DNA of 52,240 bases from Candidatus Zhuqueibacterota bacterium (GTDB taxonomy: Bacteria; Zhuqueibacterota; Zhuqueibacteria; Oceanimicrobiales; Oceanimicrobiaceae), in the NCBI GenBank assembly GCA_022562085.1, contig JADFPY010000001.1:1-52240 (forward strand), written 5' to 3'. A program made the position numbers and the translations under genes. Every line of letters begins with the position of its first letter. Within the stretch, counting starts at the first letter, position 1. Shown piece after piece: positions 1 through 52,240 of this stretch. A model generated the notes under the pieces. That model searched no databases. It had not been told where the DNA came from and saw only the letters and a list, made by a program, of their open reading frames with translations.

Positions 1-2
1 TT

Positions 3-1406
3 AAATTCGAAGGTAAACAACCTTACTCAAAGGTAAACTTTCGGGCGGGCAGTTGGGGGTATAGCGACCTGGGGATCCTTTTTGCGTTGCCAATCACAAA
101 AAATGTTAATTTCACGTTCTCTGGTAAGCGCCAGGGATTCGATGGATTCGAAGTTAACAGAATGCATACAGGCTCCAGAATTTTTGGCAGAGTTTCATTT
201 CAACCGCACTCAAAAATGGAATTAAACTATACCATTTTTTTAAACAAAAATGAGTTTGAAATTCCGGCGCCTTTACTACCAGCTTTTGTGCCTTTAGCAT
301 CTGGTGCCAAACGAAAAGACAAGCGTTTGGATCAGGCCCTGTCTTTAAAACTGGGAAGTCTTTCCGAAGAAAATAAACTGCTTAATGCCAGTTTGTTTTT
401 TTCAACTATTCAGGAACAGTCGATTGCAGACTCGGTTGCATTTAATCCCAGAAACATGACTTTCGGCACAAGAATTCAACAGCAAATAATTGCAGGTAAT
501 CATCTTTTTGGTTTCGGAGGAGAATTTAAAACAGATGACCTCTCCAGTCCTCGATTAGGAGATCACACTGATAAGTTTGGACGGGTCTTTATTCAGGATG
601 ATTTTCTTTTGGCCGATAAATGGCGCCTGGGATTACAACTGAACTTAGAGAGGAAAAACGATTATCCAATTGGGTTTAACCCTGCTGCGTTTCTCTATTA
701 TGAACCTACAGAAATCAACAAAATTTGGATGGGTGTCCGGAGGGCGCGGCGTTACCCAAGCTTTGTGGAACGCTTCTGGCCAACCTCGGGTTTTCGTGGA
801 GAACCCGAACTCTCGGCTGAAAGAAGTTCGATTTTTGAATTAGGTTTTAGTTTAAATCGCGACGATGTTCAAGTACATGCAGCTGCTTTTGTGCAGCAAG
901 TTGACAGCTGGATAGGAAACGCTTTACTAAAAAATCTCGACGACTTCGGGCCGGTCGATTTAGGTAAACGAACTGTCTTAGGTCACGACTTTAAATTTAT
1001 CTGGAAATATTTTAAGGGAGGCGAGTTTGGATTTGTTAGCTCTTACTTAACCGTTACCGAACCGGGACCCTCAAAAAGATTGCAGATGCCGGAGATTTCC
1101 ATTTACAGCTATTTGGACTTAGGCGGTCATATGTTTGAAAATTATGTTTATGTAAATATTAGATTCATTGGCAGAGTTTTTGGAGAAAGATCCGGATTGA
1201 TTTATGAAAACAACTCATTTTTGCCTTCGACGGTGAATTTGCCCGAGGCTGTAGTTTTCGACAGTCAAATTTCTTTTCAATTCTCAGATGCCCGTTTGTC
1301 GATTTCAATGGAGAATCTTTTCGATAAAAAATATCAACTGGTGCCAGGGTTTTTTATGCCGCCTAAAACGTTCCGGTTTGGAATTGTCTGGGAGTTTTGG
1401 GATTGA
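3..1406 (+). CDS. TonB-dependent-receptor-like outer-membrane beta-barrel, C-terminal part (5' end outside window)
   Basis: The frame is open from position 3 through the listed start at 87 (KFEGKQPYSKVNFRAGSWGYSDLG...), so the gene is cut by the window edge. It has an alternating beta-strand pattern and an aromatic C-terminus (...FRFGIVWEFWD) typical of OM barrels and TBDRs. Confidence 0.6.
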   Translation, partial: KFEGKQPYSKVNFRAGSWGYSDLGILFALPITKNVNFTFSGKRQGFDGFEVNRMHTGSRIFGRVSFQPHSKMELNYTIFLNKNEFEIPAPLLPAFVPLASGAKRKDKRLDQALSLKLGSLSEENKLLNASLFFSTIQEQSIADSVAFNPRNMTFGTRIQQQIIAGNHLFGFGGEFKTDDLSSPRLGDHTDKFGRVFIQDDFLLADKWRLGLQLNLERKNDYPIGFNPAAFLYYEPTEINKIWMGVRRARRYPSFVERFWPTSGFRGEPELSAERSSIFELGFSLNRDDVQVHAAAFVQQVDSWIGNALLKNLDDFGPVDLGKRTVLGHDFKFIWKYFKGGEFGFVSSYLTVTEPGPSKRLQMPEISIYSYLDLGGHMFENYVYVNIRFIGRVFGERSGLIYENNSFLPSTVNLPEAVVFDSQISFQFSDARLSISMENLFDKKYQLVPGFFMPPKTFRFGIVWEFWD

Positions 1407-1420
1407 CAATAATTTTTTAC

Positions 1421-1449
1421 TTGACATTTAACATTTCTTAGAATATATT
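1421..1449 (+). promoter_or_regulatory. sigma70-type promoter (TTGACA-17 nt-TATATT) upstream of the riboswitch
   Basis: TTGACA at 1421-1426, a 17-nt spacer, then TATATT at 1444-1449. It lies about 20 nt upstream of the riboswitch P1 stem. Confidence 0.5.
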
Positions 1450-1469
1450 AACGTATAATTTCAAACGGA

Positions 1470-1642
1470 CACGGGTATTCTCAGTCTGGCATCTGTCAGA
1501 TTGTGAATGGAAGCCGGTGAAAATCCGGCGCTGCCCCGCAACTGTAAGCAGCTACGAAAGCCGCAAACAAGCCACTTTTCGAACATGATTGGGAAGGCGC
1601 GGTGATTAGGGTGAAGCTGCAAAGCCAGGAGACCTGCCCGTG
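1470..1642 (+). promoter_or_regulatory. Cobalamin (B12) riboswitch aptamer
   Basis: The conserved core GGAAGCCGGTGAAAATCCGGCGCTGCCCCGCAACTGTAA is present. A B12 box AGCCAGGAGACCTGCC lies at 1623-1638. P1 pairing is CACGGG (1470-1475) with CCCGTG (1637-1642). It sits in the leader of a TonB-dependent receptor gene. Confidence 0.9.
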
Positions 1643-1684
1643 GAAACCTTCGAGGGAAGGACAAGCTTAAAATCGATAACGGTT

Positions 1685-1722
1685 AATCCCCGACTTTTTC
1701 CTAAGGTTGGGGATTTTTTTTT
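1685..1722 (+). terminator. Rho-independent terminator, likely the riboswitch expression platform
   Basis: Stem AATCCCCGAC / GTTGGGGATT (one G-U pair) followed by a run of nine T. It lies between the aptamer and the receptor start codon at 1837. Confidence 0.75.
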
Positions 1723-1836
1723 GAACCTACCCGTGTTCATAAACAACGCTGATTAGGTCAGCCTGTCCTTTTCTTAATTCAATTCTGTTCGTTCGCGAAT
1801 AGAAAAATTATTCATTTTTTAAAAAGGGAGGCCGTC

Positions 1837-3981
1837 ATGTTTCATCGTTGGATTATTTTTGTTTGTTTTTCATTTGTTCTGCTATTACCCGCCCGTATTT
1901 TTCCCCAAACAGGTAAACTAAGCGGTTACGTTCTTGATCATTATTCAGGAAAAGCGTTGCCCGGTACCAATATCGTTATAAAGGAAAAAAATATCGGAGT
2001 TGCAGTGGATAATAATGGGTTTTTCATTCTAAACCAAGTTCCTGTCGGTAAAAATGTTGTGGAAATTAGCCGCATCGGATTTGGCTCGATTACTCAAGAA
2101 ATTGAGATAGGAAATGGTCAAACAGCTATCCTGAATTTCCGCTTAAAGGCAGAAGTGGTTAGATTTAGTGAAGTGTTAGTCACAGCGACTCGGGAAAATG
2201 CGTTGCAGAATGAAGTAGCGGTCGCTACCGAAGTTATTTCACGTTTAGAACTTCAAGAGAGCCATTCTCAAAATATCGGGGAGGTTCTTGAGTTTGCAAC
2301 CGGCGTTTTTGTTAAGAATTACGGTCACATCGGTGCACTAAAAACTGCCTCGATTCGCGGAGCCAGCGAAAATCAGATCCTCATTCTTCTCGATGGACAG
2401 CGCTTGAATCTGGCCCAGGGCACTGCTCCGGATTTAAGTGATATTCCATTGCAAGCCATTGAGCGTGTCGAAATCATTCGTGGTGGCAATTCCGCTCTTT
2501 ATGGCACGGATGCGGTTGGCGGCGTTGTTAATTTGATCACTCGTTCAAACACGGAAAGCAAGCCGTTATCGGGTCAAGTTACAACGACTGCAGGATCTTT
2601 TGGGACACGGGTACTTGAAGCAAATTTCGGCCAGAAATTGAATAAGTTTGACTATTTTTTGGCTCATACTTACATCAGCAGCGATGGAGATTTCAGCATT
2701 GAAGATTCGCAAGGCAGCTCAGTAAAAAGAACGAACAACGAACTGACTTTGAATGATACGTTTTTTAAAGTTAGATATACCCCAAATTCTGCCAGTCAAA
2801 TCAGTGGGTTCGTTCAGATTCATGATGCCGACCGAGGCGCACCAGGCCCAACAAGTTTTCCGTCCGAGACAGCTATCCAAAAAGATAAATCGTGGAAGTA
2901 CAATTTATTCTACCGGCAACAATTTGCTGCAAGGCTTGGCCTAAAAGCCCAAACCTATTTCTATAAATTCAAACAAAATTTTGACGATCCGAATCCAGCT
3001 TTTCCTTTCTCAAGTGAACATAAAAATGATGTCTTAGGATTTAATTTTCAATCAAATTGGCGAGCATCAAATTCAAACGAGATCACGGGAGGTTATGAAT
3101 TTCGGCAAGACAAAATTAACAGTACAGATGTTGCTTTGCAAAAGCGCAGTAACCACAGTGTTTTTTTACAGGATCAAATTCGGTCTTCATTAAAACAAAA
3201 TTTCGAAATTACTCTCGTGCCTGCACTGAGGTGGGATAAATTTTCTGATCTCGATGAGCAGATCAGTCCCAAGATGGGATTCTCACTTAGATACCTAGCC
3301 GGGTTTCAGTTGAATCTTAGAGGCAATTGGGGAAAGTCTTTCCGTGCGCCTTCTTTTAACGATCTTTACTGGCCTGCTGGTCCTTTTGCCGTAGGTAATC
3401 CCGATTTAAAACCTGAAAAAGGAATCGGTTATGATTTAGGGTTCCTGCTAAATTTAAAAAGAACCGGGTATTGGGCTTTTGAAGTAAACTATTTCAATTC
3501 GAACTTGGAGAATTTAATTATCTGGGGGCCGGATGCGAACTTTGTATTTAGTCCGGAAAACGTGCAAGAGGCGAGCATCAAGGGGTTTGAATCGAGACTA
3601 AGCTACAGTGATCCAAATGATATCGCCCATCTGAATTTAGATTATACTTATCTCGATGCCGAGGATGCGGTGAACAATAATCAGTTGATTTATCGACCCA
3701 AGCATCAACTAAAGGCTGAATTGATTGTGAGTATCAAGCAAATTCGAGTGAAAGGTGGGTTTAGATTCCTGGGGAAAAGATTTACTAACGCCGATAACTC
3801 AAGCTTGCTAGACTCGCATAGTTTAGTTGATATTGGAGCCGCTTGGAATCAACCTTTTAATGTTGGTAATTTCAAGATTAAGATAGCAATGCGGAACATC
3901 TTTGATAAACAAATAAAAGTTATTGACGGTTTTCCTGCACCCGGACGTGAACTGCGATCCAGTGTGGGTTTTACATTCTAA
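1837..3981 (+). CDS. TonB-dependent receptor, BtuB-like function inferred from the riboswitch
   Basis: Signal peptide MFHRWIIFVCFSFVLLLPARIFPQ. N-terminal CarboxypepD_reg-like segment (GKLSGYVLD...NNGFFILNQVPVG). Plug motifs (SIRGASENQILILLDGQRLN; IERVEIIRGGNSALYGTDAVGGVVNLIT). Barrel ending ...SSVGFTF. SD GGGAGG lies upstream. Confidence 0.9.
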   Translation: MFHRWIIFVCFSFVLLLPARIFPQTGKLSGYVLDHYSGKALPGTNIVIKEKNIGVAVDNNGFFILNQVPVGKNVVEISRIGFGSITQEIEIGNGQTAILNFRLKAEVVRFSEVLVTATRENALQNEVAVATEVISRLELQESHSQNIGEVLEFATGVFVKNYGHIGALKTASIRGASENQILILLDGQRLNLAQGTAPDLSDIPLQAIERVEIIRGGNSALYGTDAVGGVVNLITRSNTESKPLSGQVTTTAGSFGTRVLEANFGQKLNKFDYFLAHTYISSDGDFSIEDSQGSSVKRTNNELTLNDTFFKVRYTPNSASQISGFVQIHDADRGAPGPTSFPSETAIQKDKSWKYNLFYRQQFAARLGLKAQTYFYKFKQNFDDPNPAFPFSSEHKNDVLGFNFQSNWRASNSNEITGGYEFRQDKINSTDVALQKRSNHSVFLQDQIRSSLKQNFEITLVPALRWDKFSDLDEQISPKMGFSLRYLAGFQLNLRGNWGKSFRAPSFNDLYWPAGPFAVGNPDLKPEKGIGYDLGFLLNLKRTGYWAFEVNYFNSNLENLIIWGPDANFVFSPENVQEASIKGFESRLSYSDPNDIAHLNLDYTYLDAEDAVNNNQLIYRPKHQLKAELIVSIKQIRVKGGFRFLGKRFTNADNSSLLDSHSLVDIGAAWNQPFNVGNFKIKIAMRNIFDKQIKVIDGFPAPGRELRSSVGFTF

Positions 3982-4020
3982 AATGTTTCAGGGGTTTCCC
4001 AACAATGAACTTTAAGTAGG

Positions 4021-4076
4021 GTATCGCAGTGGCTTCCGACACTGCGATACTTGAGCCGGTGGCTGAGGCCACCGGC
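4021..4076. repeat. Two tandem GC-rich perfect hairpins (REP-like or terminator-like)
   Basis: GTATCGCAGTG-8 nt-CACTGCGATAC (4021-4050) is followed by GCCGGTGGC-TGAG-GCCACCGGC (4055-4076). No T-run follows. Confidence 0.5.
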
Positions 4077-4118
4077 CTACCCGCTTGCATTTAAGATTTA
4101 TCTCAACAAAAACACAAA

Positions 4119-5039
4119 ATGAAAATCGTTTCGCTCTTACCCAGTGCAACCGAAATTGTTTATGCGCTTGGCTTAGGTGAGCAGCTTTTGGCGGTCACAC
4201 ACGAATGTGACTATCCGTCTGGAGCCACCGAGAAGCCGGTAATTACTTCAAGTGTTTTAGAGCATTCGCATAGTTCGAGTCTACAAATACACAAAGGCAT
4301 TACCGGCTTGGTTCATGAAGGAAAAAGCATTTACCATTTGAATGAAAAACTGCTTGCTGAAATTAAACCGGATTTGATTTTGACACAAGAACTATGTGAT
4401 GTTTGTGCAGTTTCTTATAACATTGTCTTTGAGGCAGCAAAAATTTTGGAGGGCGAGGAGGAAATTATTTCTCTGGAACCGCATTTTTTTCGAGATATTT
4501 TGTCAAACATTTTGCTGGTTGGAGAAAAGACAGGAAAGAATCAGCAAGCTAAACAGTTAATTGAATCGTTTGAGCAAAGAATTGCTTTTGTAGAGGATAA
4601 AACCAGCAAACTAACTGCTCCCCGCAAAGTTTATTGCATGGAATGGATCGATCCGCCGTTTGCTGCCGGCCACTGGATTTCCGAAATGGTATCGATTGCC
4701 GGCGGCAGAGAAGAGTTGGCCGTTAAGGGAAAGCCATCCGTGCAAATTGAGTGGCAAGATGTGGTTGATTACGCCCCGGAGATTCTTGTTTTCATGCCCT
4801 GCGGGTTTGGTTTAGAAAAATCGATTGCAGAAGCAAAGCAGGTTCAAAGTTGGCCGGGCTGGTCAGATCTCCCTGCTGTGCAAAAAGATCAAGTTTATGC
4901 GGTAGACGGCTCCTCATTTTTTAACCGGCCGGGTCCAAGGCTAGTCGATGGCCTCGAAATTCTTGCTCAAATACTCAATCCGGAGATTTTTTCTTCTATT
5001 TCACAGCAGCAAAATTACCAAAAAATACCTTTCGCCTGA
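4119..5039 (+). CDS. BtuF/FhuD-class periplasmic-binding-protein-fold protein (cobalamin-binding-like)
   Basis: N-terminus KIVSLLPSATEIVYALGLGEQLLAVTHECDYP and C-terminal FNRPGPRLVDGLEILAQIL are typical of PBP type-2 B12/siderophore binders. It is co-directional behind the riboswitch-controlled receptor. No signal peptide is evident. Confidence 0.7.
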   Translation: MKIVSLLPSATEIVYALGLGEQLLAVTHECDYPSGATEKPVITSSVLEHSHSSSLQIHKGITGLVHEGKSIYHLNEKLLAEIKPDLILTQELCDVCAVSYNIVFEAAKILEGEEEIISLEPHFFRDILSNILLVGEKTGKNQQAKQLIESFEQRIAFVEDKTSKLTAPRKVYCMEWIDPPFAAGHWISEMVSIAGGREELAVKGKPSVQIEWQDVVDYAPEILVFMPCGFGLEKSIAEAKQVQSWPGWSDLPAVQKDQVYAVDGSSFFNRPGPRLVDGLEILAQILNPEIFSSISQQQNYQKIPFA

Positions 5040-5537
5040 TAACCGTTCATATGTTTGGATTTCTACCATTTAATCTGCATAAATTATACCCTAAAATTAT
5101 TGAATCAACTCAGTTAGAACATAAGCAGGTAATTGTGATAGTATATAGGATTAAAAAACCGGCTCCTTTTTGACTAACGTATTTTTTACATGCAAAATGT
5201 TACTATACTTTAACTGCGTTTCAACAAATATTACTTGACTATCAAGTTTATAAATTGTATTTTTTTGGTAAAAGTGAACGGTTTCTGACCACCTCGATTA
5301 CGATTTCAAATTGTTTTATTACCTATAAATTTGAAAAAAACTTCAATGAAAACACCGGTTGAATTGTTTGACTGTGAACTCATTTCTTCTTTTTTTTAGG
5401 AGTGAGTTGTTTAAAGATGAGATGAGTGAACCCACCGAAATAGTCCAACACGGTTACTATGTTAGTCCCAAGCGCTGCAGAAAATTCAAAACCTACTGAC
5501 TATTTCAAAATTTAACTAAAAGTGAGCACAAGCGAGC

Positions 5538-6476
5538 ATGCCTAGCAGCAGGATACTGGTTGTCGATGATGTCCCGGTAAATATTCAATTACTCGTTACC
5601 TATCTTGCTGCTGAAGGCTATGATGTCGTTTCGGCCAAAGATGGGCACGATGCGATGAAAGCGGTTAAGGAGCATCAGCCGGATTTGATTTTACTCGATG
5701 TTATGATGCCCAAAATGAATGGCTTTAAAGTCTGCGAAGTAATTAAATCTGATGACGCTACTAAATTTATTCCGGTGATTCTGGTGACGGCGCTTAACGA
5801 ATTGGAAGATAAAGTTAAAGGCATGAATTCCGGAGCTGATGACTTTTTGGCCAAACCGTTTAACAAATTAGAACTGCTTGTTAGAGTCCGTTCGCTATTG
5901 CGGATTAAGCATTTGCACGACGAGCTTCAGGAAAAAGTTATTGAGCTGCAAAGAACAAAAGAAGAATTGCGTCAGCTTGCTATTACAGATGGATTGACCG
6001 GTTTATATAATTATCGTTACTTCAAAGAGCAGTTGCTGCAGGAGTTAAAACGGGCGCAACGGCACAGTTTGAACATATCCGTTGTGATGATCGACATTGA
6101 TCACTTTAAACAATATAATGATAAAAATGGCCACCCTGCCGGCGACGTTGTCCTGAAAGACATTGCGCGATTACTTAGAGACAATATTCGAAATATTGAC
6201 CTGGCAGCAAGGTATGGCGGTGAAGAATTTTCCCTCATTCTCATTGAAACTGATAAACCGTCGGCAAAAATTGTATCTGAAAAAATAAGAAAGCTTGTCG
6301 AAGACTATGGTTTTGCTTATGAAAGTTCTCAGCCGGACGGTAAGCTGACCATAAGTACCGGTGTTGCAACATTCCCGGAAGACGGCGAAGATTTCGATAC
6401 TTTGGTCAGTAAAGCAGATCAACGATTATATCGTGCCAAAGAGGCGGGCAGGAACCTTATTTTTGTAGATTCATAG
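5538..6476 (+). CDS. Response regulator with GGDEF diguanylate cyclase output (PleD/WspR-like)
   Basis: REC motifs: LVVDDVPVN, DLILLDVMMPKMNGF, LAKPF. The GGDEF domain has an intact GGEEF and an RxxD I-site (RNID, five residues upstream). Confidence 0.9.
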   Translation: MPSSRILVVDDVPVNIQLLVTYLAAEGYDVVSAKDGHDAMKAVKEHQPDLILLDVMMPKMNGFKVCEVIKSDDATKFIPVILVTALNELEDKVKGMNSGADDFLAKPFNKLELLVRVRSLLRIKHLHDELQEKVIELQRTKEELRQLAITDGLTGLYNYRYFKEQLLQELKRAQRHSLNISVVMIDIDHFKQYNDKNGHPAGDVVLKDIARLLRDNIRNIDLAARYGGEEFSLILIETDKPSAKIVSEKIRKLVEDYGFAYESSQPDGKLTISTGVATFPEDGEDFDTLVSKADQRLYRAKEAGRNLIFVDS

Positions 6477-6481
6477 AGAGG

Positions 6482-7981
6482 TTGATGAAATTTCCATTTA
6501 TAAAAAGACCTTCAATTTTTAAGAAGTTATTTCTTTTAACATTTCTTGTTGCTGCAGTTCCAATTGGATTGTCCTGGATTTATTTTATCTACGTGGGCAC
6601 CGGCCTGGACAGCCAGGTTGATTTGCCCTTTGTCTATTACGGACTATTTATGTTGACTCTGTGTTTGGCTGTCATTGGCGCTTATTACTTTAGCAGGCAA
6701 ATCAGCCGTCCTATTACTCAGTTCAAAAATAGCGCCCTTGAAATTGCTCGCGGTAATTTCGACCATAAAATTTCAATAGATTCTGATGACGAAATAGGCA
6801 AACTGGCCAAAATTTTTGATTATATGACCGAGGAATTTCGCAAGCAGCATATTCAGGGAAGTCTGTCTCAGAAAAAGCAAATTGAGACGATTCTTCAGGA
6901 AATCGGGGATGGCGTTATTGTTACGGATGCGAATAATAAGATCCTGCGAATCAATTCAGTTGCAATTAAGTGGTTTAATTTGGATGAAAATAGCGAAAAA
7001 AAACCTCTTCGGGATTTAATTGAAGACGAAACATTGGTTAAATGTATAGATGAAATTGGCAGAAATAGCAAAAAGAAAAGTGCAACCATCGAGATAACTA
7101 CGTTACCGCTGGGTGAAACTAAACCCATAATTCTGCAAGCGTTGGCTTCCCGAATTGAAGACGACGAGGGCGTCGGAGCAGAAATGAATAACACGGAAGG
7201 GCTGATTGGTGTGGCGACGATTTTTCGGGATATTACCCGGGAAAAAGAAATAGATCGTTTAAAGACCGAATTGGTCTCTCTGGTTGCACATGAGCTCAGA
7301 TCCCCGCTCACTTGTATTTCCGGCTTTAGTGAATTGCTCCTGGATGAAACCATCACCCGCGATCAATCCGAGGAATATGCTTCCATTATCCTTAAGGAAT
7401 CAAATCGTTTAAGTGAGCTGATAAACAAGTTTCTGGATATTTCAAAAATTGAGGCTGGAAAAAGCCAGATTAGAAAAACTCCCGTCGATATAAAGATGCT
7501 GGTTGAAAAAGTACTGGATTTTAATTCTCAATTGGCTGACAGAAAGAAAATTAGTGTTACTTTAGAAGTGCCGTCGGAGGTCACGACGATTTACATCGAT
7601 CGGGATATGATGGAACAAGCAATTTTGAATGTATATTCAAATGCAATTAAATACAGCGCTGAAAAAGCCCACGTGACCGTACGGATCACTGAAAGTGAAG
7701 AGGAAATCCAAATCGGTATTGAAGATACGGGATTTGGTATTTCGGAGGAGTCGCTCCCACATATTTTTGACAAATTTTATAGAATCACTGATGACGAAAA
7801 AGTTCGAGATATCGCTGGCTCCGGATTAGGACTTTCATTAGTTAAGGAAATTGTAGAAATACACGGGGGTCTAATTAGGGTTAAGAGCAAGCTGGGTCAG
7901 GGGTCAACATTTACCGTCATTCTTCCCAAAAACAAACAAATGACAGAAGAGGAAAATATTGCTGAGCAGATGGCTGGTTAA
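6482..7981 (+). CDS. Membrane sensor histidine kinase (2 TM-HAMP-PAS-HisKA-HATPase_c)
   Basis: Two hydrophobic N-terminal segments. H-box VAHELRSPLTCISGF. ATPase boxes NAIKYS, DTGFGI, GSGLGLSLV. The start may be the ATG at 6485 rather than the TTG at 6482. Confidence 0.9.
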   Translation: MMKFPFIKRPSIFKKLFLLTFLVAAVPIGLSWIYFIYVGTGLDSQVDLPFVYYGLFMLTLCLAVIGAYYFSRQISRPITQFKNSALEIARGNFDHKISIDSDDEIGKLAKIFDYMTEEFRKQHIQGSLSQKKQIETILQEIGDGVIVTDANNKILRINSVAIKWFNLDENSEKKPLRDLIEDETLVKCIDEIGRNSKKKSATIEITTLPLGETKPIILQALASRIEDDEGVGAEMNNTEGLIGVATIFRDITREKEIDRLKTELVSLVAHELRSPLTCISGFSELLLDETITRDQSEEYASIILKESNRLSELINKFLDISKIEAGKSQIRKTPVDIKMLVEKVLDFNSQLADRKKISVTLEVPSEVTTIYIDRDMMEQAILNVYSNAIKYSAEKAHVTVRITESEEEIQIGIEDTGFGISEESLPHIFDKFYRITDDEKVRDIAGSGLGLSLVKEIVEIHGGLIRVKSKLGQGSTFTVILPKNKQMTEEENIAEQMAG

Positions 7982-8013
7982 CATAACTCAGGTGTTTATT
8001 TAGCGCCGCGCCC

Positions 8014-9915
8014 ATGGATAATAACAAAAAGATAATTCTACTTGTGGATGATGATCCTGATATGCTTGAAATTGGCGGCATTATTGTTAAGCGAGCCGGA
8101 TATGGGTGCATCCCCGCTATGTCCGGAGAAGAGGGATTGGCCTCTCTAATCCAAAACAAGCCGGATCTGGTCATACTGGATTATATGATGCCTAACATGA
8201 ATGGGTTTGAGTTTTTCCAGCAACTCAGGCAAAATTCAAAATACAAAATTGTGCGGGATACGCCAGTTATTCTATTAACGGCTGCTTCTGAGAAAGAGAC
8301 AGAACGACAGAAGTTGTTCGAGTTAGGATTAAGCAATTTCCTATTGAAACCTTTTGGCAATCGCGAGTTGTTAAATATTATCGATAATGTCTTAATTCAA
8401 CATGAGCTACGTTTAAAAAATAAGGAGTTGCAAGAGCAGGTTAAGCGCATAGAATACAAATACCAGGACTTGATTGAGAATGCTAGTGATTTAATCTTCA
8501 CCTTAGATGTGCAGGCGAAGTTTGTTTTCATCAACAGACGCATGGCCACAATTTGTAAACAACATAGAGAAGATTGGATCGACAAGAGTTTTTTTGATAT
8601 TATTGTTGTCGAGGATCGGGAAGAGGCCGCAGCGAAAGTAAAGAAAACCATAGAAGGTCGGTCAAGAATTTTTGAAGTTCGGATTAAAAGCGAAAAGGGC
8701 AAATATATTTACCTTTCCATTAACATAAATCCAATATTCGAAAAGGGAGAAATTGTAGGATGTGTCGGTATTGCTCGGGATATCACCGAAAAGAAACAGC
8801 TAGGCCAGGAAATTGTTGAATTAAAAAATTTCAATGAGAGCATAATACAAAGTATAAGTTCAGGTTTAATTACAGTTGATCTGCATCATAAGATAACCTC
8901 TTTTAACCACAGTGCTGAAGAAGTGTTGGGATATCCGGAAATTGAGGTCATTGGCAAACCCTTAAATGAAGTTTTTGCAAAGGAAGATTGCGAAAAATTA
9001 CTGTCAAACATGGATGAGCCGGATAGAGAGCTTTTGAACCGTGAGATGCCGCTGACTGCCAAAGACGGCAATCGGGTTTATATCGGTTTTACCGTTACGC
9101 CAAGAATCGACACGCAAAATCGGCGGGTTGGCTCGATAATTTCTTTTAAGGACATTACGCAAATAAAACAGATGCAGGTCGAAGTTCAGAGGATGGATAG
9201 GTTGGCATCTATGGGGGTTCTGGCTTCAGGAATTGCCCATGAAATCAGAAACCCTCTCGCCGGTATCAAAACTATCGCCCAAACATTAGAGGAAGATATC
9301 GAGCCCGATGATTCCCGTCGTGAATATGTCTCCCGTATTGTTCGGCAAGTCAACCGGATGGATGATTTACTTAAGACAATCTTTTCTTATGCAAAACCCC
9401 GCCAGCCAAAAAGAAATTTGCACCGGTTCCAGGAAATAGTACAGGAAGTTGTTGCTTTATTGGAGAATCGAATGCGGGCACAATCTGTTAAATACATTGA
9501 AGCCTATCATTCTGATTTGCCCTTGGTTCATGTTGATTTTCATCAATTAGAACAGGTATTTGTAAATTTGTTTCTAAATGCCTTAGATGCCATGCCCAAA
9601 GGGGGCGAGTTAAAGCTCGAGGCCTATCCAAAAATAACGACGCTATGCCGTGTCGATCGGCGTGGGCGTTCTTTCTCGGTTCAAAACAAGAGCTCTCTGT
9701 ACACCGAGGTCAGCATAACCGATACCGGAGAGGGAATTGATTCGAGTAACCTGAATTCGATTTTCAATCCATTTTTCACCACCAAACCTCAGGGCTCTGG
9801 TTTGGGGTTGTCAATTGTTTATAGAATTATGTCGGAACATCAAGGAGATATCCAGGTAGGCACCACCACAAATAACGGTACGACATTTAAGCTCCTGTTA
9901 CCTACGGAGGGATAA
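8014..9915 (+). CDS. Cytoplasmic hybrid sensor kinase (REC-PAS-PAS-HisKA-HATPase_c)
   Basis: N-terminal receiver: LLVDDDPDM, DLVILDYMMPNMNGF, LLKPF. Two PAS-like segments. NtrB/AtoS-type H-box GIAHEIRNPLAGI. ATPase boxes DTGEGI, GSGLGLSIVY. Confidence 0.9.
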   Translation: MDNNKKIILLVDDDPDMLEIGGIIVKRAGYGCIPAMSGEEGLASLIQNKPDLVILDYMMPNMNGFEFFQQLRQNSKYKIVRDTPVILLTAASEKETERQKLFELGLSNFLLKPFGNRELLNIIDNVLIQHELRLKNKELQEQVKRIEYKYQDLIENASDLIFTLDVQAKFVFINRRMATICKQHREDWIDKSFFDIIVVEDREEAAAKVKKTIEGRSRIFEVRIKSEKGKYIYLSININPIFEKGEIVGCVGIARDITEKKQLGQEIVELKNFNESIIQSISSGLITVDLHHKITSFNHSAEEVLGYPEIEVIGKPLNEVFAKEDCEKLLSNMDEPDRELLNREMPLTAKDGNRVYIGFTVTPRIDTQNRRVGSIISFKDITQIKQMQVEVQRMDRLASMGVLASGIAHEIRNPLAGIKTIAQTLEEDIEPDDSRREYVSRIVRQVNRMDDLLKTIFSYAKPRQPKRNLHRFQEIVQEVVALLENRMRAQSVKYIEAYHSDLPLVHVDFHQLEQVFVNLFLNALDAMPKGGELKLEAYPKITTLCRVDRRGRSFSVQNKSSLYTEVSITDTGEGIDSSNLNSIFNPFFTTKPQGSGLGLSIVYRIMSEHQGDIQVGTTTNNGTTFKLLLPTEG

Positions 9916-9920
9916 GATTT

Positions 9921-11288
9921 ATGTCTAAGGGAAACATACTAATAGTCGAAGATAACGAAGATTTAGGCCTAACTCTGGCTGACGTTTTGAGAAAAGAAAG
10001 CAACAAAGTCAGCATTGCCTTAACCGGCGAGCATGCTTTGTCTGTCCTTCAAAAAGAGATAATCAACTTGGTTCTTTTGGATATTAAACTTCCCGACATT
10101 AATGGTATAGAGCTGCTTCAAAAAATTAAAGAGAAGGACCCGGATATTCTGGTAATTATGATAACTGCACTAACCGACGCTAAACCCGCGATAGACGCCA
10201 TGAAAATGGGCGCCTATGATTATTTGATGAAGCCGTTTGAATTGGATGAGCTTAAGATCGATGTGGCAAAAGCTCTGGAGACTCAGGATCTCAAAAGAGA
10301 GGTGACCCGACTCAAGAGCCAGCGCAAAGAGGCATTTCCAGACAATGAGCTTTTTGGAGAAACGGAACCGATACGCGAACTCAAGAAGCTGATTCATATC
10401 GTCGCATCAACACCGAAGACCTCTGTTTTGATTCAAGGTGAAAGCGGCACGGGAAAAGAGCTGGTTGCAAATGCTATTCATAACTGGAGCCAGCGTAAAG
10501 ATAAGCCGCTGGTTAAAATCAATTGCAGCGCGATTCCGGAAACTCTTCTGGAGAGCGAGCTGTTTGGTCATGAAAGGGGTTCGTTTACTGATGCCAAAAC
10601 TCTCAAAAAAGGCATCTTTGAAATGGCCAACAACGGCACGATTTTTTTAGATGAAATTTCCAGCATGCAGATGTCCATTCAACCGAAACTTTTGCGCGTA
10701 CTCGAAACCCAGTCTTTTCGGAGAATCGGCGGGACTTCAGACATCCAGATCGACGTGAGAATAATTGCCGCCACAAATAGAAATCTTGAAGATTGCATTG
10801 AGAAGCAGATTTTCAGGGAAGATTTATATTACCGACTGAAAGTGATGGTCATAAACATTCCACCGTTGCGGGAAAGGCAGGAGGATGTCATTCCGTTAGC
10901 TATGTTGTTTATTGAGCGAAACAACAAAGAAATTGTCAAAGAGATAAAAGGCATCTCTCCCGAAACTCAGGAGCGCATGCTGAAATACAACTGGCCAGGC
11001 AATGTTCGGGAACTTAAAAATGTGATCGAAAGAGCGGTTATTTTATGTGGCGAGGATAAACTCCAGTTAGACCATCTGCCGGAACTGCGAGATGGCGTTT
11101 CGAGACTAGGACCTTCCAAGGAATTTTCTTCCTTTTCAAGCGACGACGACTCCTTAGAAGCAATGGAGAAACAGCATATTTTTAGAATGCTGGAAAAATA
11201 TAACGGCAACAAGTCTCAAACTGCCCGAAACCTGAGCATCTCTCGTTCAACTCTTCGCGAGAAAATGAAAAACTACGGCATCGCTTGA
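9921..11288 (+). CDS. Sigma54-dependent response regulator (NtrC/AtoC family enhancer-binding protein)
   Basis: REC: ILIVEDNEDL, LVLLDIKLPDINGI, LMKPF. AAA+ domain: Walker A GESGTGKE, ESELFGHERGSFTDA (a variant of the GAFTGA loop), Walker B IFLDEI. C-terminal Fis-type HTH SQTARNLSISRSTLREKMKNYGI. Confidence 0.92.
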   Translation: MSKGNILIVEDNEDLGLTLADVLRKESNKVSIALTGEHALSVLQKEIINLVLLDIKLPDINGIELLQKIKEKDPDILVIMITALTDAKPAIDAMKMGAYDYLMKPFELDELKIDVAKALETQDLKREVTRLKSQRKEAFPDNELFGETEPIRELKKLIHIVASTPKTSVLIQGESGTGKELVANAIHNWSQRKDKPLVKINCSAIPETLLESELFGHERGSFTDAKTLKKGIFEMANNGTIFLDEISSMQMSIQPKLLRVLETQSFRRIGGTSDIQIDVRIIAATNRNLEDCIEKQIFREDLYYRLKVMVINIPPLRERQEDVIPLAMLFIERNNKEIVKEIKGISPETQERMLKYNWPGNVRELKNVIERAVILCGEDKLQLDHLPELRDGVSRLGPSKEFSSFSSDDDSLEAMEKQHIFRMLEKYNGNKSQTARNLSISRSTLREKMKNYGIA

Positions 11289-11494
11289 TTGGATTGGCCT
11301 AAAATCGGCCATCTGCTTGAGATTTCTTCAGCTTTTTTACCTTCCTAAATCTTCTATTTTTTTATTCTTATTAAGCATTTCGAGAGTTGTAAAAATTTCT
11401 TATTGAGTTAAGGTTTTGATTTTCTTTGACGAAACTATTTTGAGAGGTTTTCTCTCTATAAACTTTGAGCGAAAACAGATCAACACGTAAAAAA

Positions 11495-11510
11495 TGGTAC
11501 GGCCTTTGCT
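11495..11510 (+). promoter_or_regulatory. Sigma54 (RpoN) -24/-12 promoter
   Basis: TGGTACGGCCTTTGCT matches TGGCACG-N4-TTGCW with correct GG/GC spacing and one mismatch. It lies 50 nt upstream of the ParA-like start and directly downstream of an NtrC-type activator gene. Confidence 0.7.
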
Positions 11511-11560
11511 TTAATGATGCCAAAATAAGTTTATCAGAAATGACCAACTAAAGGAATGTT

Positions 11561-12379
11561 ATGGGAGAGGTTATCGCCATTTCCAGCCAGAAAGGTGGTG
11601 TTGGCAAAACGACAACAGCAGTAAATTTAGGCGCAAGTCTGGCCCATCTGGGGCATCGTGTCTTATTGATCGATATGGATCCCCAGGGAAGTGTTTCGGC
11701 AAGTTTCGGTCACAATCGTTATGATATCGTTGCCGGAATTATAGACATTTTTATTGAAGAGGTTCCAGTTTCAAAAGCAATTCATGCGACCGGGCAAGAT
11801 AATTTTGATTTTATCCCCACAAATTTATGGGCAGATGAAAGCGAAAAAAGAAAGTTAATTGGAATTGCTCCGAAAATACAATTAAAAAAGGTTTTGGAAC
11901 CCATTAAAGAAGACTACGATTTTATTCTGATTGATTGTCCGCCGTCTGTCGGAAATTTGACTTTTAATGCCCTGACAGCGGCCGACTCGATAATTATTCC
12001 AATCCAGTGCGAATACTACGCTCTCAAAGCTCTGGGACGCTTCCTGAAGCTCACCAGAATTATTAAAAATGAGTTGAATCCAAATTTAAGATACCGCGGT
12101 TTTTTGTTGACTATGGTGGATATACGAAATAAGCTCACTAATATAGTAATCGAAAAAATCCGGTGTACATTGCAGGGATTGGTTTTTGACACCATGATTC
12201 CAAGAAACATTAGGTTGGCCGAAGTTCCTTACCGCGGCGGTGCTGTGATAACCTTTGACAAAAGCTGCAAGGGTGCACAAAGCTATTTAGATTTAGCGAA
12301 CGAGGTCCTCGACCACAAAGTAAGAACCGTGGTAACCGCTGAAGAGTCTGAGAAAATAAACGTTGTAGAGGGAGTCTAA
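11561..12379 (+). CDS. Orphan ParA/Soj-family P-loop ATPase (no ParB partner nearby)
   Basis: Deviant Walker A SQKGGVGKTTTAVNLG, LIDMDPQG, Walker B ILIDCPPS. Soj-like C-terminal region IPRNIRLAEVPYRGGAVITFDKSCKGAQSYLDLANEV. Confidence 0.9.
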   Translation: MGEVIAISSQKGGVGKTTTAVNLGASLAHLGHRVLLIDMDPQGSVSASFGHNRYDIVAGIIDIFIEEVPVSKAIHATGQDNFDFIPTNLWADESEKRKLIGIAPKIQLKKVLEPIKEDYDFILIDCPPSVGNLTFNALTAADSIIIPIQCEYYALKALGRFLKLTRIIKNELNPNLRYRGFLLTMVDIRNKLTNIVIEKIRCTLQGLVFDTMIPRNIRLAEVPYRGGAVITFDKSCKGAQSYLDLANEVLDHKVRTVVTAEESEKINVVEGV

Positions 12380-12381
12380 TA

Positions 12382-12777
12382 TTGCCTACGATTCTTTTAG
12401 TTGAAGATGATACTAACACTCGTTTTGGACTTGCAGAGATTTTAACAAGTGAAGGCTACGACGTCGTATTAGCGGAGGATGCTGAGGAAGCCCTTGAAAA
12501 GGTAGACTGGGAAACCGACTTGCTATTATCAGATTTACAACTTCCCGGGATCTCTGGTTTGGCGTTGTGGAATCAAGCGAGGCAGCGGTACCCGGAGTTG
12601 GTTTCAATCATTATGACTGCATTTAACACTCCCGAAAATAAATTGCAAGCGGAGGATTCAGGGGTTTTCTCTTTTCTCAACAAGCCTTTGAATATTGATC
12701 AGTTGTTATCAGCAATAGAGAACGCACTGCTTCAAAATAAATTAAATGGGCGACATATTTTGATAAAGGCACTGTGA
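12382..12777 (+). CDS. Single-domain CheY-like response regulator
   Basis: TTG start 2 nt after the ParA-like stop. REC motifs: ILLVEDDTN, phospho-acceptor context LLLSDLQLPGISG, IMTAF, NKPL. No output domain. Confidence 0.85.
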   Translation: MPTILLVEDDTNTRFGLAEILTSEGYDVVLAEDAEEALEKVDWETDLLLSDLQLPGISGLALWNQARQRYPELVSIIMTAFNTPENKLQAEDSGVFSFLNKPLNIDQLLSAIENALLQNKLNGRHILIKAL

Positions 12778-13536
12778 TTGAATCGTGATTCATTTGAGTT
12801 CTTTTTAAATCGGAAGGAGGTAACGGTTTTGATAGTTTCATTTTTGGTTTCTATGTTTAAGAAGGCTTTATTTATGGGTCTCATGGTTTTGATGTTCGTA
12901 TCAGTGATGAGTTTTACCCACAATAATAGCTTAAAACTGCAGAAGGAACGCGAGACGCTCAGCGAAATCACGCGCGAGGTGCTGAACTATCAAGGGACTG
13001 TCAAGACAGAAAGTTTCCGAAAAAATGCCATCAACAAAATTATTGGCATCATTGACAGATATAATCGCACAATGAGTAGCAGCTTGAAATATGACATTGC
13101 CAGAGAAATCCAAAAGATGAGTGTTAAATATTCAAATTTGGATATCAATCTCATTTGTGCAACCATTACTCATGAAAGCGCGCGAAGTTGGCGGCCGGAA
13201 GTGGTGTCCCCGGCAGGAGCTTTGGGGTTGATGCAAATTATGCCATATACCGGGAAACATCTTGTCAAGCATGAAGGGATTAAGTGGACGTCTTCTAAGG
13301 AAGTTCTATTTAACCCGATTACCAATATAAGAATAGGCTGCCGTTATCTTTCCATGTTGGTTGAGCTTTACAATGTTGATGGCGGCCTTGCGGCCTATAA
13401 CGGCGGGCCAAGACGAGCCAAAAAATGGATTACCAGCGGGCGCAATTATGACGTTTTGCTGGAAGAAACCCGGTATTATGTACCCGCAGTTTTGGAATTA
13501 TATGATCATTATAAAAGCAGAACTTTGTTAGATTAG
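12778..13536 (+). CDS. Membrane-anchored lytic transglycosylase (SLT domain, GH23)
   Basis: Hydrophobic anchor ALFMGLMVLMFVSVMSF. Catalytic-Glu motif ATITHESARSW. GALGLMQIMPYTG and AAYNGGPRRA motifs. The true start may be internal, after the SD GGAAGGAGG at 12813-12821. Confidence 0.85.
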   Translation: MNRDSFEFFLNRKEVTVLIVSFLVSMFKKALFMGLMVLMFVSVMSFTHNNSLKLQKERETLSEITREVLNYQGTVKTESFRKNAINKIIGIIDRYNRTMSSSLKYDIAREIQKMSVKYSNLDINLICATITHESARSWRPEVVSPAGALGLMQIMPYTGKHLVKHEGIKWTSSKEVLFNPITNIRIGCRYLSMLVELYNVDGGLAAYNGGPRRAKKWITSGRNYDVLLEETRYYVPAVLELYDHYKSRTLLD

Positions 13537-13550
13537 GTTTAAGTTAAGAT

Positions 13551-15263
13551 ATGCCAGTAAAACCGAACGAGTTGTCAATAGATCATTTTCGTACCGAGCT
13601 GATAAATCGTTTTTTCCATTCTGAGAGTTACTTTTTACATTGTTTTGGCCACCACCTTCAGGCTTTCCTGGATGAGGGAGGCAACTCAAACAAGAATGAG
13701 TATCTGCTCGTCGGAAATTTGATGGATAAACTCGTCGCTTCTCAGAATGTCACTTCCGAATTCGAATCAATTTTAGCGCTGCAAGGTTTTGAAGAGTTCA
13801 AGGAAAGGCTCTCAAATGGAATTCAATACCTCTACGAGTCCGACCTGGAACCTGAAAAAATGAAAATCGAGATCGAGAGTCTGGCGCAATCGATGTTCGG
13901 CAGTGCAGTAGCTGCTTTTCAAAATGAAGAAAGCAATCATGAAATAAAAAGCCTGCTTGGGATTAATCTCATACCGGCAGATAGTGTAGATGTGTTAGAG
14001 TTACAGGAGCCATCTTCTGAAGGACCAGGATTAACGGAGTCAGAATTCTCAATGGAAGAGACAGACGGCATGGATGCCATTCCTCGGAACCAATTTGAAG
14101 AAAAGGATTTTCTTCTACCTGTGGATGAGGGCAAGGACGCGAACCCTGATGAACTGGAAGTTGGTTTGGTTGAAGAAGATGGCTCTCGTAACTCTGCCCA
14201 TGACGATGTTATCCTGATTAATAGTGAAGTAAGTCAGAAACCCGCAAGTGTTGATGAGGCCTTTCATTTGGCTGTGGGAAACCAAGTTAATGAATTACAG
14301 AATAAAATTGACCTTCTGAGCTCCGAGAACCATAACAGCAACAGCTTGCAGAAGTGTGATGAAATTTTTGAAAATATTCTTTCCAGTTCGATGATTTGTG
14401 GTTTTGACGCGGTTGAAGAAGTCGCTGCGCAAGCAAGAAGATTTTTAGCGAACCTAAGCAGACAGTCAAATTTTGACGGCTGTCTTGCAATCTCACTGCT
14501 GACAGAAACAGTCAGCGTTCTTAAGATGATTTTGGAAAACGACCCGGATAACGTTGACGAACAAGCAATTTCGAATCTTTCTCAAAACCTTCTGAACCCG
14601 AATACAGTTGTCCCTACCAAAGAAGACGCTTCCGTAGCGCCAAAACCAAATAAAGAAAAGAATGATGAGCCGGTTAATTCTGGGCACTCCAATCTTGATG
14701 AATTTAAACTACCTGGCGAGGATGAGATTTTTAGTTTAATTAGCGAAATATCTGGAAATAGTCCACTTCAACAAGGAGTGGATATGCCTCCGAAATCGTC
14801 ACCAGAGCCAGAGCCTGAAATTAGTGCTGACGTCATGCAGGCTGAACCTGAGGACTTACTTTCAAGTTATAAGCAGCAGGCGGAGCTTTATTTTAAGGTA
14901 ATTGAGCAAGCGCTGAATCTTCTTGAGGGGCAACCCGGCCATAAAACCGCTCTCAAAGATATTGAGCTCGCTTGCAAATCGCTCTACGAGCTTTTAATGA
15001 AAATGAACCTGGATTCCATCGCTAAAACACCTGCACTTATGTCCAAATTAATCAATAGCATAATAAGCAATAGATATTCGCTGTCCACACACGAGCATAG
15101 CTTAATCAAAAATTCACTCAAAGATTTTCATGATATTGCCAACGTAGTTGATACGGAAAGACGAGAGTTTAAGGAAAACCTCGCTTCACTACAATCTTTG
15201 AATTCAAAAATTAAAATGAGCCAATCTCCATTACCCGATGCCAGAACGATAGACAAATTTTAA
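13551..15263 (+). CDS. 570-aa hyper-acidic protein with two HPt/CheA-P1-like helical modules lacking the acceptor His (putative scaffold)
   Basis: Long D/E/P/S-rich low-complexity stretches (for example SSPEPEPEISADVMQAEPEDLL). Two segments (about nt 14280-14540 and 14866-15160) fit the HPt helix pattern by eye (...IFENILSSSMICGFDAVEEVAAQARRFL...; ...LACKSLYELLMKMNLDSIAKTPALMSKLI...). I recognise no other family. Confidence 0.45.
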   Translation: MPVKPNELSIDHFRTELINRFFHSESYFLHCFGHHLQAFLDEGGNSNKNEYLLVGNLMDKLVASQNVTSEFESILALQGFEEFKERLSNGIQYLYESDLEPEKMKIEIESLAQSMFGSAVAAFQNEESNHEIKSLLGINLIPADSVDVLELQEPSSEGPGLTESEFSMEETDGMDAIPRNQFEEKDFLLPVDEGKDANPDELEVGLVEEDGSRNSAHDDVILINSEVSQKPASVDEAFHLAVGNQVNELQNKIDLLSSENHNSNSLQKCDEIFENILSSSMICGFDAVEEVAAQARRFLANLSRQSNFDGCLAISLLTETVSVLKMILENDPDNVDEQAISNLSQNLLNPNTVVPTKEDASVAPKPNKEKNDEPVNSGHSNLDEFKLPGEDEIFSLISEISGNSPLQQGVDMPPKSSPEPEPEISADVMQAEPEDLLSSYKQQAELYFKVIEQALNLLEGQPGHKTALKDIELACKSLYELLMKMNLDSIAKTPALMSKLINSIISNRYSLSTHEHSLIKNSLKDFHDIANVVDTERREFKENLASLQSLNSKIKMSQSPLPDARTIDKF

Positions 15264-15300
15264 AGAAGATAAAGTTTTATTCGCATTACATCATGATGAT

Positions 15301-16941
15301 ATGGTTAGTACAATGGCAAACAAAATTAAGACTGAAATAGATAAGCAACTGGAAGCAGTTCTCAGTTCACATAAAACCAAAATTCGTATTGTCGGTACAG
15401 GTGGGGGAGGAAACAACACGGTCACCCGGTTAGTTGAAGTCGGCATTAGTGAGGTTGACGTAATTGCCGTAAATACGGATGCCCAGGACTTGCTCTATGC
15501 CAAAGCTGATCACAAGGTTTTGATTGGCAAAAACATTACCCATGGCCTGGGAGCTGGCAGCGATCCTCAAAAAGGTGAAGATTCAGCGAAAGAAAACATT
15601 GAGGAACTGGAGGAAGTTCTCTCTGACAGCGATATGGTTTTTATCACCTGCGGACTGGGCGGGGGCACAGGAACAGGTTCAGCTCCGGTCATTGCTGAGA
15701 TTTCCAAGAGATGTGGGGCACTGACCATAGCGGTGGTAACATTGCCATTTAGCGACGAAGGCGTTATTAGATGGGAAAATGCTCGAAAAGGCCTCGAACA
15801 GTTACAGAATAACGTTGATACGGTCATTGTCGTTCAGAACGACCTGCTATTAGATTTAGTTCCGGATATGCCCCTGAATGCTGCTTTTAAATTTGCAGAC
15901 GAAATTTTAGTGAATGCGGTTAAAGGAATCACCGAGCTGGTGACCGAGAAGGGCCTGGTAAATCTGGACTTTGCCGATGTGAAAACCATCATGCAAGGCG
16001 GCGGACTTGCGATGATCGGTTTGGGAGAAACAGATTCGCAAGAAAACATCGAAGAAGCAGCCAAGAAAGCGCTGGAAAATCCGCTGCTAGATATCGATAT
16101 TACTGGCGCGAAGAGCGCGTTGATTAACATAACCGGCGGTCAAGATATGTCTTTGAAGTCAGCGAAAACCATTATGAAGACAGTTGCCGAGCAATTAGAT
16201 CCATCTGCGAAAATTATTTGGGGAACCCGAATCGACGAATCTATGGGGCAGTCCCTGAGAGTGATGCTCATCGTGACCTGCTTGAAATCCGGCCAACCCT
16301 CGACCTCTGGGAAGGAAACCCGGCCGAGCTTCGAAATAAGTGACGAAACGTCTTCCCAAGATGAAGCCGAAGAGGTTCAAGTGGTTGAAAATTCAGACAC
16401 AGCTTCGCAGCATCCTTCCAAATCTCAAAAAGTATTTTCCGAAATTTTCATGGAAGAGACAGAAACGGACATTTCAGTCCTGGAAGAAGCGATTAATAAC
16501 TTAGCTGTAGAAAGTGGTGAGAACGAGAAACATCTTAGTGACATTAGCACCTCTGCTTCATCTATTTACAGTTCATCTGAATTGTTTGATTATGACAAAA
16601 TATCAGAGTTCGCAGAACTTTTGGGAGAAGTTACTAAAGATGCATTAAATGGTAAACTCAATCTTTCTGAAGACGTCATAGAATTATTTCAACAAATGCC
16701 TTCAGCGTTAAGAAGTGCCACGAAAGGAGATGGAAAAGACCTCGAAGAGATAAAGCAAAGTATTCTGAAGTTACTGGACTCGATTATTCAATCGCGCGAC
16801 ACCGATTCGGCTCCGGATTTTGAATCCACTGATGAAGAGCCTGAGATTCTTAATGAATCCGAAGCTCAGGAAGAGGAAGTTGAGGATCTTGAGCATACAA
16901 ATGTTCGTGAAACGGTAAAATACTTTGATAAACTGCTTTAA
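15301..16941 (+). CDS. ftsZ: FtsZ-family tubulin-like GTPase with about 210-aa C-terminal extension (acidic linker, HPt-like module, acidic tail)
   Basis: Motifs present: IRIVGTGGGGNNTV, NTDAQDL, GLGAGSDPQKG, tubulin signature FITCGLGGGTGTG, VVTLPFSDEG, T7 loop NLDFADV, and C-terminal domain motifs AMIGLGE...ALENPLLD...INITGG. There is no adjacent ftsA or other dcw genes. Confidence 0.9.
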   Translation: MVSTMANKIKTEIDKQLEAVLSSHKTKIRIVGTGGGGNNTVTRLVEVGISEVDVIAVNTDAQDLLYAKADHKVLIGKNITHGLGAGSDPQKGEDSAKENIEELEEVLSDSDMVFITCGLGGGTGTGSAPVIAEISKRCGALTIAVVTLPFSDEGVIRWENARKGLEQLQNNVDTVIVVQNDLLLDLVPDMPLNAAFKFADEILVNAVKGITELVTEKGLVNLDFADVKTIMQGGGLAMIGLGETDSQENIEEAAKKALENPLLDIDITGAKSALINITGGQDMSLKSAKTIMKTVAEQLDPSAKIIWGTRIDESMGQSLRVMLIVTCLKSGQPSTSGKETRPSFEISDETSSQDEAEEVQVVENSDTASQHPSKSQKVFSEIFMEETETDISVLEEAINNLAVESGENEKHLSDISTSASSIYSSSELFDYDKISEFAELLGEVTKDALNGKLNLSEDVIELFQQMPSALRSATKGDGKDLEEIKQSILKLLDSIIQSRDTDSAPDFESTDEEPEILNESEAQEEEVEDLEHTNVRETVKYFDKLL

Positions 16942-16964
16942 TTTCAGCTGCTAATATTGAAAGC

Positions 16965-17534
16965 ATGAACTCGTCAAGTATGCAGGATCCCTCATTGCAA
17001 AAACCTTATGTTCGCAAGGTAATGCGAGGTTTAAAAAAGATAAGGATTGCCCTTGCCAGGGTTCATGACAACCCGAACAATCGCGATGCTTGTATTGAAA
17101 TTCGGAACACAGCCCAATCAATTTCCGAACTTGCAATGATACATGGGTATCACGGCGTCGAAAGCATCGCGCGCAAGATTTATACCTCATTTAAGCGGTC
17201 CAAAATTAAATCAGATCCTGATTTTCTTTACAAAATCGAACTCGCTGTCAAAGGCATTCAACGTGTGGTGGGAATGGAAGACGGGATAGAGAGTAAATTG
17301 ACCATTGAAAAGGTAACTCGGGGCGCGAAAGAGGTCTCTAAACAAATCTCAAGTCTCGATGAGCTTAGTGAAGAGCAGCGCCAAATGGTTGAATTGGAAA
17401 GTGACGCGAAACTTTTATTTGATATAAAAGAGAGCGATTTTTTAAACAATATTCCAGGTGTACCCATCTCAAAAAATATAAAAACCGATCTTAAGATCAA
17501 CCCGAACCGGCAAGATACCTTCCTGAGCAGATAA
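16965..17534 (+). CDS. 189-aa HPt/CheA-P1-like protein without acceptor histidine
   Basis: VMRGLKKIRIALARVHDNPNNRDACIEIRNTAQSISELAMIHGYHGVESIARKIYTSFKR...DPDFLYKIELAVKGIQRVV fits the HPt four-helix pattern by eye. Gln occupies the position ten residues before the conserved Gly, where His is expected. Confidence 0.4.
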   Translation: MNSSSMQDPSLQKPYVRKVMRGLKKIRIALARVHDNPNNRDACIEIRNTAQSISELAMIHGYHGVESIARKIYTSFKRSKIKSDPDFLYKIELAVKGIQRVVGMEDGIESKLTIEKVTRGAKEVSKQISSLDELSEEQRQMVELESDAKLLFDIKESDFLNNIPGVPISKNIKTDLKINPNRQDTFLSR

Positions 17535-17561
17535 ATAAAATCGTCTCATAACACCTCCGAC

Positions 17562-17592
17562 GCCAGCTTTTCAATCGAAAGGCTGGCTTTTT
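17562..17592 (+). terminator. Rho-independent terminator closing the ParA-to-HPt operon
   Basis: GCCAGC (17562-17567) pairs with GCTGGC (17582-17587), followed by TTTTT. Confidence 0.6.
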
Positions 17593-17678
17593 ATTTGTAA
17601 GTCAATTATGGCCGTAGACCTATTTGACAGGTTCAACTTCGAATATCTTTGAACTATCGTCTAACATTTAGAAAACGG

Positions 17679-17707
17679 TTGATTTTTTCACCGAAATTTA
17701 TTAAAAT
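17679..17707 (+). promoter_or_regulatory. Candidate sigma70 promoter of guaB (TTGATT-17 nt-TAAAAT)
   Basis: Hexamers at 17679-17684 and 17702-17707 with a 17-nt spacer, about 40 nt upstream of the guaB start. Confidence 0.4.
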
Positions 17708-17747
17708 GGCTTAACTAAAATCATATTTGGAGAATTTTGGAGACTAA

Positions 17748-19220
17748 ATGCACAAAAAAGTTATTGGCGAAGCGTTAACTTTTGATGATGTTTTGCTGGT
17801 ACCGGATTATTCCGAGGTTTTGCCCAAAGAAACAGATACCCAAAGCTGGTTAACTAAAACCATTCAACTAAATCTGCCTTTAGTTGCGGCGGCGATGGAT
17901 ACGGTAACAGAATCCGGGCTGGCGATTGCTCTCGCCCGTGAAGGAGGCATTGGGATTATTCATAAAAACATGTCGATTCAGCAGCAGGTAGAAGAAGTGG
18001 ATCGCGTGAAACGCTCGGAAAGCGGCATGATTTACAACCCGATTACTTTAACACCGGTACACAAAGTTAAAGAAGCCATGTCGCTCATGAACCGGTATAA
18101 AATTTCAGGCATCCCCATTGTCGAAGGATCAAAATTGGTGGGCATTTTAACCAACCGCGATTTGAGATTTGAAATCGATACTGAATTGGAAATTAAACAG
18201 GTGATGACAAGCGGTAATTTAGTGACGGTTCCGGCCGGCACTACCTTAGAACAAGCTGAGAAGATTCTGCAAAAAAACCGCATTGAAAAACTCCCGGTGG
18301 TCGATGGCGATAATAATCTTAAAGGTTTAATCACAGTGAAAGACATCCAGAAAAAGCGCCTTTACCCAATGGCTGCGAAAGATGGGCACGGGCGGCTGCG
18401 AGTCGGCGCTGCTGTCGGTGTTGCAAACGATACTCTGGAACGAGTACAGGCGCTGGTTGACGTGCAGGTAGACGTTATTGCAATTGATACGGCTCACGGA
18501 CATTCAAGAGGTGTGATTGAAACGGTAAAACGGGTCCGGCAGAAATATCCAAAAGTGCAAATTATAGCCGGGAACGTTGCGACAGGTGAAGGGGCGCGTG
18601 CTTTGATTCAAGCCGGGGCCAATGCTATAAAAGTTGGCATGGGACCGGGCGCAATTTGTACCACTCGCGTAGTTGCGGGCATTGGTATGCCGCAGATCAC
18701 GGCAATTATGAATTGCGCCGAAGTCTGTCAAGAACATCAAATTCCCCTAATTTCAGATGGCGGGGTTAAACAGACCGGTGACATTCCGAAAGCGATCGCA
18801 GCGGGTGCGGACACAGTTATGATTGGTAACTTGTTTGCCGGGACCGAAGAGAGTCCTGGTGAAAAAATTTACTTAGGCGGCAGAAGTTTTAAACTTTACA
18901 GGGGTATGGGTTCTCTTTCCGCAATGCAGCAAGGGAGCAAGGACAGGTATTTTCAGGAGGGAGAGAAGGATTTGCGAAAATTAGTTCCCGAAGGAATCGA
19001 AGGCCGGGTGCCTTATCGTGGAAAACTGAGTGAGGCAGTCTATCAAATGGTTGGTGGTCTAAAAGCGGCCATGGGGTACTGTGGCACAAATAATATTGAA
19101 GAACTTAAGAAGAAAGGTCAGTTTGTTAAGATTACCGGTGCCGGTTTAATGGAGAGTCATCCTCACGATATCGTCATTTCCCGGGAAGCCCCGAATTATA
19201 ATATCGATCGAATTCAATAA
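17748..19220 (+). CDS. guaB: IMP dehydrogenase
   Basis: N-terminus [17 protein letters not shown], a CBS pair insert, catalytic loop [11 protein letters not shown], and [11 protein letters not shown]. Confidence 0.97.
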
Positions 19221-19224
19221 AAAA

Positions 19225-19293
19225 GAAACCGGGGTTGCAAGCCTCTACCGGGATTAGGGGGAGTTACCGGTTGAGACACGCGTGCCCGGTTTC
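19225..19293. terminator. Probable bidirectional terminator between convergent guaB and rpsT
   Basis: GAAACCGGG (19225-19233) pairs with CCCGGTTTC (19285-19293). It is flanked by an A-run upstream and a T-rich tract downstream. An inner hairpin ACCGG...CCGGT contains the CACGCGTG palindrome. Confidence 0.45.
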
Positions 19294-19318
19294 ATATATT
19301 TTTATTTAAAAAGGAGAG

Positions 19319-19570
19319 CTAAAGATTGTTGACAAAGATGGTTAGTCGTGATTTTTGATTTGCCGCTTTATTGCGATGAATAATCCGTTTTGAAGCAAGT
19401 TTGTCCAGCAAAGATGAAGTGCGTGGTAAAATCTTTTCTGCATCCTCCTTTGTTTTTGAAGAAAGCACATCTTTGATTGTTGATTTCAGCATCGACTTGT
19501 AATGCCGATTGCGTTGTCTTGATTTTTCACTTCTCCGAATCCGTCTAACGGATGATGCATAATTAGCCAT
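19319..19570 (-). CDS. rpsT: 30S ribosomal protein S20
   Basis: MANYASSVRRIRRSEKSRQRNRHYKSMLKSTIKDV... is a small, basic, typical S20. Confidence 0.95.
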   Translation of the reverse strand: MANYASSVRRIRRSEKSRQRNRHYKSMLKSTIKDVLSSKTKEDAEKILPRTSSLLDKLASKRIIHRNKAANQKSRLTIFVNNL

Positions 19571-19793
19571 TTTCCCTAACGTATCTCCTTAATATTCAAT
19601 TTTTAGTGTCCAAATATACGAAAATAGATCACTTTTGTCAATAGAAAAAACCGAGTCAGTTTTTTTTAGATTTTCTTGATCGGCTTTGGTTTAATGCCTA
19701 TATTTCAAAACAAAGAAAGAAGAGTCGTAAGAATTAAAAAGCAGAAATATCGCTCGCAAAAATTGAACTGCACAGAAAATAATTTGGTAAAAC

Positions 19794-22430
19794 GTGTCTA
19801 AATCTGAGCCCCAAAAAAAGACCCCCATGATGGAACAGTATCTTTCCATCAAAGCAAAACATCAGGATTCAATTCTCTTCTTTCGGATGGGGGATTTCTA
19901 TGAGCTGTTTTTTGATGATGCCAAAACTGCCTCTGAAGTCCTTGGGTTGACCCTTACCTCACGCGCGCACGGTAAAAAATCCGCGGGCGTGCCTCTCGCC
20001 GGTTTTCCTCACCACAGTCTTGATACTTATTTATCCAAAATGATTAAAGCGGGATTCCGGGTTGCAATTTGCGAGCAGCTTGAAGATCCCAAAGCCACCA
20101 AAACCATTGTGAAGCGTGATGTCACCGAAATAATTACACCCGGCACGGTTCTAGCAGATGATTTGCTTGACAGCAAGCGGAATAATTTTTTGTGTTCGCT
20201 TTATTTTAAAAAAGAAATCTGTGGTCTGGCAAGGGTCGATATTTCTACAGGTGAATTTACCGTCTACGAAATGCCGATCGAACAATTTGTTGAAGAAATT
20301 AAACGAACTTCACCTGCGGAGATTCTACTTTCCGAGGAGCAAGCTGCGTTTGTAGAGGGAAAATTAGGTACGGTAGAAAAATACTTTCTCACAAAACGGG
20401 AGGAGTGGATATTTTCACGGGATTATGGCTACGAAACCCTGACCACTCATTTTGGGACACTCTCTTTGAAAGGCTTCGGCTGCGATGATCTGGACACGGG
20501 AATATGTGCGGCTGGCGCTGCGTTCCATTACTTAAAAGAAGTTCAAAAGTCCCACTTGCTGCACATCAGCCGAATCCAACGTCAGTCCGCAAACGAATTT
20601 GTAGGCATCGACAGCGATACCAGGAGAAATCTGGAGCTGCTTAAATCCCTGCGAAGCGGAACCAGTCAGGGAACTTTGATTTCAACAATCGATAGAACCA
20701 AAACGGCAATGGGGGGACGCAAGCTGGTGCAGTGGATGTTGAAGCCGCTGCTGAATCCAAATCAAATTCGGAAAAGATTAGACGCCGTTGAAGAACTTAA
20801 AAAATCTACTAACGTGCTGAGCGAGGTTAGTGAGATCCTTGTACGCATTGGCGATCTTGAAAGATTTGTCTCGAAGATCATTACGAACCGCGCCACTGCA
20901 CGGGACATAAATGCTTTAAAGAACTCTTTAAAAACATTTCCTGAATTAAAAAAGAGCCTGGGCAAAGTAGAGAGTACCGACCTGATCTCGGTTCGTGATA
21001 AGATTGATAACTTAGAAAAGCTGGTTGTGAAGATTGAAAAGGCAATTGTCGATGACCCGCCGCTGGCAGTTACCGAAGGCGACATCATCAAGCGGGGTTA
21101 CGATAAAGAGCTTGATGACTTGAGAGACATTTCCTATTCCGGGAAAGATTGGATTGCCCGGCTGCAGGGCCAGGAGCGCGAAAAGACCGGCATCCCATCT
21201 TTGAAAGTAAGCTTCAACAAGGTATTCGGATACTACATTGAAGTTACCAAACCGAATCTTTCCAAAGTCCCGGATTATTACACCCGCAAGCAAACCCTGG
21301 TCAACGCCGAAAGATTCATCACACCGGATTTAAAGGCATACGAAGAAAAAATTTTAGATGCGGATGATAAAATTGTTACAATCGAGTACGAGCTTTTTGA
21401 TCAAATTCGCAAGATGGCTGCGGAACAAGCCAAAACAATCCAAAAAAATGCGCAGTTGATTAGCACGCTGGATTGTTATGCCGGTTTTGCACAACTCGCG
21501 GTCGAAAATAACTACGTTCGGCCTGAAATCAACGATGGTTCACAAATCTCGATCATGGAAGGCCGTCACCCGGTGGTGGAAAAGCTGCTGCCCTACGGTG
21601 AATCTTTTATTCCCAACGACAGCCAACTGGATGCAAAAAAGGAGCAAATCATTATCTTGACCGGACCAAACATGGCGGGAAAGTCAACCTATTTGCGGCA
21701 GGTTGGTTTGATTGTTTTGCTGGCGCAAATGGGGTCTTTCGTACCCGCGAAAGCAGCGAAGATTGGGGTGGTGGATAAAATTTTTACCCGGGTCGGTGCT
21801 TCGGATAATTTAGCCGGTGGTGAAAGCACATTCCTGGTTGAGATGAATGAAACTGCGAATATTTTAAACAACGCCACGCCAAAGAGCTTGATTTTACTCG
21901 ATGAAATCGGCCGTGGCACCAGCACTTTTGATGGACTTTCGATTGCCTGGGCCGTGGCCGAGCACCTTCATAATTCACCCCAAGTCGCCGCTAAAAGCAT
22001 TTTCGCAACCCACTATCACGAGTTGACCGAACTCGCTTTAATTCTAAAAAGAGTAAGAAATTACAATGTTGTGGTTAAGGAATGGGGAGAAAATGTCGTT
22101 TTTCTAAGAAAGATCGAAGAAGGCGCCTGTGATCATAGTTATGGCATTCAAGTGGCCAAATTAGCAGGTCTTCCGAACTCACTACTGAACCGTGCAAAAG
22201 AAATTCTTTCGAACCTTGAAGCGGATGAATTGACGACAAATAATCTGCCGAAATTGGCCATGAGCAAAAATGGTCATTTGAAAATGAATGATAAACAATT
22301 AGATATTTTTGAAAAACAGGAACAGGTCATTCGAGCTGAAATCCAAGACTTGAAGTTAGAGGAAATGACGCCTTTGGAGGCTTTGAATAAACTAAATGAG
22401 TTGAAAAATACGGTTGACGGGGCGAACTAG
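19794..22430 (+). CDS. mutS: DNA mismatch repair protein MutS
   Basis: GTG start. TPMMEQYLSIKAKHQDSILFFRMGDFYELFFDDA, Walker A GPNMAGKSTYLRQ, DEIGRGTSTFDGLSIA, FATHYHEL. Confidence 0.97.
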   Translation: MSKSEPQKKTPMMEQYLSIKAKHQDSILFFRMGDFYELFFDDAKTASEVLGLTLTSRAHGKKSAGVPLAGFPHHSLDTYLSKMIKAGFRVAICEQLEDPKATKTIVKRDVTEIITPGTVLADDLLDSKRNNFLCSLYFKKEICGLARVDISTGEFTVYEMPIEQFVEEIKRTSPAEILLSEEQAAFVEGKLGTVEKYFLTKREEWIFSRDYGYETLTTHFGTLSLKGFGCDDLDTGICAAGAAFHYLKEVQKSHLLHISRIQRQSANEFVGIDSDTRRNLELLKSLRSGTSQGTLISTIDRTKTAMGGRKLVQWMLKPLLNPNQIRKRLDAVEELKKSTNVLSEVSEILVRIGDLERFVSKIITNRATARDINALKNSLKTFPELKKSLGKVESTDLISVRDKIDNLEKLVVKIEKAIVDDPPLAVTEGDIIKRGYDKELDDLRDISYSGKDWIARLQGQEREKTGIPSLKVSFNKVFGYYIEVTKPNLSKVPDYYTRKQTLVNAERFITPDLKAYEEKILDADDKIVTIEYELFDQIRKMAAEQAKTIQKNAQLISTLDCYAGFAQLAVENNYVRPEINDGSQISIMEGRHPVVEKLLPYGESFIPNDSQLDAKKEQIIILTGPNMAGKSTYLRQVGLIVLLAQMGSFVPAKAAKIGVVDKIFTRVGASDNLAGGESTFLVEMNETANILNNATPKSLILLDEIGRGTSTFDGLSIAWAVAEHLHNSPQVAAKSIFATHYHELTELALILKRVRNYNVVVKEWGENVVFLRKIEEGACDHSYGIQVAKLAGLPNSLLNRAKEILSNLEADELTTNNLPKLAMSKNGHLKMNDKQLDIFEKQEQVIRAEIQDLKLEEMTPLEALNKLNELKNTVDGAN

Positions 22431-22615
22431 TGTCTGGAAAAAATGTCGCTGGCTGACACGAAAATCCTTCGATTTCGTTCAGGATCAGGTTGAGTCGTTT
22501 CATAGCGAGCCTTTCGACGAGCCCAAAGTAAACTCCGTCGGCTCATAGTTAATTTTTTGTATTTATGGCAAGATGTTTAAATAATTCAGACGTTAAATTT
22601 TATTGAGGTTAGTAG

Positions 22616-23644
22616 ATGTTTAATTTAAAATTTAGAATTTTGCTCATTGCTCTTTTTTTGCTCACAGGAAACCTGTTCGCACAAAGTTTTTCGAAATATG
22701 CCGGTGAGTTTTTGTCCCTCGGCGTGGGAAGCAGATCGTTAGGTATGGGTAGCGCTTATGTGGCAGTTGCCCGCGATGTCTCCGCCGGCTATTGGAATCC
22801 CGCCGGCCTGGCGTTCATCAACTATCCTGAAATTATGCTGATGCACTCAAGACAGTTTTCGGGTGTGGTCAACTACGATTATGGAGGTGTTGGATTACCG
22901 GTTGGCAACAGAAGCAGTATGGGATTCGGTTTAATCCGTCTGGGAGTAGACAATATTAAAGAAACCGATATCCCAAATCCGGATTTGGCAGTTGGTGAAA
23001 TTTTTGTAGATGAAAACGGACAGGTAGTCCGAAATACACCTTTTGAAAAGGGCAGTTTTGGAGCTACGGACTACGCGTTGTTTTTAACTTATTCGAAGCG
23101 GCTGGGGGAGAATTTTTCATACGGCGGCAATATCAAACTGTTGAACCGCTCGATCGGGGACAATTCGGCCTGGGGCATCGGTTTTGATGTTGGCGTTATT
23201 TTTAACCCCGTTTCCAAACTCATCGTTGGCGTGAACGTGCAGGATGTTACCTCAACAATGATTGCCTGGGACACTGGCCGTAAGGAATTCATTACACCGT
23301 CGTTACGGACCGGATTTTCTTACCCGATTACTTTTTCATTTATGGGAGGACAACTTCTGCCGGCGATGGATATTAACTTCCGATTTGAGAATAGAAGAGC
23401 GTCTGCCCAGGGAAATATCGGACGGGTGAGTTATGATCTCAATTTTGGTTGGGAATACCAGTATCATGACGCTTTTGCAATTCGGCTTGGCTCTTCGGAA
23501 TTCGCGCCATTTACGGCCGGTGTCGGCGTGCATTTACCCAAACTCCAAATCGACTATGCCTTCTATCAACACCAGGATTTGAACAATACGCATCGTATTT
23601 CAGCAAAACTCACTATCGAAGAACCCAGATTCCAACGCAAGTAA
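22616..23644 (+). CDS. PorV/PorQ-family-like outer-membrane beta-barrel
   Basis: Signal peptide ending LFAQS. N-terminal motif AGEFLSLGVGSRSLGMGSAYVAVARDVSAGYWNPAGLA. Alternating beta-strand pattern throughout. Confidence 0.6.
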   Translation: MFNLKFRILLIALFLLTGNLFAQSFSKYAGEFLSLGVGSRSLGMGSAYVAVARDVSAGYWNPAGLAFINYPEIMLMHSRQFSGVVNYDYGGVGLPVGNRSSMGFGLIRLGVDNIKETDIPNPDLAVGEIFVDENGQVVRNTPFEKGSFGATDYALFLTYSKRLGENFSYGGNIKLLNRSIGDNSAWGIGFDVGVIFNPVSKLIVGVNVQDVTSTMIAWDTGRKEFITPSLRTGFSYPITFSFMGGQLLPAMDINFRFENRRASAQGNIGRVSYDLNFGWEYQYHDAFAIRLGSSEFAPFTAGVGVHLPKLQIDYAFYQHQDLNNTHRISAKLTIEEPRFQRK

Positions 23645-23833
23645 CCTACCTCGTAAGAACAACCTTTGAAAGGTTCATGAAGAAATAAAGACTTTTAACA
23701 TAGATTTCTAAATAATTTTTTTAATCTAAATCTGCTTTCTTCTAAACCTTTCAAAGACTTTTCTTTGCTTTATGAAAAGCCCTTTTTGTTTTATTTACAA
23801 GGATTTCGCTCACCAAAAAAGTTGAAATTTTAT

Positions 23834-23862
23834 TTGACAATTGCAAAAAATTGTCGTATAAT
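23834..23862 (+). promoter_or_regulatory. Perfect-consensus sigma70 promoter (TTGACA-17 nt-TATAAT) for the yicC-gmk-rpoZ-coaBC block
   Basis: TTGACA at 23834-23839, a 17-nt spacer, then TATAAT at 23857-23862. It lies about 110 nt upstream of yicC. Confidence 0.6.
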
Positions 23863-23971
23863 TTAGGTCAATTTGTGTGTTCTAACTCAATGTATTTTAA
23901 ATTTTTACAAATTGCATGTTTCTATACCATTTTGAGAAAAATACAACTGGCCGAGGAGTTTAGATAGTCTC

Positions 23972-24850
23972 ATGATTTCAAGCATGACAGGGTTTGGCCG
24001 TGGCGAATCAAAGCACAATGGTATGGTGGTATCCGCTGAAATTCGTTCTTTAAATCATCGTTTTCTGGATGTCGAACTTCGTTTGCCGAAAAGTTTGTGT
24101 GGGTTTGAGAGAGAGCTTAAAGGGATCATTGGTTCCGGATTGTCACGCGGCAAAGTGAATGCAACAATAACAATAAAAGGCGAAGAAATCACTTCGGCGG
24201 GGCTGACCATTGATAAAGAATTAGCAGCAACCTACATCAAACTATTAAATGAACTCAAGGATGACCTGAACATTGATGATTCCATAAAACTGGAACAATT
24301 GCTGAATTTCCCTGACATCATTACGGTTGATAACTCAAAGGAATTGGATGACAGCGTTTGGGAAGCTGTAAAGGCAGCGATTGAATTGGCGATCGACGAT
24401 TTAAGGGACATGCGCCTTAAAGAGGGCTTGGAAATCAAAAATGATTTGGAGTCTCGGGTTGCAATAATTGAGGAGAAGATCGTTGCAATCGAAAGTAGTT
24501 CAAAGGAAAAATCAAAAGAAGAGTTTGGGAAGTTAAAAAAGAGAGTTGAGGAACTGGCGAGTTCCGAAATAATTAATGAGGGCCGTCTGGAAATGGAGAT
24601 TGCTCTTATCGCTGAAAAAGCCGATATAACCGAGGAATGTATTCGTTTTAAAAGTCACAATAAGTTTTTTTTTGACTTGCTCAAAAACGGAAAATCCGAG
24701 GGACGTAAACTGAATTTTCTCGTTCAGGAAATGCATCGTGAAGCCAATACCATCGGCTCGAAAGCCAACGATGCATCCATTGCCCATTTGGTGGTTGGTA
24801 TCAAGGAGGAAGTAGAAAAATTACGTGAACAAATTCAAAATATCGAATAA
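23972..24850 (+). CDS. yicC: YicC-family protein (stress-induced endoribonuclease family)
   Basis: MISSMTGFGRGE..., EIRSLNHRFLD, and C-terminal EGRKLNFLVQEMHREANTIGSKAND. Confidence 0.9.
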   Translation: MISSMTGFGRGESKHNGMVVSAEIRSLNHRFLDVELRLPKSLCGFERELKGIIGSGLSRGKVNATITIKGEEITSAGLTIDKELAATYIKLLNELKDDLNIDDSIKLEQLLNFPDIITVDNSKELDDSVWEAVKAAIELAIDDLRDMRLKEGLEIKNDLESRVAIIEEKIVAIESSSKEKSKEEFGKLKKRVEELASSEIINEGRLEMEIALIAEKADITEECIRFKSHNKFFFDLLKNGKSEGRKLNFLVQEMHREANTIGSKANDASIAHLVVGIKEEVEKLREQIQNIE

Positions 24851-24859
24851 ATTATATCT

Positions 24860-25435
24860 ATGGGAAGAAAAGGCCTTCTGGTTGTCATCTCTGCGCCGTC
24901 CGGCGGTGGAAAAACGACGGTGATCCGGAGGGTTCTTGCGTCGGGAAACGGTAATTTTAAATATTCTATTTCGGCCACTACTCGCCGGATTCGTGCTGGC
25001 GAAGTTGATGGGCAGGATTATCATTTCCTAAGCCTTGAGGGATTTAAAGATAAAAAAGAACAGGGCAAATTTGTGGAGTGGGCCGAAGTCCATGGTAACT
25101 ACTATGCTACCCCGAGGAAACCGATTGAAAAATGGCTTAACGAAGGCAAGACCGTCTTTCTGGATTTGGATGTAAACGGGGGATTAGAAGTAAAAAAATA
25201 TTTCAACGATTCCGCTCTTTTGATTTTTATCAAACCGCCTTCTGTGGAAAGTCTGGTGCAACGGCTCAGGGGTAGAAAAACCGAAACTCAACATGAAATT
25301 GATAAGCGGCTTAAGCGGGTTCCTGAAGAGATGCACAAATCACAACGATACGATTATCAAATCTTAAATGAGGATTTAGATAACACAAAAACTGAAATAT
25401 TAGAAATCATTAGAAACCATAATTGTCAACACTAA
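24860..25435 (+). CDS. gmk: Guanylate kinase
   Basis: P-loop ISAPSGGGKTT, ISATTRRIRAGEVDGQDYHF, FVEWAEVHGNYYATP. Confidence 0.95.
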   Translation: MGRKGLLVVISAPSGGGKTTVIRRVLASGNGNFKYSISATTRRIRAGEVDGQDYHFLSLEGFKDKKEQGKFVEWAEVHGNYYATPRKPIEKWLNEGKTVFLDLDVNGGLEVKKYFNDSALLIFIKPPSVESLVQRLRGRKTETQHEIDKRLKRVPEEMHKSQRYDYQILNEDLDNTKTEILEIIRNHNCQH

Positions 25436-25448
25436 CTGGAGTAATTGA

Positions 25449-25754
25449 ATGATCAAAACACTTCCCATCCACGAATTTGACGATAGAGCAGATAATATTT
25501 ATGAAGCCATAATTGTCTTGTCAAAACGAGCCCGTCAAATTAACGATATACAAAAACAAGAATTGAGCCAAGGCCGGGATTACGATGACGAATACGATGA
25601 TTTCGGCGATGATGAAATCATAGAAGAACCCGGGGAAATAAAATATGAGAAGCTTCCAAAACCCGCTTCGGTTGCTTTGAAAGATTTCTTTGACGACAAA
25701 GTTAGGTATGAATATCGTAAAAAGCCGGACGAAAATGAGAAGCCGGAATCGTAA
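25449..25754 (+). CDS. rpoZ: DNA-directed RNA polymerase omega subunit
   Basis: NIYEAIIVLSKRARQIN motif, small size, and the conserved position after gmk. Confidence 0.85.
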   Translation: MIKTLPIHEFDDRADNIYEAIIVLSKRARQINDIQKQELSQGRDYDDEYDDFGDDEIIEEPGEIKYEKLPKPASVALKDFFDDKVRYEYRKKPDENEKPES

Positions 25755-25760
25755 GAATTA

Positions 25761-26990
25761 ATGAAGTTAGCTGCTAAAAAAATTGCGGTTGGCGTTACCG
25801 GGGGCATCGCTGCTTATAAGTCATGTGAACTGGTACGGGAACTCAGAAAGTCAGGCGCTGAGGTGCGGGTTGCCATGACCGATTCAGCTAGAAAGTTTGT
25901 GACAGATCTGACCTTGGCGACCCTTTCAGAAAACCCGGTTTTGAACTCTCTTTTTGAAGGAAACGAAAAATTGGGGACCGTTCATATTGATTTGGCACGC
26001 TGGTGTGATGTCTTTGTGATTTGCCCGGCGACGGCAAATATAATCGCCAAAGCCGCAGCCGGCCTTGCTGATGATGTTATCTCAACTTCTATTTTAGCCA
26101 CACAGTCGAAAGTGATTTTCTGTCCTGCCATGAATTCAGCGATGTGGAAGAAGCTAATCGTGCAGCAGAATATTGCCAAATTAAAAGAGCTTGGTTATGA
26201 TTTCGTCGATCCGGAGTGGGGCGAACTTGCCACCAAAGCTGAAGGCGAGGGTTGGGGACGTTTGGCCGCTATTGAAAGTATTGTACAAAAGTTACAATTT
26301 GCGCTTCTCGCAACTGAAGAATTAACTGGCAAAAAAGTGCTGGTGACCGCCGGACCAACTCGGGAGCATATTGATCCGGTTCGATTTATCACCAATCATT
26401 CGTCCGGGAAAATGGGATTTGCTTTGGCCGAGGCGGCCAAATTAAAAGGCGCTGATGTCGTCTTGATTTCTGGTCCGAATAATCTTAATAAGCCGCAGGG
26501 ACTAAAATATATCGAAGTCGAAACAGTTGAAGAAATGCAAAAAGCCGTTGAAACTGACTATGGGGATGTGGATATCCTCTTAATGTCGGCTGCAGTTTCC
26601 GACTACCAGGCAAAAAAAATCTCTTCTGAGAAAATAAAAAAGAATTCTTCTGAAATCGCTTTGCAGCTAAAAAAATCCCCGGATATTCTGGCGAGTTTAG
26701 GGAAGAAAAAATCCAATTGCGTTCACATAGGCTTTGCCCTCGAAACAGAAGATGTCATTGCAAACGCAACTAAGAAATTGAATAATAAAAATCTGGATTT
26801 GGTCGTTTTGAACAATCCGCTCGAACCCGGGGCAGCTTTCGGTGGCGACACGAATATTGTCTCACTTATCAGCAAAGATAAGCAAGTTGAGACCTTGCCA
26901 AAACTGCCGAAAACCAGAGTTGCAGAGATTATTTTAGATAGAGCCGTCGAAATTTTGCAAAGCGGGAATCGTCAAGCAGTTGCAGTTTAA
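25761..26990 (+). CDS. coaBC: Bifunctional phosphopantothenoylcysteine decarboxylase / phosphopantothenate-cysteine ligase
   Basis: Flavoprotein N-domain (KIAVGVTGGIAAYKS, PAMNSAMW). CoaB C-domain (VLVTAGPTREHIDPVRFITNHSSGKMG, AAVSDY). Confidence 0.95.
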   Translation: MKLAAKKIAVGVTGGIAAYKSCELVRELRKSGAEVRVAMTDSARKFVTDLTLATLSENPVLNSLFEGNEKLGTVHIDLARWCDVFVICPATANIIAKAAAGLADDVISTSILATQSKVIFCPAMNSAMWKKLIVQQNIAKLKELGYDFVDPEWGELATKAEGEGWGRLAAIESIVQKLQFALLATEELTGKKVLVTAGPTREHIDPVRFITNHSSGKMGFALAEAAKLKGADVVLISGPNNLNKPQGLKYIEVETVEEMQKAVETDYGDVDILLMSAAVSDYQAKKISSEKIKKNSSEIALQLKKSPDILASLGKKKSNCVHIGFALETEDVIANATKKLNNKNLDLVVLNNPLEPGAAFGGDTNIVSLISKDKQVETLPKLPKTRVAEIILDRAVEILQSGNRQAVAV

Positions 26991-27714
26991 TCCCCAAGAG
27001 TACCGTATGCTAAATCGCGAATCCACAATAAAGTTAACCAAAGAATATTTTATTCAACAGAGCGAATTATACGGTAAAGAATTTTATGCAGATTTAGAAT
27101 TCCCTATTGCGAAAAAAGGCGCTGGGCTTGAAACGCTCGGTGAATTTAATCATGATATTCAGAATTGCCTGAAGTGTCAACTGTCGAAATCAAGAACCCA
27201 GGTAGTATTTGGGGCGGGCAATCCGCAAGCAAACCTGATGTGCGTTGGGGAGGCTCCTGGTTACGAAGAGGATAAACAGGGCGAGCCTTTCGTTGGCGCA
27301 GCCGGTCAGCTTCTCGGTAAAATTTTGGCAGCAATCGGATTTAACCGCAAAGAAGTTTACATTGCCAATATCGTTAAATGCCGCCCCCCCGGCAATCGCG
27401 ATCCTGAACCTGAAGAAGCAGCTGAATGTTTGCCCTACCTAAAGAAACAAATTGCCATGATTCAGCCAAAGCTTATTTTAGCTTTAGGACGTGTAGCCGC
27501 TCAGAATCTGCTGGCTACTCAGCAATCCCTCGGCAGTTTGCGTGGTACTGTCCAACAATTTGAAAATATCCCGGTGGTTGTTACCTATCACCCGGCGGCG
27601 CTTTTGAGAAATCCACAATGGAAGCAGCGGACTTGGGAGGATGTCCAAAATCTTCGGAAAATTTATGATGAAACCGTTGGCGATAAACCGCCCATTCAGC
27701 CTAAGAATTCATAG
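26980..27714 (+). CDS. Uracil-DNA glycosylase, family 4
   Basis: GEAPGYEEDKQGEPFVGAAGQLL motif, Cys residues (CLKCQL, KCRPP), and HPAALLRNP. The start may be the internal Met at 27007. It overlaps the coaBC end by 11 nt as listed. Confidence 0.85.
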   Translation: MQFNPQEYRMLNRESTIKLTKEYFIQQSELYGKEFYADLEFPIAKKGAGLETLGEFNHDIQNCLKCQLSKSRTQVVFGAGNPQANLMCVGEAPGYEEDKQGEPFVGAAGQLLGKILAAIGFNRKEVYIANIVKCRPPGNRDPEPEEAAECLPYLKKQIAMIQPKLILALGRVAAQNLLATQQSLGSLRGTVQQFENIPVVVTYHPAALLRNPQWKQRTWEDVQNLRKIYDETVGDKPPIQPKNS

Positions 27715-27719
27715 TTAAG

Positions 27720-29108
27720 ATGAATCAGAAGAAGGAATCCCAAAAAGAAACCGTTATCGAGCGAATGCCGCCGCAGTCGATTGAAGCGGAAATGGCGGTT
27801 CTGGGCTCCATGCTTATTGACAATGAAGCGGTCAGCAAGGCGATAGAAATTTTGGACGAAACTGCATTTTATCGTTCGGCTCACCGGAAAATCTTTCAGG
27901 CGGCTGTTAAGCTTTTTGAAGCGCAAGAGAAAGTTGACATGCTGACCGTTTCTAACCAACTGGAAAAGATGGGATGTTTGGAAGAAGTCGGCAGCGCTTA
28001 TTTCTTAACGGAATTGGTCAATCAAGTACCTTCGGCAGCCAGCGTTGAGCATTATGCAAAAATAGTCTTAGAAAAATCTTTATTAAGAAAACTAATCAGC
28101 GTTTCGACCGAGATTGCTTCCGAAGCTTACGAAGCCAGGGAAGACGCGGTTGAGCTGATTGACACCGCAGAACAAAAAATCTTCTCTTTGTCTGAACGAA
28201 AACTCCGCAAAGGTTTTTTGTCCATCGATCCGATTTTACACGACACGTTTGAAATTATCGATGGCTATCATAAAAGAAAAGGAAGTGTTACCGGTATCCC
28301 AACCGGTTTCAGGGAGTTAGACAAGTTGACTTCCGGTTTTCAAAACTCCGACTTGATCATTGTGGCGGGTAGACCCTCGATGGGGAAAACGGCGTTTTGT
28401 TTAAATATCGCCCGCAATGCGGCTGTAAAGCACCGGATACCGGTGGGAGTGTTCAGCCTGGAAATGTCAAATACCCAGTTGGCAATGCGCATGTTATGTA
28501 GCGAAGCACGAGTGGATTCCCATAAGGTAAGAACAGGTACGTTGCCAAATAACCAATGGTCTGATTTAAGTAAAGTTGTGGGAAATTTATCCGATGCTCC
28601 AATTTATATCGATGATTCGGCCGCTTTGAGCGTTTTGGAAATCCGCGCGAAAGCAAGACGTTTAAAAGCTGAAAAAGACGTTGGGCTTTTAATTATCGAT
28701 TACTTGCAGCTCGTTAGAGGTCCAAAATCCTCCGAGAGCCGTCAGATCGAGATTTCTATGATTTCCCAATCTTTGAAAGCGCTTGCCAAGGAATTGGAGG
28801 TTCCGGTGGTGGCACTTTCGCAATTATCTCGTGCCGTGGAATCGCGCGGGGGAGACCGAAAACCGATTTTATCCGATCTTCGCGAATCCGGCGCTATCGA
28901 GCAGGACGCAGATGTGGTGATGTTTATTTACCGACCGGAGGTCTATGGCCCGGTGGAATTCCCAGGTCATGCTGAGATAATCATTGCAAAGCAACGAAAC
29001 GGCCCGACAGGGAAGGTTGAACTGCACTTTCATAAAGAGTATGTTCTATTTGCTGATTTAGACAAAACCGGCCGCAAAGAATTTGCTGTTGTCGAAGAGG
29101 CTTATTAA
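27720..29108 (+). CDS. dnaB: Replicative DNA helicase DnaB
   Basis: PPQSIEAEMAVLGSML, Walker A AGRPSMGKTAF, IIDYLQL, and SQLSRAVESRGGDRKPILSDLRESGAIEQDADVV. Confidence 0.97.
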   Translation: MNQKKESQKETVIERMPPQSIEAEMAVLGSMLIDNEAVSKAIEILDETAFYRSAHRKIFQAAVKLFEAQEKVDMLTVSNQLEKMGCLEEVGSAYFLTELVNQVPSAASVEHYAKIVLEKSLLRKLISVSTEIASEAYEAREDAVELIDTAEQKIFSLSERKLRKGFLSIDPILHDTFEIIDGYHKRKGSVTGIPTGFRELDKLTSGFQNSDLIIVAGRPSMGKTAFCLNIARNAAVKHRIPVGVFSLEMSNTQLAMRMLCSEARVDSHKVRTGTLPNNQWSDLSKVVGNLSDAPIYIDDSAALSVLEIRAKARRLKAEKDVGLLIIDYLQLVRGPKSSESRQIEISMISQSLKALAKELEVPVVALSQLSRAVESRGGDRKPILSDLRESGAIEQDADVVMFIYRPEVYGPVEFPGHAEIIIAKQRNGPTGKVELHFHKEYVLFADLDKTGRKEFAVVEEAY

Positions 29109-29111
29109 ACA

Positions 29112-31304
29112 ATGGAAAACGGGTACAAAAAACCTTTTCAGGACTTGCTGAGAAGACACCGGCGGTATACGACTTACAACGATACCGTTTTGATCACTCG
29201 TGCATTCGATTTCAGCTTCGATGCTCATAAAGATCAGCTGCGTAAATCCGGTGCGCCTTATTTTGAGCATTGTTTTGAGGTCGCCAAAATTTTGACCGAC
29301 CTGAAAATGGACTCAGTGACGATTGCCAGCGGCTTTCTTCATGACGTTGCCGAAGATACGGGTTATACCATTGAGGATGTTTCCGAAGCCTTTGGCGCCG
29401 ATGTCGGGCTTTTGGTGGATGGTGTGACTAAAATAAGTGAACTAAAATTCGACAGCGTCGAAGAACGGCAGGCTGAGAATTTTCGCAAGATGATCATTTC
29501 CATGGTTAAAGATATTCGGGTCATTTTGATCAAGTTTGCCGACCGCCTGCACAATATGAGAACACTCGAGTTTTTGCCTAAAAAAAAGCAAGAGCGCATT
29601 GCTATTGAAACGCGCGATGTTTATGCACCTTTGGCACACCGCCTGGGAATCGCTAAAATCAAATGGGAACTGGAAGACCTGATATTAAAGGCCTTGCATC
29701 CTGAATCTTATTGGGAATTGGTCAAAAAAATTTCTGATAAAAGGGAAGAAAGAGAACGTTACATTCGGAAAGTAACGAATCCTATTCGAAAAGAGGTTCG
29801 CCAGGTAAAAATAAAAGCCACGATTACCGGCCGGCCAAAGCATTTTTATAGTATTTACGGTAAAATGCACAAACGTAAACTACCTTTTGAACAGATCTAC
29901 GACCTGCTGGCGATTCGAATTATTGTAGAAAAAGTCGAGGACTGTTATTTTGTTCTCGGGATTGTTCATAACCTCTACGCCCCGGTTCAAGAACGGTTTA
30001 AAGACTACATCGCAACGCCTAAATCGAATTTTTATCAATCCCTGCATACAACAGTAATAGGCCCTGACGGCAGAATGGTTGAGATTCAGATTCGCACAGA
30101 TGAAATGCATCGAACGGCTGAAGAGGGTATTGCTTCACATTGGCGTTATAAAGAAGGAGAGCAGAAAGAAAACGAGCTCGACAAGTATTTGTCCTGGCTG
30201 AGGCAGATGATAGAGTCACAACAAGAGGCAAGCGATGCTTCAGAGTTTATGGAGAACCTGCGCATCGAGCTTTTCAGAGATGAGGTCTTCGTCTTTACTC
30301 CGAAAGGAGATTTGCTGAGACTGCCGCTTGGTTCTACCACCGTTGATTTTGCCTTCGCTGTTCACACCGACGTTGGCTACCATTGTATCGGGGCAAAAGT
30401 GAATGGGAAAATGGTGCCGATCAGGCATGAGTTAAAAAGCGGTGATTCCGTCGAAATTATTACTTCGCCAAATCAAAAACCGACCCCGGATTGGATTAAC
30501 TTTGTTAAGACCTCTAAGGCAAGAAGCAGAATCAAACGCTGGTTAAAGGAATCGTTCTATGAGCAAAGTTTGAAGTTGGGCGAGGAGATTCTAACCAAGA
30601 GTCTTAAAAAATATGGTATCAAAAAAGAGTTTGATTTGAATGAGATAGCCCAGAGTTTTAATTTTCAAAAAGCCGAACAGCTTTTTGCTGCAATCGGATG
30701 CGGCGATACATCGATTCAGACCGTCATGAATCGGATTGCTCCGGAGGAAAGAGTTGAGATCAAAGACACGTCGGTCCTGCAGAGATTCATAAAGAGAGCC
30801 CGGGGTTCAGCTAAGGGTATCAGGGTTCAGGGCTTGGATGAGTTAATGATCAAGTTTGGCGGTTGCTGTCATCCTGTTCCCGGGGATAATATTTTAGGCT
30901 TCATTACCAAGGGCCGGGGTATTGTGGTCCACCGCAGCGATTGCAGGAATATTATTAATTTGCTTGCGAATCCCGACCGAAAAATCGATGTTGAATGGGA
31001 TGTTGACAAGGACAAGCATTTTATGGTGCGGCTGCAATTGGTAGGGGGAGATAGGAAGCATTTCTTGCGCGATGTGTCTGATTCCATTTCTCAAACAGAC
31101 ACCAACATAGTCAGTATAGATATGAAAGTTGAGGATACCGTTGTCAATAGTAATATTATTCTTGAAGTTCGGAATTTACAACATTTAACCAGGATTGTTA
31201 AAAAAATCAGTCAAGTGAAAGGAGTGATGAACGTAGAAAGATTAAATGGTACGGGTGAAAAGATATCTGACACGAGCGCTTTTGTGAACCAGGATTCCAA
31301 ATGA
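29112..31304 (+). CDS. rel: Bifunctional (p)ppGpp synthetase/hydrolase (RelA/SpoT homologue)
   Basis: HD hydrolase domain (GFLHDVAEDT), synthetase domain (RPKHFYSIYGKM, YQSLHTTV, EIQIRT), plus TGS and ACT-like C-terminal regions. Confidence 0.95.
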   Translation: MENGYKKPFQDLLRRHRRYTTYNDTVLITRAFDFSFDAHKDQLRKSGAPYFEHCFEVAKILTDLKMDSVTIASGFLHDVAEDTGYTIEDVSEAFGADVGLLVDGVTKISELKFDSVEERQAENFRKMIISMVKDIRVILIKFADRLHNMRTLEFLPKKKQERIAIETRDVYAPLAHRLGIAKIKWELEDLILKALHPESYWELVKKISDKREERERYIRKVTNPIRKEVRQVKIKATITGRPKHFYSIYGKMHKRKLPFEQIYDLLAIRIIVEKVEDCYFVLGIVHNLYAPVQERFKDYIATPKSNFYQSLHTTVIGPDGRMVEIQIRTDEMHRTAEEGIASHWRYKEGEQKENELDKYLSWLRQMIESQQEASDASEFMENLRIELFRDEVFVFTPKGDLLRLPLGSTTVDFAFAVHTDVGYHCIGAKVNGKMVPIRHELKSGDSVEIITSPNQKPTPDWINFVKTSKARSRIKRWLKESFYEQSLKLGEEILTKSLKKYGIKKEFDLNEIAQSFNFQKAEQLFAAIGCGDTSIQTVMNRIAPEERVEIKDTSVLQRFIKRARGSAKGIRVQGLDELMIKFGGCCHPVPGDNILGFITKGRGIVVHRSDCRNIINLLANPDRKIDVEWDVDKDKHFMVRLQLVGGDRKHFLRDVSDSISQTDTNIVSIDMKVEDTVVNSNIILEVRNLQHLTRIVKKISQVKGVMNVERLNGTGEKISDTSAFVNQDSK

Positions 31305-31371
31305 AGTTTATTTAGTTTCGGATCAACTAATAGGTTTGAGGAAATAAGGATAAGTATTTAAAGAGAGAGGA

Positions 31372-31698
31372 GTGGATTTCATGAAAAAAACCATTACTAA
31401 AAAGGATGTTGCTAAAAGAACCGCTAAATTAGTAGGCGAAAAGATTTATCTGGCTGAACGAATCGTAGATGGAGTTTTCACATCACTGCGGCAGTTTATG
31501 GCTGAGGCTGACCCGGAAGTTAGAATTGAAATTCGCGATTTCGGAGTTTTTGAAGTAAAAACAACGAAGCCGAAGCCAAAAGCCCGTAATCCCAAAACCG
31601 GTGAAATTATCTATGTTCCTGCTCGTCGAAAGACTCATTTTAAGGCAGGCAAACTTTTAAAAGATGTTTTAAAAACACCACTGGATCAGATTAAATAA
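31372..31698 (+). CDS. HU/IHF-family DNA-binding protein
   Basis: IEIRDFGVFEVKTTKPKPKARNPKTGEIIYVPARRKTHFKAGKLLKD is the beta-arm signature. The start may be the ATG at 31381. Confidence 0.85.
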   Translation: MDFMKKTITKKDVAKRTAKLVGEKIYLAERIVDGVFTSLRQFMAEADPEVRIEIRDFGVFEVKTTKPKPKARNPKTGEIIYVPARRKTHFKAGKLLKDVLKTPLDQIK

Positions 31699-31705
31699 TT
31701 TATGA

Positions 31706-31742
31706 ATCAGAACGTGGTTAGACTTTGGTTCTGATGATTTTA
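31706..31742 (+). terminator. Hairpin terminator after the HU/IHF gene
   Basis: ATCAGAAC (31706-31713) pairs with GTTCTGAT (31728-31735), followed by GATTTTA. Confidence 0.45.
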
Positions 31743-31767
31743 ACTAAATATTCGATCTAATCTGAGG

Positions 31768-32196
31768 ATGGGAAGAATTTTAGGCATTGATTACGGCAAA
31801 AAGAGAATTGGATTGGCAGTTAGTGATCCAATGAGGAAAATTGCACAAGGCCTTCCTACCATTGAAAATTGCAGCCTTCCCGAAGTATTCACCGAGTTGG
31901 AAAATATCATAAACAATCAGGAAGTAATTAAAATTGTGGTCGGTTTCCCCATAACGATGAAAGCTGAGGTGGGTAAAGCAGCCCAGGTCACTGATAAATT
32001 TGTTACGGCTTTAAAGAGTCGATTTGAGCTACCTACAGTGGTTTGGGATGAAAGGCTCACAAGTGTTTTGGCCAAACGTACGATGAAAGAGTATGGAAAA
32101 TCACCAAGTAAAAACAAAAGCAAAGTCGATGAAATAGCAGCTATTCTTATTTTACAAAGCTATTTAGATAGTATTTTGCATAGTTCTATGGATTAA
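31768..32196 (+). CDS. ruvX: YqgF/RuvX putative pre-16S rRNA nuclease (Holliday-junction-resolvase-like)
   Basis: MGRILGIDYGKKRIGLAVSD..., WDERLTS, and ILILQSYLD. Confidence 0.9.
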   Translation: MGRILGIDYGKKRIGLAVSDPMRKIAQGLPTIENCSLPEVFTELENIINNQEVIKIVVGFPITMKAEVGKAAQVTDKFVTALKSRFELPTVVWDERLTSVLAKRTMKEYGKSPSKNKSKVDEIAAILILQSYLDSILHSSMD

Positions 32197-32214
32197 AGTT
32201 GGCTGAGAATATAA

Positions 32215-33246
32215 TTGATGTTGCGAAAAACCCTAACCTGTATTTTGATTTTAACCGTAAATATTATTTGTGTTTCTGCCCAAAACAATCTTTTTATAAC
32301 TTTAAGTCATGTAAAAGCTCGTCCGTTAGCGATGGGTGGCGCCTTTACGGCAGTTGAAGGTGATCTGGCAGCGATCAATTTTAACCCCGCGGCATTTTCG
32401 CTTTTTGAAGTAAAAAAATCAAAACGCTTCACATTTTTTTTGAACCCAGTCGCGCCGATTATTGGGACCATTGAAAACAAAATGTTATTTCAAGGCAGTG
32501 GTTCTAAGATTGACGATTATTTGTTTTCGCTGGGCCTTCTTTTAAAATCCATTTCTCTCTCTCTTGGATCAATCGATTTCAGCTTTTTGCTTAGTGAGGA
32601 GAGCTTAAATTTACCTGACACCTTTGTTGATGAAAAATTCTTTAGAGTTTCAGGATTTCGTCAAAATCATTCGCACACCTTTGCTGCTCGTTTAAAACTC
32701 GCAGATAGAGTTTCCTTGGGCGGTTCCGCCAGCGTTTTGTTCGGAAGCCAGGAAGCTGACCCCTTAAAACGCGAGAGAGGATTTGGTTTCAGTTACGGAA
32801 TTTTGTTAAAACCCGAAAAAGGACTAAACATTGGGGTTTCTTTTTTTAATATGCCGGATTCGTTGAAAGAATTTAGATTGCAAAGCGAAAGAATCGTCGA
32901 CGAGTCCGTTAATGTTGGTGTATCTTATCAGCCTTTTAGCGGCACTCAGCTTTCACTCGATGTTCGAAACCTGGGGGAAGAGGGTTCAGAAGCCGTGCGG
33001 GAATTTCATTTTGGGCTTGAGCAGGTCATATTTTCACATATAGCAATTCGTGTAGGGTATTTTTTTAAGGGGGATGGCGACAACGTTTTTAGTGGAGGGG
33101 TTGGCCTTTTCGACTGGAATACTATTTTTGATTTGGAGGATGCTTTTAGCCATCGAAATTTTGTGCTTAATTATGCGTTTGTTTATGAAGAAACCGGAGT
33201 GACCATCGACCGTAGGCATTTTCTGTCTTTTTTGCTGAGATTGTGA
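32215..33246 (+). CDS. Predicted outer-membrane beta-barrel, a distant paralogue of the 22616 PorV/PorQ-like protein
   Basis: Signal peptide ending VSAQN. The motif ARPLAMGGAFTAVEGDLAAINFNPAAFS parallels GSRSLGMGSAYVAVARDVSAGYWNPAGLA in the other protein. Beta-strand periodicity throughout. Confidence 0.5.
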   Translation: MMLRKTLTCILILTVNIICVSAQNNLFITLSHVKARPLAMGGAFTAVEGDLAAINFNPAAFSLFEVKKSKRFTFFLNPVAPIIGTIENKMLFQGSGSKIDDYLFSLGLLLKSISLSLGSIDFSFLLSEESLNLPDTFVDEKFFRVSGFRQNHSHTFAARLKLADRVSLGGSASVLFGSQEADPLKRERGFGFSYGILLKPEKGLNIGVSFFNMPDSLKEFRLQSERIVDESVNVGVSYQPFSGTQLSLDVRNLGEEGSEAVREFHFGLEQVIFSHIAIRVGYFFKGDGDNVFSGGVGLFDWNTIFDLEDAFSHRNFVLNYAFVYEETGVTIDRRHFLSFLLRL

Positions 33247-33313
33247 TATTCGTTCACTGCTTAGTCGCTTACAATCCGGTGGAACTTTGAAGATCATAAT
33301 AAGTTAGTATGAG

Positions 33314-33946
33314 GTGCTCTTTAAAAAACAGACAATACTGATCGGCTTCTTATGGCTCATTGCAAGTCTTTCAAATCGTTGTTTGGCTCAAGAAAGCAAT
33401 TTTCAGTTTATTTCAAGTTTGACAGACAGCTTATTGGATCTGGCTACGACTCAAATACCTGGTGAAAAGACAAGTCAAGCTATTCTTAGAGGTTTAGAAG
33501 ACAACAACATAAACTGGTTTTTTGAAGATAGACTTGTAGAGTTATTAAAACGAAAGAATATAGCTCATATTTATTTTGAAGATCAAGTTGACAGATCACG
33601 TGGTTCTGTGAATTCATCCCTGACTTTTCAATATAAAGTATCGAAACTGGACGTTAAATATAACAAGCAAAGCAGGAATTCAAATAGGGTTAAAAGAATT
33701 GCTGAAGTTGGCTTTTTTTTGAGAATTATTCAACATGCCACGGGGACGGTTTTATTGAGTAAAAACTTCGAAGCAACGAAAGAAGGGTGGCTTGATGTAA
33801 ACCAGGAAAATTTGCAACAGACAAAAGATATTCAATTTAACCAGGGTCAACCAAAACAAAAAAAAAGAAATATCCTTCAACCGATATTAATTTCAAGTAT
33901 TACTGGCATTATCGTATATTTGTTTTATGGATTGCGGAGCCGATAA
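33314..33946 (+). CDS. Hypothetical exported protein with C-terminal TM helix
   Basis: GTG start. N-terminal signal (ILIGFLWLIASLSNRCLAQ). C-terminal hydrophobic helix (ILQPILISSITGIIVYLFYGL). I recognise no family. Confidence 0.45.
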   Translation: MLFKKQTILIGFLWLIASLSNRCLAQESNFQFISSLTDSLLDLATTQIPGEKTSQAILRGLEDNNINWFFEDRLVELLKRKNIAHIYFEDQVDRSRGSVNSSLTFQYKVSKLDVKYNKQSRNSNRVKRIAEVGFFLRIIQHATGTVLLSKNFEATKEGWLDVNQENLQQTKDIQFNQGQPKQKKRNILQPILISSITGIIVYLFYGLRSR

Positions 33947-33979
33947 ATTTGAAAAGAATAAGTGATTTAAGGTAGGTGA

Positions 33980-34801
33980 ATGATAGTTAATTTAACAAAG
34001 CATTGGAAATGGTTACTGATCTTAATAATAGTTCAGTTCGGATGTAAATCCTACAACGTGAAACCCAATCTCACAGCAGAAAAGCGAATTGAGTTAGCAA
34101 GGGTGATGTTTAAGAATAAAGATTATGTTGAGGCTAAAACTCAATATAAAATTTTGACCTTGAATAATCCCGGGCTACAATTTATTGATGAAGCGCAGTT
34201 TTTTTTAGGTGAATGTCACTTTAATATAAAAGAATACATACTCGCTGCGGACGAATATAGTCGTTTGACTCGTTTGTACCCGAGGAGTCCCTGGGTTGAC
34301 GACGCCTATCTTAAGATTGCACTCTGTAACTATAAACTCTCACCGAAGCCCGCTTTAGATCAAAAATATACCAAATTAGCCGTTTTGCATTTTTCAGCAT
34401 TTATTGAGGATTACCCCAATAGCGAGTTAGTACCCGAAGCTGAACGCCTGCTGAAAATATGCAGAACTAAATTAGCTGAAAAGGAATTTATGGCCGGTGT
34501 GCTCTATCGAAAATTAGATATTAATTACGCAGCGCTTGTATATTTTGATAGCGTTTTGGAAAACTATTATGATACAAAATTTGCCAGAGATGCTTTATTT
34601 TTAAAAGGTGAAAGCTTGTATGAGTTAGATCGAAAAATTGAGGCAGATGAAGCCTTTAAAGAACTTATTTCTAAATATCCAAAAAGCAAACATGTGATTC
34701 GAGCGAAAAGGCGTATTAAAGAAATCAGATCAGAAGTAGCAAAAGTACGTAAGGCAAACGGCATTTCTCCTTCCGGCAAGCAACAAAAAAAACAACCATG
34801 A
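33980..34801 (+). CDS. bamD: Outer membrane protein assembly factor BamD (YfiO, TPR lipoprotein)
   Basis: Lipobox-like LILIIVQFGC. TPR-type repeats (AKTQYKIL..., EAQFFLGECHF, DDAYLKIALCNYK, ALVYFDSVLENYYDTKFARDALFLKGES). Confidence 0.8.
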   Translation: MIVNLTKHWKWLLILIIVQFGCKSYNVKPNLTAEKRIELARVMFKNKDYVEAKTQYKILTLNNPGLQFIDEAQFFLGECHFNIKEYILAADEYSRLTRLYPRSPWVDDAYLKIALCNYKLSPKPALDQKYTKLAVLHFSAFIEDYPNSELVPEAERLLKICRTKLAEKEFMAGVLYRKLDINYAALVYFDSVLENYYDTKFARDALFLKGESLYELDRKIEADEAFKELISKYPKSKHVIRAKRRIKEIRSEVAKVRKANGISPSGKQQKKQP

Positions 34802-34808
34802 GATTAAA

Positions 34809-35390
34809 TTGAAGATCGGCTTGTATGGTGGCACGTTTGATCCAATTCACACCGTCCATTTATTAATTGCTCAATATATCGGCGAAGAGTTAAACCTTCA
34901 AAAAATAATTTTCATTCCTTCCGCAAGCCCTCCACATAAAAAAGTCTATGCAAAGCCTGAGCATCGTCTTCGAATGGTTCAACTTGCTATCTCAGACAAT
35001 CCTGTATTTGAATGCTCTGATTTTGAAATTAAGACGGAAGGAACATCTTTTAGTGTTGACACTATCGGAGAGCTTAAAAAGCAGCTTGAAATGGATAAAC
35101 AAAATCTTTTTTGGATAATTGGTTCTGATAATTTTGTAGATTTTCCGAATTGGAAAGATCCGGGTAAAATTTTTGACTTATGTAACCTTGTGGTTTTTCC
35201 AAGAAACGCTGATGATTTTGAGAGGGCTCCAAAAGAATATCGGGAACAAACGCTCTACTTAAAAAACACGCCATTATTAGATATTTCCTCTACCCGAATT
35301 CGTTCCTTAGTCGAGGAAAAACGCTCAATTGAATATTGGGTTCCGCCTGCTGTCGAAGCGTTTATTCACTCTGAAAAACTTTATGTTTAA
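34809..35390 (+). CDS. nadD: Nicotinate-nucleotide adenylyltransferase
   Basis: GLYGGTFDPIHTVHL (HxGH-type motif) and ISSTRIRSLV. TTG start. Confidence 0.92.
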   Translation: MKIGLYGGTFDPIHTVHLLIAQYIGEELNLQKIIFIPSASPPHKKVYAKPEHRLRMVQLAISDNPVFECSDFEIKTEGTSFSVDTIGELKKQLEMDKQNLFWIIGSDNFVDFPNWKDPGKIFDLCNLVVFPRNADDFERAPKEYREQTLYLKNTPLLDISSTRIRSLVEEKRSIEYWVPPAVEAFIHSEKLYV

Positions 35391-35513
35391 ACGTAATAAT
35401 AATAGTAGATTAGAAATCAGAATACCTGCTTTTTGTTTCCAGATTTCAAACGTAAAAAAGACTTGCTTTTCTATGACTAATACATTATTTTTTGAGAAAA
35501 AATCAGAACAGCA

Positions 35514-36181
35514 ATGGTATATTGGACTTCATTTCATATTTTTAAATTTATTATAAAAATATTTTTTCGCGGGAAGTGCTACAACAGAGAAAATATACCG
35601 AAAAATGGTCCATTCATCGGTATTATTAATCACAGCAGTTTATTTGAGATACCGGCTGCTTTAACGTTAGCTTTTAAACACCGGGCAGCAACAATGGTGA
35701 AGCATTCGTTGTTTTCTGTTCCTGTATTGGGTTGGTGGTTAAATGCAGTTGACATGTTAGAAATGAAAGCGATGATGAATCTTTTAAGTGGGCATTAAGT
35801 CTATTGAAAAAGGGACGTGTCGTTTTTATGGCGCGGGAAGGAACAAGAAAATATGATCCAGGAAATCCGCCTCGTGCTCGTACAGGTTTCGTGCGGTTAG
35901 CCCAGGAAGCAGATTGTCCGGTTGTTCCAATAGCTGTTGCAGGGACAAGAGAAGTCCTGCCGCCGGGAGGCAAAATTCCCTCGATTTGTTAAGGTTACCG
36001 CAAATGTAGGCAAAGAAATCCGATTTAAAAAAGTGAACGCTAATTTAAAAACCGTGCTAAACTCCAGGAGCAAGCAACCCAAGCAATGAGGGCAATCCAT
36101 CAGCTTAAGGATGATCTTTTGACGAAATATAATTATTGGATTTCAACAAGTATTTTTTATTTGGATGCTTTTGATCAATAA
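35514..36181 (+). pseudogene. 1-acyl-sn-glycerol-3-phosphate acyltransferase (PlsC/LPLAT)-like gene disrupted by at least three frameshifts
   Basis: The homology path changes frame three times. Frame A runs to about 35753 (ENIPKNGPFIGIINHSSLFE...VPVLGWWLNAVD). Frame C covers 35756-35980 (VRNESDDESFKWALSLLKKGRVVFMAREGTRK...CPVVPIAVAGTREVLPPGGKIP). Frame A resumes at 35982 to about 36050 (RFVKVTANVGKEIRF...). Frame C covers 36056-36181 (LQEQATQAMRAIHQLKDDLL...). The catalytic blocks are also degenerate: NHSSLFE in place of HX4D, and MAREGTR in place of FPEGTR. Confidence 0.7.
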
Positions 36182-36199
36182 ATCATTTTGGAGGATTTG

Positions 36200-36385
36200 A
36201 TGAACAGCAAGGGTATCAACAAAAATGAAACACTAAAAATAAGACTATCTGGATACAATCCCGACGATGATATTGAAGATTGGGCAGAAGACGATGAATG
36301 GGATGATGAACACGAGGATGACCTCGATGAAACCGAGGATAATGGCGAGGATGATGATGTTAATTTTGAAGAAGACTGGAATTAG
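36200..36385 (+). CDS. 61-aa hyper-acidic Trp-containing small protein
   Basis: SD GGAGGA at 36190-36195, then ATG at 36200. 26 of the last 41 residues are D/E, with three W in acidic contexts (EDWAEDDEWDDE...EEDWN). I recognise no family. Confidence 0.5.
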   Translation: MNSKGINKNETLKIRLSGYNPDDDIEDWAEDDEWDDEHEDDLDETEDNGEDDDVNFEEDWN

Positions 36386-36401
36386 CCTGATTCGATAAGT
36401 T

Positions 36402-36830
36402 TTGATTACGAGAAAATACCCACATCAACCGCTGCTGGGTGTTGGAGCTGTTATTCTTAAAAATGACAAGATTCTCCTGGTTAAAAGGAAGTTTGAACCA
36501 AAAGCCCGGTTTTGGACTTTGCCTGGTGGGATGGTGGAATTAGGCGAAAGTCTTGATCAGGCTCTGAAACGAGAAATTCGCGAAGAGTGCGGTATCAAAA
36601 TTGAGCCCCAAAAAATCATCGATGTGATTGATTACATTGAAAGAGATGAAGACGATCAGGTTAAATACCATTATCTTTTAGTCGACTTTCAAGCTGAACA
36701 CATTGGTGGCACACTATCGCCTTCCTCTGATGTGCTCGATGCCGGCTGGTTTGATTTAAGCGAACTAAGTGGACTCACCCTTCCTGAAATTACCCAAGAA
36801 TTTCTTAAAAAACATTGCTATATAGATTAA
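36402..36830 (+). CDS. NUDIX hydrolase
   Basis: Nudix box GGMVELGESLDQALKREIREECGI (GX5EX7REUXEEXGU). Confidence 0.9.
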   Translation: MITRKYPHQPLLGVGAVILKNDKILLVKRKFEPKARFWTLPGGMVELGESLDQALKREIREECGIKIEPQKIIDVIDYIERDEDDQVKYHYLLVDFQAEHIGGTLSPSSDVLDAGWFDLSELSGLTLPEITQEFLKKHCYID

Positions 36831-36850
36831 CCCTCAGCCATTTTTTTAAA

Positions 36851-37357
36851 ATGAAATATTTTACTAAAGTATCGGGCAGGGAACTGCAAGTTGAAGTTGT
36901 TGAATCGGATGGCGGACTCTCTCTTATTGTAAACGGCAAACCCCACCATGCTGAACTTGATAGAATTGGCTCAGACAATCTTTTTTCCTTAATCATAGAC
37001 AATCGCTCTCATCAATTGTTTTTCGAGGAGGCAGACAACGGGCATTGGGTTTCCGTCGATGGTCACAAGTTTTTTGTTGAATTAGAAGATGAGAAGACGC
37101 GCTTTATCCGCGGATTAATCAAATCCGGTGCTAAGCCTCAAGGGCTGACCGCAATTAAAGCACCGATGCCCGGCTTAATTATAAAACTTTTTGTAAAGGA
37201 AAATCAGCCGGTCAAAAAAGGTGACGGACTGGTTATCATTGAGGCCATGAAAATGGAAAATGAAATTCGTGCGAATGGCGACGGCACCGTGGGAAAGATC
37301 TTAATAAATGAAGGAGATTCAGTCGACAAAGGCGCGGTGCTAATTATAATGAAATAA
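36851..37357 (+). CDS. Biotin/lipoyl-attachment-domain protein (biotin carboxyl carrier-like subunit)
   Basis: C-terminal biotinyl domain with GDGLVIIEAMKMENEIRANGDG (AMKM biotinylation motif). The start is taken at the ATG at 36851, within the listed ORF. Confidence 0.8.
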   Translation: MKYFTKVSGRELQVEVVESDGGLSLIVNGKPHHAELDRIGSDNLFSLIIDNRSHQLFFEEADNGHWVSVDGHKFFVELEDEKTRFIRGLIKSGAKPQGLTAIKAPMPGLIIKLFVKENQPVKKGDGLVIIEAMKMENEIRANGDGTVGKILINEGDSVDKGAVLIIMK

Positions 37358-37402
37358 GTTTTCATCTCGAAAATCTTCACAGTTTAGTAGTTTAGAAAAA
37401 CC

Positions 37403-38092
37403 ATGCCACCAAAAACCATCGGTGTCCTTGGCGGAATGGGACCTGATGCAACAGCGCTGTTTTTTCAAAGAGTCATTGCGCTAACCCCGGCCCAATCCGA
37501 TCAAGAACACATCCCGGTAATTATTTATAACAATCCTCAAATTCCTGATCGGACCCAGGCCATCCTGGAGGGGGGAGAAAGCCCGATTCCTGCCCTTAAA
37601 GATTCGATTGCACTTCTTCGAAGAGCATCAGTAGATTTTATTTGCATTCCGTGCAATACGGTTCATGTTTATTATGATGAAATGCAAAAGGGCTCGAATG
37701 TGCCGATTGTCAATCTGATTGAAGTCGTTGTTGATCGAATTTTAAACGAACTCCCGGATCTTAGACAGGTTGGACTACTTTCCACTGTCGGCACAATAAA
37801 ATCCTGTCTCTATCACAATGCGCTGCTAAAAAATAGTATTGAGTTGATAACACCGGACGAAGGCCAGCATGGTAACTTGCAAAACGCCATCCACGAATTA
37901 AAAAACCATTCCAACGATACCGCCATTGTTCAGTCGTTGGCAAATGATCTAATCGATACAGGCGTTCAGGGATTAATATTAGGGTGTACTGAACTCTCCC
38001 TTATTGCAAAAGATCTTTTGTTAAGTGTACCCGTTTTTGATTCGATTGAAATTTTAGCAGAAAAAGCAGTTCAGCTGGCTTTGGGAAAATAA
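37403..38092 (+). CDS. Aspartate racemase (Asp/Glu/hydantoin racemase family)
   Basis: IGVLGGMGPDATALFF, and the catalytic Cys motifs ICIPCNTVH and ILGCTELS. Confidence 0.85.
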   Translation: MPPKTIGVLGGMGPDATALFFQRVIALTPAQSDQEHIPVIIYNNPQIPDRTQAILEGGESPIPALKDSIALLRRASVDFICIPCNTVHVYYDEMQKGSNVPIVNLIEVVVDRILNELPDLRQVGLLSTVGTIKSCLYHNALLKNSIELITPDEGQHGNLQNAIHELKNHSNDTAIVQSLANDLIDTGVQGLILGCTELSLIAKDLLLSVPVFDSIEILAEKAVQLALGK

Positions 38093-38118
38093 AAAAGCCC
38101 CCAGCATACGCCAGGGGC
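38091..38118 (-). terminator. Terminator of the minus-strand response-regulator gene
   Basis: GCCCC / GGGGC stem (38097-38101 and 38114-38118). On the minus strand it is followed by TTTTTT (the complement of 38091-38096). Confidence 0.45.
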
Positions 38119-38142
38119 CCGGAGGGAGGAAAAAATGATATA

Positions 38143-38838
38143 TTAGAGGAAGCGATATCCTGTACCATGTATTGTTTCAATGTATTGAGACGGGTATTTG
38201 TATTCACCCAGTTTCTCACGTAACCTTTTGATATGAACATCCACTGTTCTGTTGGTGACGTAGACCTTCTTTCCCCATACTCTATCGAGAATTTCTTTCC
38301 GTGAAAATACATTCATTCTGCGAGATGCCAGGAGATAAAGCAGTTTAAATTGAATGTAAGTTAAATCGATTTGCTTACCGCCTTTACTTACACGATGCTC
38401 ATCAAGGTTGATTTCGATATCTTTGACTTTTATCTTTTTTCCTTCGCTTACATTTAGTCTTCGGCCAAGCGCTTTGATTCTGGCAACGAGTTCGCGTTTG
38501 CTGTAAGGCTTGCTAACGAAATCATCAGCGCCAATCTCAAAACCTTTGATTTTCACAGATTCATCATCAGTCGATGAAACCAAGATAATACCGGTTCCGC
38601 GTGTTGCAATGTCATCTTTTAGTTCCAGACAGGTTGACCAGGCATTATCTCCAAATTCATCAAGATCGATGATAATAACCGAAGGTTTTGTACGCATTGT
38701 CACTTCCAGAGCATTCCGAAGAGTCTCGAAATGATTCGGCACGTAGCCTTCTCGTTCCAAGATTTCATCTACAACTCTGCCGCCGTTGAGCAAGGATTTG
38801 TCAAAAAATACGATGTTCGCTTTTTCTACCTTTTCCAT
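38143..38838 (-). CDS. OmpR/PhoB-family response regulator (REC plus winged-helix)
   Basis: Receiver: VIIIDLDEFGDNAW, FVSKPY. C-terminal Trans_reg_C: LTYIQFKLLYLLASR..., VWG..., RTVDVHIKRLREKL, IETIHGTGYRFL. No cognate kinase is adjacent. Confidence 0.88.
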   Translation of the reverse strand: MEKVEKANIVFFDKSLLNGGRVVDEILEREGYVPNHFETLRNALEVTMRTKPSVIIIDLDEFGDNAWSTCLELKDDIATRGTGIILVSSTDDESVKIKGFEIGADDFVSKPYSKRELVARIKALGRRLNVSEGKKIKVKDIEINLDEHRVSKGGKQIDLTYIQFKLLYLLASRRMNVFSRKEILDRVWGKKVYVTNRTVDVHIKRLREKLGEYKYPSQYIETIHGTGYRFL

Positions 38839-39475
38839 GGTTTGGCCTCCAAAGAGTTATGTTACTATTTAATTCTTATTTCACTTTCAGAATTTGAATT
38901 ATTCCATTAATTCAGGTCTCACACCGAGAGACGTTGTCTTGTCAAAACTTGTATTCAATGTCTCTAAACTCTTCCTTTAAAATTTTGTTTAGGGCAATCC
39001 GGCGATCCCGGTGTGAGACGATTGCTTTACACCATGATGTGTGATTTGAATTTCAATTATGAAATCTGTGGGTTCTTTTCGCAACATCTGTGCCATTAAT
39101 AGACACTTTTTGTCATGTTTCCTGTTTTAAAGCAATTGTTGTTTCTAGAAAGATATCGGTATCTTTAACGATTTAAATAAGTTAATAGCGGACGGAAAAT
39201 GCAATTTTTGTAAAGAAATAATGTTTCGTTTATATACATTGCGGTAATACTGTTTATCTCAAGATAGATTTTATACGGTTAGAAATCGGGCAACTGACCG
39301 AAAACAGTACATATTTTTCGCAAAATGATACAACATTTCAATAATTATTAACGTTTTGAGATAAATAATTGCTTTTTTCGATGATATGTATTTTTGTATA
39401 GAATTTACCTGATTCCGGGGAAGAAAAGCTAGGCAAAGTGATGCTTCTAATTAAGATTTTGTGCCTAAAAAGACC

Positions 39476-39504
39476 TTGCAAATTGATTTTAATTGTGGTA
39501 TATT
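39476..39504 (+). promoter_or_regulatory. Candidate sigma70 promoter (TTGCAA-17 nt-TATATT) for the 39552 operon
   Basis: Hexamers at 39476-39481 and 39499-39504 with a TG two bases upstream of the -10. It lies about 45 nt upstream of the ATG at 39552. Confidence 0.5.
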
Positions 39505-39551
39505 CTCCCCGAATTATTTGAGAATTAGTTGACTAAACAACCGGAGGCTTT

Positions 39552-40865
39552 ATGCAGCAAACGAAAGTTCTCATAATGGGAGCAGCTGGTAGAGATTTTC
39601 ATAATTTCAATTTATTATATAAGGATAATGAGAAGTACAAGGTTGTGGCTTTTACAGCCACTCAAATTCCGGATATCGAAGGTAGAACGTATCCTGCTGA
39701 GTTAGCAGGCAGCCTGTATCCCGATGGCATTCCAATTCATCACGAGGATGAACTGGAATGCTTGATTAAAGAGAAGCAAATCGATGAAGTGGTATTTTCA
39801 TATAGCGATGTTTCCCACGAATATGTTATGCACCGTGCTGCTTCAGTAAATGCAGCCGGCGCATCCTTTGTTTTGCTAAATACGCAAAAAACGATGATAA
39901 AAAGCAAAAAGCCCGTGGTTGCAATTTGTGCAGTAAGAACCGGTTGTGGTAAAAGTCAGACCACTCGGAAAGTAGCATCGGTTCTAAAAGAAATGGGTAA
40001 GAAATTAGTCATTGTACGCCATCCGATGCCTTACGGGAATTTGGTCGCGCAAAAGTGCCAAAGGTTCGCGAATTATGACGATTTAGAAAAACACGACTGC
40101 ACAATTGAAGAACGGGAAGAGTATGAACCGCACCTGGCAATGGGATCAATCGTTTACTCAGGAATAGATTATGGGGAGATTTTATCCCAGGCACAAGCAG
40201 AGGCAGATGTTGTCATCTGGGATGGCGGCAACAATGATACACCTTTTTTTAAACCTGACATGCATATTGTTGTCACGGATCCACTTCGGCCCGGGCATGA
40301 GCTGAGATACTATCCCGGTGAGACCAATTTGCGCATGGCTGATGTGGTAGTTATTAATAAAGAGGGAAGTGCGAAGCTGGAAGATATTGAGAAAGTGCGG
40401 GAAAATGCGCTTAAGCTAAATGGCAAAGCAATTGTAATTGATGCAGTGTCTCCTATCTCCGTTGAAGACTCGTCTATTATTAGAGGTAAAAAAGTTTTAG
40501 CTGTCGAAGACGGGCCGACCCTCACCCACGGTGAAATGAAGTTTGGAGCAGCTGTGGTCGCGGCGAAAAAGTTCGGTGCTGCGGAAATTGTCGACCCCAG
40601 GCCATTTCTTGCAGGTTCTTTAAAGAAGACATTTGAAATTTATCCTGAAGTTGGTAGGGTTTTGCCTGCCATGGGATACGATTCTGCGCAAATGAAGGAT
40701 CTGGAGACGACAATTAATAATACTGACTGTGAGGTGGTTATTATCGGTACGCCGATTGATCTCAGGAAATTGATCAATATAAACAAACCCGCGGTTCGTG
40801 TGACCTACGATCTTCAGGAGGTTGGTAAACCGAATCTGGAGGACGTCCTCCAAAAGTTTGCATAG
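39552..40865 (+). CDS. P-loop protein of the predicted-GTPase / cyclic 2,3-diphosphoglycerate-synthetase-like family (COG2403-like, recalled from memory)
   Basis: N-terminus KVLIMGAAGRDFHNFN and P-loop AICAVRTGCGKSQTT. It lies immediately upstream of carbamate kinase. The family assignment is from memory and was not searched. Confidence 0.5.
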   Translation: MQQTKVLIMGAAGRDFHNFNLLYKDNEKYKVVAFTATQIPDIEGRTYPAELAGSLYPDGIPIHHEDELECLIKEKQIDEVVFSYSDVSHEYVMHRAASVNAAGASFVLLNTQKTMIKSKKPVVAICAVRTGCGKSQTTRKVASVLKEMGKKLVIVRHPMPYGNLVAQKCQRFANYDDLEKHDCTIEEREEYEPHLAMGSIVYSGIDYGEILSQAQAEADVVIWDGGNNDTPFFKPDMHIVVTDPLRPGHELRYYPGETNLRMADVVVINKEGSAKLEDIEKVRENALKLNGKAIVIDAVSPISVEDSSIIRGKKVLAVEDGPTLTHGEMKFGAAVVAAKKFGAAEIVDPRPFLAGSLKKTFEIYPEVGRVLPAMGYDSAQMKDLETTINNTDCEVVIIGTPIDLRKLININKPAVRVTYDLQEVGKPNLEDVLQKFA

Positions 40866-40873
40866 AGCCTAGT

Positions 40874-41836
40874 ATGACGGTGGATGATTCAAATAGCGGC
40901 ACAATTGCGGTGGTCGCACTTGGGGGAAATTCCATTACACGGGAATTCGAGGAAGGAAACATAGCGCAGCAATTTGAAAATACGCGCCGGAGTCTCCTGG
41001 GTGTTCTTCACCTTATAAAAAAAGGTTACCGCCTGGCAATCACGCACGGCAATGGCCCGCAAGTTGGAAACAACCTGATTCGGGTTGAGGAAAGTCGGCA
41101 TTTGGTTCCACCGCTGCCTCTGGGCGTCATTGTTGCGGATTTACAAGGCGGCATGGGCTATATGATCCAGCAGACATTACAAAATAAACTGCATCTTGCC
41201 GGAATTAAACGCGAAGTCTCCACAATTTTGACCCAGGTAATTGTAGATAAGGATGATCCTTCTATTTTAGAGCCGGCCAAGTTCGTCGGCCCTTATATAA
41301 AAGAGACGGAAATAGATGAAGTTACACAGAAGCGCGGCTGGATTATAAAAGAGGATCCCGGCAGAGGTTACCGCAGGGTTGTTCCATCTCCTGTTCCAAT
41401 TGAAATTGTTGAGAAAGAAACCATCAAACATTTGGTTGAAAACGGCACCATTTTAATCTGCAGTGGCGGTGGCGGGATTCCGGTTTATGTTGAAAAGGAT
41501 GGGACTTATGAAGGCGTCGATGCGGTTATTGACAAAGATTTGGCAGCGGCGATCCTGGCACGAAATATTAAGGCCGAGGAGTTATATATTTTAACCGCTG
41601 TTGAAAAAGTTGCTTTAAACTTTCGCAAACCGGATGAAATTCAACTGGATAAAATGACAGTCCAACAAGCCAGACAGTATCTGGAGGATGGCCAATTTCC
41701 GGAAGGCAGTATGGGGCCGAAGATTCAAGCGGCTATCAATTTTATCGAAGAAGGTGGCAAAGAAGTGGTTATTAGCTCAATTGAGAAAATGACGGATGCT
41801 GCTGAAGGAAAAACGGGAACAAAGATTGTCGCTTAA
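40874..41836 (+). CDS. arcC: Carbamate kinase
   Basis: VVALGGNSI, ITHGNGPQVG, ICSGGGGIPV, and AVIDKDLAAA. Confidence 0.92.
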   Translation: MTVDDSNSGTIAVVALGGNSITREFEEGNIAQQFENTRRSLLGVLHLIKKGYRLAITHGNGPQVGNNLIRVEESRHLVPPLPLGVIVADLQGGMGYMIQQTLQNKLHLAGIKREVSTILTQVIVDKDDPSILEPAKFVGPYIKETEIDEVTQKRGWIIKEDPGRGYRRVVPSPVPIEIVEKETIKHLVENGTILICSGGGGIPVYVEKDGTYEGVDAVIDKDLAAAILARNIKAEELYILTAVEKVALNFRKPDEIQLDKMTVQQARQYLEDGQFPEGSMGPKIQAAINFIEEGGKEVVISSIEKMTDAAEGKTGTKIVA

Positions 41837-41931
41837 GCCGAGATATTAAATAAATTTATAGCCGCTTTTGTCGATTATTATTAAGAATTGTTTCAAAAAA
41901 TTTTGAATATCCTAATGTAAGGGAGGTAAAT

Positions 41932-43089
41932 TTGAAAATTCACGAATATCAGGCAAAGGCAATATTGAAAAATTTTGGCGTTGAGGTGCCTCGCGGCCAT
42001 CTGGCGGAAACAGCGGCCGATGCCAAAAAGTTTGCCGCTGAATTAGGGGGGACTGTAGTTGTAAAAGCCCAAATACACGCGGGCGGTCGCGGCAAAGGGG
42101 GCGGTATAAAAATTGCCAAAAACGCTGACGAAGCCGAAGCTTTCGCAAGGGAAATGATCGGCATGAATCTCGTCACCCATCAAACCGGGCCGGAAGGCAA
42201 AGAAGTCCGTAAGGTCTTGATTGAAGAAAGGTTGGATATCGAACGCGAGTTTTATTTGGGAATCGTTTTAGACCGTGCCCAAAGCCAACTGGTTTTTATG
42301 GCCAGTACCGAAGGCGGTGTAGAAATTGAAAAGGTGGCCAGCGAAACTCCGGAAAAAATTATAAAAGAACACATCGATCTTGCAGTCGGGTTGCAGCCTT
42401 TTCAAGCGAGAAAGTTAGCGTTCGGTTTAGGCTTGAAAGGTGAACAGGTAAAGAATGCTTTAAAGTTTTTCAGTGCGTTGTACAAAGCATTTATAGAGTC
42501 GGACTGTTCAATGGCGGAAATTAATCCGCTTGTTGTCACCAAAGATGGCAATGTGCTCGCCTTAGATGCAAAAATAAATTTCGATGACAATGCTTTGTAC
42601 CGTCATAAAGACTTTGCTGAACTACGGGACTTGCATGAGGAAGAACCGCTGGAAGTTGAAGCATCTAAATATGGCTTAAACTATATTAAGCTGGACGGTG
42701 TTGTGGGCTGCATGGTAAATGGCGCAGGCCTGGCAATGGCGACTATGGATATGATAAAAATTGCCGGCTCTGAACCGGCTAATTTTTTAGACGTTGGCGG
42801 CGGCGCAAGCGCCGAAACCGTGGAAAATGGCTTCAAAATTTTGTTGTCCGACAAAAATGTCAAGGCGGTTTTGATTAATATTTTTGGCGGCATTGTGCGC
42901 TGCGATCGTGTTGCTAAGGGCGTCATTGAGGCAGCTTCGAAAATAGATATTAAGGTGCCAGTAGTGGTTAGACTGGAAGGCACAAACGCGGAAGAAGCCG
43001 CAAAACTCTTGGAAGAGTCTGACTTATCTTTCGAGGTTGGACGAAGTTTTCAGGAGGCTGCTGAAAAAATAGTTGCAGCAATCACTTGA
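41932..43089 (+). CDS. sucC: Succinyl-CoA synthetase beta subunit
   Basis: TTG start after [51 protein letters not shown]. Confidence 0.97.
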
Positions 43090-43137
43090 TTATTACTTAA
43101 GGACGAAGTTTTTATAAAATCGCGAAGGAGAACTAAA

Positions 43138-44010
43138 TTGAGCATATTAGTTGATGAAAACACTCGAGTTGTTGTTCAGGGGATAACTGGAGGTGAAGGG
43201 TCATTTCATACTCGCCAGATGATTGAATACGGGACAAATGTTGTTGCCGGTGTCACGCCGGGTAAAGGCGGCCAAAAGTTCGATGACAAGGTGCCTGTTT
43301 TTAATACTTTAAATGAAGCGGTTGCAGAGACAGGGGCGAATGCATCTGCTATTTTTGTACCGCCGCCATTTGCCGCTGATGCAATTATGGAGTCCGCAGA
43401 TGCCGGAATTATTTTGGTGGTTTGCATCACAGAAGGTATTCCAACTTTAGATATGTTAAAAGTCCACGCATATTTAAAAGATCGCAGCACTCGCCTCATC
43501 GGCCCGAATTGTCCCGGGGTTATTTCACCGGGAAAATGCAAAATCGGAATCATGCCCGGTTTTATTCATAAACCCGGCAAGGTTGGTCTTATTTCTCGAA
43601 GTGGCACACTCACCTATGAAGCTGTGAAGCAGCTTAGCGACTTAGGAATCGGTCAATCAACTTGCATCGGAATTGGCGGCGATCCGATTATTGGTACAAC
43701 GTTTACCGATGCGCTTAAAGTCTTCAAAAGTGATACTGATACTGAAGCGATTGTTATGATTGGTGAGATTGGCGGAACGGCTGAGCAAGAGGCCGCTGCT
43801 TATATAAAGGAAAATCTGGACAAACCGGTAGTTGCTTTTGTAGCCGGTCGAACGGCGCCTCCAGGAAGAAGGATGGGACACGCCGGCGCAATTATTTCGG
43901 GAAGCGAAGGGACCGCAACTGAAAAAACAGAGATTTTGCGGAACGCCGGCGTTCATGTGGCTGACACCCCGGCAGATATCGGTGCAACGATGCAGAGAGC
44001 TTTAAACTAA
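43138..44010 (+). CDS. sucD: Succinyl-CoA synthetase alpha subunit
   Basis: TTG start after [44 protein letters not shown], and the phospho-His context [10 protein letters not shown]. Confidence 0.97.
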
Positions 44011-44072
44011 ACAATATTTTATCAACTTATTTCAGGATTGGAATTTTCAATTTTTAACGTAAGGAGAACAAG

Positions 44073-44501
44073 TTGGAGCTAACGTTAGCAATTTTAAAAC
44101 CAGATTGTGTGGGAGCAAATAAAATAGGTAAAGTAGTAGATAGAATTGAAGCAGCAGGCTTTAAGATTCTTGCAATGAAGATGGTTCGCTTAACAAAAGA
44201 AACCGCCAGTGAGTTTTATGCAGTACATAAGGAGAGACCGTTTTTTCAGGATTTAGTGCAGTTCATGAGTTCAGGAAAATGTGTCCCGATGGCTCTGGCC
44301 AAAGAAAATTCAGTCGCTGATTTCAGAAAACTTATAGGCGCAACCGATCCGGTAGAAGCTGAGCAAGGCAGTATCCGCCGGGATTTTGCCGAAAGTAAGC
44401 AAAACAACATTGTCCACGGCTCTGATTCTGTTGAAAATGGAAAACTTGAAATCGGCTTCTTCTTTTCTGAAAAGGAACTTGTTGAGAATAATCCAGCTTA
44501 A
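44073..44501 (+). CDS. ndk: Nucleoside diphosphate kinase
   Basis: TTG start after [17 protein letters not shown], and NIVHGSDS carrying the active-site His. Confidence 0.95.
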
Positions 44502-44578
44502 TTAGCTCACCCAATTTTTTCTTGACTCTTGGCGAAAGAAATCTTACATTAATCGTCTTACTTGCAGACCTTGAATGT

Positions 44579-45094
44579 ATGAAAATAAACGTTCACAGCT
44601 TAAACAACGGCGTCCATATCTTTGAATTCGACTTAGATAGCTCTGAGTTGGATCTGGAAAAACAAAATTTTTCTATTACAGAAATAGCTTTAAAATGTAC
44701 CGTAAATAAAGGCGAGAAAAACGTTTATATAACTTCCAAGGCAAGGACTCGGGTTCGTTTTGTTTGTGATAGTTGCTTGGTCGATTTTGCCGATGTTTTA
44801 GAAGATGAATTTTCTATATTTTATACTTCAGATAAAGAAACGGTTAAATACGATGACGAGCAAGTCGTTCGGTTACTCAAGCCGGGAACCCCAATAGACC
44901 TGACCTATGGACTAAAAGAGAACCTGCTTTTAACCATCCCGATGAAAATTGTGTGTTCGGATGATTGCAAGGGTTTGTGTTTGACTTGCGGTATAAATTT
45001 GAATGAAGCGAAATGTAATTGCAAAAAAACTGCAGTTGATCCAAGATGGGCGGGCTTAGAAAAATTAAGAAACGAATCACCAGGTGTAAATTGA
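44579..45094 (+). CDS. yceD: YceD/DUF177 family protein (large-subunit rRNA accumulation protein)
   Basis: C-terminal Cys cluster CSDDCKGLCLTCGINLNEAKCNC...DPRWAGL and the conserved position before rpmF. The start is taken at ATG 44579, because a TTGACT-17 nt-TACATT promoter-like site occupies 44522-44550. Confidence 0.8.
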   Translation: MKINVHSLNNGVHIFEFDLDSSELDLEKQNFSITEIALKCTVNKGEKNVYITSKARTRVRFVCDSCLVDFADVLEDEFSIFYTSDKETVKYDDEQVVRLLKPGTPIDLTYGLKENLLLTIPMKIVCSDDCKGLCLTCGINLNEAKCNCKKTAVDPRWAGLEKLRNESPGVN

Positions 45095-45113
45095 GTTAAA
45101 TAAGGAGAAACAG

Positions 45114-45296
45114 TTGCCATTACCTAAAAGAAGACATTCGAAATCACGGAGAGACAAAAGAAAAACGCATTGGAAACTGACTGCGCCGAATGTAGCAGAA
45201 TGCTCTAACTGTCATCAACCAAAACTGCCGCACCATGCTTGCCCAAATTGCGGCTATTATAATGGGCGCTCTGTCTTTGTTCCAAAAGAAGTTTAA
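45114..45296 (+). CDS. rpmF: 50S ribosomal protein L32
   Basis: PLPKRRHSKSRRDKRKTHWKL and the CxxC...CxxC zinc ribbon (CSNCHQ...CPNCGYY). TTG start after SD AAGGAG. Confidence 0.93.
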   Translation: MPLPKRRHSKSRRDKRKTHWKLTAPNVAECSNCHQPKLPHHACPNCGYYNGRSVFVPKEV

Positions 45297-45361
45297 TCTT
45301 GTAGAGTGGAGATTGAGGTTAATGTCTATGGGGGGGCCTAACCACAATAACTTAAGAAATA

Positions 45362-46384
45362 ATGAAGATCGCTATTGACGCTATGGGCGGGGACTATGCC
45401 CCCGAAGCTATCATCCATGGAGGCGTTGAAGCCGCGAAGTCTGGGAAAGGCGAATATGAAGTCGTATTTGTTGGAGACGAATCCACAATAAGTTCAATTC
45501 TTTCCAGACATTTTAGAATCCAAGAATATCCAATATCAATTATTCATGCATCTCAAAAAATCGAGATGGGTGAGTCTCCTACCGCTGCTTTGAAAAAAAA
45601 ACCTGATGCTTCTGTTGTTGTTGCGATGGAGTTGCACACACAGGGCAAGGTCGATGCCGTTGTAACTGCAGGTCATACCGGCGCTTCGATGGCCTCAGCT
45701 TTCTTTAGTTTGGGTAGGATAAAAGGAGTCAGGCGTCCTGCCATCGGCTCTCTTATCCCTTATGGACAGGGGGTGACTTTACTCATTGATGTCGGTGCCA
45801 ATTTGGAATGCAAACCGATTCACCTGTTACAGTTTGGCGTAATGGGTGATATTTATATGAAAAATGTTTATCATATTGCTGAACCCAAGGTAGGTTTACT
45901 TAATATTGGTGAGGAAGCGACAAAGGGTAGAGAAATTCACAAAGAAGGAAATATACTTCTTGCTGAAAGTAACTTGAATTTCGTTGGAAATGTCGAGGGC
46001 AGAGATATCATGAGTGGACTTGTAGATGTAATTGTCTGCGAGGGTTTTATCGGCAATATTGTTTTGAAATTTGCTGAGAGTTTTAACGGCGTTTACTCAA
46101 AAACTCTAAAAAGAAAGATTGGGAAAAAAGTGTTTTCAAACGTCGGTGCGTTTCTTTTAAAGCCGACGTTTAAGAGGTTGCGTAGAATTTATGACTATGA
46201 AGAATATGGCGGCGCGCCTTTGTTAGGCATAAACGGAACCTGTATGATTTGCCACGGGAGTTCGACGCCCAAGGCAATTATGCACGCAGTAATTGAAGCA
46301 AGCTCCATGATTAAGCAACGGGTGAATGAAAAGATAAGTCAAGAACTTGTCGGAATGATGGAGGAGGGAAAAAATGCAGAATAA
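45362..46384 (+). CDS. plsX: Phosphate acyltransferase PlsX
   Basis: KIAIDAMGGDYAP, AVVTAGHTGA, GAPLLGINGTCMICHGSS. Confidence 0.95.
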   Translation: MKIAIDAMGGDYAPEAIIHGGVEAAKSGKGEYEVVFVGDESTISSILSRHFRIQEYPISIIHASQKIEMGESPTAALKKKPDASVVVAMELHTQGKVDAVVTAGHTGASMASAFFSLGRIKGVRRPAIGSLIPYGQGVTLLIDVGANLECKPIHLLQFGVMGDIYMKNVYHIAEPKVGLLNIGEEATKGREIHKEGNILLAESNLNFVGNVEGRDIMSGLVDVIVCEGFIGNIVLKFAESFNGVYSKTLKRKIGKKVFSNVGAFLLKPTFKRLRRIYDYEEYGGAPLLGINGTCMICHGSSTPKAIMHAVIEASSMIKQRVNEKISQELVGMMEEGKNAE

Positions 46385-47366
46385 CGATGTGAGTTCAATG
46401 ATCCGCGGGATAGGTGCGGCCGTTCCGGAGAGAATTCTCACCAATGCCGATTTGGCAAAAATAGTGGATACCAGTGACCAGTGGATTCAGGAGCGCACGG
46501 GAATGAAAGTCCGGCATATAGTCGACGATAAGGTTCAGAATTCTGACCTATCTGCGCAAGCTGCAAAGAAAGCTTTGGACGATGCACAAATGACCGCCGA
46601 AGAAATCGATACAATTATCGTCGCGACAGTGACCGGCGATGTCACATTCCCTGCCACTGCTTGCTATGTCCAGGAAAAAATTGGCGCCGTAAATGCCGCC
46701 GCTTTTGATATTTCGGCCGCGTGTTCAGGTTTCCTTTTCGGACTCAGTATAGCCGACGGATTTATCGCATCCGGAAAAAGCAAGAATGTCCTAATCATTG
46801 GCTGCGAAGTTCTCTCCAGAATATTAGATTGGAAAGACCGGACAACCTGTATTTTATTTGGCGATGCTGCAGGTGCTGCCGTGGTGGGCCCGGCAAATGG
46901 CGACGGCCGTGGTGTTTTAGGAACATTCATCAAAACCGATGGCAGACTCGCTCAATTGTTGTGGATGCCCGGCGGCGGTACCCGTTTCCCTGCGGAAGTA
47001 GCTTTAAGTGAGAACTTAAATAATATCAAAATGAAGGGACAGGAAGTATTCAAAGCAGCGGTTACCGCAATGGGTGACGCAGCAGTCCATATATTGAAAA
47101 AAACCGGGCTAACGCCGGATGAGATCGATCTGTTGATCCCTCATCAGGCCAATATCAGAATCATTAATGCGACTGCACGCCGGTTAAAAATGCCGATAGA
47201 AAAAGTTTTTATAAACGTACAAGACTACGGCAATACTTCCTCAGCCTCTATTCCGTTGGCACTCGCCGAAGCGCGGCAAAAAGGAATTTTAAAAGAGGGC
47301 GACGTTTGTCTGATGGTGACCTTTGGTGGCGGTTTTACCTGGGGTTCGGCCGCGGTTCGTTTTTAA
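46374..47366 (+). CDS. fabH: 3-oxoacyl-ACP synthase III
   Basis: TSDQWIQERTGMKVRH, active-site AACSGF, HQANIRI, and GNTSSASIP (Cys-His-Asn triad contexts). Confidence 0.95.
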   Translation: MQNNDVSSMIRGIGAAVPERILTNADLAKIVDTSDQWIQERTGMKVRHIVDDKVQNSDLSAQAAKKALDDAQMTAEEIDTIIVATVTGDVTFPATACYVQEKIGAVNAAAFDISAACSGFLFGLSIADGFIASGKSKNVLIIGCEVLSRILDWKDRTTCILFGDAAGAAVVGPANGDGRGVLGTFIKTDGRLAQLLWMPGGGTRFPAEVALSENLNNIKMKGQEVFKAAVTAMGDAAVHILKKTGLTPDEIDLLIPHQANIRIINATARRLKMPIEKVFINVQDYGNTSSASIPLALAEARQKGILKEGDVCLMVTFGGGFTWGSAAVRF

Positions 47367-47402
47367 GTCAATTTACGATTTTGAATTTGGAGGAAGTTGT
47401 AA

Positions 47403-48320
47403 ATCGGCAAATTAGCATTTGTTTTTCCGGGTCAAGGTTCACAGTTTGTTGGGATGGCAAAAGACCTTTATGACCACTTTGAAGATGTTAAACAAACCTA
47501 TGAGAACGCCAATCAAATTCTGGGTTTTGATTTAGCCGATATTTGTTTTAAGGGACCCGAGGAAAAACTAAGGCAAACCCGTGTCACTCAGCCGGCGATT
47601 TTTGTACACAGCACTGTTTTAGTAAAGCTTTTGTTTGAAAAGAATAGTAAGCCGGAAATGGCCGCGGGACATAGTCTTGGCGAGTATTCCGCTCTTTACG
47701 CTGCGGAAGCTTTGACCTTCGAAGATGGATTAAGACTGGTAAAAGTTCGAGCAGAGCTCATGCAAAAGGCCAGTGAACTCAACGAAGGGACTATGGCGGC
47801 GTTTATTGGCCTGCAAGAGGATGTCGTCGCGGAGGTCTGTGAAACCGCAAGTTCTGTGGGAGTGGTTCAGGTAGCGAACTTTAATTCACCTGGGCAAGTT
47901 GTGATTTCCGGCTCCGTTGCCGGTGTCAATCGCGCTATCGAAATCGCTAAAGAAAAAGGGGCAAAGCGGGCAATCCCGCTTGTGGTTGGAGGTGCCTTTC
48001 ATTCACCTTTGATGGAGTATGCTTCAGAAGGGCTGCAGAAAGCGCTCGCGGAAGTTGAGATTAGGCCGGCAAGTATGCCTGTTTATTCAAATGTCCACGC
48101 AAAACCAGTCACTCAACCTGACGAAATCAAGCAGCTTTTAGCGGAACAGCTAACTAGTCCGGTGCGCTGGGTGGAAATTGTTGAGAGCATGATTCAAGAT
48201 GGCGCTACTGAGTTTCATGAAGTTGGTCCCGGTTCAGTTTTAAGAGGCCTTTTAAGACGGATTAACAGAGAAGTCACCGGAAAATCCATAGATAAATTAG
48301 AAAATCTTCAAAGTTATTAA
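47403..48320 (+). CDS. fabD: Malonyl-CoA:ACP transacylase; probable non-canonical ATC start
   Basis: The conserved N-terminal block (I)GKLAFVFPGQGSQFVGM lies upstream of the first ATG (47454) and is bounded by an in-frame TAA at 47400-47402. SD GGAGGA (47389-47394) lies 8 nt before the ATC at 47403. Active site GHSLGEYSA. Confidence 0.85.
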   Translation: MGKLAFVFPGQGSQFVGMAKDLYDHFEDVKQTYENANQILGFDLADICFKGPEEKLRQTRVTQPAIFVHSTVLVKLLFEKNSKPEMAAGHSLGEYSALYAAEALTFEDGLRLVKVRAELMQKASELNEGTMAAFIGLQEDVVAEVCETASSVGVVQVANFNSPGQVVISGSVAGVNRAIEIAKEKGAKRAIPLVVGGAFHSPLMEYASEGLQKALAEVEIRPASMPVYSNVHAKPVTQPDEIKQLLAEQLTSPVRWVEIVESMIQDGATEFHEVGPGSVLRGLLRRINREVTGKSIDKLENLQSY

Positions 48321-48421
48321 ATCCTGGAATAGTCTTCACAGGCTTCTTGAGCCAATTAATCAGTCATATCTTGCGTGTTAATTGAAATGCTGGGATATTT
48401 TGACAAAAACGGAGACGATTT

Positions 48422-49162
48422 ATGAAGTTAAAAGATAAAGTAGCAATTGTTACTGGTTCTGCACGCGGGATCGGCAGAGCAATTGCTCTGGAATTGGTGA
48501 GAAATGGTGCAAAATTGGTGATTTGTGATCTCAACATGGATGATATTCAAATAGTTGTTGATCAATTCACTGAAATGGGCGGCGAGGCTAAAGGATTTGT
48601 CTCGAATGTGACACAGGCCGAAGACGCTCAACAACTGATTGACAAAACCATTGAGGCATTCGGTAAAGTTGATATTTTAGTAAACAATGCTGGAATTACA
48701 CGAGATAATTTGTTGATGCGGATGAAAGAAGATGAATGGGATGCTGTTATTGCCGTTAATTTAAAAGGGACGTATAACTGTATTCGAGCCATTGCCAAAC
48801 CATTCATAAAGCAGCGGTCTGGAAAAATAATTAATCTTGCATCTGTAGTTGGTCAAATAGGAAATGCCGGCCAAGTAAATTATTCAGCTTCAAAAGCCGG
48901 AGTAATTGGCCTGACCAAAAGTGTAGCTAAAGAATTAGCAGCACGCAATGTTCGGGTGAATGCAATTGCACCCGGATTTATACAAACAGATATGACCGCC
49001 AAGTTGACAGAAAAAGCAAAAGAAGAATTAACCAATGCCATTCCTCTGGGTAAGCTTGGCCAGCCTGAAGATGTAGCTAAGGTTGTTTTATTCTTGGCTT
49101 CTGATGATGCGGCTTACATTACTGGGCAAGTTATTAATGTTGACGGTGGTATGGTGATGTAG
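48422..49162 (+). CDS. fabG: 3-oxoacyl-ACP reductase
   Basis: VTGSARGIGRAIA, NNAGIT, YSASKAG, and the C-terminus GQVINVDGGMVM. Confidence 0.95.
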   Translation: MKLKDKVAIVTGSARGIGRAIALELVRNGAKLVICDLNMDDIQIVVDQFTEMGGEAKGFVSNVTQAEDAQQLIDKTIEAFGKVDILVNNAGITRDNLLMRMKEDEWDAVIAVNLKGTYNCIRAIAKPFIKQRSGKIINLASVVGQIGNAGQVNYSASKAGVIGLTKSVAKELAARNVRVNAIAPGFIQTDMTAKLTEKAKEELTNAIPLGKLGQPEDVAKVVLFLASDDAAYITGQVINVDGGMVM

Positions 49163-49297
49163 CATCTCTACCATGTCATTTCGACCGAAGGGAGAAATCT
49201 TGTTACGATTATGAATCGCAAGGTTACTTAGGCCTCCCTAAAATTGCAAAATAAATAGTTATAGAAAAATTTTAATCAAATAAAGGAGGAGAGTTTA

Positions 49298-49540
49298 ATG
49301 GCACTAAAAGACAAAGTTAACGAAATAATTGTAGATCAACTGGGTGTTGACGCAGGCGAAGTAAAGGACGGAGCTTCATTTATCGATGATCTCGGAGCTG
49401 ACTCATTGGACACAGTGGAACTTGTAATGGCATTTGAGGAGGAGTTTGACATTGAAATTCCGGATGAAGACGCAGAAAAGTTAAACACCGTTGGTGATGC
49501 AGTCAAGTACTTAGATGCAAAATTGGCGAGCAAAGAATAA
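49298..49540 (+). CDS. acpP: Acyl carrier protein
   Basis: [27 protein letters not shown] with the phosphopantetheine Ser in DSLD. Confidence 0.97.
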
Positions 49541-49581
49541 AGCACATTTTTCATAAAATTTCCAAAATTATTTAAATTTAG

Positions 49582-50847
49582 ATGTCTTCCATGGCCAAAA
49601 CCATAGAACTAAAAAGAGTCGTAGTCACCGGTATGGGCGTCGTTTCTCCATTAGGTCACGAGGTGCATGAATTTTGGCAAAATTTGCTGGCCGGTAAAAA
49701 CGGTATCGACACGATAACCGGTTTTGATACTGCCGATTTTACTACCAAATTCGCTGGCGAAATTAAAGACTTTTCGCCGGAGGAATTCATCGACCGCAAA
49801 GAAAGCCGGAGAATGGACCGATTTACGCAGTTTGCCGTTGTTGCTGCTGGAAAAGCTGTAAAACATTCCGGCATCGATTTTGATAACGAAGACAAAGATC
49901 GAATCGGCGTTATTGTCAGCTCGGGGATTGGCGGGATGCAAACCTTCGAGCAACAATCGCGCACGCTCATTGAGCGCGGCCCCCGGCGAATCAGTCCGTT
50001 TTTTATTCCAATGATGATTACCGACATTGCACCCGGCCAAATATCCATACGATATGGTTTAAGAGGACCCAATTTCTCTACGGTCTCGGCTTGCGCCTCC
50101 AGCTCACACGCTATTGGCGAGGCCTTCAGAACTATCCAGCGAGGCGATGCCGATGTAATGTTGTGTGGCGGCTCTGAAGCAACAGTTTCACCCATGGGAA
50201 TTGGTGGCTTTAACGCAATGAAGGCTTTGTCTACTCGAAATGACGAGCCTCAAAAAGCCAGCCGGCCCTTTGACAAACACAGGGACGGCTTTGTCATGGG
50301 AGAGGGTGGAGGTATTATTATTCTGGAAAGCCTTGAGCATGCTCTAGACCGAGGCGCTGAAATTTGGGGCGAAGTGGCGGGCGTTGGTTATACGGCAGAT
50401 GCCCACCACATTACGGCCCCGGCACCCGGTGGGGAAGGTGCAAGGGTTGCCATGCAAAAGGCCCTGCGTGATGGTGATTTGGCACCAGAAGACATTGACT
50501 ATGTGAACACTCATGGTACCTCGACCCCGCATGGTGATATTGCCGAAACCAATGCAATTAAAGCAGTTTTCGGTGATCACGCTTACAAAATGAATATTAA
50601 CTCTACAAAATCTATGATTGGTCATTTACTCGGTGCATCCGGTAGTGTGGAATTTATCGTGACCACCATGTCTATTAAACAAGATACGGTTCACCCAACG
50701 ATCAATCAGGAAGAGCCGGATCCGGAATGTGATTTAGATTACACAGCAAATGAATACAGAAAAAGATCGGTTCGGGCTGCTGTTTCAAATTCCTTTGGAT
50801 TCGGCGGCCACAACGTTTCAATTGTGGTGAAAAAATATCAAAATTAA
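49582..50847 (+). CDS. fabF: 3-oxoacyl-ACP synthase II
   Basis: RVVVTGMGVVSPLG, active-site SACASS, HGTSTP, GHLLGASG, and NSFGFGGHN. Confidence 0.96.
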   Translation: MSSMAKTIELKRVVVTGMGVVSPLGHEVHEFWQNLLAGKNGIDTITGFDTADFTTKFAGEIKDFSPEEFIDRKESRRMDRFTQFAVVAAGKAVKHSGIDFDNEDKDRIGVIVSSGIGGMQTFEQQSRTLIERGPRRISPFFIPMMITDIAPGQISIRYGLRGPNFSTVSACASSSHAIGEAFRTIQRGDADVMLCGGSEATVSPMGIGGFNAMKALSTRNDEPQKASRPFDKHRDGFVMGEGGGIIILESLEHALDRGAEIWGEVAGVGYTADAHHITAPAPGGEGARVAMQKALRDGDLAPEDIDYVNTHGTSTPHGDIAETNAIKAVFGDHAYKMNINSTKSMIGHLLGASGSVEFIVTTMSIKQDTVHPTINQEEPDPECDLDYTANEYRKRSVRAAVSNSFGFGGHNVSIVVKKYQN

Positions 50848-51043
50848 ATCGGATAGTCGAAAAGTTAAGTCAAACAAATTAATTTGGACGGAGTTTACCC
50901 GATCGGTGCCGAAAAGTTCAGGATGAAGATAAGCATTCTTCATGGTGAACCCTTTGGTAAGGTCGGATGAACTTAGTCGACCCCTGACTTTAAATTACAC
51001 CTTTTCGGCCGCTAAGCAACCCCAAATTTTGTTACATCTTAGT

Positions 51044-51790
51044 ATGCTCAACTGGCTAAAGCTTCGTTTTAAGAAAACTCCTTCCAATTCAAAACCGCAA
51101 ATAGATTTTACGGCACTCAAAGAAACGATTGGCTATGACTTTGTTAATGAAGAGTTCTTTGTCCAGGCGCTCAAACATCGTTCCTATTTACCAGTAGCTC
51201 AGGAAAATCGAATCGACTCAAACGAGCGGCTTGAACTCCTCGGTGATGCCGTCTTGGGATTGGTCGTTGTCGAGCATTTGTACCGGCGTTTTCCGGACAA
51301 AGACGAAGGTGAGCTGACGAACATGAAATCTCTCATCGTCAGCAGGAGAATTTTGGCCAAAATTGCCCAGGCATTGAAGCTGGGAGATTTCCTTTTGTTA
51401 AGCGAGGCAGAAGACAAATCAGGCGGCCGAGAACGAGCCTCGATCAATTCCGATGCTATGGAAGCAATCATGGGAGCAATTTATATCGATGGCGGTTTGG
51501 AGCCTGCGCGCGAATTCATTGAGCAGAAGGTTCTTTGTAACTTCGATGAACTTATTTCCGAAGAGCTGCACAAGAACTTTAAGAGCATGCTTTTGGAGTA
51601 TGCACAGAGTCAGAGTCTGGGTTCTCCGTTCTACTCAGTTCACTCAGTGAACGGCCCGGATCATGAAAAAGAATTTACCATCGAAGTGAAAATCCAGGAT
51701 GATGTTCTAGGAACAGGAACCGCCAACAGCAAGAAGCGAGCTGAACAGTTGGCAGCTCGAGAGGCGTTGAAGAGTTTGTATATAATTTAA
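51044..51790 (+). CDS. rnc: Ribonuclease III
   Basis: ALKHRSY, the signature ERLELLGDAVLG, and a dsRBD C-terminus (GPDHEKEFTIEV...SKKRAEQLAAREAL). The start is uncertain; the listed ORF starts at 50942 and an internal ATG at 51044 gives a more typical length. Confidence 0.9.
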   Translation: MLNWLKLRFKKTPSNSKPQIDFTALKETIGYDFVNEEFFVQALKHRSYLPVAQENRIDSNERLELLGDAVLGLVVVEHLYRRFPDKDEGELTNMKSLIVSRRILAKIAQALKLGDFLLLSEAEDKSGGRERASINSDAMEAIMGAIYIDGGLEPAREFIEQKVLCNFDELISEELHKNFKSMLLEYAQSQSLGSPFYSVHSVNGPDHEKEFTIEVKIQDDVLGTGTANSKKRAEQLAAREALKSLYII

Positions 51791-51808
51791 TATCCTTTTG
51801 TTAAAAAA

Positions 51809-52240
51809 TCATTTCTTTGCATAAACGAGTTTTCCCCCTACAATCGTGTAGAGCACCTCAACATTGCGGATATTGTTCGCCCGGATTGTAAGAAGATCCT
51901 CGGAGAGCACGATCATATCCGCCAGTTTTCCAGGCACAATCGAGCCTTTTATATGATCTTCAAAGGAAGCATACGCAGATGTAAGGGTGTATGCTTCAAT
52001 TGCCTCCTCAACGGTTATTTTTTGTTCGGGGAACCAGCCGTCGGGATTAGCGCCGTCGGTGGTTCGCCGGGTAACAGCAGCATCGATGCCGAGAATCGGA
52101 TTCAGCGGGGCAACCGTCCAGTCGGAGCCGAAGCACATCTTGACGCCGCTGTCCAGAAATGTGCGAAATGGGTACGTGGTTTTACACCGCTCATGGCCGA
52201 TGCGTTTTTCCGCCCAGCGGCCATCATCGATCGCGTGATA
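51809..52240 (-). CDS. Amidohydrolase-family metal-dependent hydrolase, C-terminal part (5' end outside window)
   Basis: The minus-strand frame stays open from 52138 to the window edge ([41 protein letters not shown]...). The GSDW and [14 protein letters not shown] motifs are typical of Amidohydro_3-type proteins. Confidence 0.7.

Follow-up and report, generated by a model that had tools for sequence, protein, structure and literature searches.

The window analysed here comprises 52,240 bp of Candidatus Zhuqueibacterota (KSB1; GCA_022562085.1, contig JADFPY010000001.1, positions 1 to 52,240, forward strand) and encodes an FtsZ together with a ParA ATPase, a receiver and a lytic transglycosylase. 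The locus raises the question whether this FtsZ belongs to a signal-controlled module of its own or is the ordinary division protein of its host, and what its neighbours have in common with it.

Organization and recurrence of the operon

Six co-oriented ORFs occupy positions 11561-17534 of the plus strand, with gaps of 2, 0, 14, 37 and 23 nt (Table 1). A -24/-12 promoter motif is located 50 bp 5' of the parA start codon and 3' of the gene of an NtrC-type activator (EBP). Over the two strands of the window together, the pattern TGGYAYN5TTGCW has a single match, compared to ~0.20 matches expected by chance. A sequence-only reading of this DNA had already described the closely spaced same-strand ORFs, the promoter and the stem with T-run that closes the block, and the ORF check and pattern searches agree with it. 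Its proposal of a sigma-54-driven operon with an EBP gene upstream is supported by the conservation of the motif and of the gene pair. To judge from its sequence, the locus is a genuine sigma-54-type operon that is conserved and comes with a kinase and activator pair of its own. Furthermore, 41 of 44 KSB1 MAGs possess rpoN according to published KEGG tables (PMC9012183, Suppl. 7), from which the counts of ftsZ, ftsA and rpoN given here are taken.

Table 1. Features of the locus and their positions in the window.
Feature	Coordinates	Strand	Evidence
REC-GGDEF gene	5538-6476	+	Pfam
HAMP-PAS histidine kinase gene	6482-7981	+	Pfam
Sensor histidine kinase, REC-PAS-PAS-HisKA-HATPase_c	8014-9915	+	Pfam
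NtrC-type sigma-54 EBP, REC-AAA+-HTH_8	9921-11288	+	Sigma54_activat 230 bits
Sigma-54 promoter motif -24/-12, TGGTACGGCCTTTGCT	11495-11510	+	sole TGGYAYN5TTGCW match in window
Soj-type ParA ATPase, 272 aa	11561-12379	+	AAA_31/CbiA match
Single-domain response regulator (REC), 131 aa	12382-12777	+	Response_reg 84.7 bits
Lytic transglycosylase (GH23/SLT), membrane-anchored	12778-13536	+	SLT 79 bits
Protein X, N-terminal helical domain, aa 1-139	13551-13967	+	alignments A4 and A5; AF2 pLDDT ~85
Protein X, first pseudo-P1 (X-mid), aa ~231-350	14241-14600	+	profile vs PDB, CheA 2LP4 2e-5
Protein X, motif FKLPGED(D)EI..LI.EI in disordered acidic linker	14706-14750	+	P388, G389, E390, E392, I393, L396 invariant
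Protein X, second pseudo-P1, aa ~435-557	14853-15221	+	hhalign vs FtsZ C-terminal domain 96.8%, E 2.7e-10; AF2 pLDDT ~90
FtsZ GTPase core and FtsZ_C, aa 1-340	15301-16320	+	Tubulin 153.7 bits, FtsZ_C 112.7 bits
FtsZ C-terminal pseudo-P1, aa ~378-505	16432-16815	+	profile A1 vs 1I5N, E 9.6e-8
FtsZ conserved C-terminal peptide, VRETVKYFDKLL	16903-16938	+	family consensus V.EAVKY.DKLF
Protein Y, 189 aa, basic	16965-17534	+	profile A3 vs T. maritima CheA P1 (1TQG), E 5.6e-4
Intrinsic terminator	17562-17592	+	11-bp stem, 4-nt loop, T-run (pattern match 17562-17587)

A gene-neighbourhood check shows that the combination co-occurs in many genomes. The order kinase, EBP, (PATAN-REC), ParA, (REC), SLT, X, FtsZ, Y is found with the promoter motif in ~13 distinct lineages (carriers L001/L002, L003/L006, L008-L011, L013, L018, L019, L020 and L023). 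Across the loci, identity is about 50% to 80% for FtsZ, 59-77% for ParA and 75-80% for the EBP. Orthologues of the sensor kinase (67-75% identity) adjoin the EBP gene on its 5' side in L006, L008-L011 and L013. The N075bin58 isolate (L005) shares 94% identity with the window in GuaB, 91% in MutS and 80% in FtsZ. The synteny with guaB and rpsT beside the module is kept across deep divergence, and in none of the ~13 lineages does ftsA stand beside the module ftsZ.

The -24/-12 motif is present at the equivalent site 5' of the first module gene in L001, L006, L008-L011, L013, L016, L018 and L019. In L001 no EBP gene is nearby; in all the others the motif lies 3' of that gene. Loci with a match to the strict pattern have no other match in ~20 kb. 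L020 has no match to the motif. The sigma-54 contact motif of the EBP reads GSFTDA in place of GAFTGA, a GAFTDA/GSFTDA variant that is kept across loci; this deviation counts against the sigma-54-gated explanation favoured below. The pair of REC-GGDEF and HAMP-PAS kinase genes also precedes the module in L016/L017 and L018, the HAMP-PAS kinase gene likewise in L019 and L020, and the pair may provide an extra input.

A PATAN-REC gene opens the module in most relatives and is absent from that position in the window. Nearly all loci have a gene with a receiver domain alongside the module, be it REC, PATAN-REC or both. The modules of L001/L002 and L020 lack REC itself (in L001, PATAN-REC genes are located 8 kb downstream), and L016 is a reduced module without ParA, X and Y. 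Thus, no single one of these partners is obligatory, which likewise counts against the explanation favoured below. The SLT gene is found in all module variants seen, including L016.

The ParA has the deviant Walker A motif KGGVGKT and retains PRNxRLxExP, which we take from Soj to be the proposed DNA-binding region. Its best PDB match is M. xanthus ParA (8RAY; 212 bits, E 8e-62, compared to ~60 bits for MinD), and it classifies as the chromosomal Soj type. The earlier description as an orphan ParA without ParB holds insofar as there is no ParB-like ORF among the window's ORFs of at least 120 aa; the term orphan is unproven, since ParB is encoded elsewhere in KSB1 genomes. In the REC the phospho-acceptor set is complete (D9/D10, D51, T79, K101), and the nearest PDB relative is the NtrC receiver 1DC7. 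The SLT carries an N-terminal hydrophobic anchor, has intact ES, GLMQ and AYNGG motifs and matches the catalytic domains of Slt70 and MltC. A stand-alone receiver and a membrane-anchored GH23 enzyme had both been called correctly.

A P1-like domain without the phospho-histidine in FtsZ, X and Y

The FtsZ is complete, as had been claimed: it scores 414 bits against TIGR00065 (cutoff 295), and the catalytic motifs GGGTGTG and NLDFAD are intact. The long C-terminal extension had also been noticed, but not that it contains a folded, dead CheA-P1-like domain. The extension is predicted to adopt a CheA P1 (Hpt)-like fold that lacks the phospho-His and is inserted in the C-terminal linker. The AF2 model has a pLDDT >90 across the domain and matches 1I5N_A in Foldseek (TMt 0.83, rmsd 1.9 Å), with 3KYI and 2LP4 among the further matches. 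Ser420 occupies the column of CheA His48. Among 89 homologues this column holds mostly Ser, Thr or Ala, and His is outside the six commonest residues. The best-kept residues of the domain are located on helices A and B near the former His site, which we take, from the P1-CheY co-structures 3KYI and 2LP4, to be the receiver-docking face of CheA P1. The conserved C-terminal peptide VRETVKYFDKLL is also kept in FtsZ variants of 650-760 aa. It is unlike DIPxFLR, the canonical FtsZ peptide that binds FtsA and ZipA.

Protein X has 570 aa, a pI of 4.45 and a net charge of -56, and no Pfam or NCBIfam match over its length. Its hyper-acidic character had been recognized, whereas the label of an acidic scaffold missed two dead P1-like domains. 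The first of these matches 1I5N in Foldseek (TMt 0.76-0.79), and 7 of 10 sequences have Glu or Asp where CheA has His48. For the N-terminal domain, with the invariant residues F13, E16, L17, R20, F21, S26, Y27 and F28, no relative is detectable (hhalign probability vs P1 <1%). The conserved motif in the linker is modelled by AF2 as an isolated helix (390-400, pLDDT ~63) flanked by disorder and is a candidate binding peptide.

Protein Y contains a pseudo-P1 domain (aa ~10-125) in which the LAM.HG residues of LAMIHGY are invariant and are followed by a conserved FDI.E motif. Its profile matches X-mid (hhalign 97.2%). A variable residue, not His, is found at the former His position. The earlier HPt-like call for this ORF was right despite the lack of a Pfam match, because the profile matches CheA P1.

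What truly unifies the module is the dead CheA-P1-like domain, present in FtsZ, twice in X and once in Y. The phospho-His is gone in all four domains and they are therefore unable to relay phosphate.

Copy number of ftsZ and the role of the module

Of the 44 KSB1 MAGs, 27 have two annotated ftsZ genes, and ftsA is mostly single-copy (PMC9012183). All three MAGs of the N075bin58 genus (clade IV), which are closest to the window, have two ftsZ and ftsA (PMC9012183). For the window's genome it is therefore likelier that the module FtsZ is a paralogue and not the dcw copy; the second clade IV ftsZ is assumed to be dcw-linked. This lineage probably has two FtsZ systems, of which the module is one. 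In clade III, by contrast, only one ftsZ is listed for MAGs that include two of 95.5% completeness (PMC9012183), and in GCA_014729735.1 (L023) this copy is that of the module, which argues that the module FtsZ is a competent division FtsZ. It appears to be the sole FtsZ of clade III, although this could also reflect the incompleteness of MAGs. Hence, the module need not be an alternative to the housekeeping divisome. The distinction from constitutive dcw machinery drawn by the sequence-only reading fits the closest relatives, not clade III; for budding or membrane remodelling there is no evidence at all.

The anatomy of the module is solid; its mechanism we infer as follows. We lean, by a little, towards a conserved signal-controlled KSB1 FtsZ module for ParA-positioned septation and local wall cleavage, with the dead phosphotransfer domain as interaction currency. 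The upstream kinase would phosphorylate the EBP, which would turn on the operon via sigma-54. FtsZ with its P1-like domain would polymerise, and X and Y would link FtsZ and receiver domains via the face of P1 on which CheY-type receivers normally dock. Candidates for docking are the REC of the operon and, in relatives, the PATAN-REC protein, and the phosphorylation state of the receiver could gate assembly without phosphotransfer. Nucleoid-bound ParA would position the complex of X and FtsZ, as PomZ does with PomXY, and the anchored SLT would cleave peptidoglycan at the FtsZ site.

A possible, if rather doubtful, alternative is that ftsZ left the dcw cluster in an ancestor of KSB1 and gained lineage-specific division partners, so that the operon encodes the main divisome organiser and not a conditional extra. 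ParA would then be a spatial regulator, X and Y anchors or bundlers of the Z-ring and SLT a septal splitter. The equivalog score far above the cutoff, the intact catalytic motifs, the guaB/rpsT synteny, the constant absence of ftsA beside the gene and the single ftsZ of clade III are consistent with such a role. It is at odds with the two ftsZ genes of most MAGs, including the closest relatives, and with the presence of ftsA alongside a module FtsZ without the canonical FtsA-binding peptide. Dependence on a dedicated sigma-54 activator would also be unusual for a constitutive essential gene. The favoured mechanism further assumes that the pseudo-P1 domains dock receivers. They could instead be purely structural, serving as helical-bundle spacers or for self-association that bundles FtsZ filaments with X and Y, while REC acts elsewhere, e.g. 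as a sink for phosphate from the upstream kinase. The loss of the phospho-His in all four domains, the absence of REC from some module variants and its resemblance to the NtrC receiver and not to CheY point in this direction. We regard it as unlikely in view of the conservation on helices A and B of the FtsZ domain, presumably the docking face, and of the REC and/or PATAN-REC gene that accompanies the module in nearly all loci.

A role outside division is the least likely reading. The module would position or assemble a machine at the pole or across the envelope (chemotaxis array, flagellum or pilus), with FtsZ as cytoskeletal track, the P1-like domains as leftovers of a CheA/ChpA pathway, ParA acting like ParC or PpfA and SLT opening a hole in the peptidoglycan. 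The P1-like profile does match multi-Hpt proteins of 1000-2700 aa, taken as ChpA/CheA-like from their size and repeat number. Against NF047373, a model of lytic transglycosylases for flagellar assembly, the SLT scores below threshold (69.5 bits, cutoff 234), and flagellar and chemotaxis genes occur in KSB1 clades II and IV, including the window's lineage. However, the clade III genome GCA_014729735.1 has the module with cheA, cheW and cheY counts of 0, and flagellar genes are not reported for clade III in the KSB1 paper (PMC9012183). In none of the loci examined is a che, fli or pil gene located less than 10 kb from the module, and the domains without the phospho-His cannot relay phosphate. 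This role is very improbable.

Relation to known systems

No description of this gene combination was found in the literature searched, as the sequence-only reading had anticipated. Nor was FtsZ-pseudo-P1 together with X/Y, ParA, REC and SLT found described there. In PomXYZ of Myxococcus xanthus and MipZ of Caulobacter, a nucleoid-associated ParA-family ATPase and large scaffolds decide the site of FtsZ assembly. Among solved structures, the module ParA is closest to the chromosomal ParA of M. xanthus. X and Y, on the other hand, do not detectably resemble PomX or PomY, the module genes share an operon with ftsZ itself, and a pseudo-Hpt domain is common to scaffolds and FtsZ. Furthermore, the module includes a receiver and SLT, and its expression looks sigma-54 dependent.

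The pseudo-P1 domains are predicted to share the helical-bundle fold of CheA P1/Hpt domains (1I5N, 2LP4, 3KYI). Their profile similarity to these is significant and extends to the F..F..E..E..L helix at the N terminus and to the motif of helix B. They differ in the replacement of His48 by Ser/Thr/Ala (FtsZ), Glu/Asp (X-mid) or a variable residue (Y), in the loss of Lys51 and Gly52, and in being fused to FtsZ or scaffold proteins without an attached kinase domain. A principle comparable by description is that of the FimL-FimV-PilG hub of Pseudomonas aeruginosa, a scaffold by which PilG, a single-domain response regulator, is localised, with FimL presumably built of non-phosphorylatable Hpt-like domains. 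FimL serves type IV pilus signalling, in which neither ParA nor FtsZ is known to take part. The polar localisation of PilG depends on FimV and FimL (PMC12632253). In Anabaena, a PatA-type (PATAN-REC) protein is reported to interact with divisome components (PMC7380572), which recalls the first module gene of most relatives and speaks for the PATAN-REC link of the favoured reading. The window lacks that gene there, and PatA is not known to be encoded with ftsZ or to involve pseudo-Hpt domains.

With the dcw FtsZ of E. coli and B. subtilis, the module FtsZ shares the GTPase core, the T7 loop, FtsZ_C and an equivalog-level NCBI score. In contrast to these, its gene is not located beside ftsA or dcw genes, its C-terminal peptide does not match DIPxFLR, a folded domain occupies the normally disordered linker, and the gene stands behind a sigma-54 promoter motif.

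Architecture of the module and its pseudo-P1 domains

The six ORFs proposed as an operon by the sequence-only reading (ParA, the receiver REC, the transglycosylase SLT, the acidic protein X, FtsZ and the small protein Y) are all in place, and the intergenic gaps of 2, 0, 14, 37 and 23 nt were reproduced from the sequence. Pfam and NCBIfam searches bear out the domain calls for ParA, REC, SLT and FtsZ, and the terminator is present as well.

FtsZ scores 414 bits against TIGR00065 (equivalog cutoff 295.2), 153.7 bits against Tubulin and 112.7 bits against FtsZ_C. The signature GGGTGTG is found at aa 120–126 and the T7 synergy loop NLDFAD at aa 221–226. By its TIGR00065 score the protein is a bona fide FtsZ. 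The canonical C-terminal peptide of FtsZ is of the D-I-P-x-F-L-R type and binds FtsA or ZipA. The module FtsZ ends in VRETVKYFDKLL, which is not a peptide of this type. In an alignment of 89 full-length homologues, the GTPase core is followed by a conserved block of ~125 residues (window aa ~378–505), an acidic linker and a terminal peptide with the consensus V.EAVKY.DKLF.

The profile of the FtsZ C-terminal domain (CTD) matches the P1 (Hpt) domain of Salmonella CheA (1I5N, E 9.6e-8) and an engineered CheA-P1 repeat protein (E 8e-17). The single-sequence score against Pfam Hpt (PF01627) is 24.0 bits, just below the cutoff of 24.6. An AlphaFold2 model of the CTD has pLDDT > 90 across the domain and aligns with 1I5N_A with a target TM-score of 0.83 and an rmsd of 1.9 Å (Foldseek). 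Further CheA P1 structures come next, among them the P1–CheY complexes 2LP4 and 3KYI. In the HMM alignment, CheA His48 corresponds to Ser420 of the window FtsZ. Among the 89 homologues this column holds S35, T18, A9, L7, I7 and Y3 as the six commonest residues, of which His is not one. The Lys-Gly following His48 is lost, and the position of Lys51 is occupied by Tyr, Asn or Gln. The CTD is thus a pseudo-P1 domain (P1 fold lacking the phospho-His) and cannot accept phosphate.

Protein X (570 aa, pI 4.45, net charge -56) matches no Pfam or NCBIfam model. Its only annotation is "hypothetical protein", and just 31 relatives are word-searchable. In its AlphaFold2 model a helical N-terminal domain (aa 10–136, pLDDT about 85) is followed by a disordered acidic linker, a first P1-like domain (P1a, also termed X-mid, aa ~231–350), a second linker and a C-terminal domain P1b (pLDDT about 90). 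No relative of the N-terminal domain was found, and full-length X gave no Foldseek matches other than CheA P1 (TMt 0.76–0.79 to 1I5N). The second linker holds one short helix at 390–400, which is the invariant motif LPGED(D)EI..LI.EI. Its ED(D)EI..LI part looks similar to the peptides through which FliM and CheZ bind CheY and is a candidate binding peptide. X was also considered as an FtsA-, ZipA- or SepF-like anchor and rejected, as Pfam, NCBIfam and PDB searches show it to be similar to none of these proteins.

Protein Y (189 aa, basic) likewise has no Pfam or NCBIfam match. Using profiles built from neighbouring ORFs of related loci, X-mid matches the CheA P1 entry 2LP4 (E 2e-5) and Y matches the P1 domain of T. 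maritima CheA (1TQG, E 5.6e-4); apart from CheA P1, no relative of X or Y turns up in Pfam, NCBIfam or PDB. Local hhalign probabilities are 96.8% for the CTD and the C-terminal domain of X, 92.6% for the CTD and X-mid, and 97.2% for Y and X-mid. Of 10 X-mid sequences, 7 carry Glu or Asp at the His48 position; in Y the residue there varies. Thus, the module comprises four pseudo-P1 domains distributed over three proteins. The sequence-only reading had described the small last ORF as HPt-like, which agrees with the Y profile, but it had missed the same domain in FtsZ and X. In several relatives Y ends in TLDLF, TMDLF, AMDLF or TLELF (loci L006, L009, L010, L011 and L012), which resembles the beta-clamp-binding motif QL[SD]LF; the window Y ends differently (…NRQDTFLSR).

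ParA contains the deviant Walker A motif QKGGVGKTT and retains the PRNxRLxExP motif. Its best PDB score is to 8RAY (E 8e-62, 212 bits), which we take to be the ParA of a preprint on M. xanthus ParA–ParB. The entry is cited in such a preprint (10.1101/2025.03.14.642875). Soj (1WCV, 6IUB) follows with E about 1e-46 and about 160 bits. The score against NCBIfam ParA_partition is 116 (cutoff 180), and the match to Pfam MipZ is weak (54 bits, N-terminal half). MinD was rejected as an identity (about 60 bits versus 212 for ParA), and the protein is classified by sequence as a chromosomal Soj-type ParA. It had been called a ParA without ParB. Indeed, no ParB-like ORF is present in the window or adjoining ParA in any locus examined, although ParB is encoded elsewhere in KSB1 MAGs. 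REC has all phospho-acceptor residues (D9/D10, D51, T79, K101; Response_reg 84.7 bits) and is closest to the NtrC receiver, not to CheY. SLT (79 bits), a family 1 lytic transglycosylase (GH23), has an N-terminal hydrophobic anchor, shows the motifs THESARSW, GLMQIMP and AAYNGGP in the translated ORF and matches the catalytic domain of Slt70.

Promoter, activator and chromosomal setting

The proposed -24/-12 promoter was recovered as TGGTACGGCCTTTGCT (TGGTAC-N5-TTGCT), with correctly spaced -24 GG and -12 GC elements just upstream of the first module gene. It is the sole match to TGGYAYN5TTGCW on both strands of the whole contig, where ~0.2 would be expected by chance. A -24/-12 motif also precedes the first module gene in 10 other loci, where it follows the gene of the sigma-54 activator (EBP) except in L001, where no EBP gene is close by. 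Loci that match the strict pattern do so just once in about 20 kb. L020 gave no match. The recurrence of the motif at the same place across loci is strong comparative evidence that the sigma-54 promoter is genuine and that the genes form a functional unit.

As anticipated, a gene for an NtrC-type sigma-54 activator lies directly upstream of the operon; it is preceded by a gene for a REC-PAS-PAS histidine kinase (Pfam). The activator (Sigma54_activat 230 bits) reads GSFTDA in the sigma-54 contact loop at aa ~215–225, where the canonical sequence is GAFTGA. Since its orthologues (L003, L006, L008–L011, L013) read GAFTDA, the loop is regarded as a conserved lineage-specific variant of GAFTGA. rpoN is not found in the 52-kb contig; it is present in 41 of 44 KSB1 MAGs (K03092; PMC9012183, Suppl. 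7).

Genes for a REC-GGDEF diguanylate cyclase and a HAMP-PAS histidine kinase are found just upstream of the kinase/activator pair in the window and in distant relatives (L016, L018). That both genes keep this position suggests that c-di-GMP may feed into the module locus.

The window is one complete contig (52,240 bp) from a MAG labelled "candidate division KSB1 bacterium". The + strand carries 44 of the 46 ORFs that reach 120 aa, and every 2-kb bin has a positive GC skew. The whole contig probably belongs to a single leading-strand replichore arm. Only two annotated genes are on the - strand. The gene content is of housekeeping type (guaB, rpsT, mutS, dnaB, relA/spoT, succinyl-CoA ligase, fab cluster), and for four ORFs Pfam yields nothing at E <= 1e-4. 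The flat composition (GC ~41%) and the conserved order with guaB and rpsT led us to reject a mobile element or horizontal island.

Coordinates of features in the window and in related loci
Feature	Sequence	Position	Strand	Remarks
REC-GGDEF and HAMP-PAS kinase genes	window	5538-7981
REC-GGDEF and HAMP-PAS kinase genes	L016	1063-3539
REC-GGDEF and HAMP-PAS kinase genes	L018	1-2060
Sigma-54 activator (EBP) gene	window	9921-11288
-24/-12 motif	window	11495-11510
Six-gene module	window	11561-17534	+	ParA, REC, SLT, X, FtsZ, Y
Intrinsic terminator	window	17562-17587	+	11-bp stem then T-run
rpsT	window	19319-19570	-
ORF without Pfam match	window	22616-23644		342 aa
ORF without Pfam match	window	32215-33246		343 aa
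ORF without Pfam match	window	33314-33946		210 aa
OmpR-type regulator gene	window	38143-38838	-
ORF without Pfam match	window	39552-40865		437 aa
Reduced module	L016/L017	8003-11965
Two PATAN (PatA_N) genes	L001	19642-21707		one with receiver
FtsZ-P1 outside the module	L015	10001-12256
FtsZ-P1 outside the module	L024	3225-5171
C-terminus of Y	L006	~11150-11176

Conservation of the module and number of ftsZ genes

The neighbourhood comparison called for by the sequence-only reading was carried out on related genomes (loci with L numbers), and the set ParA-(REC)-SLT-X-FtsZ recurs among them. Look-ups and a genome scan located the arrangement, kinase - activator - (PATAN-REC or REC) - ParA - (REC) - SLT - X - FtsZ - Y, in L001/L002, L003/L006, L008, L009, L010, L011, L013, L018, L019, L020 and L023, PATAN-REC being a PatA-type receiver protein. 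The genes guaB and rpsT usually lie downstream. Identities to the window proteins are about 50–80% for FtsZ, 59–77% for ParA, 25–68% for X and 22–72% for Y. The search patterns of the scan were derived from a 9-sequence CTD subset, as a 28-sequence CTD alignment was too diverse; a scan of genome contigs with the single window FtsZ protein gave no matches. In a representative library, most matches of the CTD profile are large proteins with several Hpt-like stretches, and no clean count of FtsZ-P1 fusions (FtsZ with a pseudo-P1 domain) was obtained.

L001 has no kinase, activator or REC beside the module; two PATAN genes lie 8 kb downstream in this locus, beyond guaB and rpsT. A reduced module in L016/L017 occupies the same chromosomal position and consists of PATAN-REC, a 68-aa ORF that Pfam does not recognise, SLT and FtsZ-P1, without ParA, REC, X and Y. 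In the further lineages L015 and L024, an FtsZ-P1 of 650–750 aa with a very long Pro/Ala/Glu-rich linker directly follows an AMP-binding-enzyme gene, among genes for glycosyltransferases, TPR proteins, Ser/Thr kinases and FHA proteins. ParA, SLT, X and Y are absent from these two loci.

The records of L005 and L010 (SMXC01, SMXE01) were deposited as "Caldithrix sp.", and are placed in KSB1, order CR04bin15, by GTDB and by Li et al. 2022. The labels "Calditrichaceae" and "Cytophagia" on other module loci may be equally unreliable. Therefore, the taxonomic spread of the module loci is known with less certainty.

Gene counts are available for 44 KSB1 MAGs (KEGG table, Li et al. 2022, PMC9012183, Suppl. 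7). Two copies of ftsZ are present in 27, one in 16 and none in 1, while ftsA and ftsQ are mostly single (PMC9012183).

Copies of ftsZ (K03531) per MAG in the KSB1 clades (PMC9012183)
Clade	Count in each MAG
I	1, 2, 2, 2, 2, 2
II	1, 2, 2, 2, 2, 2, 0, 2, 1, 2, 2
III	2, 2, 1, 1, 1, 1, 1, 1, 1, 1, 1, 1
IV	1, 2, 2, 2, 1, 2, 2, 2, 2, 2, 2, 2, 2, 2, 1

L005 is isolate N075bin58 and is closely related to the window organism (identities of 94% for GuaB, 91% for MutS and 80% for FtsZ). The "Caldithrix sp." MAGs of genus N075bin58 belong to KSB1 clade IV (PMC9012183, Suppl. 1) and all three have two ftsZ; the near-identity to N075bin58 puts the window organism in this clade as well. The window organism therefore very probably has two ftsZ plus ftsA and rpoN, the second ftsZ being known from KEGG counts only. 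By comparison, the module FtsZ P0108 comes from a clade III MAG (GCA_014729735.1) with one ftsZ and one ftsA, and two sister clade III MAGs, each 95.5% complete, have one ftsZ each (PMC9012183). Thus, the module FtsZ seems to be the only FtsZ of clade III, as far as these incomplete MAGs allow, which argues that it is a competent division protein. The designation of this FtsZ as a paralogue has accordingly become likelier for the window organism but seems not to hold for the clade III MAG.

Proposed mechanism and relation to known systems

The PAS kinase would phosphorylate the activator, leading to sigma-54-dependent transcription of the six genes, and FtsZ-P1 would polymerise. The pseudo-P1 domains would tie X, Y and FtsZ together and to receiver proteins. 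The Soj-type ParA would then position the complex on the nucleoid, much like PomZ acting on PomXY, and the anchored SLT would cleave peptidoglycan at that site.

Conservation within the FtsZ CTD is strongest in helices A and B, near the position once held by the phospho-His. This face is presumably the one on which receivers dock in the CheA P1–CheY co-structures. Furthermore, a receiver-containing gene is found beside nearly every version of the module. We tentatively propose, as one possibility, that the His-less P1 of FtsZ, X and Y, a converted chemotaxis phosphotransfer domain, is a phospho-state-dependent dock for REC or PATAN-REC. Two-component signalling would in that case gate the Z-ring post-translationally in addition to controlling the operon via sigma-54, and in clade III it would act on the only FtsZ system. 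That the pseudo-P1 domains are instead purely structural bundles to which no receiver docks is a less probable alternative.

A housekeeping ftsZ operon is plausible for clade III with its apparently single ftsZ and less so in the window organism. No ftsA or mur genes were found within 10 kb of the module FtsZ in ~13 lineages or anywhere in the 52-kb window, and ftsA is absent upstream of the module FtsZ in all 13 neighbourhoods checked. The relationship to CheA could also point to a positioning device for chemotaxis, flagella or pili. This explanation is disfavoured, as the module occurs in a clade III MAG without cheA, cheW and cheY and no chemotaxis, flagellar or pilus genes are nearby in any locus examined.

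The proposed mechanism has two independent precedents. PATAN-REC proteins are reported to bind the divisome in Anabaena (PMC7380572), and the FimL/FimV hub localises the receiver PilG (PMC12632253).

Literature searches on FtsZ in KSB1 and Calditrichaeota, on FtsZ-Hpt and on dcw brought up no account of an FtsZ-Hpt fusion or of such a gene combination. The component families are known, and ParA-guided positioning of FtsZ is a known kind of system; the unusual feature is that FtsZ, like its partners, contains a dead phosphotransfer domain. To our knowledge, nearly all work on FtsZ regulation concerns a few model phyla, in which the C-terminal linker of FtsZ is disordered and spatial control is exerted by Min, Noc/SlmA, MipZ or PomXYZ. 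In this uncultured phylum a folded, signalling-derived domain is found in the normally disordered linker. The genes next to that of FtsZ-P1 supply scaffolds with this domain, a Soj-type ParA, a receiver and a wall hydrolase, and the whole set has a kinase/activator/sigma-54 switch of its own. Should the proposed logic be true, environmental sensing would be linked directly to septation, and nature would here show clearly how a pseudo-Hpt can be reused for protein interaction. We know of no description of such receiver-docked, two-component-gated Z-ring control of cytokinesis. KSB1 offers a comparison of two-FtsZ and one-FtsZ lineages within one phylum. Additionally, ~0.6 kb per genome is annotated only as "hypothetical protein" or plain "FtsZ" and is missed by current Pfam models.

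PomXYZ and MipZ are among the closest points of comparison. X and Y show no detectable homology to PomX or PomY, and the ATPase is far closer to Soj/ParA than to MipZ. The likeness that we infer between the module and these systems is one of function, not of membership.

Follow-up and report, generated by a model that had tools for sequence, protein, structure and literature searches.

Four CheA P1-like domains lacking the phospho-acceptor histidine in an FtsZ and two proteins encoded beside it

What are the four similar segments found in an FtsZ and in the products of its two flanking genes, and what might they do there? An original prediction, made for a 52,240-nt stretch (the whole of which we call the window) of contig JADFPY010000001.1 from an uncultured KSB1 bacterium, Candidatus Zhuqueibacterota bacterium, took these segments, which are distributed over three consecutive proteins, for pseudo-HPt/CheA-P1 domains lacking the phospho-acceptor His. 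The segments that it quoted are exact substrings of three consecutive + strand ORFs: residues 247-317 (A; nt 14289-14501) and 444-512 (B; nt 14880-15086) of a 570-aa protein, residues 383-463 of FtsZ (C; nt 16447-16689) and residues 19-98 of a 189-aa protein (D; nt 17019-17258). The features of these proteins, with the evidence for each, are as follows.

13551..15263, +: 570-aa scaffold of N-domain, linker, module A, linker with short motif, and module B (ORF, homologues, AlphaFold)
13551..13958, +: N-terminal helical domain, residues 1-136, motif ELINRFF[HN]xxSYF, not P1 (AlphaFold)
14244..14594, +: module A, pseudo-P1/HPt, residues 232-348, His-equivalent E274 at nt 14370-14372 (hhalign, AlphaFold, Foldseek)
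14706..14756, +: short motif KLPGEDEIFSLISEISG within disordered linker (conservation)
14847..15218, +: module B, pseudo-P1/HPt, residues 433-556, His-equivalent K476 at nt 14976-14978 (hhalign, AlphaFold)
15301..16941, +: FtsZ, 546 aa, whose C-terminal linker houses a P1-like domain (TIGR00065; Pfam Tubulin, FtsZ_C, Hpt)
16426..16776, +: module C, pseudo-P1/HPt, residues 376-492, His-equivalent S420 at nt 16558-16560 (profile search, Pfam, hhalign)
16900..16938, +: conserved FtsZ C-terminal peptide NVRETVKYFDKLL (conservation)
16965..17534, +: 189-aa protein of module D, disordered tail and short motif (ORF, position)
16989..17297, +: module D, pseudo-P1/HPt, residues 9-111, His-equivalent Q51 at nt 17115-17117 (AlphaFold, Foldseek, hhalign)
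17406..17444, +: conserved short motif AKLLFDIKESDFL (conservation)

Profile, profile-profile and predicted-structure evidence back all four domains, and their identity as P1/HPt is near certain. The profile-profile reference was a set of 28 canonical, His-containing P1 domains, to which hhalign aligned module A at 97.0% (E 8e-11, 116 columns, z=25), B at 95.7% (E 8e-9, 114 columns, z=27), C at 99.3% (E 1e-20) and D at 94.7% (E 6e-8), with z = 10-60 for the four families against column shuffles. The top PDB match of the C family profile was Salmonella CheA P1 (1i5n, E 1.3e-8, full length), and that of a merged A+D profile was Thermotoga maritima CheA P1 (1tqg, E about 3e-6; 3.1e-6). The Pfam Hpt model (PF01627) recovered module C (27.3 bits in isolation; cut-off 24.6), as expected from the original prediction, and largely missed the other three: it matched 7/7 C-family members, 2/23 A/D members and 0/13 B members, so family profiles were needed to recognise A, B and D. 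A direct Pfam search with module B gave no match, nor did Pfam and NCBIfam searches with the whole 570-aa and 189-aa proteins.

AlphaFold models of the 570-aa and 189-aa monomers contain the helical bundles that had been anticipated. The scaffold model has three helical domains joined by disordered linkers, among them module A (5 helices) and module B (a helical bundle, pLDDT 84-93); module D is a four-helix bundle (pLDDT 80-94). The best Foldseek matches of these bundles are CheA P1 and HPt proteins, at target-normalised TM-scores (TMt) of 0.76-0.86: CheA P1 1i5n for A (TMt 0.76), and CheA P1 1tqg (TMt 0.86) and P1 redesigns (rmsd 1.3-1.5) for D. Foldseek E-values are weak (0.008-1), while TM-scores and probabilities are high.

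That the four segments resemble one another beyond shuffled controls held for most pairs and failed for some. Smith-Waterman comparison of single sequences (1000 shuffles) gave z=9.3 for B-C, 5.7 for A-D, 3.6 for B-D and 2.2 for A-C, with A-B and C-D not significant; family-profile hhalign (60 column shuffles) gave z=18.4 for B-C, 17.6 for A-D, 7.4 for B-D, 6.8 for A-C, 5.1 for C-D and -0.3 for A-B. The modules therefore form two close pairs, A/D (97% by hhalign) and B/C (95.4%), joined through weaker scores, intermediate sequences and the common match to canonical P1. There is next to no chance that the likeness is a generic property of four-helix bundles that share no ancestry with HPt, a reading already disfavoured: Pfam misses A, B and D, the Foldseek list includes the unrelated FliS and Psb27 and de novo designs, and the modest z-scores could be generic because column shuffling removes helical periodicity, but the modules align with canonical P1 in register from end to end (E 6e-8 to 1e-20), a whole-database profile search from module C retrieved mainly canonical His-containing P1/HPt domains, the A and D profiles reach those domains independently (e.g. 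P0118, 1.9e-8; P0093, 1.5e-7), and an internal control, the scaffold N-terminal helical domain, scores just 1.1% (z=1.4).

That N-terminal domain had been suspected of holding a fifth, His-keeping P1 copy at residues 20-42. Those residues are part of a separate 7-helix domain (pLDDT about 85), for which PDB and Pfam searches gave no significant match and none to HPt; both the copy and the domain as a whole were rejected as P1 on these results and the hhalign score just given. His23 of the suspected copy is Asn in 3/11 relatives. The domain is present in the scaffolds of L016 and L019 (1.8e-30 and 1.9e-19). The 31 homologues of the full scaffold are all from uncultured organisms, with KSB1 names where they are named.

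All four modules have lost the active site. Profile-profile alignment reproduced the residues predicted at the His position (E, K, S and Q in A to D) as E274, K476, S420 and Q51, and 4/4 modules carry other residues in place of the phospho-acceptor His, Lys(+3), Gly(+4), His(+19) and Glu(+22). With the His gone, and with it the rest of the conserved polar active-site residues, the modules cannot act as canonical phosphotransfer domains. His occupies the acceptor position in 0/16 distinct FtsZ-linked P1 modules versus 66/97 aligned modules classed as non-FtsZ, whose His-less members mostly resemble C-terminal FtsZ-P1 fragments or small-protein homologues.

Phosphotransfer might persist by other means, with the Ser or Thr at the His position of module C as acceptor, on the model of the Spt and Tpt domains in ChpA, or with some other His. 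Most of the KSB1 family, and several distant relatives, do have Ser or Thr at that position, and Ser- and Thr-type Xpt domains exist in ChpA (PMC12632253), although these non-His domains are reported to be unphosphorylated (PMC12632253). We consider the idea very improbable: the position is unconserved both in FtsZ-linked modules overall (L, N, T, S, I, D or M) and in the families of A (E/D/N/A/G), B (K/N/S/E) and D (Q/K/A/R/E and others), the loss extends to K(+3), H(+19) and E(+22), the family alignments show no alternative invariant His in any of the four modules, and the cluster has no CheA-type kinase.

The modules are nonetheless maintained, at 42-52% identity with about 3% indels, against 19-40% identity and 11-25% indels in the linkers around them, a contrast that points to selection. 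Three short motifs stand out from the linkers. The scaffold motif KLPGEDEIFSLISEISG has 71% mean identity (23-28% in flanking linkers), a helix predicted by AlphaFold at 390-401, and invariant P388, G389, E390, E392, I393, L396 and I400. The FtsZ peptide NVRETVKYFDKLL has 83% mean identity without indels (23% in the preceding linker); its VKYFDKL is invariant across the KSB1 family, and distant FtsZ-P1 proteins end in related peptides such as xVxYVKNLF. The small-protein motif AKLLFDIKESDFL has 69% mean identity (19-37% in the flanks), with L151, F152, D153, I154 and E156 invariant. Within FtsZ, module C interrupts the C-terminal linker, with the GTPase core on one side and the C-terminal peptide on the other.

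The three genes belong to a larger cluster, whose other members in the window are as follows.

8014..9915, +: hybrid histidine kinase (REC-PAS-PAS-HisKA-HATPase), upstream context (Pfam)
9921..11288, +: NtrC-like sigma54-dependent response regulator, REC-AAA+-HTH (ORF translation; Pfam families on orthologues)
11495..11510, +: sigma54-type -24/-12 promoter-like element, TGGTACGGCCTTTGCT (position and conservation)
11561..12379, +: ParA/MinD/MipZ-type P-loop ATPase (Pfam AAA_31 6e-54, CbiA, MipZ 1.5e-14)
12382..12777, +: single-domain receiver (REC), canonical DD, D51, T79, K101 (Pfam Response_reg 6e-24)
12778..13536, +: lytic transglycosylase, SLT domain, hydrophobic N-terminal stretch (Pfam SLT 2.7e-22)

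The order is thus hybrid kinase, NtrC-like activator, sigma54-type promoter, ParA-like ATPase, receiver, lytic transglycosylase, scaffold, FtsZ-P1 and small P1 protein. Every KSB1-type locus of sufficient length keeps the cluster, 7 genome-collection species among them, with identical gene order in L001, L002, L005, L006 and L008-L014. The triad of scaffold, FtsZ-P1 and small protein recurs in more distant uncultured lineages (L016, L018, L019 and L020; N, A, B and D modules detected); the small-protein gene is always immediately 3' of ftsZ. In most loci the triad is clustered with a ParA/MinD-like ATPase, one or two receivers, a transglycosylase, an NtrC-like activator, a hybrid kinase and a sigma54-type element. 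The ATPase has 71-77% identity in all related loci. The transglycosylase gene is also kept in the cluster; the hydrophobic N-terminus in its translation is probably a membrane anchor. NtrC-like orthologues in L010-L014 are 75-79% identical and lie immediately upstream of the cluster, and the kinase gene has the equivalent position in L002, L010-L014, L016 and L019. The sigma54-type element lies 51 nt ahead of the parA-like start codon and in 11/12 loci recurs 54-66 nt before the cluster's first gene; its support is this position and conservation, since the pattern count across the window shows no excess over chance. A REC or PATAN-REC gene is found in 11/12 loci with a readable upstream part, the PATAN-REC of L011-L014 being inferred solely from a gap of ~900 nt between the NtrC-like and parA-like genes.

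We infer that the pseudo-P1 modules are protein-docking units on a multivalent FtsZ scaffold. Each FtsZ subunit would present one such domain on a flexible tether, the scaffold and small protein would present paralogous domains and short conserved peptide motifs, and the FtsZ polymer could thereby carry a multivalent assembly of all three. The likeliest ligands would be receiver domains, with which P1 naturally partners: either the operon's own single-domain receiver or, in relatives, the PATAN-receiver protein. Upstream kinases, by setting the phosphorylation state, could then govern FtsZ assembly, bundling or positioning without phosphotransfer through the modules, with the ParA-like ATPase perhaps serving positioning and the transglycosylase local cell-wall remodelling. 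Taken whole, domains, docking and mechanism together, this explanation has our moderate confidence; it suggests a previously undescribed connection of the FtsZ cytoskeleton with two-component signalling parts. Receiver docking fits the REC or PATAN-REC gene in 11/12 readable loci; solved P1-receiver complexes (3kyi/3kyj, 2lp4) are among the structural matches, and Anabaena PatA, a PATAN-REC protein, binds divisome proteins (PMC7380572). For the non-phosphorylatable Xpt domains in ChpA a role as binding scaffolds has been proposed, and FimL serves PilG as a hub (PMC12632253); Pseudomonas FimL, named in the original prediction, is a reasonable analogue for how the modules might work.

Receivers as the docking partner are a tentative assignment. 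Counting against it, L016 and L019 lack the single-domain receiver and have only the PATAN-REC gene, and the top PDB match of the receiver in the window, whose acidic pocket residues were taken directly from the translation, is the NtrC receiver and not chemotaxis CheY. The three conserved short motifs are alternative candidate ligands for the bundles, which also counts against receiver docking.

It is possible, if rather unlikely, that no receiver is involved: the bundles would bind one another or short peptides (the FtsZ C-terminal peptide, FDIKE, LPGED-EI..LI.EI), and the scaffold and small protein would bundle or anchor FtsZ filaments in the manner of Zap, ZipA or SepF. The conservation of three motifs within otherwise variable linkers speaks for this, as do the multivalency given by 4-5 bundles per system and the FtsZ-P1 of L017, near which no receiver gene was seen, a further point against receiver docking. 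FDI[KR]E, moreover, switches by lineage between the small protein and, in distant relatives, the FtsZ linker, as would the peptide ligand of a shared partner. Such cross-linking leaves unexplained the receiver gene and two-component/sigma54 unit that accompany the cluster in most loci, and conservation within the FtsZ module is highest in helices A and B, which in CheA P1 form the side that faces receiver and kinase.

Whether or not receivers dock on the modules, the FtsZ might serve something other than division: an accessory, FtsZ1-like cytoskeleton for another envelope process, possibly acquired from or shared with archaea and expressed conditionally from the sigma54 promoter, with a canonical ftsA-ftsZ elsewhere in the genome. 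The FtsZ core is nearer in sequence to archaeal FtsZ1 (56% identical to that of Methanocaldococcus jannaschii, ungapped, 394.8 bits) than to bacterial FtsZ in the PDB (45%, at most 282 bits); this ftsZ is not within a dcw cluster, and the 52-kb window holds no ftsA, ftsQ or mur gene. The conserved sigma54-type element beside an NtrC-like activator and the lytic transglycosylase in the operon would also fit. We find the proposal doubtful, for the protein passes the FtsZ equivalog model TIGR00065 well above cut-off (413.9 bits; 295.2), retains the GTP-binding and T7-loop motifs (GGGTGTG and NLDFAD in the translation) and the conserved C-terminal peptide; a second ftsZ did not turn up in data short of whole genomes, and the cluster has housekeeping genes around it and keeps its synteny with guaB. 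This alternative bears on the process served, not on the nature of the modules.

Two proteins without family assignment, here called the scaffold (570 aa) and the small protein (189 aa), are encoded on either side of ftsZ at the end of a cluster that runs into guaB. The genes in the window are:

8014-9915, plus strand, hybrid histidine kinase
9921-11288, plus strand, NtrC-like sigma54 activator
11561-12379, plus strand, ParA/MinD-like ATPase
12382-12777, plus strand, single-domain receiver
12778-13536, plus strand, SLT lytic transglycosylase
13551-15263, plus strand, 570-aa protein without family assignment (scaffold)
15301-16941, plus strand, FtsZ, 546 aa
16965-17534, plus strand, 189-aa protein without family assignment (small protein)
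3′ of the 189-aa protein gene, plus strand, guaB

The original prediction described four segments resembling the CheA P1/HPt domain, each without the phospho-acceptor histidine: A and B in the scaffold, C in the FtsZ extension and D in the small protein. All four are exact substrings of the three proteins (nt 14289-14501, 14880-15086, 16447-16689 and 17019-17258). Their likeness to one another, taken as single sequences against 1000 shuffles, holds for some pairs (z = 9.3 for B-C, 5.7 for A-D, 3.6 for B-D and 2.2 for A-C) but not for A-B and C-D, which are not significant. A word-index search with the FtsZ extension gave only two matches, so relatives were gathered through neighbouring genes and a genome scan; family alignments comprise 31 database proteins and the neighbouring genes from 20 fetched loci. 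Profile-profile comparison between families gives 97% for A-D (E = 8e-11), 95.4% for B-C (2e-8), 55% for A-C and 33% for B-D. With 60 column-shuffled controls, z is 17.6 for A-D, 18.4 for B-C, 6.8 for A-C, 7.4 for B-D, 5.1 for C-D and -0.3 for A-B. We therefore treat the modules as two close pairs, A/D and B/C, which are joined by the weaker direct scores and by intermediate sequences; the FtsZ module of one locus (L019) is matched by all four module profiles, by A at 7.8e-8.

The Pfam Hpt model (PF01627) recognizes module C, which scores 24.0 bits within full FtsZ, slightly short of the 24.6 cut-off, and 27.3 bits on its own, but misses A, B and D. By family, it matches 7/7 C members, 2/23 A/D members and 0/13 B members. 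The full 570-aa and 189-aa proteins match nothing in Pfam or NCBIfam, and the most that precomputed annotation offers is a faint Hpt flag for a single orthologue. Against the PDB, the C family profile matches Salmonella CheA P1 (1i5n) over its full length at 1.3e-8, and the top match of a merged A+D profile is T. maritima CheA P1 (1tqg) at 3.1e-6, with a gapless alignment. For the B profile alone the best natural match is again CheA P1, not significant at an E of 0.37, so the identity of module B rests on profile-profile evidence. The decisive identity test was hhalign of each module family against an alignment of 28 canonical, His-containing P1 domains, taken from a scan of 1.84 billion representative proteins.

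Module families aligned by hhalign to canonical P1 domains
Module A: 97.0%, E 8e-11, 116 columns, z = 25
Module B: 95.7%, E 8e-9, 114 columns, z = 27
Module C: 99.3%, E 1e-20, 116 columns, z = 60
Module D: 94.7%, E 6e-8, 92 columns, z = 10
Scaffold N-terminal domain (internal control): 1.1%, E 0.048, 38 columns, z = 1.4

We have very little doubt that modules A-D are P1/HPt domains by identity. Their boundaries, in residues, are 232-348 (A), 433-556 (B), 376-492 (C) and 9-111 (D). The modules are not decaying. Module identity is 42-52% with about 3% indel columns, against 19-40% identity and 11-25% indels in the flanking linkers.

A fifth copy that keeps its histidine had been tentatively placed at the start of the 570-aa protein (RFFHSESYF...), and this one falls away. 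The stretch sits in a seven-helix domain with no detected relation to P1, which scores 1.1% (z = 1.4) in hhalign and has no significant match in PDB or Pfam; His23 is Asn in 3 of 11 relatives. The scaffold is best conserved in this N-terminal domain (13551-13958), which has an invariant ELxxRFFxxxSYF and seven predicted helices and also marks scaffold orthologues in distant loci.

AlphaFold predicts the expected helical bundles for A, B and D, the three modules modelled, with TMt of 0.76-0.86 to CheA P1. The model of the 570-aa protein (mean pLDDT 67.5, from a 13-sequence alignment) has confident helical domains at 10-136, 234-348 (five helices) and 433-556, separated by disordered linkers, and a short helix at 390-401. 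The 189-aa model is a four-helix bundle at 9-111 (pLDDT 80-94) followed by disorder. Predicted helices, in residues, are:

Module A: 234-258, 263-283, 286-304, 310-330, 337-348
Module B: 433-460, 465-484, 492-506, 513-527, 532-556
Module D: 9-35, 40-60, 63-77, 85-111

Foldseek searches of the PDB with the 570-aa model return, among the best matches, BRIC1, a designed tandem repeat from CheA P1 (330 columns aligned), along with CheA P1 itself (1i5n, TMt 0.76, rmsd 2.9 Å), CheA3 P1 (3kyi) and HPt proteins. The 189-aa model finds T. maritima CheA P1 (TMt 0.86), P1 redesigns (rmsd 1.3-1.5 Å) and HptB. E-values are weak (0.008-1), partly because the queries include long disordered parts; P1/HPt entries dominate the match lists.

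The active site is gone from all four modules. With the register set by the canonical P1 consensus (..RaAHSIKGsA..fGf..Is..tH.mE..), the position of the phospho-acceptor His, which in functional P1 domains is solvent-exposed on helix B, is occupied by E274 (A), K476 (B), S420 (C) and Q51 (D), the residues originally proposed. Counting from that position, and in the order A/B/C/D, K(+3) is replaced by L/Y/Y/S, G(+4) by S/E/S/E, H(+19) by A/A/E/R and E(+22) by R/S/G/Y. The structural positions S(+1) and I/L(+2) are kept, as is, for A and D, the Gly at the turn between helices B and C. Relatives carry E, D, N, A or G at the His position in A; K, N, S or E in B, with His in a single protein (P0030); S in C, with T or A in two species; and Q, K, A, R, E and others in D. 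The family alignments have no invariant His elsewhere in any of the four modules. Sixteen distinct FtsZ-linked modules have L, N, T, S, I, D or M at this position and none has His, which is present in 66 of the 97 aligned modules classed as non-FtsZ; the His-less ones among these 97 mostly look like C-terminal fragments of FtsZ-P1 proteins or homologues of the small protein. Because the acceptor His and the supporting Lys(+3) and Glu(+22) are replaced, we regard the modules as homologues within the family and not as functional phosphotransfer members. Four P1 modules (elsewhere five) are conserved and catalytically dead, one on each FtsZ subunit and the others on co-encoded partners.

The FtsZ scores 413.9 bits with TIGR00065 (equivalog cut-off 295.2), matches Pfam Tubulin (9e-45) and FtsZ_C (1e-32), and shows the GGGTGTG and T7-loop NxDxxD motifs in its translation. 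Its core (15301-16320) aligns without a gap to Methanocaldococcus jannaschii FtsZ1 along 318 residues, with 56% identity and 394.8 bits; for bacterial FtsZ in the PDB, identity is 45% at best and no score exceeds 282 bits. This archaeal likeness may reflect either transfer from archaea or a slowly evolving lineage. A VTLPF motif is common to the full-length FtsZ-P1 relatives examined (P0050, P0062, P0065, P0066, P0072). Usually, if not universally, ftsZ lies in the dcw cluster beside ftsA and ftsQ. No dcw genes are found in the 52-kb window, where ftsZ is flanked by the scaffold and small-protein genes. The cluster sits in conserved housekeeping synteny, and elsewhere in the window are the housekeeping genes mutS, gmk, coaBC, dnaB, relA/spoT, sucCD, plsX and fabH. 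This may or may not be the division FtsZ: the archaeal likeness of the core, the place outside a dcw cluster and the seemingly sigma54-controlled operon speak against it, the equivalog score and the synteny for it.

The fusion of a pseudo-HPt module to FtsZ recurs in KSB1 relatives and in distant FtsZ proteins, as a search for it in other genomes found. The full gene order (kinase, NtrC-like, optional PATAN-REC, ParA-like, receiver, SLT, scaffold, FtsZ-P1, small protein, guaB) is kept in four metagenomic loci (L001, L002, L005 and L006), wherever the contig is long enough, and in seven species representatives of a genome collection, labelled KSB1 or Calditrichaceae/Caldithrix MAGs. The only name attached to close homologues of the 570-aa protein is candidate division KSB1 bacterium. 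KSB1 assemblies with the cluster include GCA_022573005.1 and those containing contigs JAJDAF010000017.1, JAJDAD010000003.1 and SMXC01000167.1. Of the 12 loci that can be read upstream, 11 have a receiver gene with the cluster. A scan of representative proteins seeded with the FtsZ extension yielded 84 proteins at E<=1e-3, many of them further FtsZ proteins, 590-700 aa long, whose long linker holds a P1-like module. Two loci (L016 and L019) encode kinases, NtrC-like, PATAN-REC, ParA-like and SLT proteins, a scaffold, FtsZ-P1 and a D-module protein; their 650-aa scaffold matches in the N-terminal domain at 1e-19 to 1e-30 and in the B module at about 1e-18. L018 and L020 retain the triad of scaffold, FtsZ-P1 and small protein, and L017 shows FtsZ-P1 alone within view. 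Five pseudo-P1 modules per system occur where the small protein has an extra C-type module, in L020, P0075 and P0112.

In these three (L020 at 2520-3743) the small protein consists of a D-type module, an FDIKE motif and the second, C-type module. The scaffold's order of A/D-type then B/C-type module is repeated there, which hints at an ancestral two-module unit.

Many relatives have a PATAN-REC gene (PatA_N plus REC) between the NtrC-like and ParA-like genes, for example:

L001, 5107-5781, PATAN-REC
L004, 552-1217, PATAN-REC
L016, 5531-6208, PATAN-REC
L019, 5478-6149, PATAN-REC

It is absent from the window, which has a 272-nt intergenic gap in its place. L016 and L019 have PATAN-REC and lack the single-domain receiver.

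Two to three P1/HPt modules that retain His (SGHSLKSS, AAHSLRSS) occur in each member of a family of roughly 1050-aa proteins (P0056, encoded at 10001-13165 of L015, with P0057, P0059, P0061 and P0063); among modules with His, they are the nearest relatives of the B/C type. In the one locus fetched, P0056 adjoins a 290-aa receiver protein and not ftsZ. We considered these proteins as scaffold orthologues and put them aside as a separate family, since they keep His, have no detected match to the N-terminal domain and do not lie beside ftsZ.

Three short conserved motifs stand out against the variable, disordered linkers:

14706-14756, scaffold linker, KLPGEDEIFSLISEISG (LPGED-EI..LI.EI)
16900-16938, FtsZ C-terminal peptide, NVRETVKYFDKLL (VKYFDKLL)
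17406-17444, small protein, AKLLFDIKESDFL (LLFDIKE)

The scaffold motif presumably resembles the acidic amphipathic peptides that bind CheY (FliM N-terminus, CheZ C-terminus), and we take the FtsZ terminal peptide to resemble a MinD-like amphipathic membrane-targeting helix. Distant relatives have FDI[KR]E in the FtsZ linker and not in the small protein, a shift that would fit a peptide ligand of a shared partner.

A candidate promoter element precedes the cluster:

11495-11510, plus strand, sigma54-type -24/-12 element TGG[CT]A[CT]-N5-TTGC, directly 3′ of the NtrC-like gene

In 11 of 12 loci (besides the window, L001, L002, L004, L005, L010-L014 and L019) the element precedes the first gene of the cluster by 54-66 nt. 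Because the pattern is not enriched window-wide, its support is this positional conservation by the NtrC-like activator; it suggests that the ftsZ operon is under sigma54/NtrC control.

Receiver domains are the natural binding partners of P1. We propose that the pseudo-P1 modules are docking units: receivers would bind them, in a phosphorylation-dependent manner, on FtsZ and its two partners, and this binding would tune FtsZ polymer assembly or placement. We hold this mechanism tentatively, as a serious candidate somewhat short of an even chance. The main rival is a cross-linker independent of signalling, with bundles that bind one another or the short motifs. Receiver docking is favoured because solved P1-receiver complexes (3kyi, 2lp4) are among the Foldseek matches; because helices A and B are the most conserved part of the FtsZ module, and in CheA P1 it is the helix A/B side that carries the His and faces the receiver; because of the receiver genes in 11 of 12 loci; and because of the precedents. 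A broader account, which we consider rather unlikely as it stands, has a distinct FtsZ clade, nearer to archaeal FtsZ1 and present in KSB1 and further uncultured bacteria, capturing a chemotaxis-kinase P1 domain in its linker and co-evolving with two paralogous pseudo-P1 partners, so that a phosphorylated receiver would bind polymer and scaffolds directly. Were it true, a two-component switch would act post-translationally on how FtsZ assembles or where it is placed, in addition to control of operon transcription by sigma54/NtrC, and the system could have a role outside ordinary binary fission.

Compared with CheA P1/HPt (PF01627; 1I5N, 1TQG, 3KYI), the modules share profile homology, the predicted helical-bundle fold and, in A and B, a fifth helix (the CheA P1 bundle has five), but have lost the acceptor His, K(+3), H(+19) and E(+22); they are not attached to a kinase and are instead embedded in FtsZ and two proteins of otherwise unknown family. 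FimL is an HPt-like, His-less docking scaffold for a CheY-like receiver. Its likeness to the modules would be one of function, in that His-less HPt-like domains may work in a similar way, whereas the partner here would be a cytoskeletal polymer instead of a pilus pole hub, and the modules are spread over three proteins. In Pseudomonas aeruginosa, PilG needs the hub proteins FimV and FimL for its localisation (PMC12632253). Of the nine Xpt domains of ChpA (Pil-Chp), four do not become phosphorylated, and a possible role as binding scaffolds has been put forward for them (PMC12632253). The Xpt domains (Hpt, Spt, Tpt) likewise come as several P1-like modules, in some of which Ser or Thr replaces His, but they stand in cis with a CheA kinase core and active Hpt; here no module has His and no CheA-type kinase is nearby.

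We know of no P1 insert in a cyanobacterial FtsZ. The PATAN-REC gene in the cluster of many relatives, which the window lacks, recalls PatA. In Anabaena the PATAN-REC protein PatA has essential division factors among its interaction partners and makes the division complex less stable, but the partners named for it are not P1-like (PMC7380572). MinD, MipZ and PomXYZ offer the parallel of a ParA/MinD/MipZ-type ATPase encoded with FtsZ and large low-complexity scaffolds, but without coupling to receivers or pseudo-P1 modules; Pfam and NCBIfam scans show no homology of the scaffold to PomX, PomY or MinC.

The C-terminal linker and peptide of FtsZ form a hub for FtsA, ZipA, SepF and Zap proteins, and regulation of FtsZ runs through this disordered linker and terminal peptide. 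The protein here has the usual GTPase core, variable disordered linker and conserved terminal peptide, but holds a folded domain of about 117 residues inside the linker, its peptide VKYFDKLL presumably lacks the canonical proline-containing motif, and its gene has neighbours other than ftsA and ftsQ. A signalling-derived folded domain in the linker, with paralogues in both flanking proteins, would be a new route from two-component signalling to the cytoskeleton. FtsZ, pseudo-HPt scaffolds and ParA-like positioning are each known; their combination is new. Full-text literature searches, in which most subscription journals are not covered, turned up neither an FtsZ-HPt fusion nor these partner proteins, and nothing relevant on FtsZ in KSB1 or Caldithrix or on pseudo-Hpt domains with FtsZ. 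The modules would be a clear natural case of a catalytic phosphotransfer domain repurposed for structural docking, conserved across lineages and so accessible to comparative and biochemical study, and with domain boundaries, motifs, partner genes and orthologues the system is sufficiently defined for direct testing.

A chemotaxis type for the operon receiver is unsupported, NtrC-type receivers being its best matches. The transglycosylase (12778-13536) has a hydrophobic N-terminal stretch that is probably a membrane anchor. Its best NCBIfam match is murein transglycosylase PRK11619 (2.1e-20), followed by the Borrelia flagellar-assembly transglycosylase BB0259 (2.6e-19), both far under cut-off; enzymes of the BB0259 type are usually associated with insertion of machines through peptidoglycan. 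Across the window (1-52240) nearly all long ORFs are on the plus strand, GC skew is positive throughout and cumulative skew climbs steadily, consistent with one leading-strand chromosomal segment.

Follow-up and report, generated by a model that had tools for sequence, protein, structure and literature searches.

The window, i.e. the whole stretch of 52,240 nucleotides that was analysed, comes from a bacterium of Candidatus Zhuqueibacterota (=KSB1). The features of the locus discussed here are the following:

5538..6476, + strand: REC-GGDEF response regulator-diguanylate cyclase (Pfam Response_reg and GGDEF), first gene of the upstream signalling block
6482..7981, + strand: histidine kinase, HAMP-PAS-HisKA-HATPase (Pfam), syntenic in the family and in clade B loci
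8014..9915, + strand: hybrid histidine kinase, REC-PAS-PAS-HisKA-HATPase (Pfam)
9921..11288, + strand: NtrC-type σ54 activator, REC-AAA+ Sigma54_activat-HTH_8 (Pfam Sigma54_activat, 230 bits)
11495..11510, + strand: σ54 -24/-12 promoter element, TGGTACGGCCTTTGCT, 51 bp before the start codon of the ParA-like gene
11561..12379, + strand: orphan ParA/MinD-family P-loop ATPase with a KGGVGKT deviant Walker A (Pfam AAA_31/CbiA/MipZ), syntenic
12382..12777, + strand: stand-alone receiver (REC) of 131 aa (Pfam Response_reg, 84.7 bits)
12778..13536, + strand: membrane-anchored SLT-family lytic transglycosylase (Pfam SLT, aa 118-222), syntenic
13551..15263, + strand: protein X, 570 aa, no Pfam/NCBIfam family, three degenerate HPt-like modules (about aa 10-120, 238-349 and 438-550)
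15301..16941, + strand: FtsZ-pseudoHPt fusion gene, ATG start, 546 aa, fifth gene of the six-gene unit
16965..17534, + strand: protein Y, 189 aa, no family, one HPt-like module (aa 11-102) with Gln at the His position
17562..17587, + strand: intrinsic terminator, 11-bp stem with 6 GC pairs followed by a T-run, closing the operon

The fusion of FtsZ with a pseudo-HPt domain is common to three bacterial clades (KSB1, Calditrichota-type and unclassified MAGs); the same fusion is found in clade B and in a long type of 700-790 aa. A scan of genomes with the window protein alone retrieved no relatives; these were found with an alignment of the C-terminal family, in a search based on one motif.

The six genes for the ParA/MinD-like ATPase, the receiver, the SLT protein, X, the FtsZ fusion and Y form an operon between the σ54 promoter and the terminator, for which no expression data exist. 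The terminator is the only terminator-like site on the plus strand between positions 11200 and 17800. On its upstream side the operon adjoins the two histidine kinases and the NtrC-type activator, and both operon and synteny are kept in about 30 species-level genomes. The activator, whose loop motif is GSFTDA and not GAFTGA, is syntenic in 43 loci, and an orthologue of the hybrid kinase (55-75% identical) occupies the same position in about 30. Where the flank is long enough, a REC-GGDEF orthologue lies ahead of the kinases, both in clade B loci (50-55% identical) and in L016. A strict σ54 motif lies 127-400 bp past the activator gene in 33 of the 43 loci, according to a scan started at the end of that gene, and it is the only plus-strand match in each locus (background 0.011 per kb). 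It stands immediately upstream of the ParA-like gene in just 2 of 27 relatives because an extra gene, for a PatA-type receiver protein present in many relatives, intervenes in many of them. The conservation of the kinases, the activator and the promoter predicts a conditional expression of the operon; no rpoN was found in the 52-kb window. Within the operon, the ParA-like ATPase falls below the cutoff of all NCBIfam ParA and MinD models, a single-domain receiver between the ParA and SLT genes also exists in L003 and L005, and the SLT protein has an N-terminal hydrophobic segment around aa 14-50. An anti-phage defence system was considered and rejected, since the PADLOC defence models gave only partial, generic P-loop and REC matches to the operon proteins and none to SLT, X, FtsZ or Y.

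The protein encoded by the fifth gene is made up of the following parts:

15379..15861, + strand: Tubulin/FtsZ GTPase domain, aa 27-187 (Pfam PF00091, E 9e-45)
15658..15678, + strand: GGGTGTG signature, aa 120-126, within the GTPase domain
15961..15978, + strand: T7 synergy loop NLDFAD, aa 221-226, bearing the catalytic Asp
16003..16284, + strand: FtsZ_C domain, aa 235-328 (Pfam PF12327, E 1e-32)
16291..16419, + strand: acidic S/T-rich linker, aa 331-373 (10 D/E, 13 S/T and 2 K/R of 43 residues)
16420..16803, + strand: CheA-P1-like pseudo-HPt domain, aa 374-501, five helices (AlphaFold, Foldseek)
16558..16560, + strand: codon of Ser420, which takes the place of CheA's phospho-accepting His48 in a gapless profile alignment with the E. 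coli P1 domain
16804..16905, + strand: acidic, predicted-disordered segment, aa 502-535 (pLDDT <55; 15 D/E and no K/R of 34 residues)
16906..16938, + strand: conserved terminal helix RETVKYFDKLL, aa 536-546 (predicted helix, extension residues 165-174)

The window gene encodes a full FtsZ that, judging from its sequence, is apparently GTPase-competent. GGGTGTG and NLDFAD are both invariant in an alignment of 21 diverse relatives, the protein reaches 413.9 bits against the NCBIfam ftsZ equivalog model TIGR00065 (cutoff 295.2), and NCBI annotates it as cell division protein FtsZ. Its polymerisation is inferred, without data on purified protein. The intact GTPase motifs and T7 loop, together with the passing of TIGR00065, bear out the original prediction of a complete, apparently catalytically competent core, and the archaeal-type signature strings that it quoted are indeed found in the protein.

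The affinities of this core are archaeal. FtsZ1 of Methanocaldococcus jannaschii (PDB 1FSZ/1W58), which resembles the core in sequence and has the same signature motifs, aligns to it without gaps over 318 residues (394 bits), whereas every bacterial FtsZ in the PDB scores 238-282 bits and CetZ only about 61 bits. The mean identity of the core is 60% to archaeal FtsZ1 (range 48-66%, gapless core) versus 44% to canonical bacterial FtsZ (range 42-46.5%), and it is 57-66% to the FtsZ1 of DPANN and methanogens, whose genes lie in archaeal loci with an FKBP26-ftsZ-Spt5 context. In neighbour-joining trees the window core is nested inside archaeal FtsZ1; only 1.3% of 300 bootstraps have an archaeal FtsZ1 that excludes the bacterial clade, and the monophyly of the bacterial pseudo-HPt clade is supported by only 50%. 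These trees rest on corrected p-distances and not on maximum likelihood, and the majority of their archaeal comparators were recruited via a motif that the query also has. The core does not branch inside ordinary bacterial FtsZ, a position that would have refuted the original prediction; its proposal of a horizontally acquired or deeply divergent FtsZ is upheld. The gene was also called a paralogue: it is most likely an extra FtsZ, but "xenologue" describes it better. The archaeal features stop at the core. The host is bacterial, about 210 residues including the pseudo-HPt domain have been added, and the gene belongs to a σ54 operon that also encodes ParA-like, REC and SLT proteins; the FKBP26/secE/spt5-nusG and translation-gene neighbourhood of archaeal ftsZ1 loci is missing. 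The archaeal C-terminal peptide ..ELGI[ED]F[VI][DE] is also missing, the window tail reading VKYFDKLL where archaea have ELGIEFVD. A single bacterial subgroup (L027-L030 and L042) keeps a similar, ELGIEF-like end, ..KLGMELN.

Could the archaeal resemblance be an artifact, due to convergence, long-branch attraction or a chimeric or contaminated MAG contig, of a gene that is merely a divergent bacterial paralogue? A broad survey of FtsZ, the most recent of its kind, detected no notable transfer of ftsZ between archaea and bacteria, and describes how bacterial sequences are drawn towards archaeal ones when both are placed in one tree (PMC9871819), which lends this explanation some support. Nevertheless, the gap between 48-66% and 42-46.5% identity over a gapless core is an excess of similarity and not a long branch. 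Moreover, the neighbouring genes are bacterial (σ54 activator, SLT, guaB, mutS), on contigs of up to 1.27 Mb and in many independent assemblies, and the recurrence of the same bacterial context on many independent long contigs led us to reject contamination or chimerism. An artifact of any of these kinds thus appears very improbable to us. The evolution of FtsZ is usually seen as vertical in archaea and in bacteria alike. To this, the locus seems to be a clear exception: an archaeal-type FtsZ1 that became fixed in bacteria, diversified there and is conserved in some 55 species-level genomes or more.

The extension that follows the core is, as far as structure prediction and profile alignment can tell, a CheA-P1-type HPt fold without the phospho-accepting histidine, i.e. 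a pseudo-HPt domain. AlphaFold models it as five helices (pLDDT 82.6 for the extension, >90 over most of the domain), and the top Foldseek matches are CheA P1 domains, such as that of Salmonella (1I5N, TM 0.83, rmsd 1.9 Å). In the full protein, Pfam Hpt matches aa 381-472 with 24.0 bits (E 4.6e-5), just under its cutoff of 24.6; the isolated extension scores 25.7 bits, and 17 of 32 relatives match Hpt at E <0.01. The profile alignment to CheA P1 has a gapless register at about 20% identity. In the column of the phosphorylation site, the family has S, T, A or N, clade B has K and the long type has I; of the more than 60 sequences compared across the three clades, not one has a histidine there. 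Such a domain, lacking the acceptor histidine in every member, is unfit for a normal phosphorelay step. The residue equivalent to Glu70 of CheA, located by counting along the P1 alignment, is Gly in the window protein.

A rival reading would make FtsZ a phosphorelay node between the hybrid kinase and a receiver, with a working phosphotransfer domain. A hybrid kinase that contains a receiver domain and a stand-alone receiver nearby are the classic setting of an HPt protein, and the P1 fold and the Pfam match would suit it. But a column that varies among S, T, A, N, K and I and never holds His across these clades, together with the Gly at the Glu70 position, leaves this idea with hardly any credibility, and a functional HPt was rejected on the absence of the histidine. 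Compared with CheA P1 and other HPt domains (PF01627; PDB 1I5N, 2LP4, 3KYJ), the window domain shares the five-helix P1 topology and the proximity of receiver genes, but it lacks the phospho-accepting His and the P2-P5 kinase domains, is joined to a cytoskeletal GTPase and has its module multiplied in two partner proteins. AHP6 of Arabidopsis is likewise an HPt fold without the histidine and is thought to bind partners instead of transferring phosphate. It is, however, a stand-alone signalling inhibitor of plants, whereas the window module belongs to a bacterium, resembles CheA P1, is attached to FtsZ and recurs in scaffold-like proteins. The term pseudo-HPt is already in use in papers on plant two-component systems.

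The remainder of the extension is acidic. Its linker contains SFEISDE, a variant of an (L)FDI(K)E motif that is also present in the linkers of relatives and is invariant in Y. The terminal helix follows the family consensus ..S.V.EAVKYFDKLF and is a candidate docking or membrane-binding peptide. Neither D-I-P-x-F-L-R nor IP.[FY][IL]R[KR], the forms of the FtsA/ZipA-binding peptide that were looked for, exists in the window protein; canonical FtsZ of the FCB group end in IPAYIRRL. The predicted series of acidic linker, HPt-like helical module and acidic tail agrees with residue composition, AlphaFold and Foldseek, and the absence of a canonical bacterial FtsA/ZipA-binding peptide was correctly read from the tail RETVKYFDKLL. 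A plain disordered linker would have contradicted the prediction, but a CheA-P1-like domain of five helices is confidently modelled. Two of its points need amending: the module has the HPt/CheA-P1 fold but carries Ser420 instead of the histidine, and this signalling-type domain does not replace the partner-binding end, being inserted between the core and a short C-terminal helix that was retained.

Proteins X and Y are built from the same pseudo-HPt module as the FtsZ extension, a relationship that only profile-profile comparison reveals. With hhalign, the extension matches X at 97.2% and 95.0% and Y at 95.7%, while the repeats of X match each other, and Y matches X, at 99.5%. Orthologues of X were found directly upstream of the FtsZ gene in 29 cases, and orthologues of Y directly downstream in 27. 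Pfam Hpt recognizes almost none of them (1 of 29 X, 2 of 27 Y). AlphaFold predicts a four-helix unit in Y (pLDDT 74-92), but this single-sequence model resembles HPt domains and generic four-helix bundles to about the same degree. Given the near silence of Pfam and these generic matches, it is only through the profile-profile comparisons that both proteins can be called HPt-like. The invariant motif of Y is FDI.E (aa 152-156), and in many lineages the protein bears basic amphipathic tails that are candidate membrane tethers. The X of one subgroup ends in KYF.QLL, the same motif as the tail of FtsZ, which suggests a shared docking site. The module in these two neighbouring genes, like the operon and its σ54 control, had been missed by the original prediction.

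No dcw, ftsA or sepF gene was found in the 52-kb window, and about 55 related loci likewise have no dcw gene less than 10 kb away, so the gene does lie outside any dcw context, as originally claimed. In the KO counts of KSB1 MAGs (PMC9012183, supplement 7), 29 of 44 have two ftsZ (K03531), with ftsA, ftsQ and ftsW, and 14 have a single K03531 match. Fragments or contamination may inflate such counts, and the table is silent on the type of each copy (PMC9012183). A motif scan that detects all three archaeal-like types listed no assembly twice, i.e. there is one archaeal-like type per genome. The two ftsZ in 29 of the MAGs make the window gene most likely an extra copy beside a canonical one, which is inferred and has not been shown in the window genome. 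No canonical ftsZ was retrieved from the window MAG or from any assembly with the fusion, as the seeds reached only sequences from Zixibacteria, GN15 and the "FCB group"; the canonical FCB genes obtained with the Zixibacteria seed have a perfect dcw context, all in other assemblies. A second ftsZ, which the original prediction proposed to look for, is thereby supported for most KSB1 MAGs (PMC9012183), while a dcw-linked copy is still undemonstrated in the window genome. A sole ftsZ with the same tail in all relatives, which would have spoken against the prediction, is not what is seen, since 29 of the 44 MAGs have two and the tail differs between relatives.

Alternatively, the archaeal gene could have displaced the bacterial one and left the dcw cluster, and would then be the main or only division FtsZ of the lineage. 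Its NCBI label, its passing of the equivalog model and its intact GTPase residues are all compatible with that role; besides, no canonical FtsZ of KSB1 was seen directly in this analysis, and 14 of 44 MAGs have one K03531 match. This scenario has to face the 29 MAGs in which two ftsZ coexist with ftsA, ftsQ and ftsW, the single archaeal-like type per genome, the lack of an FtsA-binding peptide, a σ54 promoter and two-component system unlike those of a housekeeping division gene, and the fact that ftsZ has stayed at the end of dcw in the nearest canonical relatives of the FCB group. It is disfavored, and we regard it as improbable without excluding it.

We retain the reading of an extra copy. 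Compared with the canonical dcw FtsZ, the window protein has the same fold, GTPase motifs and T7 loop, passes TIGR00065 and keeps the order of core, disordered linker and short C-terminal peptide. Nevertheless, its core is only 42-46.5% identical, its linker holds an inserted folded domain, it lacks the IP.[FY][IL]R[KR] peptide, and its gene has a σ54-dependent promoter and is not beside ftsA or ftsQ. Archaeal CetZ, which controls shape rather than division, offers an analogy. Together with the magnetosome FtsZm and the non-dcw bacterial copies, CetZ resembles the window FtsZ in being an extra family member outside dcw, in a conserved locus and with a presumably specialised role. The accessory bacterial paralogues, however, derive from the duplication of a bacterial gene and are often truncated, whereas the window FtsZ is archaeal-type, extended by a signalling-derived domain and σ54-controlled. 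Second copies outside dcw are known from Bipolaricaulota and as truncated paralogues in Hyphomicrobiales (PMC9871819; bioRxiv 2025.09.29.679267).

These observations lead us to lean, without much confidence, towards a signal-induced accessory FtsZ system of archaeal origin in which the pseudo-HPt modules serve as adaptors; its function is inferred. An archaeal ftsZ1 would have entered an ancestor within or near the phyla of the FCB group, gained a P1-like domain once and become accessory, alongside a canonical FtsZ encoded in dcw. The operon would be turned on via σ54 by the two-component system next to it, and the accessory FtsZ would polymerise. The modules of FtsZ, X and Y could then act as protein-protein adaptors, most likely for the receiver domain(s) encoded alongside, as receivers are the natural partners of HPt domains; the scaffolding or anchoring of the filament would in that case depend on phosphorylation. 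Complexes of P1 with CheY-type receivers are among the top structural matches (2LP4, and CheA3P1-CheY6, 3KYJ), and receiver docking is documented in them. Y, through its basic amphipathic tails, and/or the terminal helix of FtsZ may attach the assembly to the membrane, its position may be set by the ParA/MinD-like ATPase, and the SLT enzyme may cut peptidoglycan at the site. The outcome would be a localised, signal-induced event of septation-like or shape-remodelling nature, and not housekeeping division. The binding of receivers to the modules, the tethering, the positioning and the cellular outcome are all inferred, without experimental data.

Another possibility is that the modules are purely structural: FtsZ, X and Y would form hetero-oligomers that bundle or anchor filaments in the manner of ZapA, SepF or scaffolds of the PomX/PomY type, no receiver would be bound, and signalling would act through transcription alone. 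Three neighbouring proteins together contain one module at least five times, no copy of it keeps the His or the equivalent of CheA Glu70, four-helix bundles often pack together, and the KYF.QLL end that X of one subgroup shares with the FtsZ tail would fit such mutual contacts. Yet, a stand-alone receiver is conserved in the operon and a PatA-type receiver is present in many relatives, which is hard to explain if phosphorylation acts solely via the σ54 activator, and the closest structures are P1 domains solved with CheY-type receivers. This explanation is possible but on balance doubtful.

Returning to the adaptor hypothesis, its most specific form can only be put forward tentatively, and it may well be wrong: KSB1 and neighbouring phyla would possess a second, inducible Z-ring-like machine built on an FtsZ captured from archaea, in which the His-less P1 domains of FtsZ and of its two scaffold or anchor partners are receptors for phospho-receivers, so that the signal controls σ54 transcription and also, directly, whether the polymer assembles or attaches to the membrane, the polymer guiding a dedicated lytic transglycosylase. 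If true, no earlier case would be known of a clear transfer of ftsZ1 from archaea to bacteria, nor of two-component receivers coupled directly to the anchoring of an FtsZ polymer. Should the mechanism hold, it would offer a tractable case of a signalling domain turned into a cytoskeletal adaptor and show a way in which a second FtsZ, dependent on a stimulus, could serve bacteria in events that resemble division or change their shape. No prior description of the FtsZ-pseudoHPt architecture was found in the accessible literature, and ftsZ is not mentioned in the Zhuqueibacterota (=KSB1) paper or its supplements; an FtsZ joined to a catalytically inactive CheA-P1, whose module also makes up two partner proteins, is thus new to the searched literature. 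The locus also provides a concrete set of proteins for expression and testing from phyla without cultured members.

There is a further parallel with the positioning systems based on ParA/MinD (MinCDE, MipZ and PomXYZ of Myxococcus), as a ParA/MinD-family ATPase is encoded beside the window FtsZ with two non-enzymatic partners. In PomXYZ, PomZ works with the scaffolds PomX and PomY, which the ATPase and two partners of the window operon resemble. No homology to MinC, MinE, PomX or PomY was detected with Pfam or NCBIfam. Unlike in those systems, the partners in the window are pseudo-HPt repeat proteins, and a receiver and a lytic transglycosylase form part of the unit.

The open reading frame at 15301-16941 on the forward strand encodes 546 amino acids, and its product (FtsZ-pseudoHPt, after the HPt-like fold without phospho-accepting histidine that it carries) is an FtsZ-family cytoskeletal protein; what is new is its origin, architecture and regulatory context. 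It scores 414 bits against the NCBIfam FtsZ equivalog model (cutoff 295) and has an identical counterpart at NCBI, from the MAG of a 'candidate division KSB1 bacterium'. Its N-terminal parts are:

aa 27-187: Tubulin/FtsZ GTPase domain (Pfam)
aa 235-328: FtsZ_C domain (Pfam)
aa 331-373: acidic, S/T-rich linker

Across 21 diverse relatives, neither the GGGTGTG motif (aa 120-126) nor the T7 loop, NLDFAD (aa 221-226), varies. Residues 502-535 include 15 D/E and no K/R, and the C-terminus lacks an FtsA/ZipA-type peptide such as the IPAYIRRL that closes canonical FCB-group FtsZ proteins. The whole 52-kb window is devoid of dcw, ftsA and sepF genes. The original prediction, which had placed the frame correctly, was accurate in all these respects: a complete FtsZ core, an acidic linker and tail, no FtsA/ZipA-binding peptide and a location outside any dcw context.

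The core had also been described as archaeal-looking, and this reading is upheld. Its best match among all PDB sequences is the M. jannaschii 'FtsZ homolog 1' (394 bits, gapless across 318 residues), compared with 344 bits for chain 9v7v (source organism not identified), 238-282 bits for all the other FtsZ chains listed, taken as bacterial, and ~61 bits for CetZ. Among 1.84 billion representative sequences, the closest ones outside the FtsZ-pseudoHPt clade are proteins of 360-400 aa, and those that are named are archaeal (Thermoplasmatota, Methanobrevibacter). A genome scan with a single motif drawn from the core's end (LD[PA].A[KR][IV]IWG) recovered, beyond the bacterial family of close relatives, only archaeal genomes and one 'Sulfurovum' contig. 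The archaeal genes share 57-66% identity with the window core; they lie in an FKBP26-ftsZ-(secE)-Spt5 neighbourhood, typical for archaeal ftsZ1. The 6.5-kb contig labelled Sulfurovum sp. (L063, JAIVYC010000031.1) has its archaeal-type FtsZ1 between FKBP26 and Spt5/NusG, as in the archaeal loci; it probably comes from an archaeon and was mis-binned into a bacterial MAG. Across 85 labelled cores, the window core shares on average 60% identity with 23 archaeal FtsZ1 (48-66%) versus 44% with 9 canonical bacterial FtsZ (42-46.5%). A clade of archaeal FtsZ1 excluding the bacterial proteins was obtained in just 1.3% of 300 neighbour-joining bootstrap replicates, so the bacterial FtsZ-pseudoHPt clade would nest within the FtsZ1 diversity; a larger tree agrees. 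This placement is provisional, since the trees are neighbour-joining and most archaeal comparators were recruited via the shared motif. A 2023 survey of FtsZ and tubulins did not detect notable ftsZ transfer between archaea and bacteria (PMC9871819). The FtsZ proteins of one subgroup of loci (L027-L030 and L042) end in ..KLGMELN or ..KLRMDLN, resembling the archaeal FtsZ1 end ..ELGIEFVD; the C-terminal peptide of the donor may survive here as a relic, but the motif is short and the likeness could be due to chance.

The C-terminal extension conserves the motifs VFSEIF.EE, ELF.Y..I and a terminal ..AVKYFDKLF throughout the family. The Pfam Hpt match is borderline in the full-length protein (aa 381-472, 24.0 bits, cutoff 24.6), the isolated extension passes the cutoff with 25.7 bits, and 17/32 diverse relatives match Hpt. 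AlphaFold, run on a 32-sequence alignment, predicts five confident helices (aa 374-501), then disorder in the acidic stretch and a last, short helix (aa 536-545). The top PDB matches in Foldseek are CheA P1 domains: Salmonella 1I5N (TM 0.83, rmsd 1.9 Å, 126 columns), the E. coli P1-CheY complex 2LP4 and R. sphaeroides CheA3-P1 with CheY6. Helices A-D align by profile without gaps to E. coli CheA P1, placing Ser420 opposite CheA His48; the E. coli sequence used contains the RAAHSIKG motif. At the phospho-site, all of the family has S, T, A or N, whereas two further bacterial groups with the same fusion, clade B and the long type, have K and I, respectively. Since His never occurs at this position, the extension is a pseudo-HPt, a CheA-P1-type fold without the histidine. 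The HPt/CheA-P1-like module of the original prediction holds as a fold; the domain is unable to accept phosphate on histidine.

The FtsZ-pseudoHPt gene lies in a block of six with gaps of 0-37 bp, between the genes of two proteins named X and Y:

11495-11510: σ54 element TGGTACGGCCTTTGCT, 51 bp before the ParA-like start, inside the 272-bp gap after the activator gene
11561-12379: ParA/MinD-like ATPase
12382-12777: stand-alone receiver (REC)
12778-13536: membrane-anchored SLT lytic transglycosylase
13551-15263, forward strand: X (570 aa)
16965-17534, forward strand: Y (189 aa)
17562-17587, forward strand: terminator, 28 nt past Y, the only one on this strand in the region

Directly upstream are genes for a REC-GGDEF protein, a HAMP-PAS kinase, a REC-PAS-PAS hybrid kinase and an NtrC-type σ54 activator (9921-11288), whose signature loop has the sequence GSFTDA where GAFTGA is usual. 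The σ54 element alone could be a chance match, as two-mismatch sites are just as frequent across the window as expected. However, of 43 related loci, 33 carry the strict σ54 motif on the operon strand, 127-400 bp past the activator gene, and in each ~20-kb locus it is the sole same-strand match (background 0.011 per kb). Between the activator and the ParA-like gene, or close by, many relatives have a gene for a PatA_N (PATAN)-receiver protein (L003 5138-5809; L005 4163-4897; L001/L002 19642-21261); the window has none between these two genes. PADLOC does not assign the operon to any defence system.

Neither X nor Y matches any Pfam or NCBIfam family. Comparing orthologue alignments from the related loci, hhalign connects the FtsZ extension to X (97.2% at aa 438-550, 95.0% at aa 238-349), to Y (95.7% at aa 11-102) and to the second module of long Y orthologues (97.4%); it also connects Y to X (99.5%, 344 columns) and detects internal repeats in X. 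These profiles place three copies of the HPt-like module in X and one in Y, none with His at the phospho-site (Gln in Y, Lys or variable in X). Because Pfam alone barely detects these modules and the model of Y, a four-helix bundle, fits designed bundles at least as well as HPt domains, it is on the profile link that X and Y are assigned the same histidine-less module as FtsZ. X orthologues share an N-terminal motif, ELINRFFH..SYF, and in one subgroup X ends in ..GKYFKQLL, similar to the FtsZ tail. Many long Y orthologues (270-490 aa) have basic amphipathic tails such as ..VRLKKVFGMY, ..HKIGRLFGGK or ..SYLKRFINK (gene downstream of ftsZ in L018, L019, L021, L022, L031, L033, L034, L036, L038 and L047), which resemble MinD/FtsA membrane-targeting helices; the short Y of the window has no such tail. 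A short (L)FDI(K)E motif, invariant in Y orthologues (window Y aa 152-156), is found again in FtsZ linkers from several clades (as SFEISDE in the window protein, aa 343-349, 16327-16347) and may be a docking motif common to both.

The array of kinase, hybrid kinase, σ54 activator, (PatA-type receiver), ParA, REC, SLT, X, FtsZ and Y is conserved in ~30 species-level genomes labelled KSB1, Caldithrix/Calditrichaceae, Zhuqueibacterota or merely 'bacterium'. Clade B (core identity 46-54%, tail GETGYIVDRLKEL) retains REC-GGDEF, kinases, σ54 activator, promoter and FtsZ without ParA, SLT and X, and the long type (700-790 aa, tail VMDYLDDFL) has a different gene context. The pseudo-HPt module is the same in both (hhalign 98.9% and 99.3%, respectively), so the fusion would have arisen once.

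FtsZ-pseudoHPt could in principle be the sole division FtsZ of its carriers. No canonical FtsZ was retrieved from carrier genomes, as the representative-set seeds led only to FtsZ labelled Zixibacteria, GN15 or 'FCB group', all encoded at the end of textbook dcw clusters. Nevertheless, K03531 (ftsZ) is counted twice in 29 of 44 KSB1 MAGs, once in 14 and not at all in one, with ftsA, ftsQ and ftsW mostly at one (Li et al. 2022, supplement 7, PMC9012183; the text never mentions FtsZ). The σ54 control and the missing FtsA-binding peptide also point toward an extra copy, which makes a sole division role very improbable. The species-representative genome scan, with a motif that picks up each of the three archaeal-like types, lists no assembly twice; the second copy therefore has to belong to another type, presumably the canonical one. 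This evidence for an extra copy is indirect but good. In the same supplement, two ftsZ genes are the usual number in clades I, II and IV, whereas 10/12 clade III MAGs have one; the accessory FtsZ may be confined to some KSB1 clades.

The identity and context of FtsZ-pseudoHPt are well supported: an archaeal-type FtsZ with an intact GTPase core and two co-transcribed proteins of the same module share one σ54-dependent unit, beside its probable regulators, with a ParA/MinD-like ATPase, a lytic transglycosylase and a receiver. The mechanism is a reasoned hypothesis. The two-component system would switch the operon on and FtsZ-pseudoHPt would polymerise. The pseudo-HPt modules would be adaptors. 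Their most plausible targets are receiver domains, because P1/HPt domains naturally pair with receivers and the closest structures show P1 in complex with a receiver; alternatively, the modules may merely bind one another as a scaffold. Y tails and/or the terminal FtsZ helix would fix the assembly to the membrane, the ParA-like ATPase would position it and the SLT would remodel peptidoglycan at its site, resulting in a conditional septation-like or shape-changing event. PomXYZ and MinD (positioning) and CetZ (signal-linked shape control) are functional analogies only, without sequence membership. A full-text literature search, in which subscription journals were incompletely covered, found no account of FtsZ fused to HPt, of this six-gene operon, or of KSB1 or Calditrichota with an archaeal-type FtsZ.

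Elsewhere in the window, an ordinary B12-uptake locus is made up of:

1456-1655, forward strand: cobalamin riboswitch (Rfam RF00174, 92 bits)
1837-3981: TonB-dependent receptor, downstream of the riboswitch
4119-5039: periplasmic binding protein, downstream of the riboswitch

Of the 41 ORFs with 150 aa or more, 40 run on the forward strand, and the GC skew is positive throughout (1-52240), so the entire window appears to lie on the leading strand.
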